DNA of 64,000 bases, taken from the IMG/VR virus record IMGVR_UViG_3300023371_000094; one strand, written 5' to 3'. Below the pieces are notes generated by a model. The model was not told the origin of the DNA. It did no database searches and saw only the letters and a program-made list of their open reading frames with translations. Of the stretch, positions 1 to 64,000 are shown piece after piece. This DNA is from a virus. Lineage: Duplodnaviria; Heunggongvirae; Uroviricota; Caudoviricetes. Made by a program: the position numbers and the translations under genes. Within the stretch, counting starts at the first letter, position 1, and every line of letters begins with the position of its first letter.

Positions 1-236
1 TATATCCCGACGGTTATCCCGACGGATTGAAGAACATCGTTCTTCTGTTTGCGAAGGGGTACCGTACATCGCACCCCGTTCACGGCGATTGGACTTACAA
101 CGGAACGGTCGTTGCAAAGAACGTGTGGGGTAAGCGTACTCGCGCACCCAGTAATTTCCTTGACGAAGCCGTAAGTGAATTTAACGGCGCATCGGCGGGA
201 GTTGCGACGGCTTACCTTGAGGGCGAATATGTATAA
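1..236 (+). CDS. Hypothetical protein, 3' part; the frame is open to window position 3, so the gene starts upstream of the window. Its position immediately upstream of the tape measure gene suggests a tail assembly chaperone.
   Basis: Open frame from the window edge, no upstream stop; synteny only. Confidence 0.35.
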   Translation, partial: YPDGYPDGLKNIVLLFAKGYRTSHPVHGDWTYNGTVVAKNVWGKRTRAPSNFLDEAVSEFNGASAGVATAYLEGEYV

Positions 237-294
237 ACGAGAAAATCCAAGCCCACTTTGGTGGGCTTTCAAAATAAAATAAAGGAGGAGAAAA

Positions 295-3200
295 ATGGCA
301 GATAATGTAGTTGGCATTAGATTTGGTGTCGCTGGTGGCAGTAGTATCAGTGGCGAGTCCGGTCAGCTTATCAAGTCACAACTGGAAGAGCTATCTAAAC
401 AGATACATCTAAAAGTCAACATTGACAAAAATCATTTTACCCAACAATTAACATCATTAAAAGCCGAGCTTGAGAAAACGCTTGGCGATTTAAAAATAAC
501 AATCAAAACGGATAATGTTACTGCCACTCAAGGGAATGGTGGTACCTCCTCCGGTGGAGCAGGAGGAAGCTCCGCAAATGCTCAAGCGTCAGCTTACGAC
601 AATCTTAGACGACAGCTTGAGGCGCTATCCATCGCTCAGCAAAGGCAGATAAAAAATGATGCCGAGGGTGGTGTTACTGCTACAATAGCAGAACAAAAAA
701 TAAGAGATTTGACTGCCGCATATAGTGGCAATCGAAGAGAAGCTTTAGCTAATGGTAACATTACTAAGGAACAGGCAGATTCTCTGGATCAGTATGCGCA
801 AAGCCTTGACAGAGCTTTACAGATGGAGCAGAAGCGTGCATCAAACACAGATGCCACATCGAAGCTCGAAATGAGCTATGCGAAACTACAAAGAAATGCA
901 CAATCGCTATACACGGATGGCGGCTTTGATAAAGTCATTGCCAGAAGTAAAGAGGCGAGACAAATCGTTGACGATTTTAACGCAAAGGTAAATAGCGCAT
1001 TTACCGATGATATGAGCATAGAAGACAAGCAAGCCGCTGTCAAAAAGCTCAATCAAGAGTTTATTGGCACACAGAGTCAGTTAAAGAAAATACAAAGGGA
1101 AACTGATACACTTGGTAATAAGCTCAAGGATACCTTTACAAGTAAAATTCTTCAAACGTTTGCGTATGCGATTATAGGAATCGCTACACGAGCCCTTAAA
1201 CAGCTATATCAAAATGTAGTTGAGCTTGATAGGGCTATAACCGATTTGCAGATCGCAAGTGGAAAAACGCGAGAAGAAACAGAGGAACTAATAAAAGCAT
1301 ATAGTAAACTCGCGAAGCAACTTGGAGCTACAACACTTGAGGTTGCGCAAAGTGCTGATACTTGGCTTCGTCAAGGTTACTCAATTGAAGAAGCAAACAC
1401 CCTTATTTATGCAAGTATGATGCTTTCTAAGCTCGGTCAGATAGAGTCTGCCGAAGCCTCCAAAGCCCTTACGAGCGCAATGAAGGGATACAAAAAGGAA
1501 GTAGAAGAGGCTACCGATATTGTCGATAAGTTCACTGCCGTCGATATGGAAGCGGCGGTAAGTGCGGGCGATATTGCTACAGCAATGGCTGAAACAGCTA
1601 CGAGCGCAGACATTGCTGGTGTTTCAATGAACAAGCTTATCGGCTACATAGCGACCGTTGCAGAAGTAACGCAGGACGGCGCAGAGAGTGTTGGTACATT
1701 CTATAAAACCTTGTTCGCTCGAATGAATCAGGTTGCCGCCGGCAACTTCATAGATGAAGAGACAGGGGAAAGTCTGAATGATGTCGAGACAGTTCTTAAT
1801 GAACTTGGAATTGCGCTTAGAGACACCAACGGTATTTTTAGATCATCTGGTGATGTCCTTGATGAAGTAGCATCTAAGTGGGAGAACTTTGACAACGTTG
1901 AACAGCACGCAATCGCTACCGCTTTCGCGGGTACTCGTCAGCAGGAAAAGTTTATTGTTCTTATGGAGAACTACGGAGACGCGCTTGATTACGCGGCAAC
2001 CGCAGCAGACTCTGCTGGCACGGCGCAAGAAAAGTACACAGAGGCGTATGTTGAAAGTATTGATGCTTCTATAAACAAGCTTACTACATCGTGGGAGAGT
2101 TTTTCACAAACCATTTTGAGTAGCGATCTTGTCGTAACATTAGTGGACATAATGAGCACATTGGTCAACGTGATTGATGCTGTTCTATCGTTTGGGGATT
2201 CGATGATCCCGACACTTGCTCTTGTTGGTGTTTCAGTAGTGTTGCTCGGCAAGTTAATAACTAAAGTTTTTGGTGGAGCTCTTACAAGTTGGGGCGATTT
2301 CGTTGCCGCTATTCAGCTTGGCACTCAAACAATTGGGCAAGCTTTGCTTACTTTAGCAAAGAACCCTATGCTTTATATTACCGTTTTAATTACTGCCTTC
2401 ACTACGTTTTCAGATAAGATGCCGCCTTTGGCGCAAATTATCGTTGGTGCAGTAATGCTGATCGGTACCGGCATAGCTATCGCTTGTAAAATGGCGAATA
2501 CAGCTATTTGGGGCTTTATGTCCAACAACCCTCTGGGTTGGATTTTACTTGCAATTACGGCAGTTGTTTTGGCAATCACATCGGTTGTTAAGGCGATTGT
2601 AGGTTTTGCAAACGCATCAACTAAGGCAAAAGAGGAAGCGGTCGATGCCGCAGAAGCATCCAAAGAGGCTTGGGAAGATGCTGCGAAGGCAGTCGAAGAT
2701 CTGAATGAAAAGCTTGTATCCGCAAAGGACAGATTGAAAGAACTGCAAAAGCAGAGTAACAACGGTAAAATAACTCTCGTTGAGCAAGAGGAAATGGAAA
2801 GACTCGAAGCTTCAATTGCTCAGCTTGAAGCAGAGAAAGCATTACTCGAAGACGTCGAGCAAGCCAAACGGAAAGAAGCAGAGAAAGATGCTTCAACCGC
2901 CGTCGGCACAATCCTTGATGAAAAACTTTCTGACGCATACGTTCAAGAAGACAACACATTCTGGAATGGTGTTGGGCGTTCTCTTGCTTCTGTTCTTACA
3001 TTGGGCATATCTGATGCATTTGGTTACGGTATAAGTGACTGGTCTGTAAAGACAACGAGTGCTCAGGACTATGTCGATCAAATTCTTGGCGATTGGCAAA
3101 ATGCAACAGAACAGCAAAGAAACTATGTATTTGATTTCTATCAGCAGCTTTCAGACCAAAAGGATATGCTCACTTATCATAGTGGTGAAAATCTTGAACA

Positions 3201-4659
3201 ATGGCAGAAAGATGCTAACGAAGCTTATAATACATATTATAAATACTTACACAAAATTGCAATTGCAGAAGGTAACTTTGATTCTGTTTGGAAGTCCGTT
3301 ATTACGATGGAGCGCTTCCCGGATATACAAAAAACGCTTAAGCAATGGGCAAATGAAGGAATAGTTAGCACAGACAGCATAAAGAACCTTTATGACACCA
3401 ATCCCGCGTTCAAACAGATGGTTGATTATCTCATTGAGATTGGAATGTTCTCGTGGGAAGATGCCAGTGCCATAGAAGGTCTCGTTAATCAAATTAACGC
3501 AATGGCTGACGCGGCTAAGGTTCTTGCTGAAAAGTCGTTTCTGGACATATTGAATGATATAGAAGGAAAGTTTGACTCCTTGAACTCTGCGCTTGAAAGC
3601 ATTACCGACAATGGTATTGTCGCGTCTGATGCTATCGTTGATCTGCTCGATAAGTATCCCGATTTGCTGAAATATTTTGATATGACCAATCAAGGGTTCC
3701 AATTAAAAGGAGCTTATGCGGGTTGGAGCAATTCTGATATTCTCAATGATTTTGCTACGGGATATCTACAAAAATATGTTGATAAGCTTGCGGCGTGTGA
3801 GCAGGGAACAGAAAATTACAATATAGCTCAAGGCAATCTTAATAACGCAATTGCGGTCATGGCTACGTTATTGAGGAGTGCTGCTCTTGAAGAACAAACC
3901 GAAGCGCTCGAAAAACAAAAAGATGCTCTCGATGAAGAGCTTGATAGGTATAAAGAGCTTATCGATATGAGAAAAGACCTCTTGGAGACATATAAGGAGG
4001 AATTAGATTATCGTAAAGAACTGGAAAAGAAAGAGCAGAATATAGCAAGCCTGCAAACTCAATTGTCGCTGGCGCGTTTGGATAATTCCGAGGCAGGAAA
4101 AGCTCGCGCAAGAGAGTTAAAGGGTGAGCTTGATAAGGCGCAAGAAGAGCTGGACGATTTCACTTTAGAGCACGCCATCGACGTTTTAACTGAAGAACTT
4201 GATTCTTCATACGACGAGTACGAAAAGCTTATTAGCAGAGAAGTTGACAGAATCACTGCGGCAATCGATGGTCTTGCGGCAAGCTTAAACATTACCCCCG
4301 TTGTCCCCGCACCTACTGAGCAACACCATACCGGTGGCTTTGCTGGTAGCGGAGCAATTCTCAAAGACAACGAGATTTTTGCAAAGCTCTTGAATGGCGA
4401 ATTCGTTTCCACCCCCGCCCAAATGAGCAAGTTCTTGAGAGATACTTATCCCAAAATGCTTGGTATGGCGCAGAGTGGCAATGGCGGTATTCAGTATAAC
4501 GCGCCTATTGTCGCTATCAGATGCGACTCGGTTACCGAGGATACTATGCCTACCCTCAAGAAGGTAGTTAAGCAAGCGGTGGACGAGGTCAAGAAGGAAA
4601 TTGACAGCGCATTCAGCAGGACAGGCTACCGTAGGGAAGTCAATAAATTTTCAATATAA
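295..4659 (+). CDS. Phage tail tape measure protein (1454 aa)
   Basis: Strong RBS (aaaggaggagaaaaATG); very long alpha-helical, coiled-coil-rich sequence; central hydrophobic/TM-like segments (around nt 2200-2600); followed by the Dit/Tal gene order typical of siphophages. Confidence 0.9.
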   Translation: MADNVVGIRFGVAGGSSISGESGQLIKSQLEELSKQIHLKVNIDKNHFTQQLTSLKAELEKTLGDLKITIKTDNVTATQGNGGTSSGGAGGSSANAQASAYDNLRRQLEALSIAQQRQIKNDAEGGVTATIAEQKIRDLTAAYSGNRREALANGNITKEQADSLDQYAQSLDRALQMEQKRASNTDATSKLEMSYAKLQRNAQSLYTDGGFDKVIARSKEARQIVDDFNAKVNSAFTDDMSIEDKQAAVKKLNQEFIGTQSQLKKIQRETDTLGNKLKDTFTSKILQTFAYAIIGIATRALKQLYQNVVELDRAITDLQIASGKTREETEELIKAYSKLAKQLGATTLEVAQSADTWLRQGYSIEEANTLIYASMMLSKLGQIESAEASKALTSAMKGYKKEVEEATDIVDKFTAVDMEAAVSAGDIATAMAETATSADIAGVSMNKLIGYIATVAEVTQDGAESVGTFYKTLFARMNQVAAGNFIDEETGESLNDVETVLNELGIALRDTNGIFRSSGDVLDEVASKWENFDNVEQHAIATAFAGTRQQEKFIVLMENYGDALDYAATAADSAGTAQEKYTEAYVESIDASINKLTTSWESFSQTILSSDLVVTLVDIMSTLVNVIDAVLSFGDSMIPTLALVGVSVVLLGKLITKVFGGALTSWGDFVAAIQLGTQTIGQALLTLAKNPMLYITVLITAFTTFSDKMPPLAQIIVGAVMLIGTGIAIACKMANTAIWGFMSNNPLGWILLAITAVVLAITSVVKAIVGFANASTKAKEEAVDAAEASKEAWEDAAKAVEDLNEKLVSAKDRLKELQKQSNNGKITLVEQEEMERLEASIAQLEAEKALLEDVEQAKRKEAEKDASTAVGTILDEKLSDAYVQEDNTFWNGVGRSLASVLTLGISDAFGYGISDWSVKTTSAQDYVDQILGDWQNATEQQRNYVFDFYQQLSDQKDMLTYHSGENLEQWQKDANEAYNTYYKYLHKIAIAEGNFDSVWKSVITMERFPDIQKTLKQWANEGIVSTDSIKNLYDTNPAFKQMVDYLIEIGMFSWEDASAIEGLVNQINAMADAAKVLAEKSFLDILNDIEGKFDSLNSALESITDNGIVASDAIVDLLDKYPDLLKYFDMTNQGFQLKGAYAGWSNSDILNDFATGYLQKYVDKLAACEQGTENYNIAQGNLNNAIAVMATLLRSAALEEQTEALEKQKDALDEELDRYKELIDMRKDLLETYKEELDYRKELEKKEQNIASLQTQLSLARLDNSEAGKARARELKGELDKAQEELDDFTLEHAIDVLTEELDSSYDEYEKLISREVDRITAAIDGLAASLNITPVVPAPTEQHHTGGFAGSGAILKDNEIFAKLLNGEFVSTPAQMSKFLRDTYPKMLGMAQSGNGGIQYNAPIVAIRCDSVTEDTMPTLKKVVKQAVDEVKKEIDSAFSRTGYRREVNKFSI

Positions 4660-4707
4660 CCAAGAGCCGTTGCAACACACGGCTCTTTTACTATAGAAAG
4701 GAGTATT

Positions 4708-5490
4708 ATGTTTAACGCTACATACTTTACATATGACGGCGTGTATTCCGGGGCTTACAATCTGAAGATTGCTTCGTTTGACAGTGAAACCGTCGAAGAT
4801 ACTGCGGTGTTCGCGCCGACATTGAACATAACGAAATCGGCGAGAGCTCGTAGATTTTTGCACAACGGCATTGAATATGATGACGCTCCTGAATATACAT
4901 TCAGCATCATTTCTCAAGAAGCGATTTCGGATGCGCAAAGGAGAGAGATACTGACTTGGCTGGTTGGCAGAAATGATTTCAAAAAGCTTCAGATGCACCA
5001 GCCTGAGTTCGAAGACTATTATTACAACTGCGTTTTTACAAGCGCAGATTTAATATATGTCAGAGGAAGGTGCCACGGCTTTACCGTAACGGCAAAATTC
5101 GACTCCATATTTGCATATGGCAGACCGAAGAAAATAACCGTGACAGGAACTGGCACGACGCAGACCGTAAAAATTGTCAACAATTCCGATATCCCAGATG
5201 ATTACATCTATCCCATCGTAACTTTCACAATGACGGAAGAGGGAAATGTAACCATTCTGAATACGAGTGAAGCGGTTCAAGCTGAGTTCAAGTTTACTGG
5301 AGTAAGGAATACTGAAACAATCACGGTTGATAACGAACTCAAAATAATCGAAAGCACAATTGGAGGGGACAGGCTTTCCCTCTTTAATAAAAATTGGCTT
5401 AGGTTGCAGCACGGCGTTAATGTCCTTCAAATAACCCTTAAAGGAACGATGACGATTACAGTGCCGACCTATGCTATGATAGGATTCTAA
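4708..5490 (+). CDS. Distal tail protein (Dit-like phage tail component)
   Basis: 260 aa; immediately downstream of the tape measure gene and upstream of the Tal-like gene; RBS gaaaggag. Confidence 0.65.
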   Translation: MFNATYFTYDGVYSGAYNLKIASFDSETVEDTAVFAPTLNITKSARARRFLHNGIEYDDAPEYTFSIISQEAISDAQRREILTWLVGRNDFKKLQMHQPEFEDYYYNCVFTSADLIYVRGRCHGFTVTAKFDSIFAYGRPKKITVTGTGTTQTVKIVNNSDIPDDYIYPIVTFTMTEEGNVTILNTSEAVQAEFKFTGVRNTETITVDNELKIIESTIGGDRLSLFNKNWLRLQHGVNVLQITLKGTMTITVPTYAMIGF

Positions 5491-5503
5491 AAAGGAGGAA
5501 TAC

Positions 5504-8500
5504 ATGGAATTCTTGTTTGATCACTATAAGAAGATTAAGGATCCAATCCTGTATCTTCACAATCCCGACATGAAACCCATTAGCGCAATCAAGGCGCGAA
5601 ACAGGAATTTCGTGTTGAGGTTCAATGACCTCTCGGAGCTTACGTTTGAAGCTCCAAAGTACGAAAAGAGTAAAGACGGAACGATGTTTGAACTTCCGTA
5701 CTACTCTCGTCTGGCGACCAAAAGACTTATCAAGATTGATGAAATCGGTTGGTTCCAGATTACTCAAGCGGTAGAAAACGAAGATGGCTTAACCGCCTAT
5801 ATGTCCATTACCGCGCAATCACATCAGTGCGCGTTCAAAGAGAAAGGATTTTTCTGCGAAGGAAGACTTTACAAATTCTACGATGAGTCCGATCCTTATG
5901 ACGTAAACTATGATTCAGATAAAGAAGATTCAATTCCTTCGGTTGTCGGTCAGCTTTATCAGCAGTTGGGCATCAAGGTGGCAATTTCGCCAGACGAATC
6001 CGAACCCGACGTGGACTACGGCGATTGGACAATCGTATGGGTTGACCACAGTTTGAAATATGTCAAAGGCAGTAAACAAAATGTTTGCAGAGCTTTTAAG
6101 GAGAACAGTGCTACGTACGCCTATGACTTTATGGTCAACTCTGTGGAAAACGCTTTTGAAGTAATCTTTGATTTCGACTTTATGCATCACGCAATTAAAG
6201 TCAAGAGAGTCGAAGACATTGCGCAGCAGACAAATATATATCTTTCGTTCGATAATGTAATGAATGAATTGCAGACTACTGAAAAGGCGGACGATATCGT
6301 TACCGTACTGAACTGCTCCGGTACAGATCTTGATATAAGAACTGTAAACCCAACGGGTACAAATTACATTGTTGACTTCAGCTACTATATGGATGAGATC
6401 AATTATCATTGGATGTCGCAAGCACTTATCGATAAGATTAAAGCTTGGAAGGCTCTTGTCGATAGCAAGAAGGCAGAATACACTGACCTCGTGTCCGATC
6501 TGCGCGAGGCGTATGAAGCACACACAGAAGCATCTTCTGAAACTGCATACACCAGAAAAAAGGTTCAAGACTTAGAAACTGTCAGAGACCAATATGCTCT
6601 TAAAACGGTACAAGATGATGCTATCTTTTTAGCCGAATCTTTTGATGTAATATATGATTGGGAACAACCTCCTACTGACGAAGGGTATGATATAGGTGAC
6701 GTTGTAATGTATGACGGAGAAACCTATAAATCTCTTAAAAGTAAAAACGTGTCTGTTCCCGACAAGACGAAGATAAATAACAATGACTGGAAGCTATATA
6801 GTATTCGCAAAAGTTTAGACGAGAGTACGTTCTATGCTACATCACATCCAAAGCCCGGGGACGTTTGGCAGTTTTCAACCACTCAACCAACATTAAGCAG
6901 TGGAACTTTCGCAATTAGTTCAGGGGTGACGAATACCTTGGCTGGCGTTTTAACAGATTGGGCTGACGAAAAAGACATTTACTTTATAGATAGCGACTTG
7001 AAAACATACTGTAAGGTTGTCCGTGGTAGTAAGGTTGATCAAACTACAGGCGAAGAGATTCAGCATGTCGCGGCAATTGAAAGATATAGCACTTATTCCG
7101 ATGTGTCCAGATGGCTAACTGCTTGGGGAAAACTTGATGACGAACAACAAGCGCTCGTTGATGAGTATGAGGCAAACGCAAATGAAATTGCCGTAGATAT
7201 GCAAGCGATTGCCGAAGAAGCCAATATTTTGAGTTATTTCAAAGATACCCCAGCCCTATTATCAGAATTACGCCACTATTGGATAGAGGGAGATTATAAC
7301 AATGACACACTTGCTGTTTTAGATAGTACCAAGCCAGAGGAAGCAATTGACTTGGCGAGAGAGCTTCTTGCTTGTGGCGAAAAAGAGATTGCTCGTGTCT
7401 GCCAGCCTCGATTTTCCATTAGTGTGAATTCTATAAAATTCATCAAAATATATGCCTTCCGTCAATTTATGTATGAACTTGCATTGGGCAAGGTAATTAC
7501 TATTGAGAAAACGAAGGACGTATATTATTATCCCGCATTGACACAGATGAGATTTAGCTTGGAAAACGGCGACGATACTTTTGAACTTGTTTTTTCAAAT
7601 GCTCTTAAATTGAATGACTGGGGTTATACTTTTGCCGATTTAATAACATCGGCTTCAAATACATCTAAAAATGTCATCTCTAATTGGAATGAACTTATGG
7701 ATTACAGCACGCATAAGAATTCCATCCAAGAACTGTTACTTAACCCCCTTGATAAAACATTGCGTCTTGCAGAGAAAAATATGAGCAACCAAGAATTTGT
7801 TATTGACAATACGGGCATTCTTGGAAGAAGGCGCAAGGCTGAGGATTTATTTGAAAAAGAACAGGTGCGTATGATAAATAACGTTATCCTCTTTACGGAT
7901 GACAGTTGGCAAACTGTTAAAACGGCTCTTGGTAAGGTTGCATATACCGACTATGATGGTGATGGGAACCCCATCGAGAAGCAAGCATACGGATTATTAG
8001 CGGAAGTAATAGTTGGTTCTTTGATGCTGGGCAATCAGTTAAAAATTTCCAACGAAGGCGGATATATTACCCTCGATCAAAACGGCATAACGATAAAAAA
8101 TAGTCAGAGCAAAGCAACTGTTTTTCAAGCAAATGTAACGGGAGACGCCTACTTTTACGGAAATATTTCTGTAAGAAGCCTGATAAGCAACAATAACACA
8201 TTTGAAATTGACGAAGATGGAAACGTTACCTGCAGCAATATAACGATTACAGGTGGCGTAATTCAATCTGCTGGTTTTGATGCTGATGAAAAAAGAGAAA
8301 GCGTGTCTGGCAACGTTGTTGACACACCTAAAAACCCTACTCAAATCCTTCGACCTTCCGAGGGTACCACTGGACACTTCAGCTACATCATGAGAGGGAC
8401 ATTTACGGTTGATTCAGCAGACCAATTGACCGACGCAGCTATAAGCCAAGTTAGATATAAATACAACGGTCATATAACCAGTGGCAATTTTACTAATGCC

Positions 8501-9853
8501 GTAGTTACATTTTCGGGTAATGTGGTAACTTATGAATGCGTGTTGACTACATCAGCAATTCTTTTCAACACTATGAACGGATTGTATCCGACGGAATTAT
8601 CGGCTGTGATTGCTTGGGGTGGGTATAAGGTAACTGGATTTACCTGCACATCGGGCGCAAAGATTGATTTGAGCGCTTCGCCATATATAGTATTCCCGAA
8701 TTTCACAGTTGATGCTGACGGCATATTGACTGCGACTGGTGCTAATATCGAAGGCACCATTAACGCAATAGATGGTAATATTGGAGCGTTTCAAATTACT
8801 GGTGATGGACTTGAGAGTGAGTATATTAAGCTTAACGCGCAGTCCATCTTTTTCCCAACGCAGGCAATATTTAATTTGGCTAACGACGTTACTATATATA
8901 ACGAGGACACCGTATCTTACATAGCTACCTCTGGAAATAGAGATTTCGAAATAAAAAACATTGGTGGCGCGGGTATAAGATTCAAAGCAAATACGGCAAG
9001 CGAAACTGTAACGCAAACTATAACCCTCAATAATTTTGTCGGCAGTGAACAAGATGAAGATGAATATGTTGGATCAGGATTCGCTTGTAGCGTAACTTGC
9101 AATTATGGTATAAGCAACAGCGGAGTTCTTCTTGTACCTTATCACGTGACATTCTATCTCAAGTATGCTATTCAAGAATGGACATTACTCAATGGGTGGG
9201 TTGACAAAACTACTTACGAGAAAGAACTCTCATATGATATCCCAAAGGGAAGCAATTCGGGAAGTATAAAATTTGAGCAGGTTCATATAAGAAAAAACAG
9301 CACGCAAAAGTTTGTTGTTAAGGGTGTTTCTATCGATAAAAGTTCTTATGGCAGCAGCGTCGCTTTTAGTTCGGTTAACATCAGTGCAACAAACAATATT
9401 TTATACTCTCTTGGAAGCTTTTGCCCGAATACTTCCGCAACTTCTTCGTCTGGATATCTTTTGGGCGATGATACTCACGTTTGGCGTAGTGTTAGAGCGT
9501 ATACTGCCTCAATCACTACCAGTGACGCACGACAAAAACACAGCGTAGAACCACTTTCGGAATCTTATGAAGAGTTTTTTGATGGGCTGGAACCTGTTTC
9601 TTTCATCTATGAAAAGGCGGACAGTAACAGGCGGCACGTTGGTTTTATCGCTCAGGACGTTGAGCAAAGCCTACTTAGAGCCGGTATTAGCTTACAAGAT
9701 TTTGCCGGAGTATGCATCGGATCCGATGAAGATAAAACATATGGATTGCGTTACGAGGAATTTATCGCTATAAATACTTTGCAAATCCAAAAACTAAAGG
9801 CACGAGTTGCCGAACTTGAAAAAGAAATAAAGGAACTTAAAGGAGAAATCTAA
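5504..9853 (+). CDS. Tail-associated protein (Tal / prophage tail endopeptidase family N-terminus) with a C-terminal S74-type intramolecular-chaperone autoprocessing domain
   Basis: N-terminal region resembles the phage minor structural protein / tail endopeptidase family; C-terminal motifs TTSDARQKHS...HVGFIAQDVEQ plus a terminal coiled coil (ARVAELEKEIKELKGEI) are typical of peptidase S74 chaperone domains of tail fibres and spikes. Confidence 0.8.
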   Translation: MEFLFDHYKKIKDPILYLHNPDMKPISAIKARNRNFVLRFNDLSELTFEAPKYEKSKDGTMFELPYYSRLATKRLIKIDEIGWFQITQAVENEDGLTAYMSITAQSHQCAFKEKGFFCEGRLYKFYDESDPYDVNYDSDKEDSIPSVVGQLYQQLGIKVAISPDESEPDVDYGDWTIVWVDHSLKYVKGSKQNVCRAFKENSATYAYDFMVNSVENAFEVIFDFDFMHHAIKVKRVEDIAQQTNIYLSFDNVMNELQTTEKADDIVTVLNCSGTDLDIRTVNPTGTNYIVDFSYYMDEINYHWMSQALIDKIKAWKALVDSKKAEYTDLVSDLREAYEAHTEASSETAYTRKKVQDLETVRDQYALKTVQDDAIFLAESFDVIYDWEQPPTDEGYDIGDVVMYDGETYKSLKSKNVSVPDKTKINNNDWKLYSIRKSLDESTFYATSHPKPGDVWQFSTTQPTLSSGTFAISSGVTNTLAGVLTDWADEKDIYFIDSDLKTYCKVVRGSKVDQTTGEEIQHVAAIERYSTYSDVSRWLTAWGKLDDEQQALVDEYEANANEIAVDMQAIAEEANILSYFKDTPALLSELRHYWIEGDYNNDTLAVLDSTKPEEAIDLARELLACGEKEIARVCQPRFSISVNSIKFIKIYAFRQFMYELALGKVITIEKTKDVYYYPALTQMRFSLENGDDTFELVFSNALKLNDWGYTFADLITSASNTSKNVISNWNELMDYSTHKNSIQELLLNPLDKTLRLAEKNMSNQEFVIDNTGILGRRRKAEDLFEKEQVRMINNVILFTDDSWQTVKTALGKVAYTDYDGDGNPIEKQAYGLLAEVIVGSLMLGNQLKISNEGGYITLDQNGITIKNSQSKATVFQANVTGDAYFYGNISVRSLISNNNTFEIDEDGNVTCSNITITGGVIQSAGFDADEKRESVSGNVVDTPKNPTQILRPSEGTTGHFSYIMRGTFTVDSADQLTDAAISQVRYKYNGHITSGNFTNAVVTFSGNVVTYECVLTTSAILFNTMNGLYPTELSAVIAWGGYKVTGFTCTSGAKIDLSASPYIVFPNFTVDADGILTATGANIEGTINAIDGNIGAFQITGDGLESEYIKLNAQSIFFPTQAIFNLANDVTIYNEDTVSYIATSGNRDFEIKNIGGAGIRFKANTASETVTQTITLNNFVGSEQDEDEYVGSGFACSVTCNYGISNSGVLLVPYHVTFYLKYAIQEWTLLNGWVDKTTYEKELSYDIPKGSNSGSIKFEQVHIRKNSTQKFVVKGVSIDKSSYGSSVAFSSVNISATNNILYSLGSFCPNTSATSSSGYLLGDDTHVWRSVRAYTASITTSDARQKHSVEPLSESYEEFFDGLEPVSFIYEKADSNRRHVGFIAQDVEQSLLRAGISLQDFAGVCIGSDEDKTYGLRYEEFIAINTLQIQKLKARVAELEKEIKELKGEI

Positions 9854-9854
9854 A

Positions 9855-10214
9855 ATGAAATTATCAACAATAATCAATGCACGGAGCGTGCTGGAAGGAT
9901 TTGCCGACAAAGAAGATATCGGCGCACATCTTTCTTACTGGATGACAAGGTTCATCGTTAAAACTCAAAGCGATCAAGAGTTTTACACAGCAGAAGTACG
10001 CAAGATATTTAGCAAACACGCCGAAACCAGAAAAGACGGGACAAGTATCGTTCCCAACGAGAAGGTATCAGATTTCCAAGCCGACGTTGCAAAACTCGGC
10101 GAAACGGAAGCTGAAGATCCGGGCATTCGTTTCAAGCTTGCGGAGCTTGCCGACAACCTTAAGTTGTCGATGAAGCAGATGTTCCCCTTGCTTGATTTTA
10201 TCGAGGAAGAATAA
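9855..10214 (+). CDS. Hypothetical protein with acidic C-terminus (possible tail fibre assembly helper)
   Basis: Translationally coupled to the Tal gene (stop and start 1 nt apart); followed by a rho-independent terminator. Confidence 0.45.
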   Translation: MKLSTIINARSVLEGFADKEDIGAHLSYWMTRFIVKTQSDQEFYTAEVRKIFSKHAETRKDGTSIVPNEKVSDFQADVAKLGETEAEDPGIRFKLAELADNLKLSMKQMFPLLDFIEEE

Positions 10215-10218
10215 GTAT

Positions 10219-10243
10219 AAGGGCGGGCAAAAGTCCGCCCCTT
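10219..10243 (+). terminator. Rho-independent terminator (gggcgggcaaaagtccgcccc followed by a T-rich tract)
   Basis: Perfect 8-bp GC stem with a 5-nt loop, then ttatatat. Confidence 0.7.
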
Positions 10244-10386
10244 ATATATGTGAATAGGCGAGTGTGAGATTTATAAAAGATATTCTTGCTATTGACAAAC
10301 TTAATCCGATTGGCTTATTAGCATCGGAAACCTGTGTTTTAGATGACTAAATAAAAAATAAGCAAAATGAAATAAAGGAGTAATAA

Positions 10387-13300
10387 ATGAAAATTACACA
10401 AGAATTGACCTTGGATACCTCTCGTGAAAATGCGTACAAAGTTGTGCACGCAAAGCAGTACGACGAGGATTCAAGATTTTTAAAAGTAACAATCACCACT
10501 CGCGGAGAAGAAATCGACGTTCCTTCTGGCGCAACCGTAGTATTCGGCGTAAAGAGAGCCGACTTGGAAAGCCACGACTTTGCGGGTGTTGTAAACGCCG
10601 ACGGTACCGTTACTGTACCTCTTACGAACTGGATGCTTCAGGTCGCAGGAAAATGCGTTTGTGATGTTTCGATCATCAAGGACGGCGAGAAATTCTCAAC
10701 CTTGAACTTCAGTGTTCTCGTTGAATACGCTCCCACTAACGAAACCGACATCACTGAAGACGAGGGATACGATGTACTTGTCAGCCTCGTTGAGCGCGTT
10801 GAGAATGTTGTTGACCACATCGACGAGCTTGACCAGAGAATTGCAGAGGCAGAGAGTTCTGCTACCGCGGCTGCAGAGTCGGCTGAGGCTGCATCCGAAG
10901 CTCTCTTAAATGCTCAAGACCAGATCGAAGCGGCGCAGGCACTTGCAGATAAAGCGGAAGGTTCTGCGGCAGATGCCCAAAGGTATGCTAACCAAGCTAA
11001 GGGTTACCGCGACGAGTTCGCGGATACCATTGATCAGGTTGCAGATGCAAAGGGCGAGTATGACAGCCTTGACGAGCGTATTACTGCAATGCAGACAGAA
11101 ATCGAGGGCGGCGTTCCCAAAGACATCGAAGTGCGCGAAACCGAAGACGGCAAGGAACTTATGGTTCTTGTTGACGCGGAGGGCGATCCCATTGGAGAGG
11201 GAACTGAACTTCCCGACAGCGGAGCTATGGGACTTGAGTCCGCAACCGTTACAGTTGGCGACGCTGAAATGGTTGAGGTCTGGCTGAAGGATAAAAACGG
11301 CGAAAAGATCGAGGGAAGCGAAACACGCTTTGCCGCAGGTTCTGGTGGCGGAGGTGGCGGTGGTGGTTCAACCACTATTACCGTTGAGAGAATTACACCT
11401 TCCCCTTTGATTATCACACCTACCGACGCGGCAGACATCGAGTTTAACTTCTCGTCTGTGGATACCGACGGACAGACCGTTGACGGTTATTACACTTGGA
11501 AGAATGGCTCGAAGGTTCTTGCAAGCGGTACTCTTAATCAGGGTTACAACAGCTTTGACGCAAGACAACTGCTCGGTCAGGAACTTCCTATCGGTACCAC
11601 AAAGTTCTCACTGACGGTTAACGATGACGCGGGTAGTATGCTTACCCGTATCTGGAACGTTCAGGTCGTAGACATTCGTCTTGAACCTTCCGATGCAAAC
11701 CTTGCAAAGAAGACGTATACCGTTGGAGAAAGTATTCTCTTTAACTATGTTCCTTATGGTTCCGTTGATAAGCGTGTGCACTTCAAGATGGATGGCACAG
11801 AAATTGGCTACGAAGACACTACCGCATCTGGTAGCTCGAAGAGATTTACTATCCCTGCGCAGGCTCACGGCGCTCACTTGTTTGAATGCTACATCACCGC
11901 TTCTATCAGTGGTAAGGATGTAGAAACAGAACACATCTACTACGACCTTGTTTGGTTCGATGAAGATGCTGGAACCCCCGTTATCGGTTGCGCTTATCGT
12001 AACGACCTTTATGGCGCGATTACGCTGAAACAGTTCAATACGATGATTATTCCTTTCTATGTTGTTGATCCCAATACGAGTACGCCCACAATCACAAAAG
12101 AGGTTGACGGCGAAGTTGTTGGCGAGGAAACTCTGGAAAGTTCCGAGGGCGAATGGAGCGTTAAGCTTACCGAGGTTGGCGAGCATCACCTCATCATTCG
12201 TTGCGGTGCTACATACGTTGAGATCGTAATCAATACGACCGATATCGGATTCGACGTCGAAACCGTTGACGGATACGTTTTTGACTTTAACCCCGTTGGA
12301 CGCACCAACAGTAGCGCAAACAGGCTTTGGTCTGACGAAAACAACCCCGCCATCAGTATGAGTGTTTCTGATAACTTCGACTGGCAAAACGGCGGATATC
12401 AGATTAGCAGAGATGAAGAGGGAAATGCTATTCCCGGCGAGGAATATTTCTGCATTAAATCTGGTACATATGCGACAATCAATTACAAGATGTTCGCAAA
12501 GGATGCCAAGGAAAGCGGTTCTGCTTTCAAGGTAATCTTTAAAACTACAAACGTTCGCAAAGACAACGCAAGGTTCCTGACCTGCTCTAACGGCTTGGCG
12601 GACGATAAAGTTGGACTTGTTATGAATGTCCACGAGGCATACATTAACACCAGCGCAGACGAGTTGTATGTTCCTTACAGTGAGGAAGATGCAATCGAGT
12701 TTGAATGTAATATTTGCCCCATTGGGGACGGCGAAGATGTTACTTCCTACATTATGACCTACGAAGACGGCGTTGGCTTGAGACCTTTGCTCTACGATAA
12801 CAACCACGTTATCAAGCAGTACGAGCCTGTCGAAATCGTTATTGGTTCTCCTGACTGCGATGTTTACATCTACAGAATGAGAGCTTATGAGTTCAACTTG
12901 ACGGATAGCGACATTCTTCAGAACTTCATCACTGACGCACGTACTTCTGACGAGATGATTTCTCGCCACGACAGAAACGAAATCTATGATGAAAACGGCA
13001 ACCTTACTCCCGAGATTCTTGCTGAGAGATGCCCTGACTTGAGAATTATCAAAGTTGAGGCTCCTTGGTTTACGAACGACAAGGACAACAAGATTGACGG
13101 CACTACGGTTCAGATGATTTACAAGAACGGAGATCCCGTTCTCGACAACTGGACTTGCACCGGCGCACGCCATTCGGGACAGGGTACATCGTCTAACGAA
13201 TACGGATACGCGGGAAGAAACCTTGACCTTATTATGGACAGAGATACATCACTGTTCACTTTCAGCGACGGTACAACCGGCAAGACAATCACCCTCACAA

Positions 13301-16300
13301 GAGATTCCGTTCCTACCGACTATCTCAACGTTAAGGTTAATATCGCATCTTCTGAGAACGCAAACAATGCGTTGATGGCTAACAGATATAACACATTCAA
13401 CCCCTTCAAGCGTTCAGCGAAGGTCGCAGACTCCAAGGTTAAAGACTGTATGGAGTTCCACAACTGCGTAGTTTTCATCAGAGAAGCTGACGAAGACCTT
13501 AGCACTCACAGAGAGTTCAATGATACTAACTGGCATTTCTATGCATTTGGTAATGTGGGCGACTCTAAGAAGACGGACGATACTCGTGTAAACGACAAGA
13601 ACGATCCCAAAGAGTGCGTAATCGAAATCACAGACTACAACGTTGCTCTCGCAGAGTTCCCGACAGGTTACGGCAATGCTATCTGTACTCCCGCAAACTG
13701 GAAGGCTGGAAACACCGCTTACGACGATCTCTATGCTCCTTATAAATATAAGGAAGGAGAATTCAAGTCCTTTGGTAACGGTTCTTACGAGTTCCGCTAT
13801 GAGAAGAAGGGCATTACAGACGAGGAAAGACAAGCCAATATCGACGCTTGGAGAGACTTCTATAAGTTCGTAGTTACTTCTACGGATGAAGAATTCCACG
13901 ATAACCTTGAGAATTACTTCGTAGTTGATTCTGCGCTTTATTACTACCTGTTTACCGAGCGCTATACGATGGTTGATAACCGTGCAAAGAACAGCTTCTG
14001 GCACTACGGAAAGTGCGACGATGGCGTTTACAGATGGGATTTGACCTTCGGATACGACTTTGATACCTCTCTGGGTATTGACAACACCGGTAAGCTTGTG
14101 TTGCCTTATGGTAAAGAAGACGTTGACTTCTACGTTGACGGAGATCCTTCATCTTCTTATATCTACAGAGCTGCGGAAAGCAAGTTCTTCTGCAGAATCC
14201 GCGACCTCTTCAAGACAGAGCTTATGGCTATGTATGTTAACCGCGAAGACGTTAACGCTTGGAGCTCTAACGGACTTATCACTCAATGGGATAACTCTCA
14301 GAACCAATTCCCCGAGGAATTGTGGAGAATTGACATTGAGCGTAAGTACCTTCGTACTTACAAAGGTGTTTCTATCGATAACAGTATCGCAGGCGCTTCT
14401 AACCCTCGTTTCTTCAGAGAAATGATGAACGGTAGAAAGAAGTATCAGCGTAGACAATTTGAGAGAAACCAAGAAATCTACTTCGCAACTAAGTATTTTG
14501 GTAAGACGGCAACGGCTGACCAGATAATGTTGCGTTTCAATAACCCTGTTGGCGCAGTAGTTCCCAAGGACTTCACGCTCTATCTGACTCCTTATTCCGA
14601 TATGTATATCGGCTTCAGCTTCTACAACGGACACAAGGATAACGTAAGAGCAAAGGCTGGCGTTGAATACACCATTCCTTATCCCGAAGGACTCGAAGCT
14701 GCGGATATTACGCTGATCTACGGTGCATCGTTCATTCAAGGCATCGGCGACCTTTCCAAGTGTTATGTCGGCGATAACGACTTCTCTAAGGCATCGCGCT
14801 TGCAGAGACTTACGATTGGTAGTACGACCGCAGGCTACACCAACACATTTATGACTACTCTCGCGCTTGGTAACAACAAGTTGCTTGAGTATCTGGACAT
14901 CAGAAATATGACAGGTTTGAACTCTATCGTTGACTTGACGAAGTGTTATAACCTTCTTGAGCTGTATGCCGAGGGTTCTTCTATCAGCGGCGTTGCATTC
15001 GCTAAAAACGGTAAGGTAACAACGGCGCATCTGCCTGACACTATCAACACGTTGAGAATGCAGAACCTCCAGAACCTTACGGACTTCCAGATGTCTACGG
15101 ACAGTCTTCAGCACTTGACTATTGAACATTCGTTGATTGACGAAAAGACGATGGTTGAGAAATCGGTTGATACGCTGAGAACCTTGACGCTCGCAGGTAT
15201 CGACTGGACGGGCGATAATGCTTTGGCGACCACTGAGTTGCTGAATGACATTTTCGACCTCAATGAATCAAGTCTCTCGGGACAAGTCTACATCAGCGGA
15301 CAGGTAAGAAGCCAAGAATTGGCGAACTACGAGGAAGCTTGGGACGGTCTCGTTGTAAGATATAACTCCGCTAACCTTATCGAACAGTATAAAGTAACAT
15401 ACGTTGATGATACTGGCACAGAGCTTTGTTCCTGCTATGTAGATAGAGGACAGACTCCGCCTGATCCTGTTGCAACAGGACTTCTTGACGATGTTCCCAC
15501 TAAGGCAAGCACGCCTCAGTACAGCTATGCTTTCGCATCTTGGAATGAGCTTACAAGCCCCGTTCTGGAAGCAAGAGTTGTTACTGCTGTATTTACTGCT
15601 ACCGTTCGCACTTATACCGTCGCTTGGTATGATGCTGAAGGTGGCTTGAAGCTTGACGAGCAAACCGTGGAATACGGTTCCGATGCGGTTTATGCAGGAG
15701 AAACGCCCGCAAACGAATTCGATACGAGCGTATATTCGGGTAAGATGTTTGCAGGTTGGGATAAGAGCACAGGTTATGTGCGCGGTAATATGAGTGTATA
15801 TGCCGTTTGGGAGGTAGCAAATCTGCCTTCTGCCGGCACGAAAGACCTTAGCGAAATGAACGTTGCAGAAATCTATGCGGTGGCAACTGCTGCGGCAAAC
15901 GGACTTGCAAACGTTGACGAATACTTCGTTGATAAGGACTATCACGATATTACTATGGGTACGGACTTGAATTTCTCGAACATCGAGAGCAAGGAAATCG
16001 TACCTGTTGATACGCCTCTTGTTTTGGACGGAGAAACTGCTATTGACACAGATGTATATCTGTTCGGCGACAACGAGAAATCCTTCACGATGGCTATCGA
16101 CTTCACTTATGCGTGCGACTCTACCGATACCAATGCAACCCTTGTATCTGCTTTCGAGGAAGAGGGAAGCGAAGGATTCAGGCTGAGGTTCAATAGCTAT
16201 CCGAGCATTCAGTGGGGCGACAAATCTCAGATTGTAGGTAACTACGTAAGCTCGAAGCACTATCGTGATATTGTTGTTATCAGACACCGCGCTGGTGAAA

Positions 16301-17292
16301 ACCATCTCTATGTATATAGCGGTTGTCAGACCACTAACGGTAACGGCGCAAGGTTTGCGGATGCAATCACTCGTACTCTTCTTACGAGAACCAGAGCCAC
16401 TGCTACCAATGTACCGGTTACTCTCGGTGCGGTTAGATATGGTGACGGCGGATGCGACTATTACGCCAAGGGTATTATCCACTGGTGTAAGGTTTGGTAC
16501 GATGACCTTGGAGAAACCAATGCATACGAATTAGCATCTTGGTGTCGTGAGCCTTTGAGAATGGAATTCTGTGGTACGGATAGATACAGACTTGCAGGAA
16601 CAGGAACGAGCGCGAAAGCAAAGATTTCGCTTATAGCGAACAACCTGCTTGACGGTCGTGGATACTGGATGAACAGCACGAACACTAACGCAGGCGGTTG
16701 GGATGCGAGCTTGATGCGTACATTCTGTAATACGCGCCTTGTCAATGCACTTCCTATTCAGTGGCGTAACATACTTAAGACGGTTAAGATTAGCGCGAGC
16801 GCGGGTAGTCAGTCTACCGAGATTGTTATTTCGGAAGACAAGATTTACCTTGCAGCTAACAGAGAAGTCGGCGGTTATACAACCGAACCTTATGCGAGCG
16901 AAGGTACTGCTATCTCGTGGTTTACGAGCAATGGTAGACGTTTGAAATTCAGAGGTCGTATGGTCGAGGATGATGCTACCTTCTATAGCGCGGCAGATGA
17001 TCCCAGTTTGGATCCCGCGAATGACGTCAAAGAGGGAGATATTTGGATCAATACGAGCAATGACTCTATTGGTTATATGTACCTCACTCAGGCGGAATTG
17101 GATAAGTATAATCTAACCCCGAACTTTACGGCATCTATCGGAGGCGGATGGATTATTGCCAGTGGCTGGTGGGGGCGCTCTCCGTATGCGAGCAACTCCA
17201 CGCACTTTATGCTTGTCTACGGCTACGGTGGCGCCAGCAGCTACAACGGCGCGTACGGCGTCTATGGCGTGTGCCCCTGCTTCTCAATCTAA
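10387..17292 (+). CDS. Giant baseplate/receptor-binding protein (2301 aa): BppU-like N-terminal domain, Ala-rich coiled coil, poly-Gly linker, central CotH-like domain, C-terminal C-type-lectin-fold DGR variable region. Target gene of DGR-1.
   Basis: N-terminus MKITQELTLDTSRENAYKVVHAKQYDEDSRFLKV resembles the baseplate upper protein BppU_N family; GSGGGGGGGGS linker at nt 11341-11370; segment DNRAKNSFWHYGKCDDGVYRWDLTFGYDFDTSLG resembles the CotH NxxxN..Y.Y...WDxDxxFG signature; the C-terminal 45 codons are the VR matching TR-1. Confidence 0.85.
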   Translation: MKITQELTLDTSRENAYKVVHAKQYDEDSRFLKVTITTRGEEIDVPSGATVVFGVKRADLESHDFAGVVNADGTVTVPLTNWMLQVAGKCVCDVSIIKDGEKFSTLNFSVLVEYAPTNETDITEDEGYDVLVSLVERVENVVDHIDELDQRIAEAESSATAAAESAEAASEALLNAQDQIEAAQALADKAEGSAADAQRYANQAKGYRDEFADTIDQVADAKGEYDSLDERITAMQTEIEGGVPKDIEVRETEDGKELMVLVDAEGDPIGEGTELPDSGAMGLESATVTVGDAEMVEVWLKDKNGEKIEGSETRFAAGSGGGGGGGGSTTITVERITPSPLIITPTDAADIEFNFSSVDTDGQTVDGYYTWKNGSKVLASGTLNQGYNSFDARQLLGQELPIGTTKFSLTVNDDAGSMLTRIWNVQVVDIRLEPSDANLAKKTYTVGESILFNYVPYGSVDKRVHFKMDGTEIGYEDTTASGSSKRFTIPAQAHGAHLFECYITASISGKDVETEHIYYDLVWFDEDAGTPVIGCAYRNDLYGAITLKQFNTMIIPFYVVDPNTSTPTITKEVDGEVVGEETLESSEGEWSVKLTEVGEHHLIIRCGATYVEIVINTTDIGFDVETVDGYVFDFNPVGRTNSSANRLWSDENNPAISMSVSDNFDWQNGGYQISRDEEGNAIPGEEYFCIKSGTYATINYKMFAKDAKESGSAFKVIFKTTNVRKDNARFLTCSNGLADDKVGLVMNVHEAYINTSADELYVPYSEEDAIEFECNICPIGDGEDVTSYIMTYEDGVGLRPLLYDNNHVIKQYEPVEIVIGSPDCDVYIYRMRAYEFNLTDSDILQNFITDARTSDEMISRHDRNEIYDENGNLTPEILAERCPDLRIIKVEAPWFTNDKDNKIDGTTVQMIYKNGDPVLDNWTCTGARHSGQGTSSNEYGYAGRNLDLIMDRDTSLFTFSDGTTGKTITLTRDSVPTDYLNVKVNIASSENANNALMANRYNTFNPFKRSAKVADSKVKDCMEFHNCVVFIREADEDLSTHREFNDTNWHFYAFGNVGDSKKTDDTRVNDKNDPKECVIEITDYNVALAEFPTGYGNAICTPANWKAGNTAYDDLYAPYKYKEGEFKSFGNGSYEFRYEKKGITDEERQANIDAWRDFYKFVVTSTDEEFHDNLENYFVVDSALYYYLFTERYTMVDNRAKNSFWHYGKCDDGVYRWDLTFGYDFDTSLGIDNTGKLVLPYGKEDVDFYVDGDPSSSYIYRAAESKFFCRIRDLFKTELMAMYVNREDVNAWSSNGLITQWDNSQNQFPEELWRIDIERKYLRTYKGVSIDNSIAGASNPRFFREMMNGRKKYQRRQFERNQEIYFATKYFGKTATADQIMLRFNNPVGAVVPKDFTLYLTPYSDMYIGFSFYNGHKDNVRAKAGVEYTIPYPEGLEAADITLIYGASFIQGIGDLSKCYVGDNDFSKASRLQRLTIGSTTAGYTNTFMTTLALGNNKLLEYLDIRNMTGLNSIVDLTKCYNLLELYAEGSSISGVAFAKNGKVTTAHLPDTINTLRMQNLQNLTDFQMSTDSLQHLTIEHSLIDEKTMVEKSVDTLRTLTLAGIDWTGDNALATTELLNDIFDLNESSLSGQVYISGQVRSQELANYEEAWDGLVVRYNSANLIEQYKVTYVDDTGTELCSCYVDRGQTPPDPVATGLLDDVPTKASTPQYSYAFASWNELTSPVLEARVVTAVFTATVRTYTVAWYDAEGGLKLDEQTVEYGSDAVYAGETPANEFDTSVYSGKMFAGWDKSTGYVRGNMSVYAVWEVANLPSAGTKDLSEMNVAEIYAVATAAANGLANVDEYFVDKDYHDITMGTDLNFSNIESKEIVPVDTPLVLDGETAIDTDVYLFGDNEKSFTMAIDFTYACDSTDTNATLVSAFEEEGSEGFRLRFNSYPSIQWGDKSQIVGNYVSSKHYRDIVVIRHRAGENHLYVYSGCQTTNGNGARFADAITRTLLTRTRATATNVPVTLGAVRYGDGGCDYYAKGIIHWCKVWYDDLGETNAYELASWCREPLRMEFCGTDRYRLAGTGTSAKAKISLIANNLLDGRGYWMNSTNTNAGGWDASLMRTFCNTRLVNALPIQWRNILKTVKISASAGSQSTEIVISEDKIYLAANREVGGYTTEPYASEGTAISWFTSNGRRLKFRGRMVEDDATFYSAADDPSLDPANDVKEGDIWINTSNDSIGYMYLTQAELDKYNLTPNFTASIGGGWIIASGWWGRSPYASNSTHFMLVYGYGGASSYNGAYGVYGVCPCFSI
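17152..17287 (+). repeat. DGR-1 variable region (VR) at the 3' end of the giant RBP gene
   Basis: 136-bp match to TR (18261..18396); about 23 differences, every one at a TR adenine (e.g. TR aac to VR ggc/tac/agc/cac; gag to ggg; aat to tat/ctt; tga to tgc); a hairpin ctcgac-ttcggt-gtcgag at 17314..17331 lies just downstream. Confidence 0.9.
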
Positions 17293-17436
17293 AGCGGATA
17301 GGCAACATATAAATTCTCGACTTCGGTGTCGAGCGTAAAATAAACAGCTATCAATTGGTGGCAAGCTATCAGAAATATCTGGTGGCTTGCCCACCAGTAA
17401 TGCTGTCATAAATAAGGAAGAAAAGGAAAATAAAAA

Positions 17437-18231
17437 ATGTCGGTTTTAAAAAGCAGGAGAACACTATCGAAATTTGAATTCGAACATACTTTCGCAACAT
17501 TCTATCAATTTTCTGCCGAAAGAATGGCGTCCGTCGCCAAGCGCAGGCACAGATGGATTTGTTGGAAGATGGAAGTCAAGCTCAATAAGATATTCAACGA
17601 GCTGATGGAAATTAACGAAGGCTATTTCGAGAGTGCGACCAAAAGAGAAGAGATAGATGAAATAATCAAAACAGCAATAGAAGATCTGAGAGATCTCGAA
17701 AAGCCGATGATGGTGTTTTGGAATATCGAACAATACGAAATCAGACGAATGGTGGCGTGGGCATCGATGCTGAATGCAGAAATAGATATACTATCTTCAA
17801 TGCGAAGCACAGTAGCCCCAGCCGAGAAGGTACAGGTTTTAGATTGGAGAACGATTTTGAATGTAAAGTTTTTAAGCAACATTTTCGAGCTTCACCGAAT
17901 AATCCACGGCAAGGTAGTAAGGGTTCCAAGTAAGTACGATGATACCTATTCATCTTTGCTGATTGATTTGATTGATGAGGCGTTGTATTCCTTAGTTAAG
18001 GCAAACCGAAAAATGCCGACGACAAAGAAGGAATACGATACAAGAAAGAAACACATCTCCAACGCCATATCCTGCTTAAGAAAAATGCAACGACCACTTG
18101 TGTTTTTCTTTAACGTGATGGGATACAGCGAGCGATCTTTGAATGAAATATCTGAAAAAATCAGTGAAGAGTTGAAGATGCTGTATGCTTTGAATAAATC
18201 AGATAAGACCAGATTTGGAAAGCTTGAATAA
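17437..18231 (+). CDS. avd: Avd-like accessory variability determinant of DGR-1 (264 aa, about twice the usual Avd size)
   Basis: Sits between VR and TR; basic helical protein; N-terminus MSVLKSRR matches the MSVLKKDR of the 137-aa Avd-like protein upstream of RT-2. Confidence 0.55.
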   Translation: MSVLKSRRTLSKFEFEHTFATFYQFSAERMASVAKRRHRWICWKMEVKLNKIFNELMEINEGYFESATKREEIDEIIKTAIEDLRDLEKPMMVFWNIEQYEIRRMVAWASMLNAEIDILSSMRSTVAPAEKVQVLDWRTILNVKFLSNIFELHRIIHGKVVRVPSKYDDTYSSLLIDLIDEALYSLVKANRKMPTTKKEYDTRKKHISNAISCLRKMQRPLVFFFNVMGYSERSLNEISEKISEELKMLYALNKSDKTRFGKLE

Positions 18232-18260
18232 TAAATAAATTTGGGTTGGTTATATTCTGC

Positions 18261-18396
18261 ATTATTGCCAGTAACTGGTGGGAGCGCTCTCCGAATGCGA
18301 GCAACTCCACGAACTTTATGAATGTCAACAACAACGGTAACGCCAACAACAACAACAACGCGAACAACGTCAATGGCGTGTGCCCCTGATTCTCAT
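18261..18396 (+). repeat. DGR-1 template repeat (TR), adenine-rich (about 20 AAC codons in the VR frame)
   Basis: Non-coding, between avd and RT; identical to VR except at adenines; ends with ggcgtgtgcccctgattctca (the IMH-like 3' end shared with VR). Confidence 0.9.
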
Positions 18397-18691
18397 ACAT
18401 TAAGTAGCTATGAATAAGAGTGAACGCTTTATCTATAAAGGTATGGATGAGAAGGAGAATATGACCATCTGTTAGGAATAACAGTAAATATTACATCTGC
18501 TTGTGTTAAAGCAGGTATGCTTTGATAGCATTCTCGGTTTATCGGGTGGATCGCTAACGTGCATGGATCAGTCATTGGTTATTGGACTGGTTTCTTTACA
18601 TACCCAGATAAACGCGCGATTGATATAATAACCGAACATAATAATCGACGAGAGGAAAATCGATATATTATAAGGATTTAAAAAGGTTTTT

Positions 18692-19981
18692 ATGGATAAT
18701 TACGGACGAATACAAGTAAGGATAGCCCGTGATAAAGCAAGGAGACGGGCAAAAAAGGAAAGAATGAACGCCGAATACGATAATTTTGACAAGGTTATCC
18801 GAGTGCAGAATTACGTTGAGGCATTGAACAAATGTCGGAAAGGAGTCGCTTGGAAAGGTACAGTTCAGGAGTATCTCCAGAATGGAGTCACTGAAATGCA
18901 CAAAGTAACGACAGCGCTTAAAAAGGGAGAGATTCCTAAGCTGGCGAGTAGTAGACGAATTGAAATCTATGAAAGAGGCAAGAAGAGAATTATTGTTCCG
19001 GTTACTATTAAAGATAGAATGACACAGCGCGTTCTATGCGACAAAGCGTTGACTCCCGTTTTATGCAGGTCGTTGATTTACGACAACGGAGCCAGTCTTG
19101 CAGGAAAGGGCGTAGAATTTACGCGCGACAGGCTGGAATTTCATTTAAGACGTGCCATTGCGGAATACGGGAACGATTTTCACGCTCTTGTTTTTGATTT
19201 CAAGAGCTTTTTCGACAGCATACCTCATCGAACTTGCTGGAAGGTTTTGAACGAACACTTCGAAGATGAGCGTATTAAGAAATTAGTTATGAACATAATT
19301 TGCTCCTATCAAGAGCCAGAGATAATGGAAATACAGGATAGGAGAGAAAGGGAAGAAAAGCTGAGGATATTACATAGCTTTCAAGGGAAGGGCATTTGCT
19401 TGGGAAGTCAAATATCTCAGGTGATGGCTTTATCCGTCCCCAGCAAATTAGATCATTTTATTAAGGATAAGATGCGCGTGAAGCATTATATCCGATATAT
19501 GGATGACGGAGTTATTTTCTCGAACGATAAAGAGTTCTTACACGAGCTTCGTGCGAAAATGCGCGAGGTGGCAACTGAACTCGGTCTTACGTTCAACGAG
19601 AGAAAGACTCGTGTCGTCAGAATATCCAGAGGCTTTACCTTTATGAAGGTAAGATACTGGGTGACATCAGAAGGGAAAGTAATAAAGAAGCTGACGCGCT
19701 CGGGCATCACACGAATGCGCCGGAAGCTTAAAAAGTTAGCACGCTTGGTAAAGAACGGAACGATAACACTTGATGATGTGTATAACTCAATGCAGTCGTG
19801 GGTAGCACATTCAAAAGTTGCAAGGTCGTACCACACTTTAAGAAGTATGCTGAGCTTATATTACAAGCTCTTTGGTGGGTATAAGTCCCACAGAAAATAT
19901 ACGAAACAAGGATGGGTTAAAAATGAAATTTTACAAAATGATAAATGGCGAGAATTTCGTTGGAATTGGAACGTCGCTTGA
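18692..19981 (+). CDS. DGR reverse transcriptase (RT-1)
   Basis: RT motifs including LGSQISQ (the DGR-specific SQ in motif 4) and YMDD (RYMDDGVIF); about 300 bp downstream of TR-1. Confidence 0.9.
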   Translation: MDNYGRIQVRIARDKARRRAKKERMNAEYDNFDKVIRVQNYVEALNKCRKGVAWKGTVQEYLQNGVTEMHKVTTALKKGEIPKLASSRRIEIYERGKKRIIVPVTIKDRMTQRVLCDKALTPVLCRSLIYDNGASLAGKGVEFTRDRLEFHLRRAIAEYGNDFHALVFDFKSFFDSIPHRTCWKVLNEHFEDERIKKLVMNIICSYQEPEIMEIQDRREREEKLRILHSFQGKGICLGSQISQVMALSVPSKLDHFIKDKMRVKHYIRYMDDGVIFSNDKEFLHELRAKMREVATELGLTFNERKTRVVRISRGFTFMKVRYWVTSEGKVIKKLTRSGITRMRRKLKKLARLVKNGTITLDDVYNSMQSWVAHSKVARSYHTLRSMLSLYYKLFGGYKSHRKYTKQGWVKNEILQNDKWREFRWNWNVA

Positions 19982-20666
19982 TATGAGATGCTTCCAGTTG
20001 AAGCACAAAATAATCCTGAGATGTGATGAAAGCAAAGCACAGTATATCCAATACAAAGACGAGCTTTATCGTGCCACTTGGATGCTTCCTGTGAACAACA
20101 CCGCAAACACATATACGATTGTTGAGATCATCGAAATCAACGAAGAAGAGTATAATGCTCTGAAAAATGCCATCGAATCGGGCGAAGAGGTTGAGGTTAC
20201 GCCTCCCAAAGAAGAAGTGGTAACTCCTGTTGAGCCGGAGATTTCTCCTGCTGATAAGGCGACCATCGAATATGTCAGAAGCGCCAAGATCAACGCTATG
20301 AGCGTAGAGTGCAACAAGGCTGTTACTAATGGCTTTGATGTCGTCTTGGCTGACGGATTGGTTCACCACTTTGATTTGACAATCGAAGACCAGTTGAACC
20401 TCATTTCTCTTAAGGAAATGATTGCAGCGGGCGCAACCGAAGTGCCTTACCACGAAAAAGGCTGTCTATGCAAAATGTATAGTGCAGAAGACATTACTAT
20501 CGTTATGGATACGGCTTCGGCTCACAAGACGTATCATCTCACCTATTTCAATTCTCTCAAGAATTACATAATGAATATCAACGAAATCAGCGAGGTAGAC
20601 GGCGTACAGTATGGAATTGAAATTCCTGTGGAGTATTGCTCTGAAATACTGCTTTCAATCGCCTAA
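19923..20666 (+). CDS. Hypothetical protein (alternative start ATG at 19983, directly after the RT-1 stop)
   Basis: ORF overlaps the RT-1 3' end; no recognisable domain; Glu/Val/Pro-rich linker in the middle. Confidence 0.45.
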   Translation: MKFYKMINGENFVGIGTSLDMRCFQLKHKIILRCDESKAQYIQYKDELYRATWMLPVNNTANTYTIVEIIEINEEEYNALKNAIESGEEVEVTPPKEEVVTPVEPEISPADKATIEYVRSAKINAMSVECNKAVTNGFDVVLADGLVHHFDLTIEDQLNLISLKEMIAAGATEVPYHEKGCLCKMYSAEDITIVMDTASAHKTYHLTYFNSLKNYIMNINEISEVDGVQYGIEIPVEYCSEILLSIA

Positions 20667-20674
20667 CAGTAACT

Positions 20675-21100
20675 ATGAAAAACACACTTAAAATGGGTTG
20701 CCTCTTCTTAATCGGAGGGGCAATCTATGTACTTATCGAACTTGTATATAGAGGTTATTCTCACTGGACAATGTTCTTGCTCGGCGGTCTGTGCTTCGTG
20801 CTGATTGGCGGCGTGAACGAATACATTCCGTGGGAAATGCCACTATGGCTACAGGCTGGAATAGGCGCTGTAATCATCACGGTGCTTGAGTTTATATGCG
20901 GGTGCATAGTCAATCTGGCGCTCGGGTGGAATGTCTGGGACTATAGCAACACTCCACTCAACATATTAGGACAGGTATGTTTACCTTTTGCAATCATCTG
21001 GTTTGTGATAGCACACTTCGGGATTGTCTTGGATGACTACTTGCGTTACTGGCTTTTCAAAGAAGAGAAGCCATACTATACATACAAATTTAAACATTAA
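20675..21100 (+). CDS. Small integral membrane protein (4 predicted TM helices)
   Basis: Hydrophobic segments GCLFLIGGAIYVLIELV, MFLLGGLCFVLIGGV, AGIGAVIITVLEFICGCIV, VCLPFAIIWFVIAHFGIVL. Confidence 0.5.
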   Translation: MKNTLKMGCLFLIGGAIYVLIELVYRGYSHWTMFLLGGLCFVLIGGVNEYIPWEMPLWLQAGIGAVIITVLEFICGCIVNLALGWNVWDYSNTPLNILGQVCLPFAIIWFVIAHFGIVLDDYLRYWLFKEEKPYYTYKFKH

Positions 21101-21111
21101 CAGGAGTAGAA

Positions 21112-21525
21112 ATGTCGGTACTTAAAAAGGACAGAGGCGAAAGCGCGGTTCAGTTCTTGGAAACTGCGCGGAATTTAGAAATATTCACCCTCAGAACTTG
21201 TGCCAAATTTCCAAAGCGTTATACATTTTTAATTACTGCTGAGATAGCTCAGCTATCCAGAAGCATTTACAACAATGTAAAGTCTGCGAATAGCATATTT
21301 CCTACAAATCAATCAGAGGTGCAAATGCGCCGCAACTTCTTTACGAAGGCAAACTGCGATCTTCAATGTCTGGTATCCCAACTGGACGTTGCGAAGGTTA
21401 TGTTCGGAGAAGAGGTCAAGGTGGGAACTTGGTGCCAATGGATGGATTTGATAGAGGAAGAAGCAAAGCTAATTTCAGCTATCAAGAAAATAGATAAAGA
21501 ACGCTATAAGGGCTTACCTCTTTAA
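21112..21525 (+). CDS. avd: Avd-like accessory variability determinant of DGR-2 (137 aa)
   Basis: Typical Avd size; immediately upstream of the TR-like segment and RT-2; N-terminus homologous to the avd-1 product. Confidence 0.6.
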   Translation: MSVLKKDRGESAVQFLETARNLEIFTLRTCAKFPKRYTFLITAEIAQLSRSIYNNVKSANSIFPTNQSEVQMRRNFFTKANCDLQCLVSQLDVAKVMFGEEVKVGTWCQWMDLIEEEAKLISAIKKIDKERYKGLPL

Positions 21526-21549
21526 GCGTTCTTTTTATATGGGTTATAA

Positions 21550-21700
21550 GCCGTTTTGTCTTTGTTTTGCGTTCCCCTTACCGTGGTAACAGTAACTACT
21601 TCTGCTACGTGTATGGCGGTGACTTCAATTACAACTACGCCAGCAATCACTACGCTGTCGCCTTCGGATCTTGCACAATATGCCCGACAAAGTAACCTTC
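21550..21700 (+). repeat. Candidate DGR-2 template repeat (TR-2), a diverged homologue of TR-1/VR-1
   Basis: Non-coding between avd-2 and RT-2 (the ORF-track N-terminal extension of 21556..23046 is not real coding). In the VR-like frame it reads RSPYRGNSNYFCYVYGGDFNYNYASNHYAVAFGSCTICPTK*, compared with VR-1 RSPYASNSTHFMLVYGYGG...GVCPCFS. Contains AAC/AAT codons and ends in a stop, as TR-1 does. Confidence 0.55.
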
Positions 21701-21885
21701 AAGGTGAAATCTGTGCGTGTGCAAAAGGGGCATATAACCCTTCCTTCGGGATAAAGAAATACGTTGATGTGGTCTATCGGACGCTTCTTGCATTGCTCGC
21801 GATTGTGGTAGCGAGTTTAATGATAGGTACCACTATGCAGTTATTCCCACAATATTTTACTGTACTGGGTATAAAGGAATTAAAA

Positions 21886-23046
21886 ATGAATAGTAAGGAA
21901 AGACACGAGTTGAGATATCAGCGGCGCAAACAAAAGCGCCTTGAAAAGAAAAAGCGTTATCAGGATTGTTATGATTACGATAAGGTGTTTACGTTCGAGA
22001 ACCTTTATCGTAGTTATGAGAAATGTTGCGCGGGCGTCGGTTGGAAGCCCAGCACGCAACTCTATAAGGCGAATGCCTTGATGAATATAAATCGAACATA
22101 TAAGAGCCTACGAGAAGAAACCTATGCTCCGAGGAAGCTAAATGAATTCGACATCATTGAACGCGGGAAGCAGCGTCACATACAAAGTCCTACGATGAAC
22201 GATAGGATAGTGCAAAGATGCTTTTGCGATTATAGCTTGATGCCGATTATTTGCAGAACAATTATCTATGATAATACCGCCTGCGTCAAAGGACGCGGAT
22301 TGAGTTTTACCATAAAGAGAATGACTCGGCATTTAGAGAAGTATTACAGAGAGCAGGGAAGTAATGAGGGATACGCATTACTCTTTGATTTCTCGCAGTA
22401 TTTTAAGAACATCAGGCACGACGTGGCTCTATCAATACTTGATGAAAAGATACCAGACAAGCGGTTGGTTAGGCTTGCAGAACTTATCATAAAGCAATAT
22501 GGCAATGAAGGGTTGGGGCTCGGTAGCCAAGTGTCGCAATGTTGTGCATTGGCGCTCCCGGACAAGCTCGATCACCTCATCAAAGAGAAGCTAAAGATAA
22601 AGTATTATTGCCGCTATATGGATGATGGTTGCATTATCCACCCCAACAAAGATTATTTGCGTTATTGTCTTCAAGAGATTAAATCCGTATGCAGTGAGCT
22701 TGGAATTATAATCAATGAAAAGAAGACGCAAATTGTAAAGATAAAATCTGGCATCAAGTTCCTTAAAGCTCGCTTTATTCTAACGAAGAGTGGACGAGTC
22801 ATAAGGAAGCCGTATACCAAGAGCGCAACGAAAATGCGCAAGAAGCTCAAAGTATTAAAGCTGAAGCTTGATGCAGGGCTCATAACCTTTGCTGACGTTT
22901 GGACACCATTCCAATCGTGGCTTGGTTATCACAAACAATTTCACGGATACTGGGCAAGACGAAGAGTCTGTTCTTTATTCAATAATTTATTTTACACAGG
23001 AGGAAACACAAATGGATTGGCAAACAGTTTTACTTTCGGCACTTAG
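21886..23046 (+). CDS. DGR reverse transcriptase (RT-2), paralogue of RT-1
   Basis: True start MNSKERHELRYQ with RBS aaaggaattaaaaATG; motifs LGSQVSQ and RYMDDGCII; alignable to RT-1 across its full length. Confidence 0.85.
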   Translation: MNSKERHELRYQRRKQKRLEKKKRYQDCYDYDKVFTFENLYRSYEKCCAGVGWKPSTQLYKANALMNINRTYKSLREETYAPRKLNEFDIIERGKQRHIQSPTMNDRIVQRCFCDYSLMPIICRTIIYDNTACVKGRGLSFTIKRMTRHLEKYYREQGSNEGYALLFDFSQYFKNIRHDVALSILDEKIPDKRLVRLAELIIKQYGNEGLGLGSQVSQCCALALPDKLDHLIKEKLKIKYYCRYMDDGCIIHPNKDYLRYCLQEIKSVCSELGIIINEKKTQIVKIKSGIKFLKARFILTKSGRVIRKPYTKSATKMRKKLKVLKLKLDAGLITFADVWTPFQSWLGYHKQFHGYWARRRVCSLFNNLFYTGGNTNGLANSFTFGT

Positions 23047-23407
23047 TATCGTGTTGACTGCGTTGATAACGTGGGGATCGGAAAGACTGATTTCTTATCT
23101 CAACACAAAAATCACTAACACCAAGTATGCCAACTATCTCACGGACGCGGTGGAAATCGTTACCCGCGCAGTGAAGGCTACATATCAGACATATGTAGAA
23201 GCGTTGAAGGACAAGAATATGTTTACTGAGGAAGCTCAGAAAGAAGCCTTGACTCGCGCAACAACCTTGGCAATGTCGCAGCTATCGCAGGAACTCCAAA
23301 CATTCATTACGACCAATTTTGGCGACCTCGAAGGATGGATTCAGAATGCGATTGAGTCGAGCTTGTACGATCTGAAGAACAAACCGACGGGCGATAAAGC
23401 CAACTAA
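23012..23407 (+). CDS. Holin-like protein (single N-terminal TM plus helical tail; resembles the LL-H holin family)
   Basis: RBS ggaggaaacacaaATG; MDWQTVLLSALSIVLTALITW TM segment followed by a charged amphipathic region; 132 aa. Confidence 0.35.
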   Translation: MDWQTVLLSALSIVLTALITWGSERLISYLNTKITNTKYANYLTDAVEIVTRAVKATYQTYVEALKDKNMFTEEAQKEALTRATTLAMSQLSQELQTFITTNFGDLEGWIQNAIESSLYDLKNKPTGDKAN

Positions 23408-23472
23408 AAAATCGCGCCTGAGCGCGCGGAAATAAAAAAAGCGACCTATGGAATTAACCATAAGTCGCTTAT
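23405..23472. terminator. Bidirectional terminator between the convergent DGR operon (+) and integrase (-)
   Basis: Two hairpins (cgcgcctgagcgcgcg; aagcgacctatgg-aattaa-ccataagtcgctt) flanked by A-runs and T-runs. Confidence 0.65.
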
Positions 23473-23480
23473 TTTTTTGA

Positions 23481-24668
23481 TTATTCGCTTAGTATATCTG
23501 TTAAAGTACTTTGCATTATTGATGCAACCCTACTGATGCTGTCATCCTTGAGGTGGGTGTATATTTTCTCAGTAATACGAGAGTTGGAGTGACCTAAGTA
23601 TTTAGCCATATGGGCATAGTCAATTCCGCGCTCAATGCCGAGTGTGCAGAATGTGTGTCTAAGGTCGTGTATACGGATGTGCTTTAGGTTGTGTTTAGCG
23701 AGGAAACGTGAGAACTTGTTGTTCATCTGGTTCGGGCGCAAGGGAAGTCCCTTTTCGCTGACAATAACATATTCTCCGAGTATTCCTTTTTCTTCTTGCT
23801 GTTTACGATATTCGAGCAAACAATCTTTTAGTAGAGGATCCATTACTAACGCTCTGCGGCTCTTTTTTGTTTTTGGTTCCTTGGTAATAATCTTCCCTTT
23901 GATCGGTGTTCTCACTTGGGCTATATAGATGCGTCCTGTTTCGAAGTCAATGTTATTCCACGTCAACCCCGCAATCTCTCCGCGGCGTAGCCCTTCCCAC
24001 ATTCCCAGATACACAAATGCTTTTAACCTTAAATCCTTGCTTTCGTCTATTAGAGCTAACAGCTCCTTAACTTCCTGCGCGGTATAGGCTGTGCCCTCAA
24101 ACTCTTCGACCGGTAGCTTGCGTATTCTCTCGACTACATTGTCGGTGATATATTCACAGTCCTTTGCGTAGTTAAAAACGGCGCACAGGAATGTTCGGTC
24201 GGAGTTGATGGTTTTTGCTTTAAGCTTTCCTTCTTTTACGAGAGCATCGATGTACTCTTGCACATCAATTTTCTTTACCCGGATTATCTTTTTCTTCCCG
24301 AGTCCACGCGCCACGATTCTCCGTAGGATATTGTAGTAATCCTCTTGAGTGGTAGGGGCGAGGGGTTTGTTTTCAATATAAGCCTTGGCACATTCTTCGA
24401 TAGTGATTTGTGTATTGGTACTGTGTTTGCCAAGATTAGTTCTTTCGTATTCGTGTTTCTTCAGGAGAGCCTCAGCTTCCTTGAGGGTATCACACGTCTT
24501 GAACGTTCTCTGTGGCTTACCAAGTTCGGCGCCGAGGTACAATGTCACGATGTACTTGCCAGTCTTTTTATTACGAGCAATATTCCTCTTAACTGTTTCT
24601 CGTTCGCCTGTTCCTTTTTTACCTTGTTGAGTCCTTGTTAATTCTTTTACGTCTTCATTTTTCGTCAT
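23481..24668 (-). CDS. int: Tyrosine-type phage integrase
   Basis: Catalytic signature GLRRGEIAGL ... HDLRHTFCT ... GHSNSRITEKIYTHL (R-H-R-Y); strong sigma70-type promoter upstream. Confidence 0.9.
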   Translation of the reverse strand: MTKNEDVKELTRTQQGKKGTGERETVKRNIARNKKTGKYIVTLYLGAELGKPQRTFKTCDTLKEAEALLKKHEYERTNLGKHSTNTQITIEECAKAYIENKPLAPTTQEDYYNILRRIVARGLGKKKIIRVKKIDVQEYIDALVKEGKLKAKTINSDRTFLCAVFNYAKDCEYITDNVVERIRKLPVEEFEGTAYTAQEVKELLALIDESKDLRLKAFVYLGMWEGLRRGEIAGLTWNNIDFETGRIYIAQVRTPIKGKIITKEPKTKKSRRALVMDPLLKDCLLEYRKQQEEKGILGEYVIVSEKGLPLRPNQMNNKFSRFLAKHNLKHIRIHDLRHTFCTLGIERGIDYAHMAKYLGHSNSRITEKIYTHLKDDSISRVASIMQSTLTDILSE

Positions 24669-25180
24669 AGCTTCCTTTCCGTGTTTATTTGAGATCCTCT
24701 GCTACATATTATTATACACCATATTTAGACACTTGTCAAGAGTTTTTATGAAATTTCAATTTTGCAACTATTTTTGCAACTCGGGGAATATGGAGAAAAA
24801 GAAAATGAGCTTACAGTCATCAATAAACACTAAATATAGTGTTTTATGACGGCTATAAGCCCATATCTTGGTCATTTTGAAACAGATGACCTTTCTGTTT
24901 TGGTCTGAGTGACAAGACTTGAACACTTGAACCACGGTGTCAAATCGTGTCCTATCATACGAAAACAGGCATAAAACCCTATATTTTCAAATGTTTTAAT
25001 TTACATACGAAACAATCCTACCATAGGACGGAAGCATTTGTTTGCAACTTTTTTGCAACTTTGCAACTATGATTTCTCTGTTGATATGCAGTATGTATAG
25101 TATAACACGCGAGGCGAAAAATTGCAAGACCTCTTTATAAAAAAAGCGCCCCTTTGCTGATGCATTGGAGCGCAAATTTT
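24669..25180. other. Candidate attP / integrase arm region: five TTGCAACT repeats (24762, 24774, 25042, 25053, 25061) and a tRNA 3'-end-like fragment at 24901..24924
   Basis: 512-bp non-coding region next to the int 5' end; minus strand reads GTTCAAGTCTTGTCACTCAGACCA (T-loop, T-stem, acceptor and CCA-like order). Confidence 0.4.
24711..24739 (-). promoter_or_regulatory. Consensus sigma70-type promoter for int (TTGACA, 17-bp spacer, TATAAT on the minus strand)
   Basis: Minus strand reads cTTGACAagtgtctaaatatggtgTATAATaatatg...ggaaaggaagctATG. Confidence 0.6.
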
Positions 25181-25519
25181 TTATTTGTCAAGCTGAATTG
25201 ATCCAAGCTCAAACCAGCTTACTCTGACGGTATCGGAGCTTTCGCTCTTTGTGATTGCCTGTGACATTGAAACGCTGGTGTTGATGAATATCACTGGGAC
25301 GTTGCAGATGATTCTATCTTCAAGGATGTCATAGGTGATTTCTCTTTCGCTGTCAACGAACCCGATTGGGGTACGGTTGTTCCCAAGCACAGGTTTTCCT
25401 TTGGCATATTTCATAGAGTTTCTTACACATTCCTCAGAGAAAACTACGCGCTCTCTATTAGGGACAGTGGGGAAGGTCAGAGGGATTGTAGCTCGGGAAA
25501 TGAAAATGTTTTCATCCAT
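25181..25519 (-). CDS. Hypothetical protein
   Basis: ORF in the minus-strand operon. Confidence 0.4.
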   Translation of the reverse strand: MDENIFISRATIPLTFPTVPNRERVVFSEECVRNSMKYAKGKPVLGNNRTPIGFVDSEREITYDILEDRIICNVPVIFINTSVSMSQAITKSESSDTVRVSWFELGSIQLDK

Positions 25520-25520
25520 A

Positions 25521-25763
25521 TTATTTCCCCTTTCTCATTTCGTCAAAGATGCGGTTCATTTCGTCATCCTTATAGGATGTTTGCCAATGTCGTTGCAGGT
25601 AAATGATGTGCTCGACTTGGCGCGGTGTGAGTAAGTATAAGTGATCTACAACAACCTCTCTCCGCTTGGAACGGTCGGGGTGTCCGCTGCCGCCAAATAG
25701 GCATTGACAATGTTTGAGGTGGTAGTCGCAGATCGGGCATTTTTCTTCGTTAAGTTGTGGCAT
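25521..25763 (-). CDS. Hypothetical small Cys-rich protein (CPICDYHLKHCQC)
   Basis: ORF, translationally coupled to its neighbours. Confidence 0.4.
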   Translation of the reverse strand: MPQLNEEKCPICDYHLKHCQCLFGGSGHPDRSKRREVVVDHLYLLTPRQVEHIIYLQRHWQTSYKDDEMNRIFDEMRKGK

Positions 25764-26055
25764 CGGGTTCGTCCTTTCTGTGGGTAATTGAGATGGTTGT
25801 CATCCCGAGAATGCGGCGAACTCTGCGCTCAACTTCTCTGTCGATAACCTGCCTGATCTGAGCATCGATAGCCTTGTCGATTTGGGGTTGCAAATCTCTC
25901 CCATCCAGAGCAAGGTGAACTGCCTTGGTTATCTTTTCTTCCAAGGCTTCCTTAACGATGCCGGGAAGAGTGCTTCTGTCGATACCGTTATCGGCGAGCA
26001 TTTGCGTTAGGATTTTCCTAAGTTCAATCTGTTCTATGGTCATATTTACCTCCAA
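25750..26055 (-). CDS. Hypothetical protein
   Basis: ORF. Confidence 0.4.
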   Translation of the reverse strand: MEVNMTIEQIELRKILTQMLADNGIDRSTLPGIVKEALEEKITKAVHLALDGRDLQPQIDKAIDAQIRQVIDREVERRVRRILGMTTISITHRKDEPDATT

Positions 26056-26077
26056 AATTTTATATCAAACTCTTCTT

Positions 26078-26497
26078 TTATTTTCTTGTTGTTTCGAAGA
26101 TAAGTTGCTCAAGCTCTTCACGAGATAAGCGATATTCTTCGGGGATGCTATTGAACTTGTTCACAGCTTCCTCAACCTCGGACTTAATTTTTCCGAAACA
26201 TATACATCTCACTAACGTTCCATTGAGCGCGGCTTTGATGCAGGTGCGATACGAGTTACATTTAGCACAATCACACTGGGCGTACTTATCCAAATCCAAT
26301 GTTTCAATGGTGTTAGTTGAACCTGCGGGAGCAGAAGCAATATAAATGCTCAGTTCCTTCGCGTCGCAGATAATTCTAAAACCACTCTTCTCCAACTCTT
26401 CTTTAAGCTGCGAAAAAGTAGTTTCGTCCGCGGGGAAAATTTGCATCCCTGCTTCAATGGGGACAACGCGGACATATTCATATTTATTGTTTTCCAT
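26078..26497 (-). CDS. Hypothetical protein
   Basis: ORF. Confidence 0.4.
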   Translation of the reverse strand: MENNKYEYVRVVPIEAGMQIFPADETTFSQLKEELEKSGFRIICDAKELSIYIASAPAGSTNTIETLDLDKYAQCDCAKCNSYRTCIKAALNGTLVRCICFGKIKSEVEEAVNKFNSIPEEYRLSREELEQLIFETTRK

Positions 26498-26510
26498 ATG
26501 TATTTCCTTT

Positions 26511-26861
26511 TTAGCTTTTTACCTTAAAATAGATGCGTCCGTTTTGTGGGGCGGTGGCGTGGCGCGGTTCTTCAAATGTTAGCTTTATTCCGTCGAAGCG
26601 TTCCTTGACAACTTCCTTGTATCCCACATTATTTTTATCGTCGGCATCACATTCGTAATAAACTTGAATTGCACCGAAGCCAATCTTTTCTCTCAAGAGT
26701 TGTTCGGCTTCCTTTGGTGTCTTTGCGCCAACTCTGTATCTTCCTGCTGTATTCCTCTGGCGCTGAGGTCGGCGGTGGTTGTCCACCAGCACTATATAGT
26801 TCTTGACTGGTTTCATTATGTATTTACAACTCCTTTGATTCTTGCCTTGTCGCAGATACAC
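26511..26861 (-). CDS. Hypothetical protein
   Basis: ORF. Confidence 0.4.
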   Translation of the reverse strand: MYLRQGKNQRSCKYIMKPVKNYIVLVDNHRRPQRQRNTAGRYRVGAKTPKEAEQLLREKIGFGAIQVYYECDADDKNNVGYKEVVKERFDGIKLTFEEPRHATAPQNGRIYFKVKS

Positions 26862-27115
26862 TCTATGCCGTTCATCACGACCGTCCCCATTGGAGTGGCT
26901 TTATAGACGATAGGAGTTCCACCGAAGTAAGCGCAAGCTTTCTTGGCATACATCTCCGCGGAGCGTAAGCTTATCGTAAGAAATACAGAGTCAAGATGTT
27001 TCTTGCGGAAGTCTTCGCGAAGGCGTTGTGTATCTGAAGGTGGAAGCAGAATATCCCCTACTTGGCAAGCTGTTGATGTTCCGTGGTAGTATATCATATT
27101 ACCTCTCGTATGCAC
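26816..27115 (-). CDS. Hypothetical protein
   Basis: ORF. Confidence 0.35.
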   Translation of the reverse strand: MHTRGNMIYYHGTSTACQVGDILLPPSDTQRLREDFRKKHLDSVFLTISLRSAEMYAKKACAYFGGTPIVYKATPMGTVVMNGIECICDKARIKGVVNT

Positions 27116-27455
27116 TGACTTGTCTGCCAGCTATGTATTCGTCTCGGGTTATCTCTTGCGCAGCAAAGACAGACCTCGAATGTTTTACGCCGGGCATCTT
27201 TCTGGCAATTGATGTAGCCATCGTGATGTTCCTTGCTTTTATGTAAAAAATAATATCTCGTGATCTTCCAGCGCCAACGTGACCTCTTGGCACGTTAACG
27301 CGGTAGTATTTTAGTTCTTCATTTGTTTGCATTTACACCTGCCTTATTATTTATAGCATTAAAGCCCGCCCACGCCAACGAGGGCTACGCAGGACGGGCT
27401 TTTAGAGCTTCTGTGACCGTTTACTAACCCCGAAAAGAATGGGGCTTAAACGGGC

Positions 27456-27944
27456 TTATTTTGCCTTCTGCGTGGTGCTTCCGAAACCGCCGTCACGGAC
27501 TCCGCTGGCATCATCGTCATCCATAAGGAAGAAGGGAAGAACGATAGCCTGCGCAAATCCTTCGCCCTTGGCGATGTTGAGGGTTTTGCCCTCGCGTCCG
27601 TCGTTGGTAATCTTAGCCCAGATGTGTCCCTCGTTAGAGGAACCGCAGTAGTCAGAGTCGATAATTCCGATTGTGTTATCGAGCTGAAGACGGAACTTGA
27701 AGCCAAGTCCACTTCTCGGCGCAATAGCCAAGAACTTGTCCCCGTCGAGAATAACGCGAATACCAGTCGGAATTTTGATTGTTTCGCCCGGCGCGAGAGT
27801 GATGTCAAAGGGTGCGTAGAGGTCATATCCAGCACTACCCATCGTTGCACGGGCGGGCTTCTTTAGGTCGTTATAGCTTGTCTGCGGAAACTGTTCGAAG
27901 TCTTTGTTGAACTGTTCCTGCGAGATGATTTCAAATCTGTTCAT
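27456..27944 (-). CDS. dut: dUTP diphosphatase (trimeric dUTPase)
   Basis: Motifs GSAGYDL, RSGLG, GIIDSDY, RDGGFGST; probable start at MNRFEII (27944). Confidence 0.85.
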   Translation of the reverse strand: MNRFEIISQEQFNKDFEQFPQTSYNDLKKPARATMGSAGYDLYAPFDITLAPGETIKIPTGIRVILDGDKFLAIAPRSGLGFKFRLQLDNTIGIIDSDYCGSSNEGHIWAKITNDGREGKTLNIAKGEGFAQAIVLPFFLMDDDDASGVRDGGFGSTTQKAK

Positions 27945-28486
27945 ATGTAATGGTTCATCCTTTCTTTTGTGATGCCGTTTAATATCATTTCTTCCCAAGC
28001 CTTTTCATCTATGTGAGGCTCGCAGTTGATGGCTGGTTGGCTCCATTCAGGCGGAGCAGTGGTTACAACACAGGCATCGAATGGTGTTTCGTAAACGTGT
28101 GGCTGATAGCGCTCTGAGCTGATGTAGTATTTTTCATATAGTTGCATAGTTCCCTCATCGAAAAACGTTCTATCGAAACGATAACCGCGTCCTCTGTATT
28201 CGTATGAGGCGGGTGAATATACTCTTATGTAACTTCCGTTCTTGAAATAGATGGCATCTGCTACAACCTTCTCTACAATTTGCTCCACTGTGTCAACCAG
28301 TTTTTCAAGCAGGTCGAGAAGTGCTCTATACACTATCTTCCGACGCTTTTCATCAGCCGCCACAACCCCGTATCGAATGCCCGGCTCTGCCATTGTTTGT
28401 ACGAGTATTGGCTCTAACAAATAGCGTGGGAACGGATCTCGTTTAATCGTTTGTTGCAATGAATAGTCCACAGTGACATTCACCAC
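27941..28486 (-). CDS. Hypothetical protein
   Basis: ORF, overlaps the dut start (ATGA-type coupling). Confidence 0.45.
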   Translation of the reverse strand: MVNVTVDYSLQQTIKRDPFPRYLLEPILVQTMAEPGIRYGVVAADEKRRKIVYRALLDLLEKLVDTVEQIVEKVVADAIYFKNGSYIRVYSPASYEYRGRGYRFDRTFFDEGTMQLYEKYYISSERYQPHVYETPFDACVVTTAPPEWSQPAINCEPHIDEKAWEEMILNGITKERMNHYI

Positions 28487-28640
28487 TTTCTCCGCGAGCT
28501 ACCTGTTCACGAAACTCTTTGCATTTGCACTTGGTATCTTCGCTCTTGATAAGAGAGCAAGGGCAATAGCCACCGTTCTCTTTAAGTTTGTCAGTTATTT
28601 TTTTGAGTCTTTCTTTGTTATCGGTTAATCTTACCTTCAT
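28443..28640 (-). CDS. Ferredoxin:thioredoxin-reductase (FTR) catalytic-subunit-like small Fe-S redoxin
   Basis: GYCPCSLIKSEDTKCKCKEF...GECHCGLF matches the CPC...CxC...CHC cluster pattern of FTR-like disulfide reductases; the start (MKVRLTDNK) overlaps the nrdG stop (ATGA). Confidence 0.5.
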   Translation of the reverse strand: MKVRLTDNKERLKKITDKLKENGGYCPCSLIKSEDTKCKCKEFREQVARGESGECHCGLFIATND

Positions 28641-29113
28641 TCTGAAATCCTTTCCGCATATTGGTTGTCCGAGGCAAGTTTCACCCCGAGAATGTTGTCC
28701 CAATGCTTGTTTTGATAGGGAACGAAACGTCCCCATTTAACTACGATATTATTAAGCTCTCTGAGCTTGCTGACGTACTCTCTAACCTCGTTGGGATAGT
28801 AACCCGTGTAGATGATTACCAAATCATTCGTGTGCTCTCTGAGGGCTTTTATGAGGCTGTAGAGGTCATCCCAAGAGTCAAACGGTTCAAGCCCACCCAT
28901 AATGATTGCCGAGGTTATATGGTCGTTCATATACGTCTTAACAATCTCATCGATACTTACATCGATGTTTGGTGCGGTGGCGAGGGCGCTGTTTTGGCAA
29001 CAGCAACCCTCGTTTTCTTTTTCGCATTTGAAGCTACAGTGGGGGAAGGCTACGAGCATCGAAGGGAGCCGATAGTCTTGGAACCATTCGCTTTCAATGC
29101 GTTTGACTATCAT
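28637..29113 (-). CDS. nrdG: Anaerobic ribonucleoside-triphosphate reductase activating protein
   Basis: Cys cluster FPHCSFKCEKENEGCCCQN; adjacent to and coupled with nrdD. Confidence 0.75.
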   Translation of the reverse strand: MIVKRIESEWFQDYRLPSMLVAFPHCSFKCEKENEGCCCQNSALATAPNIDVSIDEIVKTYMNDHITSAIIMGGLEPFDSWDDLYSLIKALREHTNDLVIIYTGYYPNEVREYVSKLRELNNIVVKWGRFVPYQNKHWDNILGVKLASDNQYAERISE

Positions 29114-30861
29114 AACTGCACTCTGTCCTCAAACTCCGCCGCCTTACCGCGGTTGAAGTTATCGATGCATCTCAAGTATCCAGTAATTCTCTGGAAGAGC
29201 TTGAGGCGCTTCTTGCAGGTAGGACACTTGTTTGTGATATCTACAATGTATCCGTGCTCGTCGCAGTAGCGGGAGATCGGCGAAAGACTCATATAAGGAA
29301 CACGGTAGTTATCAAACATAGCCTTTACGATTTTCTTTGCGTGCTCGCCCGGGATTGCGCCCTTGAGGTAGCAGTGAATAACCGTACCGCCAGTGAACTG
29401 GCTCTGGAGATCTTCCTGATGTTTGAATGTGGTGTTGATGTCAACGACATCCTTTACGGGAATATGGCAACTGTTGGTGTAGTACACGTCATTGCCTTCG
29501 CCCTGAGTGATGATATCGGGATACTTCTTCTTATCAAGCAACGCAAGACGGTAGCACGTTGACTCTGCGGGAGTTGCTTCGTAGTTGAATAGGTGACCTG
29601 TTTCCTCTTGGAACTCAAGGAGTTTCTGGCGGATGTGTTCGCCGACCTCAACGCAGAATGCGTGAGCTTCGTTGTCCAAGATGTTTTTGCCCATAAAGTT
29701 CTCGCACATCTCATTCATTCCGAGCACACCAATGGTGCTGAAGTGGTTGTTGATGGTGCCAACGTATTCCATATAGGCAGGGATAAGTTTTGTATCGATT
29801 ACGTTTGCCTGCAACCAGTCGCGCTTGATCTCCAAGCTATCTTTCGCAAAGCCAAGGTAGTAATCGAGGAGAGCATAGAATGACTCTTTATCTCCTTTAC
29901 TTTCGTAAGCGATACGGGGAAGATTGATAGTGACAACACCGATGGAACCGGTGGAGTCGCCAGCACCAAACAAACCGCCGTTGCGGTGGCGAAGCTCGGT
30001 CAAATCAAGACGAAGACGACAGCACATAGAGCGTACATCGCTGATATCGAGATCGCTGTTTACGAAGTTGGCGAAATAAGGTGTGCCATACTTGCCAGCC
30101 ATTTCCCAGAGAAGCTTGTTGTTGGGGTTGTCCCAATCGAAGCGGGAATGGATATTGTATGTAGGGATAGGATAAGCAAAGAGCTTTCCTTCTGCGTCAC
30201 CCTCAAGCATAATCTCAAAGAAGACTCTGTTAATGAGGTCAATCTCTCTCTGGCAGGAGCCGTATGTAAAGCTTACAAGTTCGCCACCGATAACACAGTA
30301 CTCGTCCATCATATCCGCGGGAGGAGTAAGGTCGAATGTAAGATTGAAGAACGCGGGTTCTGCACCGGCACGGCTGTTACTGTTTACGCTGAACACGAAG
30401 TTCTGCATAGACTGCTTAACTTCTGCATAAGACAGACGGTCTTGCTTAACGAACGGAGCGAGAAGAGTATCGAAACCGTTGAACGCAACGGCACCCATAA
30501 TCTCGTTCTGGAAAACAGTGACCAAGTTCGCACACTGGTTCAAGATAGAATCAAAGTGCTTTGCAGGAGCAGAGGTAGGGATGTTGGGGACTCCGCGAAC
30601 ACCCTTCATCAAGATGTCCTTGAGAGAATAACCTGTGCAATACAGGGTAAGACCGCCGAGGTCGTGAAGGTGCATATAACCATCAACATAAGCCTTAGCA
30701 ATATGCTCGGGGTAAACCTCACGAAGCCAGTAGTCCTTGCTGACTTCTGCGGTGATGTATTTGTTCATCGCTCCGAAACTGAACGGAGCATTTGAGTTTT
30801 CTTTTACGCGCCAGTCCGCCTGTTTCAAGTAGGACTCAACGATGTTTTTACTGCTTTTCAT
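29110..30861 (-). CDS. nrdD: Anaerobic ribonucleoside-triphosphate reductase (class III RNR)
   Basis: C-terminal glycyl-radical motif RITGYLRCIDNFNRGK, Zn-ribbon CDEHGY...CPTCKK, catalytic region CCRLRLD; start MKSSKNIV with RBS aaaggagaaagaaatATG (the ORF-track N-terminal extension is unlikely). Confidence 0.9.
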   Translation of the reverse strand: MKSSKNIVESYLKQADWRVKENSNAPFSFGAMNKYITAEVSKDYWLREVYPEHIAKAYVDGYMHLHDLGGLTLYCTGYSLKDILMKGVRGVPNIPTSAPAKHFDSILNQCANLVTVFQNEIMGAVAFNGFDTLLAPFVKQDRLSYAEVKQSMQNFVFSVNSNSRAGAEPAFFNLTFDLTPPADMMDEYCVIGGELVSFTYGSCQREIDLINRVFFEIMLEGDAEGKLFAYPIPTYNIHSRFDWDNPNNKLLWEMAGKYGTPYFANFVNSDLDISDVRSMCCRLRLDLTELRHRNGGLFGAGDSTGSIGVVTINLPRIAYESKGDKESFYALLDYYLGFAKDSLEIKRDWLQANVIDTKLIPAYMEYVGTINNHFSTIGVLGMNEMCENFMGKNILDNEAHAFCVEVGEHIRQKLLEFQEETGHLFNYEATPAESTCYRLALLDKKKYPDIITQGEGNDVYYTNSCHIPVKDVVDINTTFKHQEDLQSQFTGGTVIHCYLKGAIPGEHAKKIVKAMFDNYRVPYMSLSPISRYCDEHGYIVDITNKCPTCKKRLKLFQRITGYLRCIDNFNRGKAAEFEDRVQL

Positions 30862-30874
30862 ATTTCTTTCTCCT

Positions 30875-31078
30875 TTACTGTTTGAATACCCACTCGACTG
30901 CCTTATTGTAATCGAGAAGTTCGTCGCCGACTTTGAGAGCCGGAGTTTTAGTAAGCCCGAGAGAAACCATCGTATCAACATCGGTAACTTCTTCGAAGTC
31001 AATCTTCTTCTTTACGAGCTGGGCTTTGAGGAGGTCACATTTGTTGCAACCTTCCTGAGTGAACAAAATAACTTTCAA
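30875..31078 (-). CDS. NrdH/glutaredoxin-like small redoxin (CNKC active site), TTG start
   Basis: aaaggagcgaataacaTTG-KVILFTQEGCNKCD; thioredoxin-fold N-terminus; lies between the dNMP-kinase-like gene and nrdD. Confidence 0.55.
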   Translation of the reverse strand: MKVILFTQEGCNKCDLLKAQLVKKKIDFEEVTDVDTMVSLGLTKTPALKVGDELLDYNKAVEWVFKQ

Positions 31079-31080
31079 TG

Positions 31081-31896
31081 TTATTCGCTCCTTTCGGTAT
31101 TGAAAATTGAATAAGGGATATTGTGCGCTTTGCAGAATTCGATTTCCGCTTTGCAACCTGTGCTGCTTTCGCTATCGCCGAACACCCACATTTCTGTGGA
31201 TCTCGCCAACAACCATAAACACTCCTTGAGCCCCTTGTTGTAATCAAGCGAATGATAGTGATAACCAAAGGCGTGAACAGGGGAGAGGAATAGGTAGTTG
31301 GGGTGTAAGTCCATAAGGTTTGCAACAATGGACTCAATCTCGCGCAAGTTTGCTTCTTTGCCTTGGAACGGATGACTTACGTAAATTACTTTATCGTAAG
31401 GAAATTCAAGCTTCGCAAGAAATCTTTGTGCTGTTACCGCCAAATCCTCAATTGTGCCATTGTTCTCCACAACGTAGTCATAGGTCAGGTCGAAAACTCC
31501 AGCATCAGCGATGTTGCTGACGATGTGTGCCACGGCGTCTCTTTTAACAAGAACCGTTTTGGCACCGAAATCTTTTTGTGCTTTTTCAATTTGGAATTTC
31601 TCCCTCATATCGATGCACAAAATGTCTGCGTCGATGATGCCACTACGGAAATCCTGCATAACCTTTTCCATAGACTTATAATTGTTGTCGTTGTATGTAT
31701 CAATGAGCACCTTCAAGTCGGAAAGAAACTTTCTGTCGCGCTCGGTTTTACCGCCGTCCCATCCTGCTTGCTTTGCAAGTTCCTTAACGGGGTTAACGAT
31801 GCTTGTATGGTAGACTTTTCTGAATCGAGAAAGACAACCTACAAAGGTGTCTTTCCCAACACCGCCGGAACCGTTGATAATCAGTATCTCTTTCAT
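31081..31896 (-). CDS. P-loop dNMP-kinase-like protein fused to a nucleoside 2-deoxyribosyltransferase-like C-terminal domain
   Basis: N-terminus MKEILIINGSGGVGKDT resembles T4 gp1-type dNMP kinase; C-terminal YVSHPFQGKE...SPVHAFGY Rossmann-like region. Confidence 0.45.
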   Translation of the reverse strand: MKEILIINGSGGVGKDTFVGCLSRFRKVYHTSIVNPVKELAKQAGWDGGKTERDRKFLSDLKVLIDTYNDNNYKSMEKVMQDFRSGIIDADILCIDMREKFQIEKAQKDFGAKTVLVKRDAVAHIVSNIADAGVFDLTYDYVVENNGTIEDLAVTAQRFLAKLEFPYDKVIYVSHPFQGKEANLREIESIVANLMDLHPNYLFLSPVHAFGYHYHSLDYNKGLKECLWLLARSTEMWVFGDSESSTGCKAEIEFCKAHNIPYSIFNTERSE

Positions 31897-32573
31897 TCCG
31901 CTACCTCGTCATAGAAGATGAACTCTTGGGCGTAGGGAAGAGTACGCATCCAAGCAATCATATTGGGCTTGGTCGCATCGTCTTTGCCAGACCACTCGTT
32001 AAGCTTGTGGTTTCTTCTTTGTTTGCCGATAGAGAGAAGGTTCTCGTAAGTCATTGTGACGGTACGTGTTTGCAACCAGCTCTCGGGAAGCCAGCGGATA
32101 AGTTCTTTCCAGTACTTCTTATCACCTGTTTCGAGATACTTCTGGCGCAATCCCTCGCATCCATCAACGATGACGTTGGTGAACGACTTTAAAGATTCTT
32201 CCAATCCCACGAATGGGATCATCATAGACATATCTCCCAAATCGTCAATTTCAAAGCAGTCGATTGTGATAGGCTTAGACGCAAGCTTGTGCATCGTAGA
32301 GGTTGAGTTAGCGGTGGTTCCAACCTTGTATGTATCAAACTCTTTCCACCAATAAAGAGGGGCGGTAATATCTACCGACACGAAGATCTGGCGCAAGAAT
32401 TTGCGGTGCTCCGAACCGGCACGAATGAGGCTCATTGCAAGCTTCATATCGTTTTCTCCAATTACCAATGTGGGTTCAAAAACGCTGTCGCTTCTGTCCC
32501 AACTGTTTTTGGGGTTTCTCATTCCGCGCAGGGCTCCTTTGAAGCCCCACACGTCAGTATTTTCAAATCTCAT
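31893..32573 (-). CDS. Hypothetical nucleotide-metabolism protein (weak ThyX-like features)
   Basis: EHRKFLRQIFVS region only loosely resembles the RHRx7S ThyX motif; location within the nucleotide metabolism operon. Confidence 0.3.
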   Translation of the reverse strand: MRFENTDVWGFKGALRGMRNPKNSWDRSDSVFEPTLVIGENDMKLAMSLIRAGSEHRKFLRQIFVSVDITAPLYWWKEFDTYKVGTTANSTSTMHKLASKPITIDCFEIDDLGDMSMMIPFVGLEESLKSFTNVIVDGCEGLRQKYLETGDKKYWKELIRWLPESWLQTRTVTMTYENLLSIGKQRRNHKLNEWSGKDDATKPNMIAWMRTLPYAQEFIFYDEVAE

Positions 32574-35500
32574 TTTTTCTCCTTTACTCCGTTAAGAATA
32601 TCCTCGAAGGTGTAGTTCCTTTGTTTCTTGTCAGAACCTTCGATGTTGTAGGATAGCAAGTACCAATAACCTGTTTGGTTCTTGTATAGCTCTGCCGCAT
32701 AAACGATATCTCCGACCGATATAGGCATCTTATCGTGTATAGGTGCTTTCACAGTTAATCTCGCCGTTTTACCGCTACCCAAGCTCTTTGTGCCGATACG
32801 GTATGACCACACGTTCCCAGCTTGATCGTGGATAGGAGTTTTATCTGTGATAAGAAGTCTGCGGCGGTCTTCTTCTTTGTTGGTAACTACATCCGCATAA
32901 CCCAGTACGGTCATACTCCAATCGATGCGTTCTTTCATCGAGGGAGCAGGGATGGGATGCTCTTTTATGTATTTCTCGTATTCGTATAGGCACTTTAATG
33001 CCTTGTCTTCGAGTTTGTATGTTGCTGAATCGCTACCATCTTTGTTCTTGCACGAGCACATAGAAGCGATTACTGTTTCAAAGCGATTGCCGATAAGCTT
33101 GTCCTTCTTTATAGTCTTTGCGTTTCCTTGCTTTAGCAATTCCCACGCATCCAGAAGAGTGAGAAGCTCATTGATATTGCCAAAATCTTGGAAGTAATCA
33201 ATGATGATTAGCGGCATCACTTTAGATGCTTTCACTGAATGCTCGTCGAGCCACTTTAAGACATCAATGAACGACTTGAAGTTTTCTTGAGCACAGCCAT
33301 AAAGTACTTCGCCGACCGCTGAGCTATATCCTTTGATTGCAGAAATGGAATTTACAATCGTATTGTTGGCTACGTCTGCCTTAATACATCTGTTATCCTG
33401 TCCAAAACGGAACGGCGGGAACTTAATGTTGAAGTAACTTTCGGCTTCGTCTTTGATGGCATTCATCTTATCCTTATCGCCTTTGATCTCGGAAAGGGTA
33501 AGCAGCACTTCATAGAACTCAAGGGGGTGATGCGCTTTTAACCACGCACCATACAGGCTATCAAGTGCAACGCAGTAAGAGTGGGATGCATTGAAGGAGT
33601 ACCTTGCGGAGTCCTCGATGATTTGCCACAATTGTTGTGACAGCTCATCTGCTTCCTCGGGGGTTCTGTGCTCGTTTTCGATAATCGTCCGGGAGAAGCC
33701 ATCAATGAATTTTTCTTTGTAGGCTAACACCTTGTCTGCACGTTTTTTTGCTATGTTTTTAATTGCAGTATAGCAATCACTCATATCAATTCCTGCGTAG
33801 TTCAGTGCCGCCATTTCTTGTTCCTGATACAATAAGAAACTGTTGGGCATTTCATCGGTCTGGATAAGTTCGTCAAACGCCTTAACACCGTATGCAAACG
33901 GCTTGCGTTCTTCGAACGTCTTATACATCGACTTAAAGCCCGGTCTGATTGCCGCAACGAAAGCTCCAAGCTCTGAAATATTTTTAGGAGCATACTTCGT
34001 TACGCGGGACGCCGTTCCTGTCTGTTCGCACTGGTTAATACCAATCGTACAACCCTTTTCGTAAATGCTCCACGCCTTATCGTCGGGTGGACACATTTTC
34101 AAAAGCTCCTGAACGGTCGGTGGTTCGATACCGATGCGGTGATAGGAACGATAGATAAGGTCTACTACAGATACCTTGAGCAAGTCATTCTTGAGGAAGT
34201 GGCACGCCTCAGCCCAGTGACCATCCATAAGGCAACAGAGGTGATCTTTGATTTTTACAAGACCAATCTCTTTACGGATGCTTCCTTGGAAGAGAAGATA
34301 TGAGCACGGAGCAATACTCCAAGAGGTAACCAATCCGAGGTAATCCTTACTCTTTTGGTAAATGTCGTGGTATTCCTTATCAATGTAATCGTAAACGCTT
34401 ATTTCATCGGCATCTTCTCCAGCGTGCTTCAGCGCGGTCTCATACTTCTTGATTTGGTCTGATACCGCATTAGCAATTTCAAACGAGATGCCTTGCGATT
34501 TTGCGTACAGTTTCCACGCCGCAGATTTCTGCATCGTGCCGTAAGCAATCATAGGATAAGCGTGGTCTTCTCCAAGGATTTCTTGCTGAGCTCTCGCGAA
34601 AGGTTCTACGGGAGCACAGTTAAAGTCGATATCGGGGAGAGAACCACTCTGAAGAATTCTTGTGGCACTCATAAAGCGCTCAGGATACATATGAACCTTT
34701 GCTGCAATTCTATCAACCTCGGTGAAACCAAGGAGCATATTTGTGATGAACGATACCGCAGATCCACGACCACTCTTTGTCAGCCAACCACCGTTTTCTT
34801 TGCCTTTGCGGATGATGTGGTAGTTGTTAATGAAGTAGTCTGCCATACGGGTGTCTTCAACAGTTTTGATTTCCTTTTGAATTTCCGAACGATAGTGCTC
34901 GTGTCTTTCTTCGGGAACATTCTTTTTGTATTCGTCCCAACCTTGCCAGATAAGCCGACGATACTCGGCGTTCTTTTCCTCTTGGGGAGTTCCTTCGGGG
35001 AAAAGAGAAGGCATCTTAATGTCGGTATTGAAGATTGGGTTATCGTACTCTTCGATGTCGAGGAATACGTTGGTGTTGTTCATAGCATCGCATATTTGCT
35101 GATGGCTTAAAACGCATTGATCTGCAAACCTTGCATAAGCTGTATCACCATCGGGGTAATCAAGGAACCATCCCTGCTCATCGGGGTAGTCAAGACCTTT
35201 AGAGTAAAGGAAGTCGGTTCTCACTTGCGATTGCTGTGGCGTTATGTAGTGGCTATCACAACCCATTATCAGAGGAATTTTCAACTCTTCGTGGAGCCTT
35301 AATATCCTTTTGTTTAACTCTCTTTGCGAGTCGGTGTTGTGATATTGCACTTCGAGGAAAAAGTTCTTTCCAAAGTGCTTGTGGAATTCTTTTGTAATAT
35401 CTTCGATATCATCGTATCTCCAGTATGCGATACACGCCGTAGTCACGATAACATCTTTGGGCGGTAGAGATAGGATTAAGGGAATATCAAGACGAGGTTG

Positions 35501-35842
35501 ACCGTAGAAACCAGTGAGGTTCGCTTCGGAAAGAACATCGTTCAATGCCTGTCGTCCATTCTCGTTACGGGCTCCGATAAATATGTGGCAGTTGCTACGG
35601 TCTTTTTCAAGCCTGTCCTTTACCCAATAAGCTTCTGCCCCGATTAAGGGTTTAAGACCGTACTCTTTTGCGATGCGATATGTTTCGTAGTAATTGCCTT
35701 GCCAACCGTGCTCCGCTGAAGAAAGAATTCCGTGCCCGAACTGCTTAGCCCTTTCGGCATAAGCAGTCGGGGTAACGGCAGAATCGGAGATTCGCACGTT
35801 GGTATACATTCTGTGGCAGTGATAGTTTTGGAACTCTATCAT
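32570..35842 (-). CDS. dnaE: DNA polymerase III alpha subunit (DnaE/PolC-like, PHP domain at the N-terminus)
   Basis: 1090 aa; N-terminal PHP signature NYHCHRMYTNVRISDSAVTP...SSAEHGW; typical length. Confidence 0.85.
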   Translation of the reverse strand: MIEFQNYHCHRMYTNVRISDSAVTPTAYAERAKQFGHGILSSAEHGWQGNYYETYRIAKEYGLKPLIGAEAYWVKDRLEKDRSNCHIFIGARNENGRQALNDVLSEANLTGFYGQPRLDIPLILSLPPKDVIVTTACIAYWRYDDIEDITKEFHKHFGKNFFLEVQYHNTDSQRELNKRILRLHEELKIPLIMGCDSHYITPQQSQVRTDFLYSKGLDYPDEQGWFLDYPDGDTAYARFADQCVLSHQQICDAMNNTNVFLDIEEYDNPIFNTDIKMPSLFPEGTPQEEKNAEYRRLIWQGWDEYKKNVPEERHEHYRSEIQKEIKTVEDTRMADYFINNYHIIRKGKENGGWLTKSGRGSAVSFITNMLLGFTEVDRIAAKVHMYPERFMSATRILQSGSLPDIDFNCAPVEPFARAQQEILGEDHAYPMIAYGTMQKSAAWKLYAKSQGISFEIANAVSDQIKKYETALKHAGEDADEISVYDYIDKEYHDIYQKSKDYLGLVTSWSIAPCSYLLFQGSIRKEIGLVKIKDHLCCLMDGHWAEACHFLKNDLLKVSVVDLIYRSYHRIGIEPPTVQELLKMCPPDDKAWSIYEKGCTIGINQCEQTGTASRVTKYAPKNISELGAFVAAIRPGFKSMYKTFEERKPFAYGVKAFDELIQTDEMPNSFLLYQEQEMAALNYAGIDMSDCYTAIKNIAKKRADKVLAYKEKFIDGFSRTIIENEHRTPEEADELSQQLWQIIEDSARYSFNASHSYCVALDSLYGAWLKAHHPLEFYEVLLTLSEIKGDKDKMNAIKDEAESYFNIKFPPFRFGQDNRCIKADVANNTIVNSISAIKGYSSAVGEVLYGCAQENFKSFIDVLKWLDEHSVKASKVMPLIIIDYFQDFGNINELLTLLDAWELLKQGNAKTIKKDKLIGNRFETVIASMCSCKNKDGSDSATYKLEDKALKCLYEYEKYIKEHPIPAPSMKERIDWSMTVLGYADVVTNKEEDRRRLLITDKTPIHDQAGNVWSYRIGTKSLGSGKTARLTVKAPIHDKMPISVGDIVYAAELYKNQTGYWYLLSYNIEGSDKKQRNYTFEDILNGVKEKK

Positions 35843-37581
35843 TGATCTCCTCCTTCGATTCTTCCGTAGACTTCCTCGTCATCCTCCTGATAGAGCTGAG
35901 GGGGAGGATAGGGAAGTGCACCGTCGTATGTATTGGTATCCCAAGAGTATCGTCTATCGAGCGATTGCTCATCTACGAAGAAACGTCGTGAGGGTTTATC
36001 GTAATACAAGCCGGCGGAACTTCCTTCAAAACCAAGAAGTCTGTCCTTGAGAATGTCACATAGAACATCATACTTAATGGGTTCTTTATACCATCCGTTG
36101 CCGCGCTTATTCGGAACTCCTTTCTTATCGTCATTCGTAACACGATACAAGCTTAGAATTCTATGCGCTAAGTCGATGATTGCCGAAATACCTTGGATAT
36201 CCATTTTATTAAGGCGTCTCATCTGTTCGATTTTGTGGGGGTGGACAACGAGAAGAACTGCAACGTTGTACTTCTTGGCGAAGTCAATCAAACGTGTAAC
36301 AAATTCTTCTTGGCGCTGATACTTGTTTTGCTCATTTGCTTCGAGGTTTACCGAAGTGAGGTTGTCGATGATGTGAAGCTTGCATCCGTATTTACGAGTA
36401 CAGTCTTCCATTGATTTGAGTATCGTATCTACCTTGTGGTCAATGCCATCCTTATAGATAAACAAGCGTCCTTTGTAATACTTGTCCATTTCCTTTTGAG
36501 CATCCGGAGTAACCTTCCAGTAGGTCGCGCCGTTAAAGGTATATTCCTTAACGTGTCTTTGACCTGCAAGTATGTAGTTAATCCAGTTCTTACTCTGGAA
36601 GTTTGGCAACTCACCAGAGTAGAGGAATGCATTCTTTTCCTCATCGATGGAATTACACACGAGCTGAGATAGGAATGATGATTTACCACTACCGTTAACT
36701 CCTGTTACGATAGTAAAGGTTCCGTAGAACAGTCTCATTAACTTCTTATCAAGCTCGGGGATTCCGGTCTTGATGCCGTCGATCTCGTCAAGGTCAACGT
36801 TGGTGATATCCGAATAATCGGCAACGCTATCGACAGGCGAGTCTTTGGCGTTATGTATCAATTCGATAACGGCTCTTTTACCCTGATAGTAAAGAACGTG
36901 GTTAAGGTCTTTCATCGGGATTTTTTTATCGTTTGCTTCATCATAAAAAACGGGGGGGATTTCTATGAATTTAGTTCGCCACGAGCCGAGTCTGAAGACA
37001 CATTCCTTTTGCATCTTGATACCAGCCTCATCATTATCCGAACAAATAATGATGCTTTCGAATTGTTCAAGCCAGTCGAAGTTTTCTTCAATCCAGCCAT
37101 AGTTGTTTGCGCCGAGAGGAACGGATACTGCATTCGTAAAGCCCGCTTCGATAGCAGCCATGCAGTCAATTTCTCCCTCGCATATTAAGAGTGGGGCGGT
37201 CGTATTGACACGGTTCATATTAAAAAGGAGGGGAGTCACGTCGGCGTTCTTTTGACACCAAGCTTTAACATCCCCTCTACTCTTATCGATCTTATGAGAT
37301 GGTCTATACTTGACCAGACACAACACATCGTTTGTGTCGTAATAATTGAAAACTATGTTACCGTGAGCGTCTTCTCGAACATCGACTGCATCGACGGTTT
37401 CCTTTGAAATGCTCCTCTGAGCGAGGTAAGCATACACACTTTCCTTGTCGTTTAAGGGTTCCTCGACGGGATATCTATATTTGAATTTAGTTTGTACTCC
37501 TTTTTCTCCAAGGGAAAGTGGCATCTTGGCTTCAGCAAAAAGCTTCTGCAAGGCTTCCAGATACGTCAACCCTGTATGCAT
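35839..37581 (-). CDS. Bifunctional DNA primase/helicase (TOPRIM plus DnaB-like Walker A). The Zn-ribbon lies upstream of the first ATG, so the true start is probably a non-ATG codon near 37800.
   Basis: TOPRIM LICEGEIDCMAAIEAGF; Walker A TGVNGSGKSSF; in-frame upstream sequence CCWHLEDSPSF...FHCFGCG (37582..37690) encodes a primase zinc-binding motif with no ATG/GTG/TTG before the stop at 37834. Confidence 0.85.
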   Translation of the reverse strand: MHTGLTYLEALQKLFAEAKMPLSLGEKGVQTKFKYRYPVEEPLNDKESVYAYLAQRSISKETVDAVDVREDAHGNIVFNYYDTNDVLCLVKYRPSHKIDKSRGDVKAWCQKNADVTPLLFNMNRVNTTAPLLICEGEIDCMAAIEAGFTNAVSVPLGANNYGWIEENFDWLEQFESIIICSDNDEAGIKMQKECVFRLGSWRTKFIEIPPVFYDEANDKKIPMKDLNHVLYYQGKRAVIELIHNAKDSPVDSVADYSDITNVDLDEIDGIKTGIPELDKKLMRLFYGTFTIVTGVNGSGKSSFLSQLVCNSIDEEKNAFLYSGELPNFQSKNWINYILAGQRHVKEYTFNGATYWKVTPDAQKEMDKYYKGRLFIYKDGIDHKVDTILKSMEDCTRKYGCKLHIIDNLTSVNLEANEQNKYQRQEEFVTRLIDFAKKYNVAVLLVVHPHKIEQMRRLNKMDIQGISAIIDLAHRILSLYRVTNDDKKGVPNKRGNGWYKEPIKYDVLCDILKDRLLGFEGSSAGLYYDKPSRRFFVDEQSLDRRYSWDTNTYDGALPYPPPQLYQEDDEEVYGRIEGGDQ

Positions 37582-37823
37582 ATAGGCATCGATGATATCT
37601 GTGTTCCTACCACACCCAAAACAATGAAACGAAAATGTTCGTTGGTTATATATAAAACTTGGCGAATCTTCAAGGTGCCAACAGCATAAAGCCTTTTTAT
37701 TGACAGCGTCGTATTTCTCAAGTTGTAATAACTCTGCAATGATTTCTGCGTTTTTGTCACCAAGTTTAGTCTTTGCTTTTAATATCGATTCTTTGTCAAC
37801 AAAAATAAACCTACACCTCCTTC

Positions 37824-38573
37824 TTAAATCTTGTTATCGCAGTATTCTCTGTGGTTACAAAGATGTTCGCTGAAGAATTCGTCGCAAGTTGGAGCATAGT
37901 CCCAACAATCACGTATCTCTTGTACCGTATCCTTTGCCCACTTAAGTGCTTCGTTGAAATCTTCTTCCTTAAACGGAATGTCTATCGTAGTGTTCTTCCG
38001 GAACATCATAAACCTCAGTACGTCGGGGAATCTCCCGTATTTCTTCTTGACGTACATAGCATACAAGTACAACTGTCTTGCGTACTCTGCTTGTTCCTTT
38101 TTGTTCTTGAAAGAACTTTTCGATTTATAGTCTTGGATAATCAAGCGACCGTCTTTGTCCTTGAAAACCAAGTCGATAACGCCGGTAAATACCCAGTCAT
38201 CGACATCTATATCGAACTCTCCTTCCACCTCAAGAATTTCTCTATCGGCATAGCCAGAGAAGTTCTTAAGATAATTGAGTCCTTGCTCATAGTAGAGCTT
38301 TCTCATATTCTTACAGTACGGAGTAGAGGGGAATTTCTCAGGAACTGCGGCATCGAATTCCCATTCGTAAATAGTCGTCAAATCCCAAAGCTCTATTTCT
38401 CCTCTTGCGTACCTTTCCATAAGGGAATGGACTTCTGTTCCATAAGAACTGAAACAGTTTCCAATTCCTCGCTTATGGAGTATGTATGTTTGCATATACC
38501 CGTATTTACAGGTATGGAAGGATGATAACTTCGAAAAACTGAACCGTTCCTTTTTTTCAGTTACCAAGGACAA
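37824..38573 (-). CDS. PD-(D/E)XK nuclease, Cas4/RecB-like exonuclease with a C-terminal Cys cluster
   Basis: GVIDLVFKDKDGRLIIQDYKSK (D...D/EYK motif), C-terminal CNHREYCDNK, N-terminal C at FHTCKYGY. Confidence 0.65.
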   Translation of the reverse strand: MSLVTEKKERFSFSKLSSFHTCKYGYMQTYILHKRGIGNCFSSYGTEVHSLMERYARGEIELWDLTTIYEWEFDAAVPEKFPSTPYCKNMRKLYYEQGLNYLKNFSGYADREILEVEGEFDIDVDDWVFTGVIDLVFKDKDGRLIIQDYKSKSSFKNKKEQAEYARQLYLYAMYVKKKYGRFPDVLRFMMFRKNTTIDIPFKEEDFNEALKWAKDTVQEIRDCWDYAPTCDEFFSEHLCNHREYCDNKI

Positions 38574-38950
38574 GAGTCGTCACTGGTCGATGCGGGAGCC
38601 TCGGCGACAGTGCTTGCCTTTGCAGTATTGTCGGTTGATGCAGGAGCATCACTTGCCTCGATTGTTGCCTCAAGAATGAGGAATCTGAAGCGGGACTTCG
38701 TGTTACCGTCATTATCCGTGTAACGCTCATTGGTAAACTTGGACTTTGTAATGGTGATTCTGTCACCCTTCTTGAGTCCCTTAAGTGAATTGACGGCGTG
38801 TCCGATTGCACGAGGGAACCATCCAGAGTTGACGTAATTGCCCTCGGCGTCTTTCTCCGATGTGGTCATCTGGAGATCCATGTATTTGCCATTCTCGGCA
38901 ACCTTTACATCCCAGACCTTGCCGAAAATTTTGTTGGTGTTATAAATCAT
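38561..38950 (-). CDS. ssb: Single-stranded DNA-binding protein (OB fold)
   Basis: 129 aa OB-fold-like N-terminus, Ala/Ser/Thr-rich tail ending SDDSCPW; adjacent to erf. Confidence 0.5.
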   Translation of the reverse strand: MIYNTNKIFGKVWDVKVAENGKYMDLQMTTSEKDAEGNYVNSGWFPRAIGHAVNSLKGLKKGDRITITKSKFTNERYTDNDGNTKSRFRFLILEATIEASDAPASTDNTAKASTVAEAPASTSDDSCPW

Positions 38951-39681
38951 TTGCTTTCTCCTTTCGTGGTTTTCTTGGGCGCAGTAGCGGGTTTATTAGC
39001 CGCAAGAGTTTCAAACTCTTTCATTACTGCCGCGCATACTTCGAGAGTCTTGATTGAGGAGGGGTTCTGGTTACCATCGTTGTACTTACCAACGACGCCC
39101 ATAACCTCTTCCTTGGGGATGCCAGACTTAATAAGCTGACTACCCATAGCGACTACTTCCTTAACCGCGGAGTTAAGCTCTTCAGCGAGCTTCTTCTGCT
39201 CCTTTTCGTCGTCGTAGTTCTCGGCTTCTTTCTGCTTGCTTCTGTAGTTGTCAGGATCCGCTTCGGATGTAGCCAACTGAAGAGACTTCATAAGGAAGTA
39301 TCTGTTGCAGTAGGTTTCAGCAGCACCGAATGCCTGAGAAGCATCTTCCATCTGACCAACCAATACCCACGGAACCTCAACGGTTTCCTCGGGCTTGTCT
39401 GCGTTAACCCAAGTGTAGACGGTGTCAGCGTGAACGATGAACTCATTGATAGTCTTGTCCTTGGTTTTCTGGTATGTATAGGGCATAACCTGAAGTGTGC
39501 CCGGAACGATGGAATGGTACAGCATAACTCCGTACTTCTGCATACCTGCAGTTACCTTCGCCTGAATCTCTTCCTCGGGAACATACTTGTAGTTGTATCC
39601 CGATTTGGTCTTCTGGAGAATACCTGCGGCGTCAGCGATCTTCAGGAGTTTCTGGTGAATGTTCATTTCAGTTCTCTCCAT
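38947..39681 (-). CDS. erf: ERF-family single-strand annealing recombinase
   Basis: N-terminus MNIHQKLLKIADAAGILQKTKSGYNYKYV is typical of the ERF superfamily. Confidence 0.7.
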   Translation of the reverse strand: MERTEMNIHQKLLKIADAAGILQKTKSGYNYKYVPEEEIQAKVTAGMQKYGVMLYHSIVPGTLQVMPYTYQKTKDKTINEFIVHADTVYTWVNADKPEETVEVPWVLVGQMEDASQAFGAAETYCNRYFLMKSLQLATSEADPDNYRSKQKEAENYDDEKEQKKLAEELNSAVKEVVAMGSQLIKSGIPKEEVMGVVGKYNDGNQNPSSIKTLEVCAAVMKEFETLAANKPATAPKKTTKGESK

Positions 39682-40099
39682 CTGCGACCTCCTCTACGAT
39701 TTCAGTAGTCTTTTTCTTTTGTCTTACCGCGGACTTGAGCATTCTCTGGATGTCGCGGTGGCTGATACCGTGCGCCTTGCAAAGGCACATCAGAAGTCCC
39801 TTTTCCTCATCAAACGGCTCATTATGAGCTTTGGCAACGAACTTCTTTCCGTTCACCCACATAATTGTTGCGGGATCGTTGAACAGAACCTTGATGCCGC
39901 TGAATGTGGAAGGTGTGGGTTCTGCCTTGACAGGTTTCTTCGGTTTGTTCTCGTTCTGCTCAAGCTTCACAACCTTCATATCAGCAGGGATTCCGCCGAG
40001 TAGAGCTTTGAAAAACTCTTGCTCTGCCGGAGAAACGTTTGCAGTGAACTGGATTGATCCAGCTCCAAGGTCAGTGGGGTTCGAATTTCTGGTTGGCAT
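39668..40099 (-). CDS. Hypothetical protein
   Basis: ORF. Confidence 0.4.
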   Translation of the reverse strand: MPTRNSNPTDLGAGSIQFTANVSPAEQEFFKALLGGIPADMKVVKLEQNENKPKKPVKAEPTPSTFSGIKVLFNDPATIMWVNGKKFVAKAHNEPFDEEKGLLMCLCKAHGISHRDIQRMLKSAVRQKKKTTEIVEEVADGEN

Positions 40100-40467
40100 A
40101 GTTTAAATTCCTTTCGTGTATTTATTTCGGCAACTCCGTTGAGAATCATCGACTCCCAATCGTCATCGTCGTATTTGTGTTTTTGTTCTTCTAATTGATA
40201 GAAGAGTTGTCTTTCTGCTTGTTGATGTATCTTCCATTCTGGTACAGATACGTTGTGACAATTTGGCGGATCAATAAATTCACCATAGTATGTTGCGTTC
40301 GTTGGCATTTGAACAAAATCATCGACCAAGTCATCGAGCGTGGTAATCGACTCATAAGTGTGGTTGAGTATTCCTCGAACCATTGAACTTAGAGCATCTA
40401 CAGAAACTCCGAATGCCTCAGAGACTTGTTGTATCATATCAGCAAATGGTTCTATATCAATCGGCAT
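39976..40467 (-). CDS. Hypothetical protein
   Basis: ORF. Confidence 0.4.
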   Translation of the reverse strand: MPIDIEPFADMIQQVSEAFGVSVDALSSMVRGILNHTYESITTLDDLVDDFVQMPTNATYYGEFIDPPNCHNVSVPEWKIHQQAERQLFYQLEEQKHKYDDDDWESMILNGVAEINTRKEFKLCQPEIRTPLTLELDQSSSLQTFLRQSKSFSKLYSAESLLI

Positions 40468-40750
40468 TTTGTACTCCTTCGAGGATCATCTCTTCCCACG
40501 ATGCAGGATCTTCGACGACCTCTGGCTCTTCATCTGGTTCGAGAAAAGCCTTGACGTCCAATGCTCTGCATCTTAGGGTTAGCGAAGCGCTTGCTTCTCC
40601 CGTAAAGACAACCCTTCTATCGGCAGTATAAACTTCTTCGCTATCTCTCGATAGTTCGATTGAGCCAAGCTCTTTAAGTTCTATCTCGTAGCAAATTCCT
40701 TTGTCATCATAAAGAGCTAAAATTCCTTTAGTCGGTTGTCTTGGCGGCAT
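40457..40750 (-). CDS. Hypothetical protein
   Basis: ORF. Confidence 0.4.
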   Translation of the reverse strand: MPPRQPTKGILALYDDKGICYEIELKELGSIELSRDSEEVYTADRRVVFTGEASASLTLRCRALDVKAFLEPDEEPEVVEDPASWEEMILEGVQNAD

Positions 40751-40752
40751 CG

Positions 40753-41325
40753 TTACTTCCTCGTTTCTTCCAAAAGATTGGACGAGATGATGTCAGCAAC
40801 ACTGAGTAGTGTTACGAGCTTCGACATATCCTGAGCTTTGCTCAAGCCGAAATCTCCACCCTTAACTGCCGCATCGAATCCACTCATATGCCAGCGGATT
40901 GCAAGCAACTCGTCCATTGTGAGCTTGATGTACCACTGAAGGATGATACAGCTCTTTTCGCCGTGACCGAGAGGAACCTTTTCGTCCACTTCCCAAACGG
41001 CTTTGGCAACCCACATTCCGTCTTCCTTGACGTTGCGGGTACCTTGTTTGTAGTAGTTAATCTTGCAAACATCGTGGAATAGGGAAGCGATTGCGAGAGA
41101 CTCGCGAGAGATGCTTCCATCACCGTAAATCTCATAGAGTTTTACGAGCTGTTCGAAGACGTTGATTGAGTGCTCACACAGACCGCCAGCGTAATTGCCG
41201 TGGAATCGTGTGCTTGCCGGAGCATCGTAGAAGTCAGACTTCTCAAGCCACGCGAGCAACTCATCAAGTCCTTCGCGATGTATTTCCTGTTTGCAGATTG
41301 AAATGAATTTTTCTTTTAAATTCAT
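40753..41325 (-). CDS. HD-domain phosphohydrolase
   Basis: RFHGNYAGGLCEHS...ASLFHDVCK HD motif. Confidence 0.6.
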   Translation of the reverse strand: MNLKEKFISICKQEIHREGLDELLAWLEKSDFYDAPASTRFHGNYAGGLCEHSINVFEQLVKLYEIYGDGSISRESLAIASLFHDVCKINYYKQGTRNVKEDGMWVAKAVWEVDEKVPLGHGEKSCIILQWYIKLTMDELLAIRWHMSGFDAAVKGGDFGLSKAQDMSKLVTLLSVADIISSNLLEETRK

Positions 41326-41389
41326 ATTCCCTCCGTGTCTAAATATGGTTTGAAATTGTTAAAAATAAAGAGATTTTTCTGCATCAAAG

Positions 41390-41929
41390 TCATCTTTGAT
41401 TGAGATATTTTTCAAGCCATTCGTCGAATAATTTATCGGCGCAAGCTCTTATACGACGTTCCTCGGATTTCGAGATGCTCTTATCAAAAGCCTGTGCCCA
41501 TTTCTGAGCACGTTCCTGTGCAAAGAAATCTCTGATCTCCATCAGAATCTTGCCGAGCTTGTTGTTTCCTTCGCCGTCGCATACGCCCCATTCTTTGTCG
41601 CCCCAATCGTTTCCTTCGATTAGTTCAGCGGGAGCAGTAGCGAGGAGCCGTTCCATAAGGTCGTAGTTCTGGAAGAACTTTGCAAAGCAAATTCTTCTCA
41701 TTACATCTTCCTTGACAGCTTCCCAGTCGGGGCGAAGTTTAACTCTTCTGCCGAGTCGTTTAGCTCCCGATGGATTAAGGGAAGAGAACGAAGATGCAAC
41801 CTCGGGACACTTCATTGCTTGGAACGCAGCTTCATTGTTCTTGTATGTAATACCTCTGTAGGTTACATCAGCAGAATAGAAGTTGCTAAGGAAGAAGTAC
41901 TCTCCCTTAAATTCTGAAATAGGTTTCAT
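41390..41929 (-). CDS. NADAR (YbiA-like, DUF1768) family protein, a putative ADP-ribose N-glycosidase
   Basis: EYFFLSNFYSA...YKNNEAAFQAMK...RLGRRVKLRPDWEAVKEDVMRRICFAKF...EGNDWGDKEWGVC; probable start MKPISEF (41929) rather than 41974. Confidence 0.7.
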   Translation of the reverse strand: MKPISEFKGEYFFLSNFYSADVTYRGITYKNNEAAFQAMKCPEVASSFSSLNPSGAKRLGRRVKLRPDWEAVKEDVMRRICFAKFFQNYDLMERLLATAPAELIEGNDWGDKEWGVCDGEGNNKLGKILMEIRDFFAQERAQKWAQAFDKSISKSEERRIRACADKLFDEWLEKYLNQR

Positions 41930-42114
41930 CACCGTACCTCCTGTTTTCTTGACTTGCACAAAGACAAAATGCATTTGCGCTTCTTCTTGGGTTTAGGTGT
42001 CTTTAGGATTGGAAATTTCACAACGGCTGGAGCCGTCGGCGGAGAGTTTTCACACACAGGGCACACCAATCTTCCCTCGGGTATGATTTCTCCACAAGAA
42101 ATGCATCTGTTCAT
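41929..42114 (-). CDS. Small zinc-ribbon protein
   Basis: CISCGEIIPEGRLVCPVC. Confidence 0.3.
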   Translation of the reverse strand: MNRCISCGEIIPEGRLVCPVCENSPPTAPAVVKFPILKTPKPKKKRKCILSLCKSRKQEVR

Positions 42115-42389
42115 TACTTCAAGAGGTTCTCGAAGTTGGCAATGATCTTGCCGTTGTTAGCCTCAAGATTATCGTAGAACTTGTTTTCCTCTGCAAGCTC
42201 TTCCATCTTCTTGGTGTTGGCTGCTTTCTCGGATGCGATCTCGGAGGAAGCATCCTTGAGAGTGTTAATGATTGTGCGGATTGCGGTTACCGCGCCGGTG
42301 GATTTCGCCTCAAGCTTCTCCTTTGCTGTCTGGGGTGCGGCAACGGTCTTCTTGCTGAATAGGGATTTGAGTTTCGTAAGAATTGACAT
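42114..42389 (-). CDS. Hypothetical coiled-coil protein
   Basis: ORF. Confidence 0.4.
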   Translation of the reverse strand: MSILTKLKSLFSKKTVAAPQTAKEKLEAKSTGAVTAIRTIINTLKDASSEIASEKAANTKKMEELAEENKFYDNLEANNGKIIANFENLLK

Positions 42390-42420
42390 ATTCTTCTCCT
42401 TATGTATTGATGTTGTTTGA

Positions 42421-42681
42421 TTACTCGCTTACGAGTATGCAGTTGACGGAATTAACTAAGTACGTCGTGCCGTCTTTCGATGTGATTTGGATTTGCTCGC
42501 CGTCCTCATAGTCTGTCCACGTTTTGATTTCGATTTTTTCACAGGTTCCGTCGGGAAACTGAACGAGCGCATAATCGAAAGCATAAGTGGTATCGAAGAT
42601 TTGCTTGTTGCAAGACGCAAGCGTCAATACAACACTTAAAGTGAGAACGATTGCAAGAATTAGTCCAATAATTCTTTTCAC
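42421..42681 (-). CDS. Small lipoprotein (GTG start)
   Basis: Signal peptide with lipobox LILAIVLTLSVVLTLASC. Confidence 0.5.
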   Translation of the reverse strand: MKRIIGLILAIVLTLSVVLTLASCNKQIFDTTYAFDYALVQFPDGTCEKIEIKTWTDYEDGEQIQITSKDGTTYLVNSVNCILVSE

Positions 42682-42689
42682 GCTACTGG

Positions 42690-42800
42690 CTCCTTTCGTT
42701 TCTAAATATGGTTTATATACACATTAAAAAATAGTGTCTAAATATGGTTTATTATACCACATAATTTAGGAAAAGTCAATAGGTTTTGAAAAACTTTTCC
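42690..42800 (-). promoter_or_regulatory. Tandem sigma70-type promoters (TTGACT, 17-bp spacer, TATAAT; second -10 TATATA), each followed by the conserved AAACCATATTTAGA(A/C)AC element
   Basis: Minus strand reads aacctaTTGACTtttcctaaattatgtggTATAATaaaccatatttagacac...gtgTATATAaaccatatttagaaacgaaaGGAGccagtagcGTG. Confidence 0.5.
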
Positions 42801-42812
42801 TAAAAAATATGG

Positions 42813-43451
42813 TCAGCGGAACAGGTAAGGATACTGTGCTTTTAAGCGTTCCATTTCTTCTGTCTGTTTCGCTTGTTCTTGCCACTCAGACTCACGAACA
42901 CCCGTCTTGGTGAACGCAAACCCAAGCTCATCCATTCGCTTGCGAGTGATTTCACTCAATAAGTAGCGATAGGTTGCTTCAAGAGTCGAGGCTCTAACGC
43001 TATGCTTATTACCGTAGAACGTATATCCTTTGGTGATAATGTAAGAGTGGCGTATACGATCCATTGTTGTTGGACTATCTCCACCTTCAAGTGGTTTGTT
43101 CTTAAACCCACGCTCGGCAACGAACAATTCATCCTGTCGGCATTCTTCTGTTCGTTGTGCGATAAATTCCTCTCGTGTCGAACACCCTCGCCACTGAAAA
43201 CTGAAAGGGCAGTAAGCAACGCTGTATTCATCAAAGAGAAGTAGTAAGCGCGGATAGAGTTCTCCAACCGGAATGCTTTCCGAATTAAGCCGTGAAGACA
43301 CCTCGGCTTCAACCTTTTGGTATATTTCTTTTTCGAGGACTAAGTTCGTCCTCGTCTTGTCTTGGTATTCTTTTTTCTTAGCTTTCCTATCGCCTACTTG
43401 ACATCCCCACACAATCAAGAAGACGATAACAGCAATTAGTGCTAACGTCAT
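42813..43451 (-). CDS. Membrane-anchored hypothetical protein (N-terminal TM)
   Basis: MTLALIAVIVFLIVWGC TM segment. Confidence 0.45.
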   Translation of the reverse strand: MTLALIAVIVFLIVWGCQVGDRKAKKKEYQDKTRTNLVLEKEIYQKVEAEVSSRLNSESIPVGELYPRLLLLFDEYSVAYCPFSFQWRGCSTREEFIAQRTEECRQDELFVAERGFKNKPLEGGDSPTTMDRIRHSYIITKGYTFYGNKHSVRASTLEATYRYLLSEITRKRMDELGFAFTKTGVRESEWQEQAKQTEEMERLKAQYPYLFR

Positions 43452-43524
43452 ATTAAATTTTCCTTTTCTTAATTGGTGGATATATTATACCACAAATTGG
43501 GTTAGATGTCAAGGCAACCGCAGG

Positions 43525-43776
43525 TTAAGCAACGGGTGCTACGCTGAAAGAAGTAATCTGCTTTTTGCGGACAAAGGTGTAACTGCTTCCGCCGGAGCAG
43601 ATCTTGACTGTACGGTTTAACGGATTGTTCCAAAGACGCACGAAATCCTCGGGAGAGAGAACAGAAGGAACCTTCAGTACGGAGCCATTCGTGAGAATGA
43701 ACTCAATGGTACTTGCGGGCTTCAGGTTCTTTACAACCTCGGAGTCGATTGTCAATGTCATCTGGGATAGATTCAT
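43525..43776 (-). CDS. Hypothetical protein
   Basis: ORF preceded by the conserved motif and GGAGG. Confidence 0.45.
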   Translation of the reverse strand: MNLSQMTLTIDSEVVKNLKPASTIEFILTNGSVLKVPSVLSPEDFVRLWNNPLNRTVKICSGGSSYTFVRKKQITSFSVAPVA

Positions 43777-43833
43777 TGAATTCCTCCATTCTAAATATGG
43801 TTTATGTTTTGCTGAAAATATAAAGCCGAAGCT

Positions 43834-44742
43834 TTATATTTCATCTTTATGGTATAGCTCAACCCAACGGTCATACTCAAGCTTGTATCCTTGAGCAACG
43901 CGACGATTGCACTCCATATGTTTCATAATCTTGTGTACGAGCAATTCATCCGAATTATCGTTGTAGACTATCTCAAACAATGCGTTCTTTCTTAACTTGC
44001 GGAAGTTGAGCGCGTTGTTGCAAGTCGGGGGTATTGCGCCGTTGAAGCGCCGAATAATCTGTATAATGTGATCTTCGGTTATCGACTCACAAGTCGCAGT
44101 AGTAGCCCTAAAGAGGTAGGTGTCATCACCCTTAAAGATGATTTTTCTACCGCTGGGCAGACCTCTGTATTCATCAAGAGAACGTAATGTCGAGATAATG
44201 TTAAACACTCGCTCGGAGATGGCAACACGGGTACCGTCTGGCTTTGCAAGCCAAAACTCGGTATCGTTTCTCCCTACACAAAACCGGGGAAGGATAGTGA
44301 TTTCCTGAGTGGTAAGTCCATACCAACCAAGAGCCGCCACGGTTTTGATGTTTGCGAGGTCAACTCGTTTGTTATAATTGCTCAAGCGAACTTCACCGAC
44401 ATAATCGATGAAATCAAGTAAATTGTCCAAATCTTTGAAGTAACAGATAGTTGTCTGGGATGCAATTACATCTTCGCGAGGAGGAACTTCAGACTTCACC
44501 TTATAGTAATCAAAGAGGTTCATTAAGTAATCTTTAATTTTCAGATAGTGAGGCTTGCTTATTCCACTTGTTTCTTGCAGATAAAATGTTTTGCACAAGA
44601 ACCCTTTATCCGTCAAGGCTTCTTCGATTGGCTTGGAGTCCAAGATAGACTCTACGTATGAAAAGAATCTGGCTACATCGTCAACTCTTTGGTCGTTGGC
44701 GTTGGGATAATACGTTGTTAAAAATAATTTATAATCCATCAT
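43834..44742 (-). CDS. Hypothetical protein (possibly a degenerate recombinase-like partner of the downstream tyrosine recombinase)
   Basis: 302 aa; C-terminal HKIMKHMECNRRVAQGYKLEY loosely resembles an H-x-x-R...Y tail; consensus promoter upstream. Confidence 0.35.
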   Translation of the reverse strand: MMDYKLFLTTYYPNANDQRVDDVARFFSYVESILDSKPIEEALTDKGFLCKTFYLQETSGISKPHYLKIKDYLMNLFDYYKVKSEVPPREDVIASQTTICYFKDLDNLLDFIDYVGEVRLSNYNKRVDLANIKTVAALGWYGLTTQEITILPRFCVGRNDTEFWLAKPDGTRVAISERVFNIISTLRSLDEYRGLPSGRKIIFKGDDTYLFRATTATCESITEDHIIQIIRRFNGAIPPTCNNALNFRKLRKNALFEIVYNDNSDELLVHKIMKHMECNRRVAQGYKLEYDRWVELYHKDEI

Positions 44743-44762
44743 AACTTTATACCTCCTTGTTA

Positions 44763-44790
44763 TTATACAACATATTTAGACCTTTGTCAA
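44763..44790 (-). promoter_or_regulatory. Consensus sigma70-type promoter (TTGACA, 16/17-bp spacer, TATAAT), near-identical to the int promoter and sharing the GTCTAAATATG spacer element
   Basis: Minus strand reads cTTGACAaaggtctaaatatgttgTATAATaacaAGGAGGtataaagttatgATG. Confidence 0.55.
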
Positions 44791-44856
44791 GAGATTGTAT
44801 AATAAAAATTTATGTATAGAGTAGGAAATATGGGCGGAGGTATTTATTCCGATAGA

Positions 44857-45216
44857 TTACGAATTGGACTTAATGATCGCCAGCAAAAGTCTGGTCTTTT
44901 CCTCGCCCGTAAGATGAACGTTAAACTCAATCATTCCGTCCGTTATGTATGGGGTATATGTCCTTACGGCATCGTCGTCTTCATCAACGTAGACAACAGC
45001 ACTTACGAACACATTGTTATTGGTGAGGTGGATTACCAAAAGGGTTTCGATGATGGGGAAGAGAGACTCCTCAGATACTCCGCCGTCGCTCATATCGTAT
45101 GAGCCGGAGAAGAAACCGTCCTCCTCTTTTTTAATTGCGCCGAGAAGGTCGGTGTCAAATACTACGTTCATCGAGAGAACGCAGTTTCTGTCAAGTTTTG
45201 CACTCGTGAATTTCAT
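44857..45216 (-). CDS. Hypothetical acidic protein
   Basis: ORF contiguous with the recombinase gene. Confidence 0.4.
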   Translation of the reverse strand: MKFTSAKLDRNCVLSMNVVFDTDLLGAIKKEEDGFFSGSYDMSDGGVSEESLFPIIETLLVIHLTNNNVFVSAVVYVDEDDDAVRTYTPYITDGMIEFNVHLTGEEKTRLLLAIIKSNS

Positions 45217-45218
45217 TT

Positions 45219-46220
45219 TTAATCTCCTGTCGTTTCTTTTTCTGACATTTTACTCTCCAAAGCATCAAGCTTGAGGACAATGTCGTCTATGGTGTAATTG
45301 TTTCCTGCGATTAGGTCATGCACGTCTGTTCTTCCGAGAACGAAATCACTCACTGATACACGAGCCCTGTCGAACATCGCTTGATACGTGCCGAGATACC
45401 TCATTGTAACCCTCTGGTCGCTATGGTTAAGCAAACCTTGGATCTTGGTAATGGCGTTCATATCAATGCTGGATTTATCTACACAGGCAGCGATGTTAGC
45501 AAAACTCTTTCTCATCGTGTGTGAGCCAATTACGATCGGGAGTTTTAGTGCTTTGCCCGCATCGGACAAAATCTTCCACCCATATTCCTCATACATTTTC
45601 CCCTTCGTCTTGTTGCTCTTGAAGAGGTAATCGTCCAGATCGAATTTCCATTGGATGGAATCGAAGTATTTTGTAATAGCATCTATCACGGACTCCGTGA
45701 TTAAACAGTCATTTATTTTACTGGTTTTTTGTTCTATTACGTACATCCTTTCTCTGAAGGTTTTGTCCTCGTTGAGAAAGGCACTTATTTTCAAAGAGAG
45801 TAAGTCTGAAATTCTTAAACCGAGGCTAACACCTACAGTCCACATCATCCAGTCGCGAATTCTTTTACGTTCGAGGAAGTAATTTTGTATCGCAACGAAG
45901 TCTTCGTAAGACCGAATCGGCTCCGCCGCGTGAGCCTTTCGCTTGCCATCGCTCTTAAAATCAGTATATTCCTCGTGCTCGCCAGTTGCTTTCAGACGAC
46001 GTTTTTTCGGGATAACTGTTTTGAGCTGGTGTATTGTTTGCTCAAGCTCTTCAACTTTGCGCTCTGCATCGTAGCGCAATCTTCTCTCAGTGCTTAGGTC
46101 GTTTGCTAATTGCTCTTTTTCTCGTTCAAGCCGGGCAATAGTTTGAGCTTCTGTTTCGTACATTCGGTGAATTGCTTCGGCTAAATGCGGGGCAAGAGTA
46201 ACCTCAACGTCATTTTGCAT
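45219..46220 (-). CDS. Second tyrosine recombinase (XerC/D- or integrase-like)
   Basis: GLRISDLLSLK ... IGSHTMRKSFA ... LLNHSDQRVTMRYLG (R, H-x-x-R, H, Y). Confidence 0.8.
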   Translation of the reverse strand: MQNDVEVTLAPHLAEAIHRMYETEAQTIARLEREKEQLANDLSTERRLRYDAERKVEELEQTIHQLKTVIPKKRRLKATGEHEEYTDFKSDGKRKAHAAEPIRSYEDFVAIQNYFLERKRIRDWMMWTVGVSLGLRISDLLSLKISAFLNEDKTFRERMYVIEQKTSKINDCLITESVIDAITKYFDSIQWKFDLDDYLFKSNKTKGKMYEEYGWKILSDAGKALKLPIVIGSHTMRKSFANIAACVDKSSIDMNAITKIQGLLNHSDQRVTMRYLGTYQAMFDRARVSVSDFVLGRTDVHDLIAGNNYTIDDIVLKLDALESKMSEKETTGD

Positions 46221-46419
46221 TGGTTTTGTTTACCTCCTCTGTATAAATTTCTTCGAATACTCGAAGTTGATTAAATATGGCTGCCAGCATAGGGCAGTCA
46301 CTGCATCTGCTTGGCGTATGTATCTTACGGCACTCTTCAGTACCGTAATACCGACAAGTAACCATCTGATTACCCTCATCGTCGGTAATTATCTTAGTTA
46401 ATGGTTGATATGTAGCCAC
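46210..46419 (-). CDS. Hypothetical Cys-rich small protein (GTG start)
   Basis: CRYYGTEECRK...CSDCP. Confidence 0.35.
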   Translation of the reverse strand: MATYQPLTKIITDDEGNQMVTCRYYGTEECRKIHTPSRCSDCPMLAAIFNQLRVFEEIYTEEVNKTNAK

Positions 46420-46764
46420 TTATTGGACTCCTATTCCTATAGATATCATCAATTTTTGATTGATGTCTTCAATCTTTTGAATGTTGATGACCTCGCCTAC
46501 TTTTCTTCTAATGCGGGATTTATCAATCACTCTGATTTGCTCGCACAAAACAGTTGATTCCTTGATAATACCACAATCACTTGGTGTCAACGGAACGTGT
46601 GTGTCCATTGACGGCTTCTGTTTAGAAGTCAAAGGGCAGATGATTGTGGTGGGGGAACAAGCGTTCCCCCGTTCATTCTGCACGATTAAAGCGGGGCGTA
46701 TTCCTGATTGCTCGGAGCCAACGTGAGTGCTCAAGTCTACCAAATATATTTCGCCTCGATGCAT
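46420..46764 (-). CDS. MazF/PemK-family endoribonuclease toxin
   Basis: GEIYLVDLSTHVGSEQSGIRPALIVQNE...SPTTIICPLTS is the canonical PemK/MazF core. Confidence 0.75.
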   Translation of the reverse strand: MHRGEIYLVDLSTHVGSEQSGIRPALIVQNERGNACSPTTIICPLTSKQKPSMDTHVPLTPSDCGIIKESTVLCEQIRVIDKSRIRRKVGEVINIQKIEDINQKLMISIGIGVQ

Positions 46765-46781
46765 CCTTGATACCGCCTGTT

Positions 46782-47006
46782 TTAAATGTTTTCTAAACTA
46801 TCGACGACATCCTTGATGTCAGAGATCGCATCTTCTATTTTATCACTACACTCCTCTGACTCGCAATAAGTGTCGCCGTTTTGAAGAGGCTCAGGTATGT
46901 TGTCCCTTGCCTCATCCTCGTCTTCCTTGATTGATTCAAGATCGTCTTTGCAATCGTTCAATCTCTTAATAACGTCTTTGATTTTCTTTCTTCTCTTATC
47001 GTTCAC
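46782..47006 (-). CDS. Small highly acidic protein upstream of the mazF-like gene (candidate antitoxin)
   Basis: Position immediately 5' of the toxin gene; 74 aa; not a canonical MazE. Confidence 0.3.
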   Translation of the reverse strand: MNDKRRKKIKDVIKRLNDCKDDLESIKEDEDEARDNIPEPLQNGDTYCESEECSDKIEDAISDIKDVVDSLENI

Positions 47007-47016
47007 CGGTTTCTCC

Positions 47017-48156
47017 TTATAGATTGTGCATAAGGAGGAACTGGTTGCTGATGCATTTAAAACTTGTTGTGTTGTCGTGATCTCGGATTACCAGTCCTTC
47101 GCGCAGCGTGTCGCAAAGAACTGATTTACCGTCCGCAAACTGAATCATATCGTTTACGGTTGGAAGCAAGATAAAGTTTTCATCGAGGATTGGCACCCAC
47201 TTGATACCGAATTCCTTAACGATGTTGATAGCCTCTGTGCTATCAATCTTTTTGCCGTCAACAACAAGGTTGAATGCATAGAAGTCTCTGCCGGTCAAAC
47301 CGTACTTATTCTTCTGGATTGACTCGCCGATTGTTTCTCCTTGAAGCACTACTGTCGTCGCGTTATATCTCTCAAGTATCGTCATCAAGACACTCTTGAT
47401 GTTGTACTTATTCGACATCTCGTGATAGACATTATCTTCGTAGAAACACTTTTGATTGATGTCAGCCTGTCGAACGTTACGAGAGCACACCGCGAAGTCG
47501 TATTTTCTTTTCTTTTCTTTTCTTAGACCGAAGCTCGTTGATGTACCGTCAAGCTTCTCGGTAACAACCATCGGCTTGTCCTTGAAAGTCTCAAGAACGA
47601 ACGGCATATTCTGCAAACGAGTTTCGTCAGTCTTCACGATCCAATCGGGGAAGCCTTTCGCTTTCTTTTTAGGGATGAAGAACTTGAACATAAGCTTTCT
47701 GAACCAAGTATATTTCATCATATACCTGATAAGCTTGTTGTTATATAGTTTTTTATGTTGCTGTTTGAAACGAGTCATCTGGTCTACGGGTTTAGCCTTC
47801 GGTACATCGTCCTCAATCTGGGTGATTTTCAAAACCGAAGTAACGTCGTCGCCAATGTTGTAGTCCGGGAAGGGAAGAATACCCATCGGGAAAACAATTC
47901 CCTGAGAAATCACGCCCTTCATCTTCATTGTCTTAATCTTGTAATGCTTCTTTTCGAGGAAAGCAAAGTCGGGATTATCCTTGTCTACAATACTGTCGAT
48001 TTCTATGTAAACGCACGGCTCGCCTACTTGGAACTCGTCCTTTTTGGCGATACACTGCCATCCGAGGACACCGACAAGCTCAATCCTGTCGGCACCCTCA
48101 ATAGGCTTTTTCCAGACGATTTGTTCAACATGAGCTAAAGCTCTTGCCATAACCAA
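47017..48156 (-). CDS. ATP-dependent RNA/polynucleotide ligase (KxDG nucleotidyltransferase superfamily)
   Basis: Motif I TEKLDGTS; 379 aa; sits in the RNA-repair gene set. Confidence 0.55.
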   Translation of the reverse strand: MVMARALAHVEQIVWKKPIEGADRIELVGVLGWQCIAKKDEFQVGEPCVYIEIDSIVDKDNPDFAFLEKKHYKIKTMKMKGVISQGIVFPMGILPFPDYNIGDDVTSVLKITQIEDDVPKAKPVDQMTRFKQQHKKLYNNKLIRYMMKYTWFRKLMFKFFIPKKKAKGFPDWIVKTDETRLQNMPFVLETFKDKPMVVTEKLDGTSTSFGLRKEKKRKYDFAVCSRNVRQADINQKCFYEDNVYHEMSNKYNIKSVLMTILERYNATTVVLQGETIGESIQKNKYGLTGRDFYAFNLVVDGKKIDSTEAINIVKEFGIKWVPILDENFILLPTVNDMIQFADGKSVLCDTLREGLVIRDHDNTTSFKCISNQFLLMHNL

Positions 48157-48172
48157 ATCTCCTTTATGTTTT

Positions 48173-49294
48173 TTATGTGGTGGGAACTACGATGGTTGCG
48201 GAACTGTCCGTCATAACATTGGGAAGCTCGCCGTCCCACTTAGCGAGATACTCCATATACTTGAGGTAATCGGTGATGACTGCAATCTCTTCAGCCGTCT
48301 TGCCCTCGAAGTCGATTACGTACTCGATAGAAGTAGTACCATCTTCGTTGGTAATGGTGGTTTCGTTGATTGTAAAGCCGAGAGTTCTTGCAATCTCGAT
48401 AGACTTAAGCTGAATAGCCTGAGCCTCGGCACGAGCAACCTCAACTTGTGCCTCACGGTCAGCCTGTGCCGCAATCAGCTTGGCTTCCGCCTGTGCTTTT
48501 GCGATCTCAATCTGAGCCTGCGCTTCCTTGAGTTTAGCCTGAGCTTCGCCCTCTGCCTTCTGTACGGCTGCCTTAGCCTCTGCCTCGGCGGCAGCGATCT
48601 TTGCAGCATTTTCATATTCCGCACGGAGCTGGTTCTGCTCGGCAATCATCTTATCTTCGACAGCGGTTTCAAATGCGTCGGAGAAATCAATGTTGGTTAA
48701 TACTACGGTTGCAATTGTGACGTGGTAATTATCTGCAATTGCGTTCTTGATTGCTTCCTCAACTCTTGGCGACATCGAAGCTCTGTCTGAGATGATGTCC
48801 ATAGCCTTGTAAGAGGAAAGAACAGACTTGGTCTTCTCAATTGCAATAGACTGAATTCTGCTCTGAAGAATTGCGAGAGAACCGTACTGTTTTGCGATAT
48901 CGATAACCTTATCACTCATAATCTGATACTGCAACGTCATTGCAATATCCATTGTCTGGGCATCACTTGAATATGCCGCCGTGGTAATCTCCACGTTCTG
49001 CACCTTTGCGTCGTAACGGTCGTAGGTGTTTAACATCCAGAAGTCAAAATATGTACCTGCTGTGCGTGTTTCTTTCGCCTAACCTAAGTGTTTAACGACT
49101 GCCACCTCTCCGGTGTCTACTGTTCTGAAGCTGAACGGCACGGTGATGAAGAGGAGCGCCATAACAACGGCGACTACAACACCAACAACCGTAAGCTTCG
49201 TGTTGTCATTCTCGCTGTGCTGATACACTGCGAAAATGATTCCTCCGATGCAAAGCACTGCAAAGAGGATTCCCAAAATAATTGCGATTGCCAT
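48173..49294 (-). pseudogene. SPFH/band-7 (prohibitin/HflK-like) membrane protein interrupted by a single in-frame TAG (ORFs 49079..49294 and 48173..49036 share a frame)
   Basis: The N-terminal TM plus TVDTGEVAVVKHLG-TAG-AKETRTAGTYFDFWMLNTYDRYDAKVQ reads straight through as the start of the SPFH domain (VV.RFGK...PGLHF pattern); Ala/Glu/Gln-rich coiled coil at the C-terminus. Confidence 0.6.
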
Positions 49295-49383
49295 AATAGT
49301 TCCTTTCTTTTTTTATGTAATTATATATATAATCTCTCATTCTTCGGCTAAACTGCCTCAGTTTAAGAGTTGTTTTTGGGGAT

Positions 49384-50016
49384 TTAATGCTTTTTGAAAA
49401 CGACGGACTGTCCCGCTTTGATTTTCCAACACTGCAAGCAGGTTGTGCAATCACCAGAACATTCGACCGCATCGGTCGGTATGATTCCCGTCTTTTCCTC
49501 ATCCTTAAATCTGACGTATGCCACAGGAAGCCTGTAAGGATTGTCAATCTTGAAGTCGGCACCCCAAGCGCTGAACACAATATTGAGGTTCTGCGGAAGA
49601 GCTCCGTGGTCTTTTATGTATTCGTTCACAATCTCAAACTTCTTGGTGAAAGCCAAGAAGGAGGTGAGAGGTAGTTGCTCCGCCACCTTAACCATATATT
49701 CGAAGTATTGCTTGTCCACAATATCTCCGGCGGCGTGCCATCGGAAGTAGGCATATGACACCATTCCGTTGTTAATTGCAAGCTTGATTTCCTCAAAGTA
49801 TTTCTCGGGGTTGGATTTGTAGTACTCGTAGTTTTGCTCCATCGACTTGCGAACATTCGCAAATCTGAAGTTGCCTCTCATAGCGTAACATTCTTTTACG
49901 CAAGGGCAGTTTTCTCTGCAAGTCACAACCGGTACCAGATTGACCGAGGGGATTAACCCGAGCTTGCTGTTCGTGGTTGATATTCTTACTGGCAATTTAT
50001 GACCTCCTTTGGACAT
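49384..50016 (-). CDS. Hypothetical Cys-rich protein
   Basis: CRENCPCVKECYA ... CSGDCTTCLQC. Confidence 0.4.
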   Translation of the reverse strand: MSKGGHKLPVRISTTNSKLGLIPSVNLVPVVTCRENCPCVKECYAMRGNFRFANVRKSMEQNYEYYKSNPEKYFEEIKLAINNGMVSYAYFRWHAAGDIVDKQYFEYMVKVAEQLPLTSFLAFTKKFEIVNEYIKDHGALPQNLNIVFSAWGADFKIDNPYRLPVAYVRFKDEEKTGIIPTDAVECSGDCTTCLQCWKIKAGQSVVFKKH

Positions 50017-50073
50017 ATTTTTAGTCCAAAGAGAGGTTTTATTTAATTGTCAGCCCTCTTTGGACTGTGATTG

Positions 50074-50577
50074 TTAGATGCCTAATTTTTTCTTAGCATC
50101 TTCGATTTTCTGATTAACTTCATCACGCTTTCTTCTTAGTTCAATCAAAGTTGCTTCTCTTTCACGGATTGCTTGAAGAGTAGAAATTAGCTGACTCGCG
50201 CTTACCACGTGGAAAGAACCACTTATAACATTGAGAAGATGCTCGTTATCATAACAAGTGGTGGAAGTAAAAAACCTTGATGGAATGATATGATTACAAG
50301 CGTAAAAGAAATCCATAACGGGCTTTACATCGATAAGCTCTTGTGCCTTGATTTCCAAATCAATTTTTTCGATTTCCTCTTTCCATACCCGAATTGAAAC
50401 TATAAGATTACACTCTTTATTATCATTCGAATAGGCGGGGCACGGAACCGCATTCTTGTCAAGCTTGAACTTTGTTGGTTTCTTATCTGCGGTATGAGTG
50501 CATCGTTTGCATCTGCTTGTCATCCCGCGGTTTTTACATTCGTCACAAGAATATGTCTTCATACCTGCGACCTCCAA
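50074..50577 (-). CDS. Hypothetical protein with an N-terminal Zn-ribbon
   Basis: YSCDECKNRGMTSRCKRCTHT. Confidence 0.4.
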   Translation of the reverse strand: MEVAGMKTYSCDECKNRGMTSRCKRCTHTADKKPTKFKLDKNAVPCPAYSNDNKECNLIVSIRVWKEEIEKIDLEIKAQELIDVKPVMDFFYACNHIIPSRFFTSTTCYDNEHLLNVISGSFHVVSASQLISTLQAIREREATLIELRRKRDEVNQKIEDAKKKLGI

Positions 50578-51387
50578 TTAGGCTTCGTGGCGAAGTAGAT
50601 GATTGGCAACATACTCACGATCCTGTGTAAAGATCGGTGGTTCAGCATCTACTACCCACTTGCCCTCTTCGTTTTTATAGCAACATACGCCACGCTTGAA
50701 AGCGGTAGGCATATCGTTGAAATTGATTTGTTTTTGCTCCATAAGCATATCCTGAATGGCATTACAGGATTTGCCGTTCAATTCTTTGTGAGAGAAATTA
50801 CACTGTCCAAGCATCTGAATTGCATTTCTCGTTGCATCCTGCTGACGCCAAATGAAGCAGTTGACTACCTCGTCTTCAGGGATATTGAAGCAACGCGAGT
50901 CGAACATAGCTCCTTTGCAATATGCTTTTACATAAGCATCGTGAAGCCTTTTCTGTTTTTCATCGACGGGCGTATCACTACCGTCGTGCCAAACAGATAC
51001 TTCGTGTCTGTATACGGCGGTATGTAAACGTTGATTAAATACCAAAGTCGCCATACTTGCCGAAACACTACACATCTTCTGGACTGCGTTGTCAAACCAA
51101 GCATCGGTCGTAAGCGTGTCGTAATCCGTCAGCAAAAGAGTAATTTCATCCGACTGTGTATAGCCGAATTTACATCCTTGTATGTTTTCACAAAGAAAGC
51201 GCAGGGTTTCGTTCATCGCCCAGTGGAACACTTCGTCGTAAGGCTTATCAAAGCCTCTGGTAAATGTATGGAATGCCTTACCGTCAAGGCGGATGATTAC
51301 AGGCATCCTGCGAACCAAGTAAGTTTTTGCTCGGTTCTCGTAATTTTCTTTCATTCTGTCTCCGAGAGAATCTTTGCGATTACTCAT
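50578..51387 (-). CDS. Thg1-like protein (tRNA-His guanylyltransferase family, 3'-5' polymerase)
   Basis: MPVIIRLDGKAFHTFTRGF is the Thg1 N-terminal catalytic signature. Confidence 0.7.
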   Translation of the reverse strand: MSNRKDSLGDRMKENYENRAKTYLVRRMPVIIRLDGKAFHTFTRGFDKPYDEVFHWAMNETLRFLCENIQGCKFGYTQSDEITLLLTDYDTLTTDAWFDNAVQKMCSVSASMATLVFNQRLHTAVYRHEVSVWHDGSDTPVDEKQKRLHDAYVKAYCKGAMFDSRCFNIPEDEVVNCFIWRQQDATRNAIQMLGQCNFSHKELNGKSCNAIQDMLMEQKQINFNDMPTAFKRGVCCYKNEEGKWVVDAEPPIFTQDREYVANHLLRHEA

Positions 51388-52131
51388 TTACTCTCCCTCC
51401 TTTGGTCTGCATTTGCTTGGCTCTAATTTCATAGAGTGCCATATCGGCAAAGTGTGCTCGATACTTTTGTGACAACTGTTCAAGTATTCGAGTACTGGTT
51501 TGGTATTCTTGAGCCAATACTCAAAACGAGCTTCCATCGCAGATTCACTGCGATCAGACCAGATCTGGTCGTAGATTCTTTTCTTAATTGCTTCTTCATC
51601 GGTTACAAACGTAGCACCGATAGGAAAGTAGCAAGGTAAAATCTCAGATTTAATACCGCAACTCTCTTCGGTAACCCATATATGTTTCGTGGATATAACC
51701 TCTCTTGCATTGCCGATAAAGTACACATCCAAGTTATAATACTCGGGATATTCCCCGGTATCGATAAAGGTGTGAGTTACTTGGAGCATTTGCTCGTAGT
51801 AATCGAAACACCACATCGGGAACGATGTTTTATCCCAAGTACGCAAATATTGTCTGAAGTCGTGTATCCAGCCGTCGAAATATCTTAGGCGTGCACGCTC
51901 CATATCTGTCAGCTCGTCGCAACGCCAAATCAAATCGCACCAGATTTCCGTCAGGTGGTATAAGAGATATTTGTAATCACTTATGTATTCACTCGCAAAG
52001 GATGTGCGAAATGGATGTTCTTTGATTTGATCGTGGCATTTGCTTAACCTCGATAAAATATCTTGCTTTGCAGAACTCATATTGCCCTCCTGCTTACTGA
52101 AGAGTGTAGGGCATAGCTCTTTTGTGCGCAC
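51388..52131 (-). CDS. Hypothetical protein
   Basis: ORF. Confidence 0.4.
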   Translation of the reverse strand: MRTKELCPTLFSKQEGNMSSAKQDILSRLSKCHDQIKEHPFRTSFASEYISDYKYLLYHLTEIWCDLIWRCDELTDMERARLRYFDGWIHDFRQYLRTWDKTSFPMWCFDYYEQMLQVTHTFIDTGEYPEYYNLDVYFIGNAREVISTKHIWVTEESCGIKSEILPCYFPIGATFVTDEEAIKKRIYDQIWSDRSESAMEARFEYWLKNTKPVLEYLNSCHKSIEHTLPIWHSMKLEPSKCRPKEGE

Positions 52132-52810
52132 TCATTGCGTGGAGAAGGCTGATCGCCTCAGTGCTTTCAATTTCACCTCTGATGACTCCGTCAAGATACT
52201 CATAAGTAAATCCGAAGTTATCCTCGTCAGTCATTCCTGTTAAACCGTCCGATGGAGCTTTGCTGATATACTTCTGGTCAAGCCCGAACTCTGCCGCAAG
52301 TTCCTTGCCGATTTCCACAACTTCGGTGCAGGTCAAATGGTAAATGGGGTTAAGGTCGTATGCGCTATCGCCCCACTTGGTCGTCCAACCGATGTATGCT
52401 TCACTCGCATTGCCGGTGCCGATAACTCTGTATCCCAAGCTTTGAGCAATGGCGTAAAGAGTGGTCATTCTGATTCTCGGCGGGATGTTTGTGATTGCCT
52501 TCTGACTTACGTTTGCAAAGGGAACAGAGGAATTGATTGTGTGAATCATTTGCCCTGTAATGGCACCGATATTCACCAGTGCACTCTGGATTTTCAGCGT
52601 GTTACAGATAGCGACGGAGTCATTGAGGTCAACCTGTCCACCGTCGGGCATCATAACACCAACAACGTTGTCGCCCCAAACTTTCTTAGCAAGCATAGCA
52701 ACAACTGTGCTGTCTTTGCCACCGCTAATGCCAAGCACAACGCCCTTGCAATTGGTAGCATTCTTGTAATCCTCAAGCCAACTGAGGATTTTTGTAAGTT
52801 TTTCTTTCAT
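52094..52810 (-). CDS. nadE: NH3-dependent NAD+ synthetase
   Basis: PP-loop VVLGISGGKDSTVVA. Confidence 0.85.
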   Translation of the reverse strand: MKEKLTKILSWLEDYKNATNCKGVVLGISGGKDSTVVAMLAKKVWGDNVVGVMMPDGGQVDLNDSVAICNTLKIQSALVNIGAITGQMIHTINSSVPFANVSQKAITNIPPRIRMTTLYAIAQSLGYRVIGTGNASEAYIGWTTKWGDSAYDLNPIYHLTCTEVVEIGKELAAEFGLDQKYISKAPSDGLTGMTDEDNFGFTYEYLDGVIRGEIESTEAISLLHAMSAHKRAMPYTLQ

Positions 52811-52825
52811 AAAAGCTCCTTGTAT

Positions 52826-53110
52826 TCAATACAGTATCCTCCAGTATTCAGAACGTTTGCGATATCCATTCCCTTTTTGAGGAAGGTCAGCAGAACGTCT
52901 GACTCTACGGTTGGATTGCTTTTTTAAGTATTTTTGTGCGTCGGAGTTCTTCGGGTACTTAATGTATTTGCCTGTGGGTTGCCACACTCCGTCAACCTCA
53001 TCCCAGTCGATGTAACCAGCGTGAGGAATATAACCGCACTTTGTTATGATTTTGCGAAGGCGATTGTCCTTCTTGTTTTTCATCCTTCGCCTATAAGCTC
53101 GATTTCTCAT
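52826..53110 (-). CDS. Hypothetical basic protein
   Basis: ORF. Confidence 0.35.
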   Translation of the reverse strand: MRNRAYRRRMKNKKDNRLRKIITKCGYIPHAGYIDWDEVDGVWQPTGKYIKYPKNSDAQKYLKKQSNRRVRRSADLPQKGNGYRKRSEYWRILY

Positions 53111-53187
53111 ATGGTGCCTCCGTACATTCCGAACAATAGATTGTATTGTTCGGTATTATTCGGGGTATTGTTCGGAACATTATTCCG

Positions 53188-53658
53188 TTAAACGTTTAGT
53201 TCCCAAACCTCAACGTCCCAGCCATCTTCAGAAAATGCTTCCTCGATAAGCTCTTTGACAACACTCCAGTCGCCACCAGCAAGTCCGCATCCAATCTTAG
53301 CAGGGAAGCCAATCTTGTAGATAGACTTGATATGGCAGAAGCTTTTAATCATCGCAAGGCAACTCTTAAATGCTTCGTAGTTGGTATGTTGAATACCGCG
53401 CGGAAGATATTCTCTCTGCGAATACATATTGATGACGAAACGCAGAGAGCCATTTTCTGTTTCCACAGGAACGATATCGATTTCGCCGAGCTTAGCCTCG
53501 CCTTTCTCGAACCGTTCTCTGAGCGCTTTGTAAGAGTCGGGATAAAGGGCTCGAATTGTCTTTGCAATACCCGAGCCCATAACTCCCATACAGTTGGTTT
53601 GATGGCAGATCACATTGCAGGAGCTTTTGATTAAATCTCCTTGGTGATATGTAACCAT
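53188..53658 (-). CDS. Macro-domain protein (ADP-ribose binding/processing)
   Basis: GDLIKSSCNVICHQTNCMGVMGSGIAKTI ... GFPAKIGCGLAGGDW is typical of macro/Appr-1-p processing domains. Confidence 0.7.
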   Translation of the reverse strand: MVTYHQGDLIKSSCNVICHQTNCMGVMGSGIAKTIRALYPDSYKALRERFEKGEAKLGEIDIVPVETENGSLRFVINMYSQREYLPRGIQHTNYEAFKSCLAMIKSFCHIKSIYKIGFPAKIGCGLAGGDWSVVKELIEEAFSEDGWDVEVWELNV

Positions 53659-55160
53659 CAGAACTTACCTCCGTGGAGTCTGTCGCGGATTTCCTTGAGG
53701 GAATATTCCTTCTCCATCTGACCGTCGCAGAAAACAAACTCCATAAGATTGTTTTCGTCCTCAACGGTTTCGAGGTAGGTGTGCATATCTTCTGCCACAA
53801 GCTCGCCCTCGTGCTCCTTAACGATTACACAACCCTTGTGGGACTTCTTGAAGGAAGATTCCTTGGGGTTCTTAAAAATCGGGATAGGCGCACCGTTCTC
53901 GTCTTCAGCATAAGTTGCCTTGATGGCAATGCCAAAGGTGTCTCTGGTGTAGGGGTTGTATGTGGTCAAGGGATCTCCGTTGAATAAATCGATAGTTTCC
54001 AAGCACTGCATCGAAAAGCTTCCGACGCCAAGAGAAACATTGCTTGCGGCAAACCCGTTTTCAACGAGGATACTGTAGATTGCTTTGGCTCTCTGTGGTG
54101 TAATGCTATCGCCATAGATTGCCTTGACGTGGGGATCGAGAACCTTGTAGCCCTTCGAATTAACAGTTCCGCCGAAGATGTTCCAAAGGTGGAACACGGT
54201 TTGCGTTACGACCTCTACAGGATCGCCGGAGTCGCCTCTCACGAGAAGACATCCGTTGTGATTCATAATCTCGTTCTTGCACAAGGGAAGAAGATTGTCT
54301 ACGAGATTCCAGTAGTCGTAGCTATCGCTGACCATACTGAAAGAGGTGTTGGGGTAAATTTCGGTGAGCAAGCGCTTAATCATTGTGATTTCATCGCCGT
54401 CAACCGCGAAATTGCTACACATTACGGAGTGCTCGGTGGAAACGGCGCCAAAGCCAACCTCTTCCTTTGAGCAATCGCAACCATAATATCTCTCAAGATA
54501 GTCGATTGCGGGAACGGTAGCGGTGTTTACGAAAGAGAGAAGCCACGCTGCAGATGATTTGTATGCGCTTCTCTTGGACTCCTGACCTCTCATCGAGAAG
54601 TCACCAAGAGCTTTTCTGCGGGGGATATTGTCATCACAACTCAAATCGTAATACTTGTTTACGATCTGACGGTACATATATCCGACATTCGCAGAAATCA
54701 TAGCGTGCCACATCTCGCAACTGATTACCGACTCAATCGCATTGGTGAGCCAAGCAAACTTGGGATGTGTGTTGCTGATCTCAAACATAGGAACTCCTAC
54801 GGGGACTCTCGTTCCTTCGGGGAGTGCCTTAATTTCGAGAGGGAGATAACCGAGCTCGTGAAGCTCTGCAATTCTTTCCTCTCCGTAGAGCCCTGCACCG
54901 AGGGTGTTATCCATCAAGTGCTTGTACTCTGCCATAACCTCTTCCTTTGAGCGAGCGAAGAAGAACTCGTTGAAGTCCTCGATTAAGAACTCCTTGATGA
55001 ACGACTGTAAACCGAACATAATGATGTGGTTTTCTCCCACATTCTTAAGGCGGCTCATACGAGGCGTGAAGTAGCTCACAACCTTTGTAACGTTCTTTGG
55101 GTACTGGTTCCAGTGAACCTGCTTGTAGAAATCGCTTTCAAGCAAAGGGTTAATTCGGTA
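53658..55160 (-). CDS. Nicotinamide phosphoribosyltransferase-like enzyme (NAMPT/NadV family, possibly nicotinamide-ADPR transferase)
   Basis: N-terminal DFYKQVHWNQYPKNVTKVVSYFTPR signature; about 500 aa; probable start MYRINPLL (55160). Confidence 0.8.
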   Translation of the reverse strand, partial: YRINPLLESDFYKQVHWNQYPKNVTKVVSYFTPRMSRLKNVGENHIIMFGLQSFIKEFLIEDFNEFFFARSKEEVMAEYKHLMDNTLGAGLYGEERIAELHELGYLPLEIKALPEGTRVPVGVPMFEISNTHPKFAWLTNAIESVISCEMWHAMISANVGYMYRQIVNKYYDLSCDDNIPRRKALGDFSMRGQESKRSAYKSSAAWLLSFVNTATVPAIDYLERYYGCDCSKEEVGFGAVSTEHSVMCSNFAVDGDEITMIKRLLTEIYPNTSFSMVSDSYDYWNLVDNLLPLCKNEIMNHNGCLLVRGDSGDPVEVVTQTVFHLWNIFGGTVNSKGYKVLDPHVKAIYGDSITPQRAKAIYSILVENGFAASNVSLGVGSFSMQCLETIDLFNGDPLTTYNPYTRDTFGIAIKATYAEDENGAPIPIFKNPKESSFKKSHKGCVIVKEHEGELVAEDMHTYLETVEDENNLMEFVFCDGQMEKEYSLKEIRDRLHGGKF

Positions 55161-55962
55161 CATTGACTCTACCTTCTCTAAAGCTCTTGATAATCTGAAT
55201 TTTGGGGTGCTGGACAGTGCAGATACTGTCGGTTGTATACACCATATCAACCCAGTCAAGAACTTCGCCTTTCAAAATATTGTTTTCACAGTGCGAAATG
55301 TAGAGAATAATCTTCTCGACACCGCGCTTCTTCAGTTCTTTTGCGGCGGCAACAAATGTGCCACCATAACTACAAATGTCATCACGGATGATGACGTTCT
55401 TAGTCCCCTCAACAAAGTTAAGAAGCTCATATCCGTCGATTCTTCCTTCTTCGTTGCGATGCTTGTTTCCGATGATAGGATTAGCGACATCTTCTTGAGA
55501 GCCGTACTTCTTAGCCGCACCGGCATCAGGGTACATAACCGTATAAACATCACCGCTATTCCTCGTGAGATCGGTATCGGGATAAAAGATGGAGCGCATA
55601 GGTACTACTCTGTCAAGTACCGCGAGAGAAACATCCGAGTGGGGATCCAGCACGAACACCTTGCGGAAGTTCATAGCATTGATTGCCTTTGCAAAATACT
55701 TCAAGGTGAATAGTCTATGGCTTACCTCACGGTCTTGTCTTGCGTGAGGAATGTACGGCATAGCCAAGTTCAGCGTAATGTCGGGATATCTGTCCCTGAT
55801 ATAGCAAACAAGGCTCCAGAGAGTAAATAACTCTGCATCGTTATCGTAACACCAAGTGATAACGATAAGACTGCCTGCGGAATTGATCGGCGGCAGGGCA
55901 CACTTTAAAGTGCCGTCACCAAAGCAATCCTGTTCGATAACGTGGTCGTTTAGTTTAATCAT
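55150..55962 (-). CDS. Ribose-phosphate pyrophosphokinase-like enzyme (PRPP synthetase family, possibly ADPR-pyrophosphate synthetase)
   Basis: PRPP-binding loop NVIIRDDICSYGGTF; 270 aa; adjacent to the NAMPT-like gene. Confidence 0.7.
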   Translation of the reverse strand: MIKLNDHVIEQDCFGDGTLKCALPPINSAGSLIVITWCYDNDAELFTLWSLVCYIRDRYPDITLNLAMPYIPHARQDREVSHRLFTLKYFAKAINAMNFRKVFVLDPHSDVSLAVLDRVVPMRSIFYPDTDLTRNSGDVYTVMYPDAGAAKKYGSQEDVANPIIGNKHRNEEGRIDGYELLNFVEGTKNVIIRDDICSYGGTFVAAAKELKKRGVEKIILYISHCENNILKGEVLDWVDMVYTTDSICTVQHPKIQIIKSFREGRVNVPN

Positions 55963-56471
55963 TACACTACCTCGACCTGACAGCTACGCATTACTTCCAA
56001 TGCTGCGAGATGCTTTTCCTCGGAAAGACCGGCACAAAGATTTGCGTGAACTTTGATGGAAAGAGCAGGGTAGAGCGCCTTCAAGAGAAGTACGTTGCTT
56101 ACAACGCAGATGTCTGTGCAGGTTCCTACAACCTCAACCTCGTCGTAAGTACCGAGATTCCAATCTCTGGGCATACCGAAGGTGGGCTTATCGAGATATC
56201 TGAAATCCTGCTTTGTTTTAATAGCAGCTTCAATCTCGGGAACAACCTTCCATCCGTCGGTGTTCTTGATGCAATGCTCTACGGGAAGCTTAACACCCTC
56301 GGGAGATTTCAGATAATCTGCATCGTGAGTGTCTCTGGTTGCGATAATTGTGCCATCGAATGACTTAACTTTTTTTGCGATAGGCTTTACGATTGCTTCT
56401 GCGGCGGGATTTGCCAAAGCACCAGTCACAAAGTCGTTCTGCATATCGATGACGATTAAAGCTTTCTTCAT
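55962..56471 (-). CDS. pncA: Nicotinamidase / isochorismatase-family cysteine hydrolase
   Basis: ALIVIDMQNDF, catalytic Cys in GTCTDICV. Confidence 0.75.
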   Translation of the reverse strand: MKKALIVIDMQNDFVTGALANPAAEAIVKPIAKKVKSFDGTIIATRDTHDADYLKSPEGVKLPVEHCIKNTDGWKVVPEIEAAIKTKQDFRYLDKPTFGMPRDWNLGTYDEVEVVGTCTDICVVSNVLLLKALYPALSIKVHANLCAGLSEEKHLAALEVMRSCQVEVV

Positions 56472-56497
56472 AAGTGTATCCTCCTATATTGATTTTT

Positions 56498-56573
56498 TGG
56501 TCGGAGCAACGGGACTCGAACCCACAACATCTCGCTCCCAAAGCGAGAGCTCTACCATTGAACTATGCCCCGA
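56498..56573 (-). tRNA. tRNA-Pro (anticodon TGG)
   Basis: Manual cloverleaf: anticodon loop TTTGGGA, GGTTCGAGTCC T-arm, CCA encoded. Confidence 0.75.
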
Positions 56574-56574
56574 T

Positions 56575-56656
56575 TGGTACCCGTGGAGAGACTCGAACTC
56601 TCACTCTTACGAACCAGATCCTAAGTCTGGCGTGTCTACCAATTCCACCACACGGG
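56575..56656 (-). tRNA. tRNA-Leu (anticodon TAG), long variable arm
   Basis: Anticodon loop CTTAGGA; long variable arm; GGAATTGGTAGAC D-arm. Confidence 0.75.
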
Positions 56657-56658
56657 CG

Positions 56659-56733
56659 TGGAGTGAGTAACGAGAATCGAACTCGCATCCCCTGCTTGGA
56701 AGGCAGGTGTCTTAGCCGTTAGACGATACCCAC
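56659..56733 (-). tRNA. tRNA-Gly (anticodon TCC)
   Basis: Anticodon loop CTTCCAA; GAGTTCGATTCTC T-arm. Confidence 0.75.
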
Positions 56734-56736
56734 AAA

Positions 56737-56812
56737 TGGTGTTCGCGAGAGGACTCGAACCTCCGACTCCCTGATTAAAAGTCAGGTGCTCTACCGGCTG
56801 AGCTACGCGAAC
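56737..56812 (-). tRNA. tRNA-Lys (anticodon TTT)
   Basis: Anticodon loop CTTTTAA. Confidence 0.75.
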
Positions 56813-57062
56813 ATATTCAAGACACACCGCCATCCTTCCCGGACAATGACGTTGGGTGAGGATATAGCCTTGCGACGTCGCTTCTTACTACAGGCTACAT
56901 CGTAAGAGCAACAGAGAATGTTTAATTCTCAATCATTCGACTTTGCCGACAGTCATCTGGTTCTTAAACCAGTAATCAGTGAGTTTTAGGAGCTCACGTC
57001 CCATAGCATTATACTTACTATCCTGTTAATTTAATTTGAAAGTTGCTGTGTGTGTCTTTCTT

Positions 57063-57137
57063 TGGCTGGGGTAGATGGATTCGAACCAACGAATGTAGGA
57101 GTCAAAGTCCTATGCCTTACCGCTTGGCGATACCCCA
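57063..57137 (-). tRNA. tRNA-Gln (anticodon TTG)
   Basis: Anticodon loop CTTTGAC. Confidence 0.7.
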
Positions 57138-57286
57138 GTGTTGTGCTTATTCTCTTACCCTTTTATTTCACACGCACCTGCTTATCCACGGTAAAATACC
57201 TGATACGAGTTTTTCAAGGGTACAGGTGCATAGATTTTATGTGGGGCGATCTTTAACCTTTTCAGGACGCCGACCGCCGTAGCGCT

Positions 57287-57373
57287 TGGTACCAAAGATG
57301 GGACTTGAACCCACACGGTGTTGCCACCGCCAGATTTTGAGTCTGGTGCGTCTGCCAATTCCGCCACTCTGGC
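57287..57373 (-). tRNA. tRNA-Leu (anticodon CAA), long variable arm
   Basis: Anticodon loop CTCAAAA. Confidence 0.75.
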
Positions 57374-57376
57374 ATA

Positions 57377-57463
57377 TGGCGGAGAGTCAGGGACTCGAAC
57401 CCTGAACACCTTTCGGTGACGGCAGATTTCAAGTCTGCTGCCTTACCATTAGGCTAACTCTCC
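57377..57463 (-). tRNA. tRNA-Ser (anticodon TGA), long variable arm
   Basis: Anticodon loop CTTGAAA. Confidence 0.75.
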
Positions 57464-57955
57464 GTAACAATGTTCACAAGCAAACAAGGTTAACAACTCT
57501 ACTTACGCTCAACACCGTTGGTTGGTCTCCGTAGCCACACCTCGTCCACTCCTCAAGCCATTAAAGTTATTTGCTTGCAAACGATTGCCGCGCCGCTTCA
57601 GTAACCTATACGCTCTTGCAGTTCGCTAACCGATGCACACCACCGGCTAAGTTACCAAATGCCCGCTAAGTATGTAATCTGCACTCTCGTAGTACTATAT
57701 CCTCTCTGATGTGCTTACCCCGATCTAACGTGTCGGTAGAGGGCTTAACGTCATACAAATGCCTAATACGTTTTAGTACGGCTGGAAGATATATCATTTC
57801 ACCGCCAGCAGAGAGTTGCTTTCTTCTCATCTATATGAATGTTGCAAGGAGCCTTCAGCCATAGGAGCAGCTCCCGTGTTATTGTGCTCACGATATTGGC
57901 ACCACGACTTTCGTCGCGTCATTGTCACCGCCTATATTCACATCTGCAACACTTT

Positions 57956-58031
57956 TGGAGCTGATGGTGGGACTCGAACCCACGACCGGTTGATTACAAA
58001 TCAACTGCTCTACCAACTGAGCTACACCAGC
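57956..58031 (-). tRNA. tRNA-Thr (anticodon TGT)
   Basis: Anticodon loop TTTGTAA. Confidence 0.75.
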
Positions 58032-58179
58032 ATATATGTAATCCGCTGAACACCTTATTGGAACGCTTGCACCTTGCGAGGCTTCTATTGTTTTATTGCC
58101 GGTAGAATTTGAACCATTAACCGTAGCGGAAGGCTTCCTTTAACAACCCCTGCAAGGAAACTTTTTGAATGAACAGGGC

Positions 58180-58258
58180 TGGTGGGACGTTAAGGACTCG
58201 AACCTTAGACCTACCGGTTATGAGCCGGTGGCTCTAACCAACTGAGCTAACGTCCCGC
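58180..58258 (-). tRNA. tRNA-Met/fMet/Ile2 (anticodon CAT)
   Basis: Anticodon loop CTCATAA. Confidence 0.7.
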
Positions 58259-58329
58259 ATAAGCGGAGGGATTCGAACCCCCATCTTACGGTTTTGGAGA
58301 CCGCCGTGTTACCGTTACACCACACTTAC
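58259..58329 (-). tRNA. tRNA-Trp (anticodon CCA), no encoded CCA tail, directly abutting the downstream tRNA
   Basis: Anticodon loop CTCCAAA; acceptor stem carries two G.U pairs; 3' end contiguous with the first nucleotide of the CAT tRNA. Confidence 0.6.
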
Positions 58330-58331
58330 AT

Positions 58332-58421
58332 TGGCGGAGAGTAGAGGACTCGAACCTCTGCGCCGAATAAACGGCGAACGGTTTAGCAAACCGCTGCAGT
58401 GCCAACTATGCTTAACTCTCC
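58332..58421 (-). tRNA. tRNA-Ser (anticodon GCT), long variable arm
   Basis: Anticodon loop TTGCTAA. Confidence 0.7.
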
Positions 58422-58932
58422 GTATGATGTGTTTACGGCTTTTGTACTTCAAGCCGTCCGAGAAATTTTAGCTCGCCTCTTATTTAACCGTTGCGGGGCT
58501 GTCCCGTCGGTGAACACCTTAGCTTCAAGGTCGTACTGTTTGTTCCACCAGTGCCTTTTTCGGAACTAAATCCTATTGTTCGGCTTTCTCATCAGTGGCA
58601 ATTTAGAGAACCCACCAATGCCTTCCCTTGAAAATTCCACATTCTAAGCTTGCTAAGTTCTGTTTTATGAAAGTCTTAGCGGTTTGAGCGTATGTGGTGC
58701 GCCATCTCGTTGCTTATTTCTTCGGCAAATTGAAATAAGCCGTGGGTTTTACGATTACTAATTTCAACCTTTTGCAGGAAATCTCTCCATATGGGTGAGT
58801 AGCTTGCGGGGAACATCCCACGCACTTTATCGGCTGTTCATCTAACTCCATTTACTACTGCTGCTTTCATCCCAACGTCCGCTGGTTTGTTCTCCTTTTC
58901 AATGCCAGCATTCAGGCTTCGTAGCACCGATC

Positions 58933-59019
58933 TGGTGGGCATAGCGGGATTCGAACCCGCACGAATCTTATTCAACGGTTTTTAAGACCGTAGCGTTCTG
59001 CCTATTTCGCCATACGCCC
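58933..59019 (-). tRNA. tRNA-Leu (anticodon TAA), long variable arm
   Basis: Anticodon loop CTTAAAA. Confidence 0.75.
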
Positions 59020-59472
59020 AGAATTCTTGTTTCTGCCTCTGTAAAAATCGGTTTGAGCGTGGCAGTTGGGGCATAACATCATCAAGTTAGACAAGTCATT
59101 GTTAGACTTATCCCCGTCTTTATGGTGTACTTCGAGAGGTATCAAAAGTCCGTTCCAATGAGTATTATGACATCGTTCACATTCGTGCTTTTTTAATCCA
59201 TCTCTTAATAGTTTCTTTCGGATATGATCGCTATGAACGTTTTTGGATTTTGATATATATTCTTGAAATGGCATATACCTCGAAGGAACATATGTCTTAA
59301 CCCCTTTGCCACTTTGGTTTCCAGAATATGATATATTCATTTCTTTTAGATATCGGTTTAGGGTGTCAATTTTGCAATGCAATTGTCTGGCAATCCAAGC
59401 TTTGCTCTTATTTAAAAAGATCCAATCTTCAATAGCTGATTTATTTGATAAAATATATGTGCGCTTCGACAC
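59002..59472 (-). CDS. HNH homing endonuclease
   Basis: HNH motif EVHHKDGDKSNNDLSNLMMLCPNCHA; embedded beside the tRNA array; the 3' end overlaps tRNA-Leu(TAA) by about 18 nt. Confidence 0.8.
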   Translation of the reverse strand: MSKRTYILSNKSAIEDWIFLNKSKAWIARQLHCKIDTLNRYLKEMNISYSGNQSGKGVKTYVPSRYMPFQEYISKSKNVHSDHIRKKLLRDGLKKHECERCHNTHWNGLLIPLEVHHKDGDKSNNDLSNLMMLCPNCHAQTDFYRGRNKNSGRMAK

Positions 59473-59477
59473 AGTAT

Positions 59478-60299
59478 TTAATCCTCAATGACAAGGCAAT
59501 TAACCTCATTTGTGTACGCGGTGCATCCGTCGATTGCAATCACACCGTTGCCATAATATGGAGTGAAATCTGCACTCTCACCAAACTCCGTGCATTTCTT
59601 TTCGTAAGCGCAGTGACCGAAAGATGCGTGCCAGTGTCCGCAAACAATTTTCTTGTTGGGTTCAATTATGTGATGCTCCTCAGCAACCTGCATACCGTTA
59701 AACCATCTGGCGGTATTCCAATCTTCTTTGCTTGCATCTCTCCATCTGGGATTGTAAGCATAAGACCTTCCTCTGGTGTGCCAATCAGGCATCTTGTTTG
59801 TGAAACAGGGTATCCAACCGTGGACAAATATGTAGTTGGGGGTTTCGTAATAGTCCACGCTCGCAGGAATGAGCTTCTTATAAAAACCAGTCGCCTTTAC
59901 CTTCTTGATGAAGTCTTCGTAGTTCTCGGTGGCATCATCATCCTTTACCCCCGTGAGCTGAAGAGCAGTGCTCCACGTCCCATTAGATACGTGATGAGAG
60001 GTGCCGAAGTAAAATCCAAAACGAGATTTTCTGAGGTCGCCCAGCATTGAAATGAGTAGATCTTCGTGATTACCCCTAACAAATATAAGCTTGTCTTCCT
60101 CAAGAAGCTTGAGCATAAACTCTTGCATTTTGATAGCTTCATTTCCTCTGTCCATCATATCTCCGCAAACGATAAGCTTGTGAGGTTCGGTCTCATCAAA
60201 GAACCCTGCTTTAGTCAAAGTTTTCACGAGTTGTGAGTAGAATCCGTGAATGTCAGAAACAACATAATATTTCATATTGACAATTCCTTTCTGAACCAC
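59478..60299 (-). CDS. Calcineurin-like metallophosphoesterase
   Basis: DIHG ... GDMMDRG ... GNHE motifs. Confidence 0.7.
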   Translation of the reverse strand: MVQKGIVNMKYYVVSDIHGFYSQLVKTLTKAGFFDETEPHKLIVCGDMMDRGNEAIKMQEFMLKLLEEDKLIFVRGNHEDLLISMLGDLRKSRFGFYFGTSHHVSNGTWSTALQLTGVKDDDATENYEDFIKKVKATGFYKKLIPASVDYYETPNYIFVHGWIPCFTNKMPDWHTRGRSYAYNPRWRDASKEDWNTARWFNGMQVAEEHHIIEPNKKIVCGHWHASFGHCAYEKKCTEFGESADFTPYYGNGVIAIDGCTAYTNEVNCLVIED

Positions 60300-61090
60300 T
60301 TGCGTAGTAGTTCAACTTTGATTTCATCGAGCTTCTTATACGCTCTGCCATCGCAATCGTTGCCATACTTCTCCATATAAGCATTTCTGATTGCATTGGT
60401 TTCATCGCAAAACTCGTCTGCCATCCTTAACGCATCTTCCAAGGAATATTCGTTCAACTTTGCGGCATCCAGCTTAGCTCTTATTGTAGGGGTGGGATGT
60501 AAGCACGCCTTGAACGACTCTCCCGCAACGTATCTCTTGATGAAATCGTTAATGCGTATGATGTGATGTAGCTGTTTGCCATCGTATCCGTACTTATCGA
60601 TCTTGTCCTTGATGGTAGGGTATGGGTGACATAACGCCTTCCGCTTTTCAAGGCTGAGTCCCGCCATCGTTCTCAGTGTTTGAGTAGGGTGACAGTGAGT
60701 TAAATCTTCTGCAAGAGCACGGAGATCTTCCCAGAAAGACTCATAGCCTTCAGCTACGATGTAGTAGTCAGAGAAGAGAACCTCAACAAAATTAACGTTC
60801 TGTTTTTTAAATGTTTCAAACATCACTCTCACATCCTTGAAATCAATGTGCTCATTGTTCTCTCGAATGTGGGTAGTGGATATAGGAGCAGAGCCTCTAC
60901 AGAAATCCTCGAATGAAGGCAGGATAATAGCCTTCGTGTCTATATCGCTCTGATATTTTTCATTGTTGATATCAAGCCCGTAATTTTGGCTTCCTTGAAG
61001 TATCAAGCAGAACACCATTTGCCCGCTTTGAACAGCTTCGTTGTAGTGTGCCTGCAAGTTACTTCTTATGTAAGTTTCGCGGTCAAACAT
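60272..61090 (-). CDS. Pol-beta-superfamily nucleotidyltransferase of unknown specificity
   Basis: GSQNYGLD...SDIDTKAII (GS-x-D-x-D minimal NTase motif). Confidence 0.45.
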   Translation of the reverse strand: MFDRETYIRSNLQAHYNEAVQSGQMVFCLILQGSQNYGLDINNEKYQSDIDTKAIILPSFEDFCRGSAPISTTHIRENNEHIDFKDVRVMFETFKKQNVNFVEVLFSDYYIVAEGYESFWEDLRALAEDLTHCHPTQTLRTMAGLSLEKRKALCHPYPTIKDKIDKYGYDGKQLHHIIRINDFIKRYVAGESFKACLHPTPTIRAKLDAAKLNEYSLEDALRMADEFCDETNAIRNAYMEKYGNDCDGRAYKKLDEIKVELLRKWFRKELSI

Positions 61091-61104
61091 ATGCTCTCCT
61101 TTCT

Positions 61105-62019
61105 TTATGCGCCCTTTACGTCGCAGGAATGAAGCGCATCAACGAGCGACTTCAGATCGGGCTTAAGATTTTTGTAATACTTGCTGTTGAAGAACGGCTC
61201 CATATGTACGTTTACAAGCCAAGCAATCAGCAATCTTTCCTCGATGCTCATAGTCATCAACTTTTCAAAACCGAGAGTATAGTAACTACTTACGTTGTGA
61301 TGGTCGTAGTAGTGCGCAATCTCGGTGGTTTCACCCTTGAAGTTGGTGAAAGTCTTGGTAAATTTCTTGCCGGTGTCGTGCATAGCGGCGGCGAAGAGAA
61401 CAATCATATTTGTCAATGCCGTGCTATACTTTTCGTCATTCAAAGCGTCATAAGAGAGCTTGAATGCTTCATCGCAAACCTGCTGAGTGTGAACCCCGAC
61501 GGTGTTATTGTGATGCGGATTATCGTGGTCACAGTTCATCCAATCCTCGTAGTCGGACTGAGTATAAAGTTCACCGTTGTGGTCAACCTCAATCTTATCC
61601 CATCCCTCATCGTAGAACGGAGGTTGAAATCCAAGAAGCATCTTTTTGATTACGGGCTCGCCAACAGTGCGACTTCTTTCCGCATCTCTCTTTACGCAGA
61701 GGTCATATCTCGACCATACGACGTAAGCAATTTTTTCACAGTTAGGAAGCGAACGGAGAAGTGCTCTGCGGTACTTTCTCCTGATGTTTGTGGCATCGTA
61801 GATGACATCGATGCCGTCCTTGAGTGCGTTGAAGGTTCGCTCTCTCATTGTTTCAAACACTTTTTCGGGGGTTTGCTGGTCGTTTTCGTCGCCAAACAAT
61901 TCCTTTCGGATTTCGTCTGACGAAACTACGAGAACACTCTTCATTTTCGCTTTCGTCTTTTCTGCGATATAGGATTTGCCCGAGCCCGGAAGACCGATAA
62001 GCATTATGAATTTTGCCAT
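61105..62019 (-). CDS. Polynucleotide-kinase-like P-loop kinase fused to an HD phosphohydrolase domain (a functional analogue of T4 PNK for RNA end healing)
   Basis: Walker A LIGLPGSGKSY; C-terminal AAAMHDTGKK...HYYDHH HD motif. Confidence 0.6.
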   Translation of the reverse strand: MAKFIMLIGLPGSGKSYIAEKTKAKMKSVLVVSSDEIRKELFGDENDQQTPEKVFETMRERTFNALKDGIDVIYDATNIRRKYRRALLRSLPNCEKIAYVVWSRYDLCVKRDAERSRTVGEPVIKKMLLGFQPPFYDEGWDKIEVDHNGELYTQSDYEDWMNCDHDNPHHNNTVGVHTQQVCDEAFKLSYDALNDEKYSTALTNMIVLFAAAMHDTGKKFTKTFTNFKGETTEIAHYYDHHNVSSYYTLGFEKLMTMSIEERLLIAWLVNVHMEPFFNSKYYKNLKPDLKSLVDALHSCDVKGA

Positions 62020-62028
62020 ACCGTCACC

Positions 62029-62517
62029 TCATCCATAAACTACTTCGTCGAAGAGCGCATACTGAATGATTGCATCGGCGTCACAAGCATCAAGGGCGCC
62101 GGTATCAATCATTCCTTGGGAGATAAGGTCAGAACGACCATCTTCCAAGTGTTTGATAAGTCCTTTGATGAACTTTTCTTTTGTGAGTTCGAACTCTTCA
62201 CCAGACTCACCATCGTACAGCTTCAGAGTGCCGCCGCGAGAGATCTGCTCGCTTGCATAATCGCCAAGGTACTTGCCGACAACCTTTGCTTTGCCGCACC
62301 AATAGTTGATACCGCCCTCAAGAGCAGCACACATAATATCATCGATATCCTCATTGGTGAGCAGGATATCAAGCTTTACCTCAATGAACTGTTCGTCCAT
62401 TTCTTCTTCGTTCATATCAACAATCTTTTCGTTGTCCATAGTACCTCTCCTATTCCGTTTAAATACCGTTTGGAATGCTCCTCTTGGAGGTGCATTCGTT
62501 ATAAAACCAGCCTCCAA
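62029..62517 (-). CDS. Hypothetical acidic protein
   Basis: ORF. Confidence 0.4.
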   Translation of the reverse strand: MEAGFITNAPPRGAFQTVFKRNRRGTMDNEKIVDMNEEEMDEQFIEVKLDILLTNEDIDDIMCAALEGGINYWCGKAKVVGKYLGDYASEQISRGGTLKLYDGESGEEFELTKEKFIKGLIKHLEDGRSDLISQGMIDTGALDACDADAIIQYALFDEVVYG

Positions 62518-62633
62518 ACAGTCGCTTTGCGACTGTTTTTATTTGAATTCACTTTCAACATCGAGGCACTTTTGATGTAATCAAAAGCTCGGATTATGTA
62601 TAAGGGGATCCGACATACCTATTTAAACTTTTT

Positions 62634-63107
62634 TTATGTTTCGTAAAAGCAGAATGGCTTATAGCCAATTCTTTCGACGCTTACGCATCGGCTTGTTAGG
62701 TTGTCCACATACTTTGTATCGTTGTGGACGTGACCATAGTAATTGAAATACGGTGTGGTTTCGCTGAGCTGTAACGGCTCGTGGCTTAACAGATAGAAGC
62801 CAAACAAGATTGGGTATTCGCTTACTTCCTCAAAACCACAGTTGCGATAGTATTCATTTCTATAGTCATCGTGGTTGCCCTTGATTAAGATTTTCCTTCC
62901 GTTCAACTTCGGAGCGATTTCCTTAATCAACTCCTTGCCGAAAGCAAAATCACCAAGAACAAACACAGTGTCATTTTTGGATACGGTGCTATTCCAATTT
63001 TGGATAAGCACTCTGTTCATTTCCTCAGCCGTCCTGAATGGGCGGTTGCAGTATCGGATGATGTTTTCGTGACCGAAGTGTGTATCGGCAATCAAAAAAT
63101 ATTTCAT
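62634..63107 (-). CDS. Metallophosphoesterase (MPP superfamily)
   Basis: ADTHFGH ... GDFAFG ... GNHD ... GHVH; probable start MKYFLIAD. Confidence 0.7.
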   Translation of the reverse strand: MKYFLIADTHFGHENIIRYCNRPFRTAEEMNRVLIQNWNSTVSKNDTVFVLGDFAFGKELIKEIAPKLNGRKILIKGNHDDYRNEYYRNCGFEEVSEYPILFGFYLLSHEPLQLSETTPYFNYYGHVHNDTKYVDNLTSRCVSVERIGYKPFCFYET

Positions 63108-63114
63108 ATCGATG

Positions 63115-63318
63115 TCACTTCTTTTCTTTGGATGATCGAATTGCATCGATGAAAAGCACCGTTGCCATGCCGATATTCGTTCCGCAGAGAATTGCTCCGA
63201 GAATAGTTGGCTCCGCAGAAAGAGCTTGCGGGAAGTGATTCATCAAAACCGCGAGGAAGATGAATGTCAAAAGATACAAGAGAGACATAAAAGTCCTCAA
63301 ATTGATGTACTTTTTCAT
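63115..63318 (-). CDS. Small membrane protein
   Basis: Two hydrophobic helices. Confidence 0.35.
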   Translation of the reverse strand: MKKYINLRTFMSLLYLLTFIFLAVLMNHFPQALSAEPTILGAILCGTNIGMATVLFIDAIRSSKEKK

Positions 63319-63353
63319 AATTTTCCTTCCATCAAAGTAGAATTTGATTTAAA

Positions 63354-63773
63354 TTATTTGACGATTCCAAAGTAACGCCAGATTTTATCTTTGGCAAAAC
63401 AATGATGTCGCTTGATTTCATTGTTTCTGAAATCTCTTTCATAGATTGAAACACACGCCGACAATTCAACCTCGAAGATTGCAAAGGTGTCATCATCGAA
63501 AAGCATATTTCTGCCAGCCTCTTCGGCGAACTCCTTGGTGGTGTATATTCTGATAGGCTTTGCATTGAGAATGCAATTTAATATTTCAGCCAATGCGTGA
63601 TGCATAGAGGGAACGTATCTTTCACCGCGGATTGGGAAGTAAAATGTTTTGTGCTCCATAACTACCTCACGAAATGCAGAATTTCTGAATGCTTGTGTAG
63701 ATCGGCTCAGAAGCAACACAGTACAGTTCGCTCCATTCGACCGTCGCCATTGCCCCAAGCAAACTCTTGGCAT
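63354..63773 (-). CDS. Hypothetical protein
   Basis: ORF. Confidence 0.4.
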   Translation of the reverse strand: MPRVCLGQWRRSNGANCTVLLLSRSTQAFRNSAFREVVMEHKTFYFPIRGERYVPSMHHALAEILNCILNAKPIRIYTTKEFAEEAGRNMLFDDDTFAIFEVELSACVSIYERDFRNNEIKRHHCFAKDKIWRYFGIVK

Positions 63774-64000
63774 TAACGCAGAAGTCGCTACCGTCCGTCA
63801 ACATAATCTTACCGGGCAGAGAGGATACCACGTTAACAAAGTTTTGAATGTCGGTTATGGTAACCAACTCAATTTTATACTTGTGCATATGAGTCCTTTC
63901 ATCCGCACCAAAACGGTGCGGATTTGTGTTTATTAAAGATTAGATACAAAAGCCGAAGGCGACAGCGTAGCGATTGCTGGCGCAGTTGTAACGGAAGTCA

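Follow-up and report, generated by a model that had tools for sequence, protein, structure and literature searches.

The prototype DGR is that of Bordetella phage BPP-1, which consists of the VR of mtd, avd, a TR and brt. [quoted passage not shown] Several arrangements that depart from the prototype have been described. In Quimbyvirus, one DGR with one TR serves two targets and the RT is split over three frames (Benler et al., 2021; PMC8008677). As a DGR target, the DUF6273 domain has been published from phages of gut Firmicutes, and Toutatisvirus has a second VR at a distance of 17.5 kb from its TR. Wu et al. (2018; PMC5758913) listed two putatively phage-associated DGRs that lack an adjacent target and have one target about 20 kb away, and they noted several DGRs in about 10% of the genomes that bear any. 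Among the matches examined in the literature on 'two DGRs' or a 'second DGR' in one phage, a tandem pair is not described.

We identified two DGRs in tandem in a 64,000-nt window (the whole stretch of DNA analysed) of the genome, about 100 kb in size, of a temperate gut phage. All components of the second one, DGR-2, are present (avd-2, TR-2, spacer, RT-2 and VR-2), and it is very probably a complete and functional DGR whose sole target is a non-adjacent gene of the same phage genome. TR-2 and VR-2 are 42 kb apart and on opposite strands; in two related contigs the TR-VR distance is about 62 kb in linear contig coordinates. Around the circular genome, the distance is estimated at about 42 kb in one direction and 58-62 kb in the other. 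The features of both DGRs are as follows:

17153..17280, plus strand, VR-1, C-terminus of the 2301-aa tail-fibre-like target (10387..17292)
17437..18231, plus strand, avd-1 of DGR-1
18262..18389, plus strand, TR-1 of DGR-1
18692..19981, plus strand, RT-1 of DGR-1
21112..21525, plus strand, avd-2, accessory variability determinant of DGR-2, 137 aa
21567..21673, plus strand, TR-2, non-coding template repeat of DGR-2, 22 adenines
21678..21892, plus strand, structured spacer RNA (Rfam RF03077 'RT-2 RNA') that separates TR-2 from the start codon of RT-2
21886..23046, plus strand, RT-2, DGR-type reverse transcriptase, 386 aa, LGSQVSQ, YMDD
63901..63923, minus strand, GC-rich hairpin with a 9-bp stem and a 5-nt loop, 17 nt past the target stop codon
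63940..64000, minus strand, 3' end of the DGR-2 target gene (last 19 codons and stop)
63947..64000, minus strand, the 3' 54 nt of VR-2 that lie in the window, aligned to TR-2 21620..21673

Much of the gene content given in the earlier note is borne out. DGR-1 is real, as TR-1 and VR-1 differ at 23 adenines and nowhere else; its target carries DUF6273 at the C-terminus. The ORF between the two cassettes (19923..20666) indeed lacks a VR and encodes a DUF4376/tail-fibre-like protein, and avd-2 starts 1.13 kb past the end of RT-1 at 19981 (given before as 1.1 kb). The 137-aa Avd homologue starting with MSVLKK is the ORF at 21112..21525, as claimed, and matches PHROG 3206. Translation of 21567..21695 in the VR frame yielded the same peptide as reported, RSPYRGNSNYFCYVYGGDFNYNYASNHYAVAFGSCTICPTK*, and the limits of TR/VR homology were refined to 21567..21673. 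The full-length DGR-type RT with LGSQVSQ and YMDD can be read directly in the sequence, and RT-2 proved intact in every related contig examined, a check that had been proposed. The conclusions drawn from this content have in part to be revised. The note had failed to find a partner VR within the 64 kb and had called the cassette apparently orphan, but such a VR lies at 64000..63947 on the minus strand. With the end of the target gene and VR-2 found at the window edge, DGR-2 is not an orphan. VR-2 had been missed because the window cuts it and because it lies on the opposite strand. A target outside the window had also been considered, which is right in that a non-adjacent gene is targeted, but the last 61 nt of this gene (63940..64000) are inside the window. 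It is neither upstream of position 1 nor a head or tail-fibre gene, as had been suggested, but encodes a 239-aa DUF6273/C-type-lectin-like protein on the minus strand.

An ungapped adenine-tolerant scan of both strands with the whole TR-2 (129 nt) returned nothing because the VR is truncated by the window, and VR-2 was revealed with 50-nt sub-windows of TR-2. The 54 nt of VR-2 in the window show six mismatches to TR-2 21620..21673, five at TR adenines and one C>T at the 3' border; the chance expectation for such a match in the window is about 8e-18. The 5' 53 nt, which lie outside the window, were taken from a contig (L007) that is 100% identical over 10,334 nt at the window end, and the full VR-2 extends past this end to cover 63947..64053 in extended coordinates. 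The full TR-2/VR-2 pair is 107 nt long with nine mismatches, eight of them at adenines, and thus displays the location of TR/VR differences at TR adenines that marks a DGR. A scan with the roles reversed, in which the segment was taken as a VR and a TR was sought, gave no partner. Self-BLAST of the window plus 9.9 kb yielded two TR/VR pairs only, and no third TR for a nearby third RT. The 3' border of VR-2 reads GGCTTTTG, and the difference between TR and VR at this border is fixed: all 18 VRs have C in place of A21668, and C21670 is replaced by T. The hairpin downstream of the target gene (DNA fold of -12.6 kcal/mol, z=-3.45, with none of 200 shuffles as good) is identical in all eight VR-2 loci compared and is kept with a GAAT loop in a divergent relative (L039). 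It is a candidate counterpart of the BPP-1 target-site hairpin/cruciform, and the border difference is a candidate for the IMH/IMH* difference of DGRs.

To describe natural variation, 18 metagenomic copies of VR-2 (15 unique) were compared. Of the 22 positions templated by TR adenines 21 vary (158 mismatches), against five of 80 other positions (13 mismatches); those five vary in more divergent strains (L001, L002, L004, L005, and L036) whose own TR-2 was not in the comparison. TR-2 is 100% identical in nine related contigs, 21 of its 22 adenines occupy codon positions 1 and 2 in the frame of the VR, and mutagenesis of its adenines cannot produce a stop codon. In the 12.4 kb that surround the DGRs, the JGI contig Ga0224414_10002229 is identical to the window; in 5.9 kb at the end of the window it differs at five positions, each of them an adenine-templated VR-2 site. 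Two further contigs show the same pattern and differ from the window at VR-2 sites only. SNPs elsewhere are absent from these near-isogenic contigs over about 18 kb. A conserved non-coding TR is thus accompanied by a VR that is hypervariable at adenine-templated sites, and judged from these sequence comparisons DGR-2 is apparently active. The layout is also found in GCA_965334335.1 (RT 61% and target 53% identical), where two DGRs are likewise in tandem and the remote target is at a distance of about 62 kb; all 18 mismatches in its 113-nt TR-2'/VR-2' pair are at adenines. Exact-pattern scans of IMG/VR for the 3' ends of VR-2 and of TR-2 gave no matches for either, and one scan of metagenome contigs gave just two unrelated short contigs.

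The proteins and the RNA of the cassette were assigned by profile, covariance and structure searches. Avd-2 matched PHROG 3206 'Avd protein of DGR' in a profile search (E=7.3e-8), and AlphaFold predicted it to fold as a four-helix bundle (pLDDT 84). The best Foldseek matches were chains of 2gsc (Xcc0516; TM 0.6-0.87, prob 1.0), with 2rld also matched; BPP-1 Avd was absent from the top matches. Searches of Pfam and NCBIfam gave no match above threshold (PF22296 was matched below it, and PF05635 in 16 of 35 family members, always below cut-off), and sequence and profile searches of the PDB returned chance-level matches alone, such as ribosomal protein S15. DGRs carry Avd, a small basic four-helix bundle, beside the TR, and its presence here is indicated by the PHROG match together with the fold. 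RT-2 matched Pfam RVT_1 (5e-18) and PHROG 1423 (3e-90), and its best solved relative is bRT of Bordetella phage BPP-1 (8ub7, E=1.3e-20), with group II intron RTs ranking behind it. Its motifs conform to the [ILV]GxxxSQ and YxDD pattern and are those of an RT of the DGR type. The spacer matched RF03077 over the entire model (1-222 of 222) with 125.5 bits and E=9e-30 in cmscan, above the gathering score of 40, and the match, situated upstream of the RT gene as in the family definition, ends at the start codon of RT-2. MFE folds of the spacer were no better than those of shuffles (z=-0.47), though the covariance model scores strongly. As the motif lies between a verified TR and its DGR RT, this instance of RT-2 RNA can be assigned to a DGR, and it presumably forms the portion of the DGR RNA that binds RT/Avd and serves in priming.

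Four other explanations of these observations were weighed. The program-made ORF of RT-2 starts at TTG 21556, encodes 496 aa and traverses TR-2 and the spacer. If 21556..21885 were coding, it would form an N-terminal extension and the 'TR' would be part of the RT gene. The frame from TTG 21556 into RT-2 is uninterrupted, several gene callers predict the 496-aa form, and among the closely related contigs listed it is the call in most (L009-L011, L014, L020-L023), but in close relatives with few SNPs (L012, L013, L025) the RT is called at 417 or 386 aa. RT-2 homologues (1744 at E<=1e-30) are mostly 372-387 aa long and start at the equivalent of MNSKER, the one in the divergent relative having 381 aa; the extension is in a frame that differs from that of the VR peptide, and its 21678..21892 portion is spanned by the full-length Rfam structured RNA. 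Evidence for coding at 21550..21700, which the earlier note had said would count against its reading, was looked for, and the in-frame upstream extension was found broken or uncalled in close relatives. We consider a coding TR-2 very unlikely and ATG 21886 the most likely start of RT-2. The diversity of VR-2 could also have arisen by ordinary mutation, recombination or diversifying selection, its likeness to TR-2 reflecting shared ancestry only, and hypervariable binding-site loops are common in phage adhesins without any DGR. Such processes would have to leave TR-2 invariant in nine contigs, confine the variation of VR-2 to sites templated by TR-2 adenines, spare the surrounding 18 kb in the same contigs and produce the same adenine bias in the independent, diverged TR/VR pair of GCA_965334335.1, which makes this explanation extremely improbable.

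The remaining two explanations concern the relation between the cassettes. RT-1 and RT-2 share only 36% identity, while RT-2 has relatives of about 60% identity in other contigs, indicating distinct lineages and no recent duplication; Avd-1 and Avd-2 are barely similar (E=0.048). These values argue against cassette 2 being a non-functional copy of DGR-1 without a cognate VR, an idea that draws on the full VR-2 not being visible within the 64 kb and on AAY codons being fewer in TR-2 than in TR-1. The 'decaying duplicate' of the earlier note is refuted by an intact RT-2, an invariant TR-2 and a VR-2 that varies almost only at TR-adenine sites, and neither mark of an orphan or degenerate cassette, the lack of a cognate VR or a disabled RT, is seen in DGR-2. 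With a cognate VR present (its differences called adenine-only), otherwise identical genomes differing at its adenine sites and the tandem layout kept at 61% RT identity, the chance that cassette 2 is such a remnant is close to nil. Cross-use of the machinery would mean that RT-1/Avd-1 copies TR-2 RNA, alone or alongside RT-2, and that RT-2 can be dispensed with or serves a different function; this is improbable as well. The two cassettes are on the same strand within 5 kb, making co-transcription possible, and a weak match to the RT-2 RNA model in the TR-1/RT-1 spacer (19 bits, E=0.32) means that the two spacers may be distantly related. The same scores (125 versus 19 bits with one model) set the spacers strongly apart; VR-1 and VR-2 have unrelated 3' borders, an Avd, a spacer and an RT are retained separately by each cassette in divergent relatives too, and RT-2 has many homologues with identities of about 60% or less. 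RT-2 rather than RT-1 is thus probably the enzyme for TR-2.

The complete target of DGR-2 is 239 aa long in the 100%-identical contig (L007, 9230..9949). It is a DUF6273 protein with a Zn-ribbon and a CLec domain, and VR-2 forms the C-terminus of its C-type-lectin-like (CLec-like) fold, as is usual for DGR targets, whose variable proteins have a C-type-lectin or an Ig fold. The gene belongs to a long block of non-structural genes on the minus strand, where NAD+-salvage, macro-domain and RNA-repair-like genes are found as well, and it appears to be co-transcribed with a phage-borne retron-type RT, the candidate ncRNA of that RT and RNase HI. The target has 87 homologues. A tblastn search with it found three unannotated faecal phage contigs only (30-38% identity); megablast of the last 4 kb of the window against 50,697 phage records and an Rfam search of the RT-3/RNase H/target region gave no match. 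By analogy with what has been proposed for other small DUF6273 targets, the protein may be a virion-associated adhesin or receptor-binding accessory. A role as an intracellular binder in phage-host conflict is a more doubtful possibility. That DGR-2 serves specifically to diversify a binding protein that acts inside the cell and is no part of the virion, in the form of a hypervariable counter-defence or host-factor binder, seems rather unlikely; if true, the target would be a phage-side adaptive recognition module apart from the tail-fibre DGR.

In the mechanism that we propose, avd-2, TR-2, the structured spacer with its Rfam RT-2 motif and RT-2 would be transcribed from the plus strand; a promoter scan around and upstream of avd-2 found none. 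The RT-2/Avd-2 complex would bind the spacer, which probably acts as scaffold and primer, and TR-2 would be reverse-transcribed with misincorporation opposite template adenines. The adenine-mutagenised cDNA would then replace VR-2 (the last ~107 nt of the 239-aa DUF6273 gene), with the VR-2 3' border and the downstream hairpin probably directing homing. As a result, 16 codons on the ligand-binding face of the target could be recoded, giving about 3e12 possible peptides. In parallel, DGR-1 would use its own RT, Avd, TR and spacer on the adjacent 2301-aa tail-fibre-like protein. The support for cDNA synthesis and retrohoming by DGR-2 is comparative throughout, and both steps are predicted on that basis. 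Each DGR having its own machinery and target, the phage carries two separate hypermutation systems.

DGR detection limited to a window or contig looks for a VR no farther than about 10 kb from the RT, so remote targets are missed and false orphans are reported. Assemblies tend to break at VRs. The near-isogenic contigs that differ at VR-2 adenine sites alone offer a natural system to measure DGR turnover, and with them the insulation of two co-resident DGRs from each other can be tested directly. RT-2 RNA was previously without assignment, and the instance described here belongs to a DGR.

[quoted passage not shown] The BPP-1 target is directly upstream of avd and is a tail-fibre tip, whereas the sole target of DGR-2 is a remote, small protein among non-structural genes on the other strand. 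The RNA resembles the original RF03077 in its full-length match immediately upstream of an RT gene and differs in being flanked precisely by a verified TR and the DGR RT that goes with it. The Faecalibacterium phages Toutatis, Lelie, CP11, Roos, and Pioen also have DUF6273 CLec-like targets with a C-terminal VR ('tentaclins') and combine large and small targets in one phage, but a single DGR serves both, their genomes are much smaller, and their small targets, unlike the one here, are near structural genes and were read as receptor-binding or Hoc-like. Relative to the DGRs without an adjacent target (Wu et al., 2018; PMC5758913), the distance is about twice as large and the remote-only DGR stands in tandem with a canonical one. 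Quimbyvirus is likewise a gut phage with a target encoded well away from the structural module, on the other strand and among defence/counter-defence-type genes, and its DGR activity was likewise deduced from adenine-site variation among near-identical genomes (PMC8008677); the phage described here differs in having two complete DGRs with unrelated TRs and one target each. DGR-2 is therefore a canonical DGR in an uncommon layout, every feature of which has precedent; what is uncommon is that two separate DGRs stand in tandem, the second serving only a distant gene of the non-structural block.

The reverse transcriptase (RT) with LGSQVSQ and YMDD, the MSVLKK ORF of 137 aa and the translated segment that the earlier note had assigned to DGR-2 are all present in the ORF table and the sequence. 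The features of this cassette, its target and the two genes preceding it are listed below; L007 is a public contig that continues the window beyond its end.

Features of DGR-2, its target and the genes between the two cassettes
21112..21525, plus strand: avd-2, 137-aa ORF with N-terminus MSVLKK (ORF table and sequence)
21567..21695, plus strand: TR-2-bearing stretch, one frame of which translates to RSPYRGNSNYFCYVYGGDFNYNYASNHYAVAFGSCTICPTK followed by a stop codon
ending at 23046, plus strand: RT-2, reverse transcriptase with LGSQVSQ and YMDD
L007 9230..9949, minus strand of the window: DGR-2 target, 239-aa protein
19923..20666: inter-cassette gene, DUF4376/tail-fibre-like protein (PHROG 1348, 2e-16)
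20675..21100: inter-cassette gene, 141-aa multi-pass membrane protein (PF06541, phrog_20274)

RT-2 matches Pfam RVT_1 and PHROG 1423 (3e-90), and its closest solved structure is that of the RT from the Bordetella phage BPP-1 DGR (8ub7, E=1.3e-20), with group II intron RTs ranking below. The mechanical ORF starts at TTG 21556 (496 aa), and several gene callers annotate RT-2 at 496 aa, reading through TR-2; this looks like a typical annotation artefact of DGR loci. The conserved protein is predicted to begin at ATG 21886 (386 aa), because most homologues are 372-387 aa long, the RT of near relatives with a few SNPs in the stretch upstream of RT-2 is called as 417 or 386 aa, and the homologue in a divergent relative has 381 aa. 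Avd-2 matches PHROG 3206 (Avd protein of DGR, E=7e-8). No match above threshold was obtained in Pfam and NCBIfam, nor any among PDB sequences, and PF05635 was touched below threshold by 16 of 35 members of the Avd-2 family. The AlphaFold model of Avd-2 is a four-helix bundle (pLDDT 84), for which Foldseek returned the 2gsc and 2rld bundles as top matches (TM up to 0.87); both bundles belong to the fold class of PF05635, which is related to Avd.

An ungapped scan with full-length TR-2 gave no partner. Scanning with 50-nt pieces of TR-2 identified a minus-strand match at the extreme end of the window, where 64000..63947 (-) aligns to TR-2 21620..21673 with six mismatches: five affect TR adenines, and the sixth is a C>T located two bases before the homology ends. 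The chance expectation of this match is ~8e-18 within the window. It shares the reading frame of a gene whose end is DFRYNCASNRYAVAFGFCI and a stop codon at 63940 (-) and which continues beyond the window. For extension past the window, the next ORF downstream, of 73 aa (63667..63888 (-)), was used as query in public assemblies and was present in many contigs of 54-105 kb. L007 (ena:ERZ27248351:k141_3027810) is 100% identical to the 10,334 nt at the window end and adds 9,888 bases. In these extended coordinates TR-2 21567..21673 pairs with 64053..63947 (-) over 107 nt with nine mismatches, eight at TR adenines; for the window's own genome, the 5' 53 nt of VR-2 are deduced from this contig with identical flanks. 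The DGR-1 pair and the TR-2/VR-2 pair are the only adenine-biased repeat pairs in the window plus the L007 extension. The DGR-2 cassette is thus not an orphan, as which it had appeared in the earlier note, where no VR was found in the 64 kb. Of the two options offered there, a remote target applies to DGR-2, whose VR-2 is 42 kb away; the proposed location upstream of position 1 does not, since VR-2 lies at the window end.

TR-2 was aligned with 18 VR-2 copies, 15 of them unique, taken from different contigs. Variation occurs at 21 of the 22 TR adenine positions (158 mismatches) and at 5 of the 80 non-adenine positions (13 mismatches). TR-2 itself is identical in nine cassette-bearing contigs, in which the spacer carries a few SNPs. 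Across 12.4 kb that include both DGRs, JGI contig Ga0224414_10002229 (99,871 bp) is identical to the window; in 5.9 kb compared at the window end it differs at five positions (63998, 63993, 63992, 63987, and 63986), each of which belongs to VR-2 and is templated by a TR-2 adenine. Two further contigs have four differences each, exclusively at adenine-templated VR-2 positions. In the VR frame, 21 of the 22 TR-2 adenines occupy codon position 1 or 2 (AAY, TAY, AGY, GAC, CAC); adenine mutagenesis can reach ~3e12 peptides and no stop codon. The first bases of contigs L029 and L038 fall ~190-270 nt upstream of the gene for the 73-aa protein, which places them at or inside the target gene's 3' part; since hypervariable sites disrupt assemblies, these ends look like typical assembly artefacts of DGR loci. 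At the sequence level, DGR-2 shows all canonical DGR parts, an adenine-specific signature, a static TR, a dynamic VR and a conserved arrangement.

The spacer 21678..21892 gave a whole-model match to Rfam RF03077 (RT-2 RNA, a motif name distinct from the protein RT-2) of 125.5 bits (gathering score 40, E ~1e-29), extending from where the TR homology stops up to the RT-2 start codon. Weinberg et al. (2017) reported RT-1 to RT-19 as motifs adjoining RT genes, and the instance in DGR-2 fits their prediction. Simple MFE folding of the spacer was unremarkable (z=-0.47). Following the BPP-1 paradigm, RT-2/Avd-2 would bind the spacer carrying this motif, prime and copy TR-2 with misincorporation at adenines, and the mutagenised cDNA would home to VR-2. 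The 3' border is the probable guide for homing: it reads GGATCTTG in TR and GGCTTTTG in VR, and all 18 VRs have C where TR has A21668. Located 17 nt beyond the target stop codon, a conserved GC-rich hairpin of 9 bp may contribute; it is also kept in the divergent relative. Their distinct spacers and distinct 3' borders suggest that DGR-1 and DGR-2 may be insulated from each other.

The target family comprises 87 clusters, mostly of 237-250 aa, with DUF6273 in all except one, an N-terminal CxxC...CxxC segment in most members, a conserved body and a hypervariable C-terminal stretch past WLRSP. An RNase HI gene is located 14 nt upstream of the target and a third RT farther upstream; this trio is kept in the divergent relative. 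Within L007 6866..9215 (beyond the window end; extended coordinates ~64674..67023 (-)), the third RT (464 aa, retron type, directly upstream of the target) scored 167 bits with NCBIfam retron_St85_RT (below the cut-off of 235) and 1.7e-44 with PADLOC RT_II-A. It is followed by a conserved 500-nt non-coding region and the RNase HI gene. An Rfam search of this region gave no match. The interior of a long hairpin within it (CCGTTCTGAAT...ATTCAGAACCG) varies among strains; the stem is apparently kept despite these changes, making the hairpin msd-like. The RT and non-coding region may together form a retron carried by the phage, in which the ncRNA comes after the RT. Upstream of this RT, L007 encodes a ThiF/E1-like protein (5868..6542; PADLOC E1-E2 models, 2e-16) and a DUF2828/DUF7788 protein (1029..2546), with two large proteins (465 and 334 aa) without family matches between them.

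Both DGR cassettes lie in the plus-strand block 295..23407, together with a holin-like gene and very large ORFs of structural type, and from the integrase gene (23481..24668) to the window end nearly all genes are on the minus strand. This tyrosine integrase gene (-), right after DGR-2 and the holin-like genes and convergent with them, points to a temperate lifestyle. Judged by the names that homologues carry, the hosts would be Clostridia or Christensenellales. The DGR-2 target lies inside the minus-strand block, with metallophosphatases, an AAA_33/KTI12-type kinase, a macro-domain gene, a 12-tRNA array and nicotinamidase/PRTase/NAMPT/NAD-synthase genes as neighbours. The tRNA genes (56498..59019 (-); Pro, Leu x3, Gly, Lys, Gln, Ser x2, Thr, Met, Trp) fill an ORF-free gap and explain a 66-nt direct repeat in self-BLAST (56751..56816/57970..58035). 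An NAD+-related cluster (~53188..56471 (-), L007 17418..20222, same strand as the target; isochorismatase/nicotinamidase, phosphoribosyltransferase and NAMPT by Pfam) is followed in sister contigs by a macro-domain protein and NAD synthase, and resembles phage NAD+-reconstitution counter-defence modules. Contigs of 99.9-105 kb fit a ~100-kb circular or terminally redundant genome, and so do the positions in the 99,871-bp JGI contig, where the loci wrap around (TR-2 near 82.9 kb, VR-2 near 21.3 kb). Through the window, TR-2 and VR-2 are 42 kb apart; in the opposite direction the distance is roughly 58-62 kb.

DGR-1, upstream of DGR-2, is real: TR-1 (18262..18389) and VR-1 (17153..17280) differ at 23 adenines and nowhere else, and its target is a 2301-aa ORF (10387..17292) with a C-terminal DUF6273 domain. 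Avd-1 (17437..18231) has 264 aa, double the usual length; its weak similarity to the Avd PHROG is confined to residues 148-263, residues 1-70 are similar to the Avd-2 N-terminus and phrog_30516, and the protein may be a duplicated or fused Avd. The DGR-1 spacer matches RF03077 weakly (18443..18676, 19.2 bits, E=0.32) and may be a very divergent relative of that of DGR-2. The 141-aa PF06541 membrane protein belongs to neither DGR, because no PF06541 gene is called between the cassettes of the divergent relative L040. The second option of the earlier note, a decaying duplicate, does not hold: identity between RT-1 and RT-2 is 36%, Avd-1 can barely be aligned with Avd-2 (E=0.048), and relatives of RT-2 with ~60% identity occur in other contigs, so the tandem pair is not a recent duplication. 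Contig CBDPWR010000013.1 (GCA_965334335.1), with an RT-2 homologue of 61% and a target homologue of 53% identity, has the same order as the window (2262-aa target, 264-aa Avd-1, 429-aa RT-1, DUF4376, 136-aa Avd-2, TR-2', 381-aa RT-2). There, too, the DGR-2 target homologue comes after a retron-type RT and RNase H, ~62 kb away, and mismatches fall at adenines in 18 of 18 cases for TR-2'/VR-2' (113 nt) and in 24 of 24 for TR-1'/VR-1' (129 nt).

The locus is useful as a clean natural system and is a caution on orphan calls near window or contig edges; large surveys that seek VRs only beside the RT state that such cases escape them (Roux et al., 2021). Every single feature of DGR-2 has precedent. 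Several DGRs occur in ~10% of DGR-bearing genomes, and phage-associated DGRs with non-adjacent targets are known, two having their sole target ~20 kb off (Wu et al., 2018; PMC5758913), compared to 42 kb for DGR-2. In Quimbyvirus, as for DGR-2, the target is on the opposite strand among non-structural genes, there in a conflict-related neighbourhood (PMC8008677). DUF6273, shared by the DGR-2 target, is the CLec-like DGR target domain in Faecalibacterium phages, for which published work describes large and small targets within one phage and, in Toutatisvirus, a second VR 17.5 kb away from the TR. No description of the combined arrangement was found in the searched literature: two complete, unrelated tandem DGR cassettes, the second of which has as its sole target a small protein far away, beside a retron-type RT and RNase H. 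DGR-2 is a known kind of element with an uncommon architecture.

Follow-up and report, generated by a model that had tools for sequence, protein, structure and literature searches.

The NARP1 pathway consists of Adps and Namat (Osterman et al., bioRxiv 10.1101/2024.02.11.579819), and a Namat structure is available (PMC12774641). A bacterial NARP1, that of Paenibacillus foliorum, makes NAD+ from nicotinamide and ADPR (PMC12774641). In Vibrio phage Gary the pathway takes the form Adps-Adpp-Namat, termed NARP1-AP (bioRxiv 10.64898/2026.01.28.702374). NARP2 combines Nampt with NMNAT (KVP40), and NARP3 combines PnuC with NadR (PMC13464706). Among bacterial operons, C. acetobutylicum has the order nrtR-pncA-pncB-nadD-nadE, and Shewanella and Acinetobacter have prs-nadV-nrtR, a cluster without pncA or nadE; ADPR is the known effector of NrtR, which elsewhere acts as an ADPR-responsive repressor (PMC2330246).

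The locus compared with these systems lies in a 64-kb stretch of DNA (64,000 nucleotides; the window), which belongs to a gut phage encoding a tape measure, tail fibres, DNA polymerase, primase-helicase, NrdD and RNA ligase. Its cassette comprises five minus-strand genes, with a further small ORF among them:

55962..56471, minus strand: PncA, nicotinamidase, 169 aa (PF00857; catalytic and metal residues invariant)
55150..55962, minus strand: Adps-type Prs homolog, 270 aa (phrog_619, TIGR01251, BLASTP, Adps traits)
53658..55160, minus strand: Namat-clade NAMPT homolog with a remodelled pyridine pocket, 500 aa (NF006629, PDB 9w5w/9w5x, trees)
53188..53658, minus strand: macro domain, Adpp-like, 156 aa (PF01661, phrog_335)
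52826..53110, minus strand: small basic ORF, 94 aa, between the macro gene and NadE
52094..52810, minus strand: NadE, NH3-dependent NAD+ synthetase, 238 aa (TIGR00552, PF02540)

In order from PncA, the ORFs overlap by 1, 11 and 1 nt and are then separated by gaps of 77 and 15 nt. The sequence-only reading had assigned the five genes to PncA, Prs-like, NAMPT-like, macro and NadE families, and profile matches bear out each assignment. The same gene association was found again in hundreds of independent contigs and in several gene orders, and so is not attributable to chance. Membership of the 94-aa ORF in the cassette is doubtful: profile searches gave no family match, no homolog was seen among the first 163 related loci, and its region fails to align with locus L268, though the latter is about 95% identical elsewhere. 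The cassette adjoins a tRNA array, a Thg1-like gene and an RNA ligase.

The Prs-fold protein matches phrog_619 (E 2.7e-60) and shares with Adps the loss of the N- and C-terminal segments of Prs, as well as the motifs DPHS (DLHA in Prs) and SYGGTF (DTGGTL in Prs). Against TIGR01251 (cutoff 113) it scores 74.7 bits, in the range of reference Adps (66-125) and far below E. coli Prs (423); BLASTP gave 139 bits with Belinda Adps vs 59 with E. coli Prs. It is predicted to catalyse the reaction of ADPR and ATP to ADPR-pyrophosphate (ADPR-PP). The NAMPT-family protein, whose ATG start is consistent with the N-termini of its homologs, scores 451 bits against NF006629, and its best PDB match is the SpβL1 Namat (9w5w/9w5x) at 377 bits, with human Nampt at about 175. 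Direct comparison gave 374 bits with SpβL1 Namat and 144-162 with phage Nampt, and in trees with Nampt as outgroup the enzyme falls in a clade beside the canonical Namats (support 200/200). Scores and trees thus place it with Namat and not NadV, and the earlier proposal that the gene pair matches the Adps/Namat pathway is supported, the pair being of NARP1 lineage and not housekeeping Prs/NadV. NAD+ restoration is phage-encoded in NARP2 and NARP3 as well, but these use other enzymes, with NMN and NR as intermediates, and in the cluster neither an NMNAT nor a partner of the PnuC or NadR type was seen.

As in NARP1, then, adjacent Adps-clade and Namat-clade genes are found, with a presumed ADPR to ADPR-PP step, and alignments indicate that the Namat-like catalytic core is retained (D13, Y15, F189, R192, H245, R306, D308 and TRD). 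Unlike NARP1, the enzyme is altered in its clamp, considered below, and in its pyridine pocket, where Ala replaces D215 and four more positions are changed:

54603..54605, minus strand: pocket G186, fifth signature position (alignments)
54519..54527, minus strand: pocket motif N212-T213-A214, G-T-D in every canonical Namat and Nampt (translation NTA; HMMER alignment to 9w5x and MAFFT agree)
54438..54449, minus strand: pocket motif G238-A-V-S241, S-I-P-A in canonical Namat, directly before the catalytic TEH (translation GAVS)

In SpβL1 numbering, the five changes are H187 to G, G213 to N, D215 to A, S239 to G and A242 to S. At the G186 position, canonical Namat and Nampt have His without exception (SpβL1 H187, human H191), and A214 takes the place of the Asp to which the amide of nicotinamide is hydrogen-bonded (SpβL1 D215, human NAMPT D219); the S239 and A242 changes are fully disjoint between canonical and variant groups in the MAFFT alignment. 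In the SpβL1 Namat crystal structure, D215 hydrogen-bonds nicotinamide and A242 lines the pocket, and the D215A substitution lowers NAD+ synthesis about 8-fold (PMC12774641). Human D219 defines NAMPT specificity (PMC7096376), whose counterpart in human NAPRT is Ser; there the carboxylate is bound through R318, which corresponds to NAMPT R311 (PMC4442680). The Arg matching R318, SpβL1 R306, is invariant in the variant enzymes; this equivalence is taken from the published human structures, the profile-profile alignment of Namat with PncB having stopped short of the pocket. From one well-studied specificity residue together with comparative genomics, we infer that the variant joins nicotinate, and not nicotinamide, with ADPR-PP to give NaAD.

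The pocket varies almost completely together with gene content. When viral loci were selected by Namat alone and then scored for neighbouring genes, 75/83 loci with A/S215 and S242 carried both PncA and NadE, the counts being of related loci and not of independent trials; of the eight exceptions, seven run into a contig edge, and L188 is a complete locus with no NadE nearby. None of the 142 canonical loci with D/E215 (19 + 123) had PncA, NadE, PncB or NadD within 7 kb. The G-N-A-G-S signature was present in 80/80 genome loci, almost always with PncA and NadE. The Phass-1 Namat (37% identity to the window protein, 41% to SpβL1) combines a canonical clamp with precisely these five pocket changes and has PncA and NadE as flanking genes; it joins the main Ala/Ser215 clade in only 47/200 bootstraps and is a divergent second lineage with the same pocket and the same two genes. 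The main clade is monophyletic, and much of the co-variation could trace to one or two events (main clade, Phass-1).

These patterns bear on whether the pair might still work as in NARP1-AP, joining nicotinamide with ADPR-PP to NAD+, while PncA and NadE boost the host Preiss-Handler route through host PncB and NadD, so that the phage would gain a second, ADPR-independent route. Such an arrangement, which appears unlikely, would fit the Adps/Namat clade membership and conserved core, the presence of Preiss-Handler genes in other phages (sibling loci described below; PMC11662467) and the residual nicotinamide activity of SpβL1 D215A (PMC12774641). However, it leaves unexplained why each Namat beside PncA and NadE lacks the amide-binding Asp and carries four more pocket changes, why the acidic residue is kept in 142/142 Namats without these neighbours, and why Phass-1 has the same changes. 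A nicotinamidase would, moreover, compete for nicotinamide within the same operon, also in the NrtR-linked bacterial operons.

The loss of the nicotinamide-recognising Asp and the co-variation of the pocket with PncA and NadE suggest instead a re-routing via nicotinate and NaAD, and on balance the cluster is probably a self-contained, deamidated variant of NARP1-AP. Once NAD+ has been split into nicotinamide and ADPR, the macro protein would turn any ADPR-1''-phosphate into ADPR, which the Adps-type enzyme would pyrophosphorylate to ADPR-PP. PncA would convert nicotinamide to nicotinate and NH3, the Namat variant, without the amide-recognising Asp, would join nicotinate with ADPR-PP to form NaAD, and the NH3-dependent NadE would make NAD+ from NaAD, NH3 and ATP, possibly reusing the ammonia set free by PncA. 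As no PncB, NadD or NMNAT homolog was found across the 64-kb window, the cluster would be self-sufficient by the NaAD scheme alone. If true, NAD+ would be rebuilt by a route not yet described, via nicotinic acid and deamido-NAD and not by direct joining of nicotinamide. This sets the locus apart from NARP1, in that the pair is almost always flanked by PncA and NadE and its predicted product is NaAD, not NAD+. The classical pncA-pncB-nadD-nadE operon shares the PncA and NadE frame, the NrtR linkage in bacteria, the predicted nicotinamide input and NaAD as penultimate compound, but its PncB and NadD, which depend on PRPP and ATP and pass through NaMN, are here replaced by Adps and the Namat variant, predicted to recycle ADPR.

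PncA scores 70 bits against PF00857, the residues of its triad (D9/K95/C122) and those that bind metal (D47/H49/H66) do not vary among 118 unique homologs, and its best PDB matches are the nicotinamidases of M. tuberculosis and P. horikoshii. NadE scores 179.5 bits against TIGR00552 (cutoff 63.65) and 167 against PF02540, has the SGGKDS P-loop, and is single-domain and therefore of the NH3-dependent type, in line with its best PDB matches, which are NH3-dependent NAD synthetases. Its substrate is predicted to be NaAD, with less certainty in view of its second-best PDB match, 3fiu, a short NadE from Francisella for which a preference for NaMN has been reported. The clamp of the Namat variant bears on the choice of donor:

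53940..54023, minus strand: selectivity-clamp helix (SCH) region, GSFSMQC[LETIDLFNGDPLTTYNP]YTRD (translation and alignments)

Here F382 (equivalent to F392) and TRD are kept and Cys replaces Y396, and there is an insertion whose length, 15-17 residues, varies with the aligner used (9 aa in the bacterial counterparts). With an insertion of 9-18 residues and Y396 lost, use of ADPR-PP could be altered. Conservation is seen at the adenine-clamp residues R40 and F392, the latter being Gly in Nampt, and in the TRD motif, and since an Adps partner is also almost always adjacent, ADPR-PP is favoured over PRPP. As Namat enzymes still accept PRPP to some extent (PMC12774641), NaMN could be formed. It is conceivable, if quite improbable, that the cassette is a disguised Preiss-Handler operon, in which the Namat-like enzyme makes NaMN from nicotinate and PRPP supplied by the Prs-like protein, followed by host NadD and then NadE, or by amidation of NaMN to NMN by NadE. 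The pocket changes would suit nicotinate with either donor, the altered clamp, the usable PRPP and the 3fiu match point the same way, and bacterial operons would function so with their essential host NadD. Against this, the Prs-like protein shows the Adps signature, with a score far under that of true Prs; PRPP is made by every host, so that a Prs of the cassette's own would be superfluous; R40 and F392 are conserved; and in phages an ADPR-handling macro gene shares the operon. Nor would the scheme be self-sufficient, whereas sibling phages that use PncB bring their own NadD, self-sufficiency apparently being selected.

The macro protein (PF01661; phrog_335 'phosphatase', E 8.8e-44) is of the TARG1/DarG/Poa1p type. 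Along its whole length it shares 30% identity with the macro protein of Vibrio phage Cody, which matches the same PDB subfamily and whose Adps-macro-Namat operon is arranged like the validated Gary operon. By this likeness the window protein is predicted to convert ADPR-1''-phosphate to ADPR, although it has little identity with the validated enzyme, and it may be a glycohydrolase. A Poa1p/TARG1-type macro gene with Adps and Namat is thus shared with NARP1-AP; the window differs in its order, Adps-Namat-macro, and in adding PncA and NadE. The sequence-only reading had seen a broader toolkit than the two-gene version; PncA, NadE and macro genes are indeed all present, but a macro gene (Adpp) beside Adps and Namat is already published (bioRxiv 10.64898/2026.01.28.702374), and PncA and NadE are probably not a mere add-on, as the pocket co-varies with them.

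The four-gene core (PncA, Adps, Namat variant, NadE) is not phage-specific: in many gut Clostridia it forms a chromosomal, NrtR-linked operon, and NrtR adjoins it in 49/80 genome loci. By gene content, these resemble the nrtR-prs-nadV operons of Shewanella and Acinetobacter and the NARP1 of Paenibacillus foliorum, each with a chromosomal Prs paralog, a NAMPT-family gene and an ADPR-sensing regulator. Because the core is chromosomal and NrtR-linked, counter-defence by the phage copy, as first suggested, is only one plausible role, and it could equally well serve to recycle NAD in general. Irrespective of the chemistry, this copy might be a host-derived auxiliary metabolic cassette that upholds NAD+ during infection against drains such as ligases, ADP-ribosyltransferases and tRNA repair, and is not mainly counter-defensive. 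This is possible but rather doubtful: the bacterial operons (L317 included) and the tRNA array, Thg1-like gene and RNA ligase nearby speak for it, but canonical NARP1 and NARP1-AP have been experimentally shown to overcome NAD+-depleting defences. The macro gene, moreover, was found in 0/49 NrtR-linked bacterial operons vs 11/31 loci without NrtR, among them the phage-like contigs closest to the window, which fits adaptation to defence products such as ADPR-1''P. Both roles could apply at once. Most likely, the phage acquired the core from gut Clostridia-type hosts and then added the macro gene. Sibling gut-phage loci (L021, L028, L039, L047, L050) are of the type PncA-DUF5662-PncB-NadD-NadE, and in the window cluster the PncB-NadD slot between PncA and NadE is taken by Adps and Namat. 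In locus L317, from a Pseudoruminococcus isolate, the core is flanked by asd and agrB.

All five minus-strand genes that the sequence-only reading had proposed as an NAD+ cluster are present at the coordinates it gave, and profile matches bear out the family claimed for each. Together with a sixth small reading frame, they are arranged as follows.

55962-56471, minus strand: PncA (nicotinamidase); PF00857, 70 bits
55150-55962, minus strand: Prs-fold protein; phrog_619, 2.7e-60; TIGR01251, 74.7 bits (cutoff 113)
53658-55160, minus strand: NAMPT-family protein; NF006629, 451 bits
53188-53658, minus strand: macro domain protein; PF01661; phrog_335 'phosphatase'
52826-53110, minus strand: very basic 94-aa ORF between the macro gene and NadE; matches no family
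52094-52810, minus strand: NadE (NAD synthetase), single domain, 238 aa; TIGR00552, 179.5 bits (cutoff 63.65)

The Prs-like and NAMPT-like genes adjoin with an 11-nt overlap, and the macro gene lies directly downstream of the latter with a 1-nt overlap. Because the genes overlap or nearly abut, a single transcription unit is suggested; a scan for promoters and terminators returned counts at or near chance expectation and gave no signal for operon boundaries. PncA has an isochorismatase fold, and its D9/K95/C122 triad and D47/H49/H66 metal ligands are invariant in 118 homologs. NadE is an N-type ATP pyrophosphatase whose P-loop reads GISGGKDS; it has no glutaminase domain and, being single-domain, is assigned to the NH3-dependent type. 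The 94-aa ORF has a homolog in no related locus, and a shorter stretch stands in its place in a locus that is otherwise about 95% identical (L268). This ORF and a 247-aa ORF past NadE were ruled out as members of the cassette, as neither is conserved in relatives. Twelve tRNA genes (56498-59019, minus strand) are found directly upstream of the cassette on the same strand, and an HNH-like ORF (59002-59472) lies beside the array. The gene content of the window is that of a tailed phage, with a tape measure protein, tail fibres, DNA polymerase, primase-helicase, NrdD and RNA ligase. At the nucleotide level, the cluster has no Megablast match among 50,697 deposited phage records; its relatives can be recognized only from protein sequences.

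Judged from its sequence, the Prs-like protein belongs to the clade of Adps, the enzyme that converts ADP-ribose (ADPR) to ADPR-pyrophosphate (ADPR-PP) in the phage NAD+ reconstitution pathway NARP1, and stands apart from housekeeping Prs. With TIGR01251, the NARP1 Adps proteins of Belinda, VpaE1, Cody, Team1 and Phass-1 score 66-125 bits, a range that includes the window protein (74.7 bits), versus 423 bits for Escherichia coli Prs, and every Prs NCBIfam model remains below its cutoff for the window protein. In BLASTP, where E. coli Prs was the one bona fide Prs serving as outgroup, its best score is with Belinda Adps (139 bits) and its lowest with that Prs (59 bits). Motifs agree with this placement: in common with Adps, the protein lacks the N- and C-terminal segments of Prs and reads DPHS for DLHA of Prs, and its ribose-5-phosphate loop is SYGGTF, versus DTGGTL in Prs.

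The NAMPT-like protein is likewise nearer to Namat, the partner of Adps in NARP1, than to NadV/Nampt, both in scores and in the tree. It scores 374-377 bits against SpβL1 Namat, about 175 against human Nampt and 144-162 against the Nampt proteins of phage RB16 and a KVP40-like phage, and it groups with Adps-associated proteins, with Nampt as the outgroup. The match to the NARP1 pair suspected from the sequence alone is thus supported, and placement of the two enzymes in housekeeping clades was not seen. The SpβL1 Namat reference is PDB 9w5w/9w5x, entries assigned to this enzyme from the agreement of their residue numbers with D13, Y15, R40, F189 and D215 as published (PMC12774641). In the clamp loop (SCL), the equivalent of R40 is kept (TPRMSR aligned to TPRTSR), as an Arg is in most of the clade. 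The clamp helix reads GSFSMQC followed by an insertion and YTRD, so that Phe at position 3 and TRD are kept, but the full NARP1 motif is not found, with Met at position 5 and Cys at position 7 (Y396). The insertion has 15-17 residues in the window, depending on the aligner, and 9 in bacterial versions. Where Nampt of the NARP2 pathway would call for GGG, the window enzyme has GSF. Homologs of NMNAT, PncB and NadD are absent from the 64-kb window (tblastn); a Preiss-Handler set, comprising PncB with its PF17767 N-terminal domain and NadD, is thus incomplete here, although both genes occur in sibling phage loci. NARP3, which consists of PnuC and NadR, is unrelated to this system.

The pyridine pocket is where the window enzyme departs from known Namats. 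In the crystal structure of SpβL1 Namat, nicotinamide is hydrogen-bonded by D215 in a pocket lined by A242, and a D215A change lowers NAD+ synthesis about 8-fold (PMC12774641); the corresponding residue of human NAMPT, D219, is the determinant of specificity (PMC7096376). At the D215 position, the window enzyme has Ala (A214; NTAT versus GTDT of SpβL1, in HMMER and MAFFT alignments), and at the A242 position it has Ser (S241; GAVSTEH versus SIPATEH). An Asp in the 'GDFSMRG' stretch was considered as a retained D215 and ruled out, as it equals D188 by 9w5x numbering. Five pocket positions are fully disjoint between canonical Namats and the Ala/Ser215 group: H187 becomes Gly, Ala or Ser, G213 becomes Asn or Lys, D215 becomes Ala or Ser, S239 becomes Gly and A242 becomes Ser. 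The window enzyme carries G186, N212, A214, G238 and S241 at these positions, a signature written G-N-A-G-S, in place of a Nampt-like nicotinamide pocket. The counterpart of SpβL1 R306 is an invariant Arg in the Ala/Ser215 group. In human NAPRT, Ser occupies the structural equivalent and the carboxylate of nicotinate is held by R318, which equals NAMPT R311 (PMC4442680); residue equivalence with NAPRT was taken from published human structures, as local profile-profile alignment of Namat with phage PncB covered the C-terminal half only. With such a pocket, the Namat-like enzyme might be imagined to carry out a NAPRT-like reaction with PRPP. This is improbable, as it leaves unexplained the Adps-type partner, the conserved clamp and the lost self-sufficiency of the cassette.

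Pocket residues co-vary with the neighboring genes. Viral loci were collected by Namat alone, for which single-sequence searches returned 3 and 14 loci and alignment-based queries were needed for more. Among loci with Ala/Ser215 and Ser242, PncA as well as NadE lies within 7 kb in 75 of 83; seven of the eight exceptions are cut by contig ends, and the eighth (L188) is without NadE. The best 80 bacterial and archaeal genome-contig loci all have the G-N-A-G-S signature, nearly always with PncA and NadE. In a first sample of canonical loci, all 19 are D215/A242 and none has PncA or NadE. Two further unbiased scans provided 123 unique canonical proteins, with Asp (115) or Glu (8) at position 215, and PncA, NadE, PncB and NadD were found within 7 kb of none of them. 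The eight Glu215 proteins (loci L348-L500) form a subgroup with Thr239 and the signature HGETA, and have Adps but neither PncA nor NadE as a neighbor. The main Ala/Ser clade is monophyletic in 200 of 200 bootstraps, so locus counts do not represent independent events. The Namat of phage Phass-1 is 37% identical to the main clade and up to 41% identical to canonical Namats, and joins the main clade in 47 of 200 bootstraps. Its residues at every discriminating site outside the pocket are canonical, as is its clamp; the pocket changes are nonetheless the same five, with PncA and NadE on either side, which makes Phass-1 informative as to independence. The G-N-A-G-S signature with PncA and NadE as neighbors provides a simple diagnostic for this variant, whose two genes are labeled "Prs" and "nicotinate/nicotinamide phosphoribosyltransferase" by current pipelines.

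PncA and NadE are uncommon in phages but closely linked in loci of this kind, and sibling phages show the frame that they form. Among the 50,697 deposited phage records, a PncA homolog was found in 7, all from human gut, and NadE in 50. Phass-1 has the gene order of the window (nicotinamidase, Prs, NAMPT, a small gene and NadE, downstream of a tRNA array). IMG/VR scans by PncA and NadE gave 160 loci, most with all five genes and in at least two orders: 65 are Adps-Namat-Macro-NadE-PncA, about 29 have the window order and about 26 have no detectable macro gene. In five loci (L021, L028, L039, L047 and L050), a DUF5662 gene, PncB (PF04095 and PF17767, 225 bits) and a NadD-like adenylyltransferase are found between PncA and NadE. 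From their gene content, these loci encode a complete predicted pathway from nicotinamide through nicotinate, NaMN and NaAD to NAD+, and the Clostridium acetobutylicum operon nrtR-pncA-pncB-nadD-nadE has the same composition (PMC2330246). Because the PncA...NadE frame is shared, Adps and Namat stand where PncB and NadD do elsewhere, at the steps from nicotinate to NaAD. An Adps-Namat module can stand in for PncB and NadD in an otherwise unchanged operon, a few pocket substitutions being the predicted adaptation of the enzyme, which amounts to a clean experiment by nature on the substrate specificity of type II phosphoribosyltransferases. The DUF5662 gene is recurrent in or beside phage PncA-PncB-NadD-NadE clusters (L021, 10500-11066; L010, 11189-11800; and similar loci). 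The L021 cluster, of the Preiss-Handler type, also has a gene for a microbial PARG-type macro protein (PF10021, 9005-9787) next to PncA on its upstream side, a further link of ADP-ribose handling with NAD genes in phages. In Escherichia phage VpaE1 (Felixounavirus; L165), an HNH endonuclease gene (2480-2971) separates Adps from Namat (2986-4767), and the Namat itself has 593 aa, about 100 aa over the usual length, owing to an internal insertion.

A deamidated route for ADPR recycling is considered the most likely mechanism of the cassette, at slightly better than even confidence. When needed, the macro protein would convert ADPR-1''-phosphate to ADPR; Adps would then turn ADPR and ATP into ADPR-PP, while PncA would hydrolyze nicotinamide to nicotinate and NH3. 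The Namat variant would join nicotinate to ADPR-PP, giving NaAD, which NadE would convert to NAD+ with NH3 and ATP. This scheme would give each gene a role and would not need host enzymes. Sequence analysis shows the gene content, the clades, the substitutions with their co-variation and the exchange of modules; the chemistry of the NaAD-forming step, the role of the macro protein and the biological purpose are inferred. Alternatively, the five genes could represent a canonical NARP1-AP pathway (NARP1 with a macro protein, Adpp) plus a separate Preiss-Handler boost. This reading is unlikely: the remodelling of the pocket and the competition for nicotinamide are left unexplained. Should the deamidated scheme be true, making NaAD directly from nicotinate and ADPR-PP would be a new enzymatic step in NAD+ metabolism, and the cassette would be another phage NAD+ reconstitution route beside NARP1, NARP1-AP, NARP2 and NARP3. 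In the literature covered, outside of which most subscription journals fall, no account was found of PncA or NadE in NARP1 operons, of a nicotinate-using Namat or of NaAD made from ADPR-PP. Clusters of pncB-nadD-nadE, and also pncA, are noted in a survey of jumbo phages (PMC11662467), where the arrangement of this cassette does not appear.

The macro gene had been presented in the sequence-only reading as part of a toolkit broader than the two-gene pathway; its presence is upheld, and a macro add-on is already published as NARP1-AP. Recently, a Poa1p-like macro protein, Adpp, was found in 15% of NARP1 operons and shown to convert ADPR-1''-phosphate, the product of aRES defence, to ADPR, and the extended pathway was named NARP1-AP (January 2026 preprint, 10.64898/2026.01.28.702374). 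A macro gene is assigned to it by PF01661, PF14519 or PF20016 at no more than two genes from Adps/Namat, and the window gene qualifies (PF01661, 32.3 bits, cutoff 22). Full-length comparison gives 30% identity (E = 6e-20) with the macro protein of Vibrio phage Cody, which has an Adps-macro-Namat operon and is related to Gary, the phage that was tested. Both proteins match the same PDB subfamily (TARG1, DarG, BT1257 and Poa1p), and the window protein matches the DarG macrodomain (5m3i, 1.7e-12) better than Poa1p (6lfu, 4e-6). It may be a phosphatase or an ADP-ribosyl glycohydrolase, both being compatible with its sequence. The macro gene of FADO, 36% identical to that of the window, was set aside as context because it does not adjoin NARP1 there. 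Right after Namat, Phass-1 (L002, 7552-7971) and Bacillus phage Belinda (L164, 4514-4906) have a gene for a protein of about 139 aa that shows a DxDxT (HAD-like) motif and no Pfam match; 8 loci of the PncA/NadE type and canonical NARP1 operons like that of Belinda have this gene as well. It occupies the macro-gene position and may encode an alternative accessory phosphatase.

The cassette has a counterpart in an operon abundant in gut Clostridia. In 49 of the best 80 genome loci, a gene for NrtR (NUDIX and NrtR winged helix) lies beside PncA-Adps-Namat-NadE, and carriers are mostly gut Lachnospiraceae, Ruminococcus and Oscillospiraceae. One such locus (L317), from the isolate Pseudoruminococcus massiliensis, is on a 330-kb contig with agrB, surface-protein genes and asd around it, and its NadE is of the long glutamine-dependent type. 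As described elsewhere, NrtR acts as a repressor until ADPR releases it (PMC2330246), which fits an operon with ADPR as a substrate; ADPR recycling may thus belong to the ordinary NAD+ economy of bacteria and have been borrowed by phages. The loci nearest to the window (79-95% protein identity) are without NrtR. Among them, L268, from a sheep-colon 'Clostridia' MAG, has about 95% nucleotide identity to the window over 15 kb, and is taken as the same phage, binned with a likely host. A macro gene is found in none of 49 NrtR-linked loci versus 11 of 31 loci without NrtR, and is thus absent from the bacterial operons and confined to non-NrtR, phage-like loci. Altogether, it is about an even call that the cassette carries out an undescribed reaction of nicotinate and ADPR-PP to deamido-NAD, in a widespread NrtR-linked Clostridial salvage pathway that phages captured and combined with a macro phosphatase against NAD+-depleting immunity. 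Whichever the chemistry, the role of the phage copy may be to keep up NAD+ in general and not to counter defences. A possible reason for the detour through nicotinate is the native salvage of the hosts, which is deamidated and relies on PncA: free nicotinamide may not last long there, leaving nicotinate as the pyridine at hand. Four IMG/VR 'viral' loci (L056, L089/L173 and L162) have an NrtR-like gene near the cassette, and may be misclassified bacterial DNA or phages with a captured regulator.

Other features of the window are found outside the cassette. An RNA ligase (47017-48156) and a Thg1-like tRNA-His guanylyltransferase (50578-51387) are encoded just downstream, a tRNA-repair context. 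The macro protein, as a putative ADPR-1''P phosphatase, could also clear by-products of Tpt1-type repair; a Tpt1 gene was not seen in the window. Two reverse-transcriptase ORFs (phrog_1423; 18692-19981 and 21556-23046) lie near a 2301-aa ORF (10387-17292) and a tail-fibre gene (5504-9853), and may belong to diversity-generating retroelements. Two integrase-like ORFs (23481-24668 and 45219-46220; phrog_1 and phrog_216) are suggestive of a temperate lifestyle or of functions in site-specific recombination.
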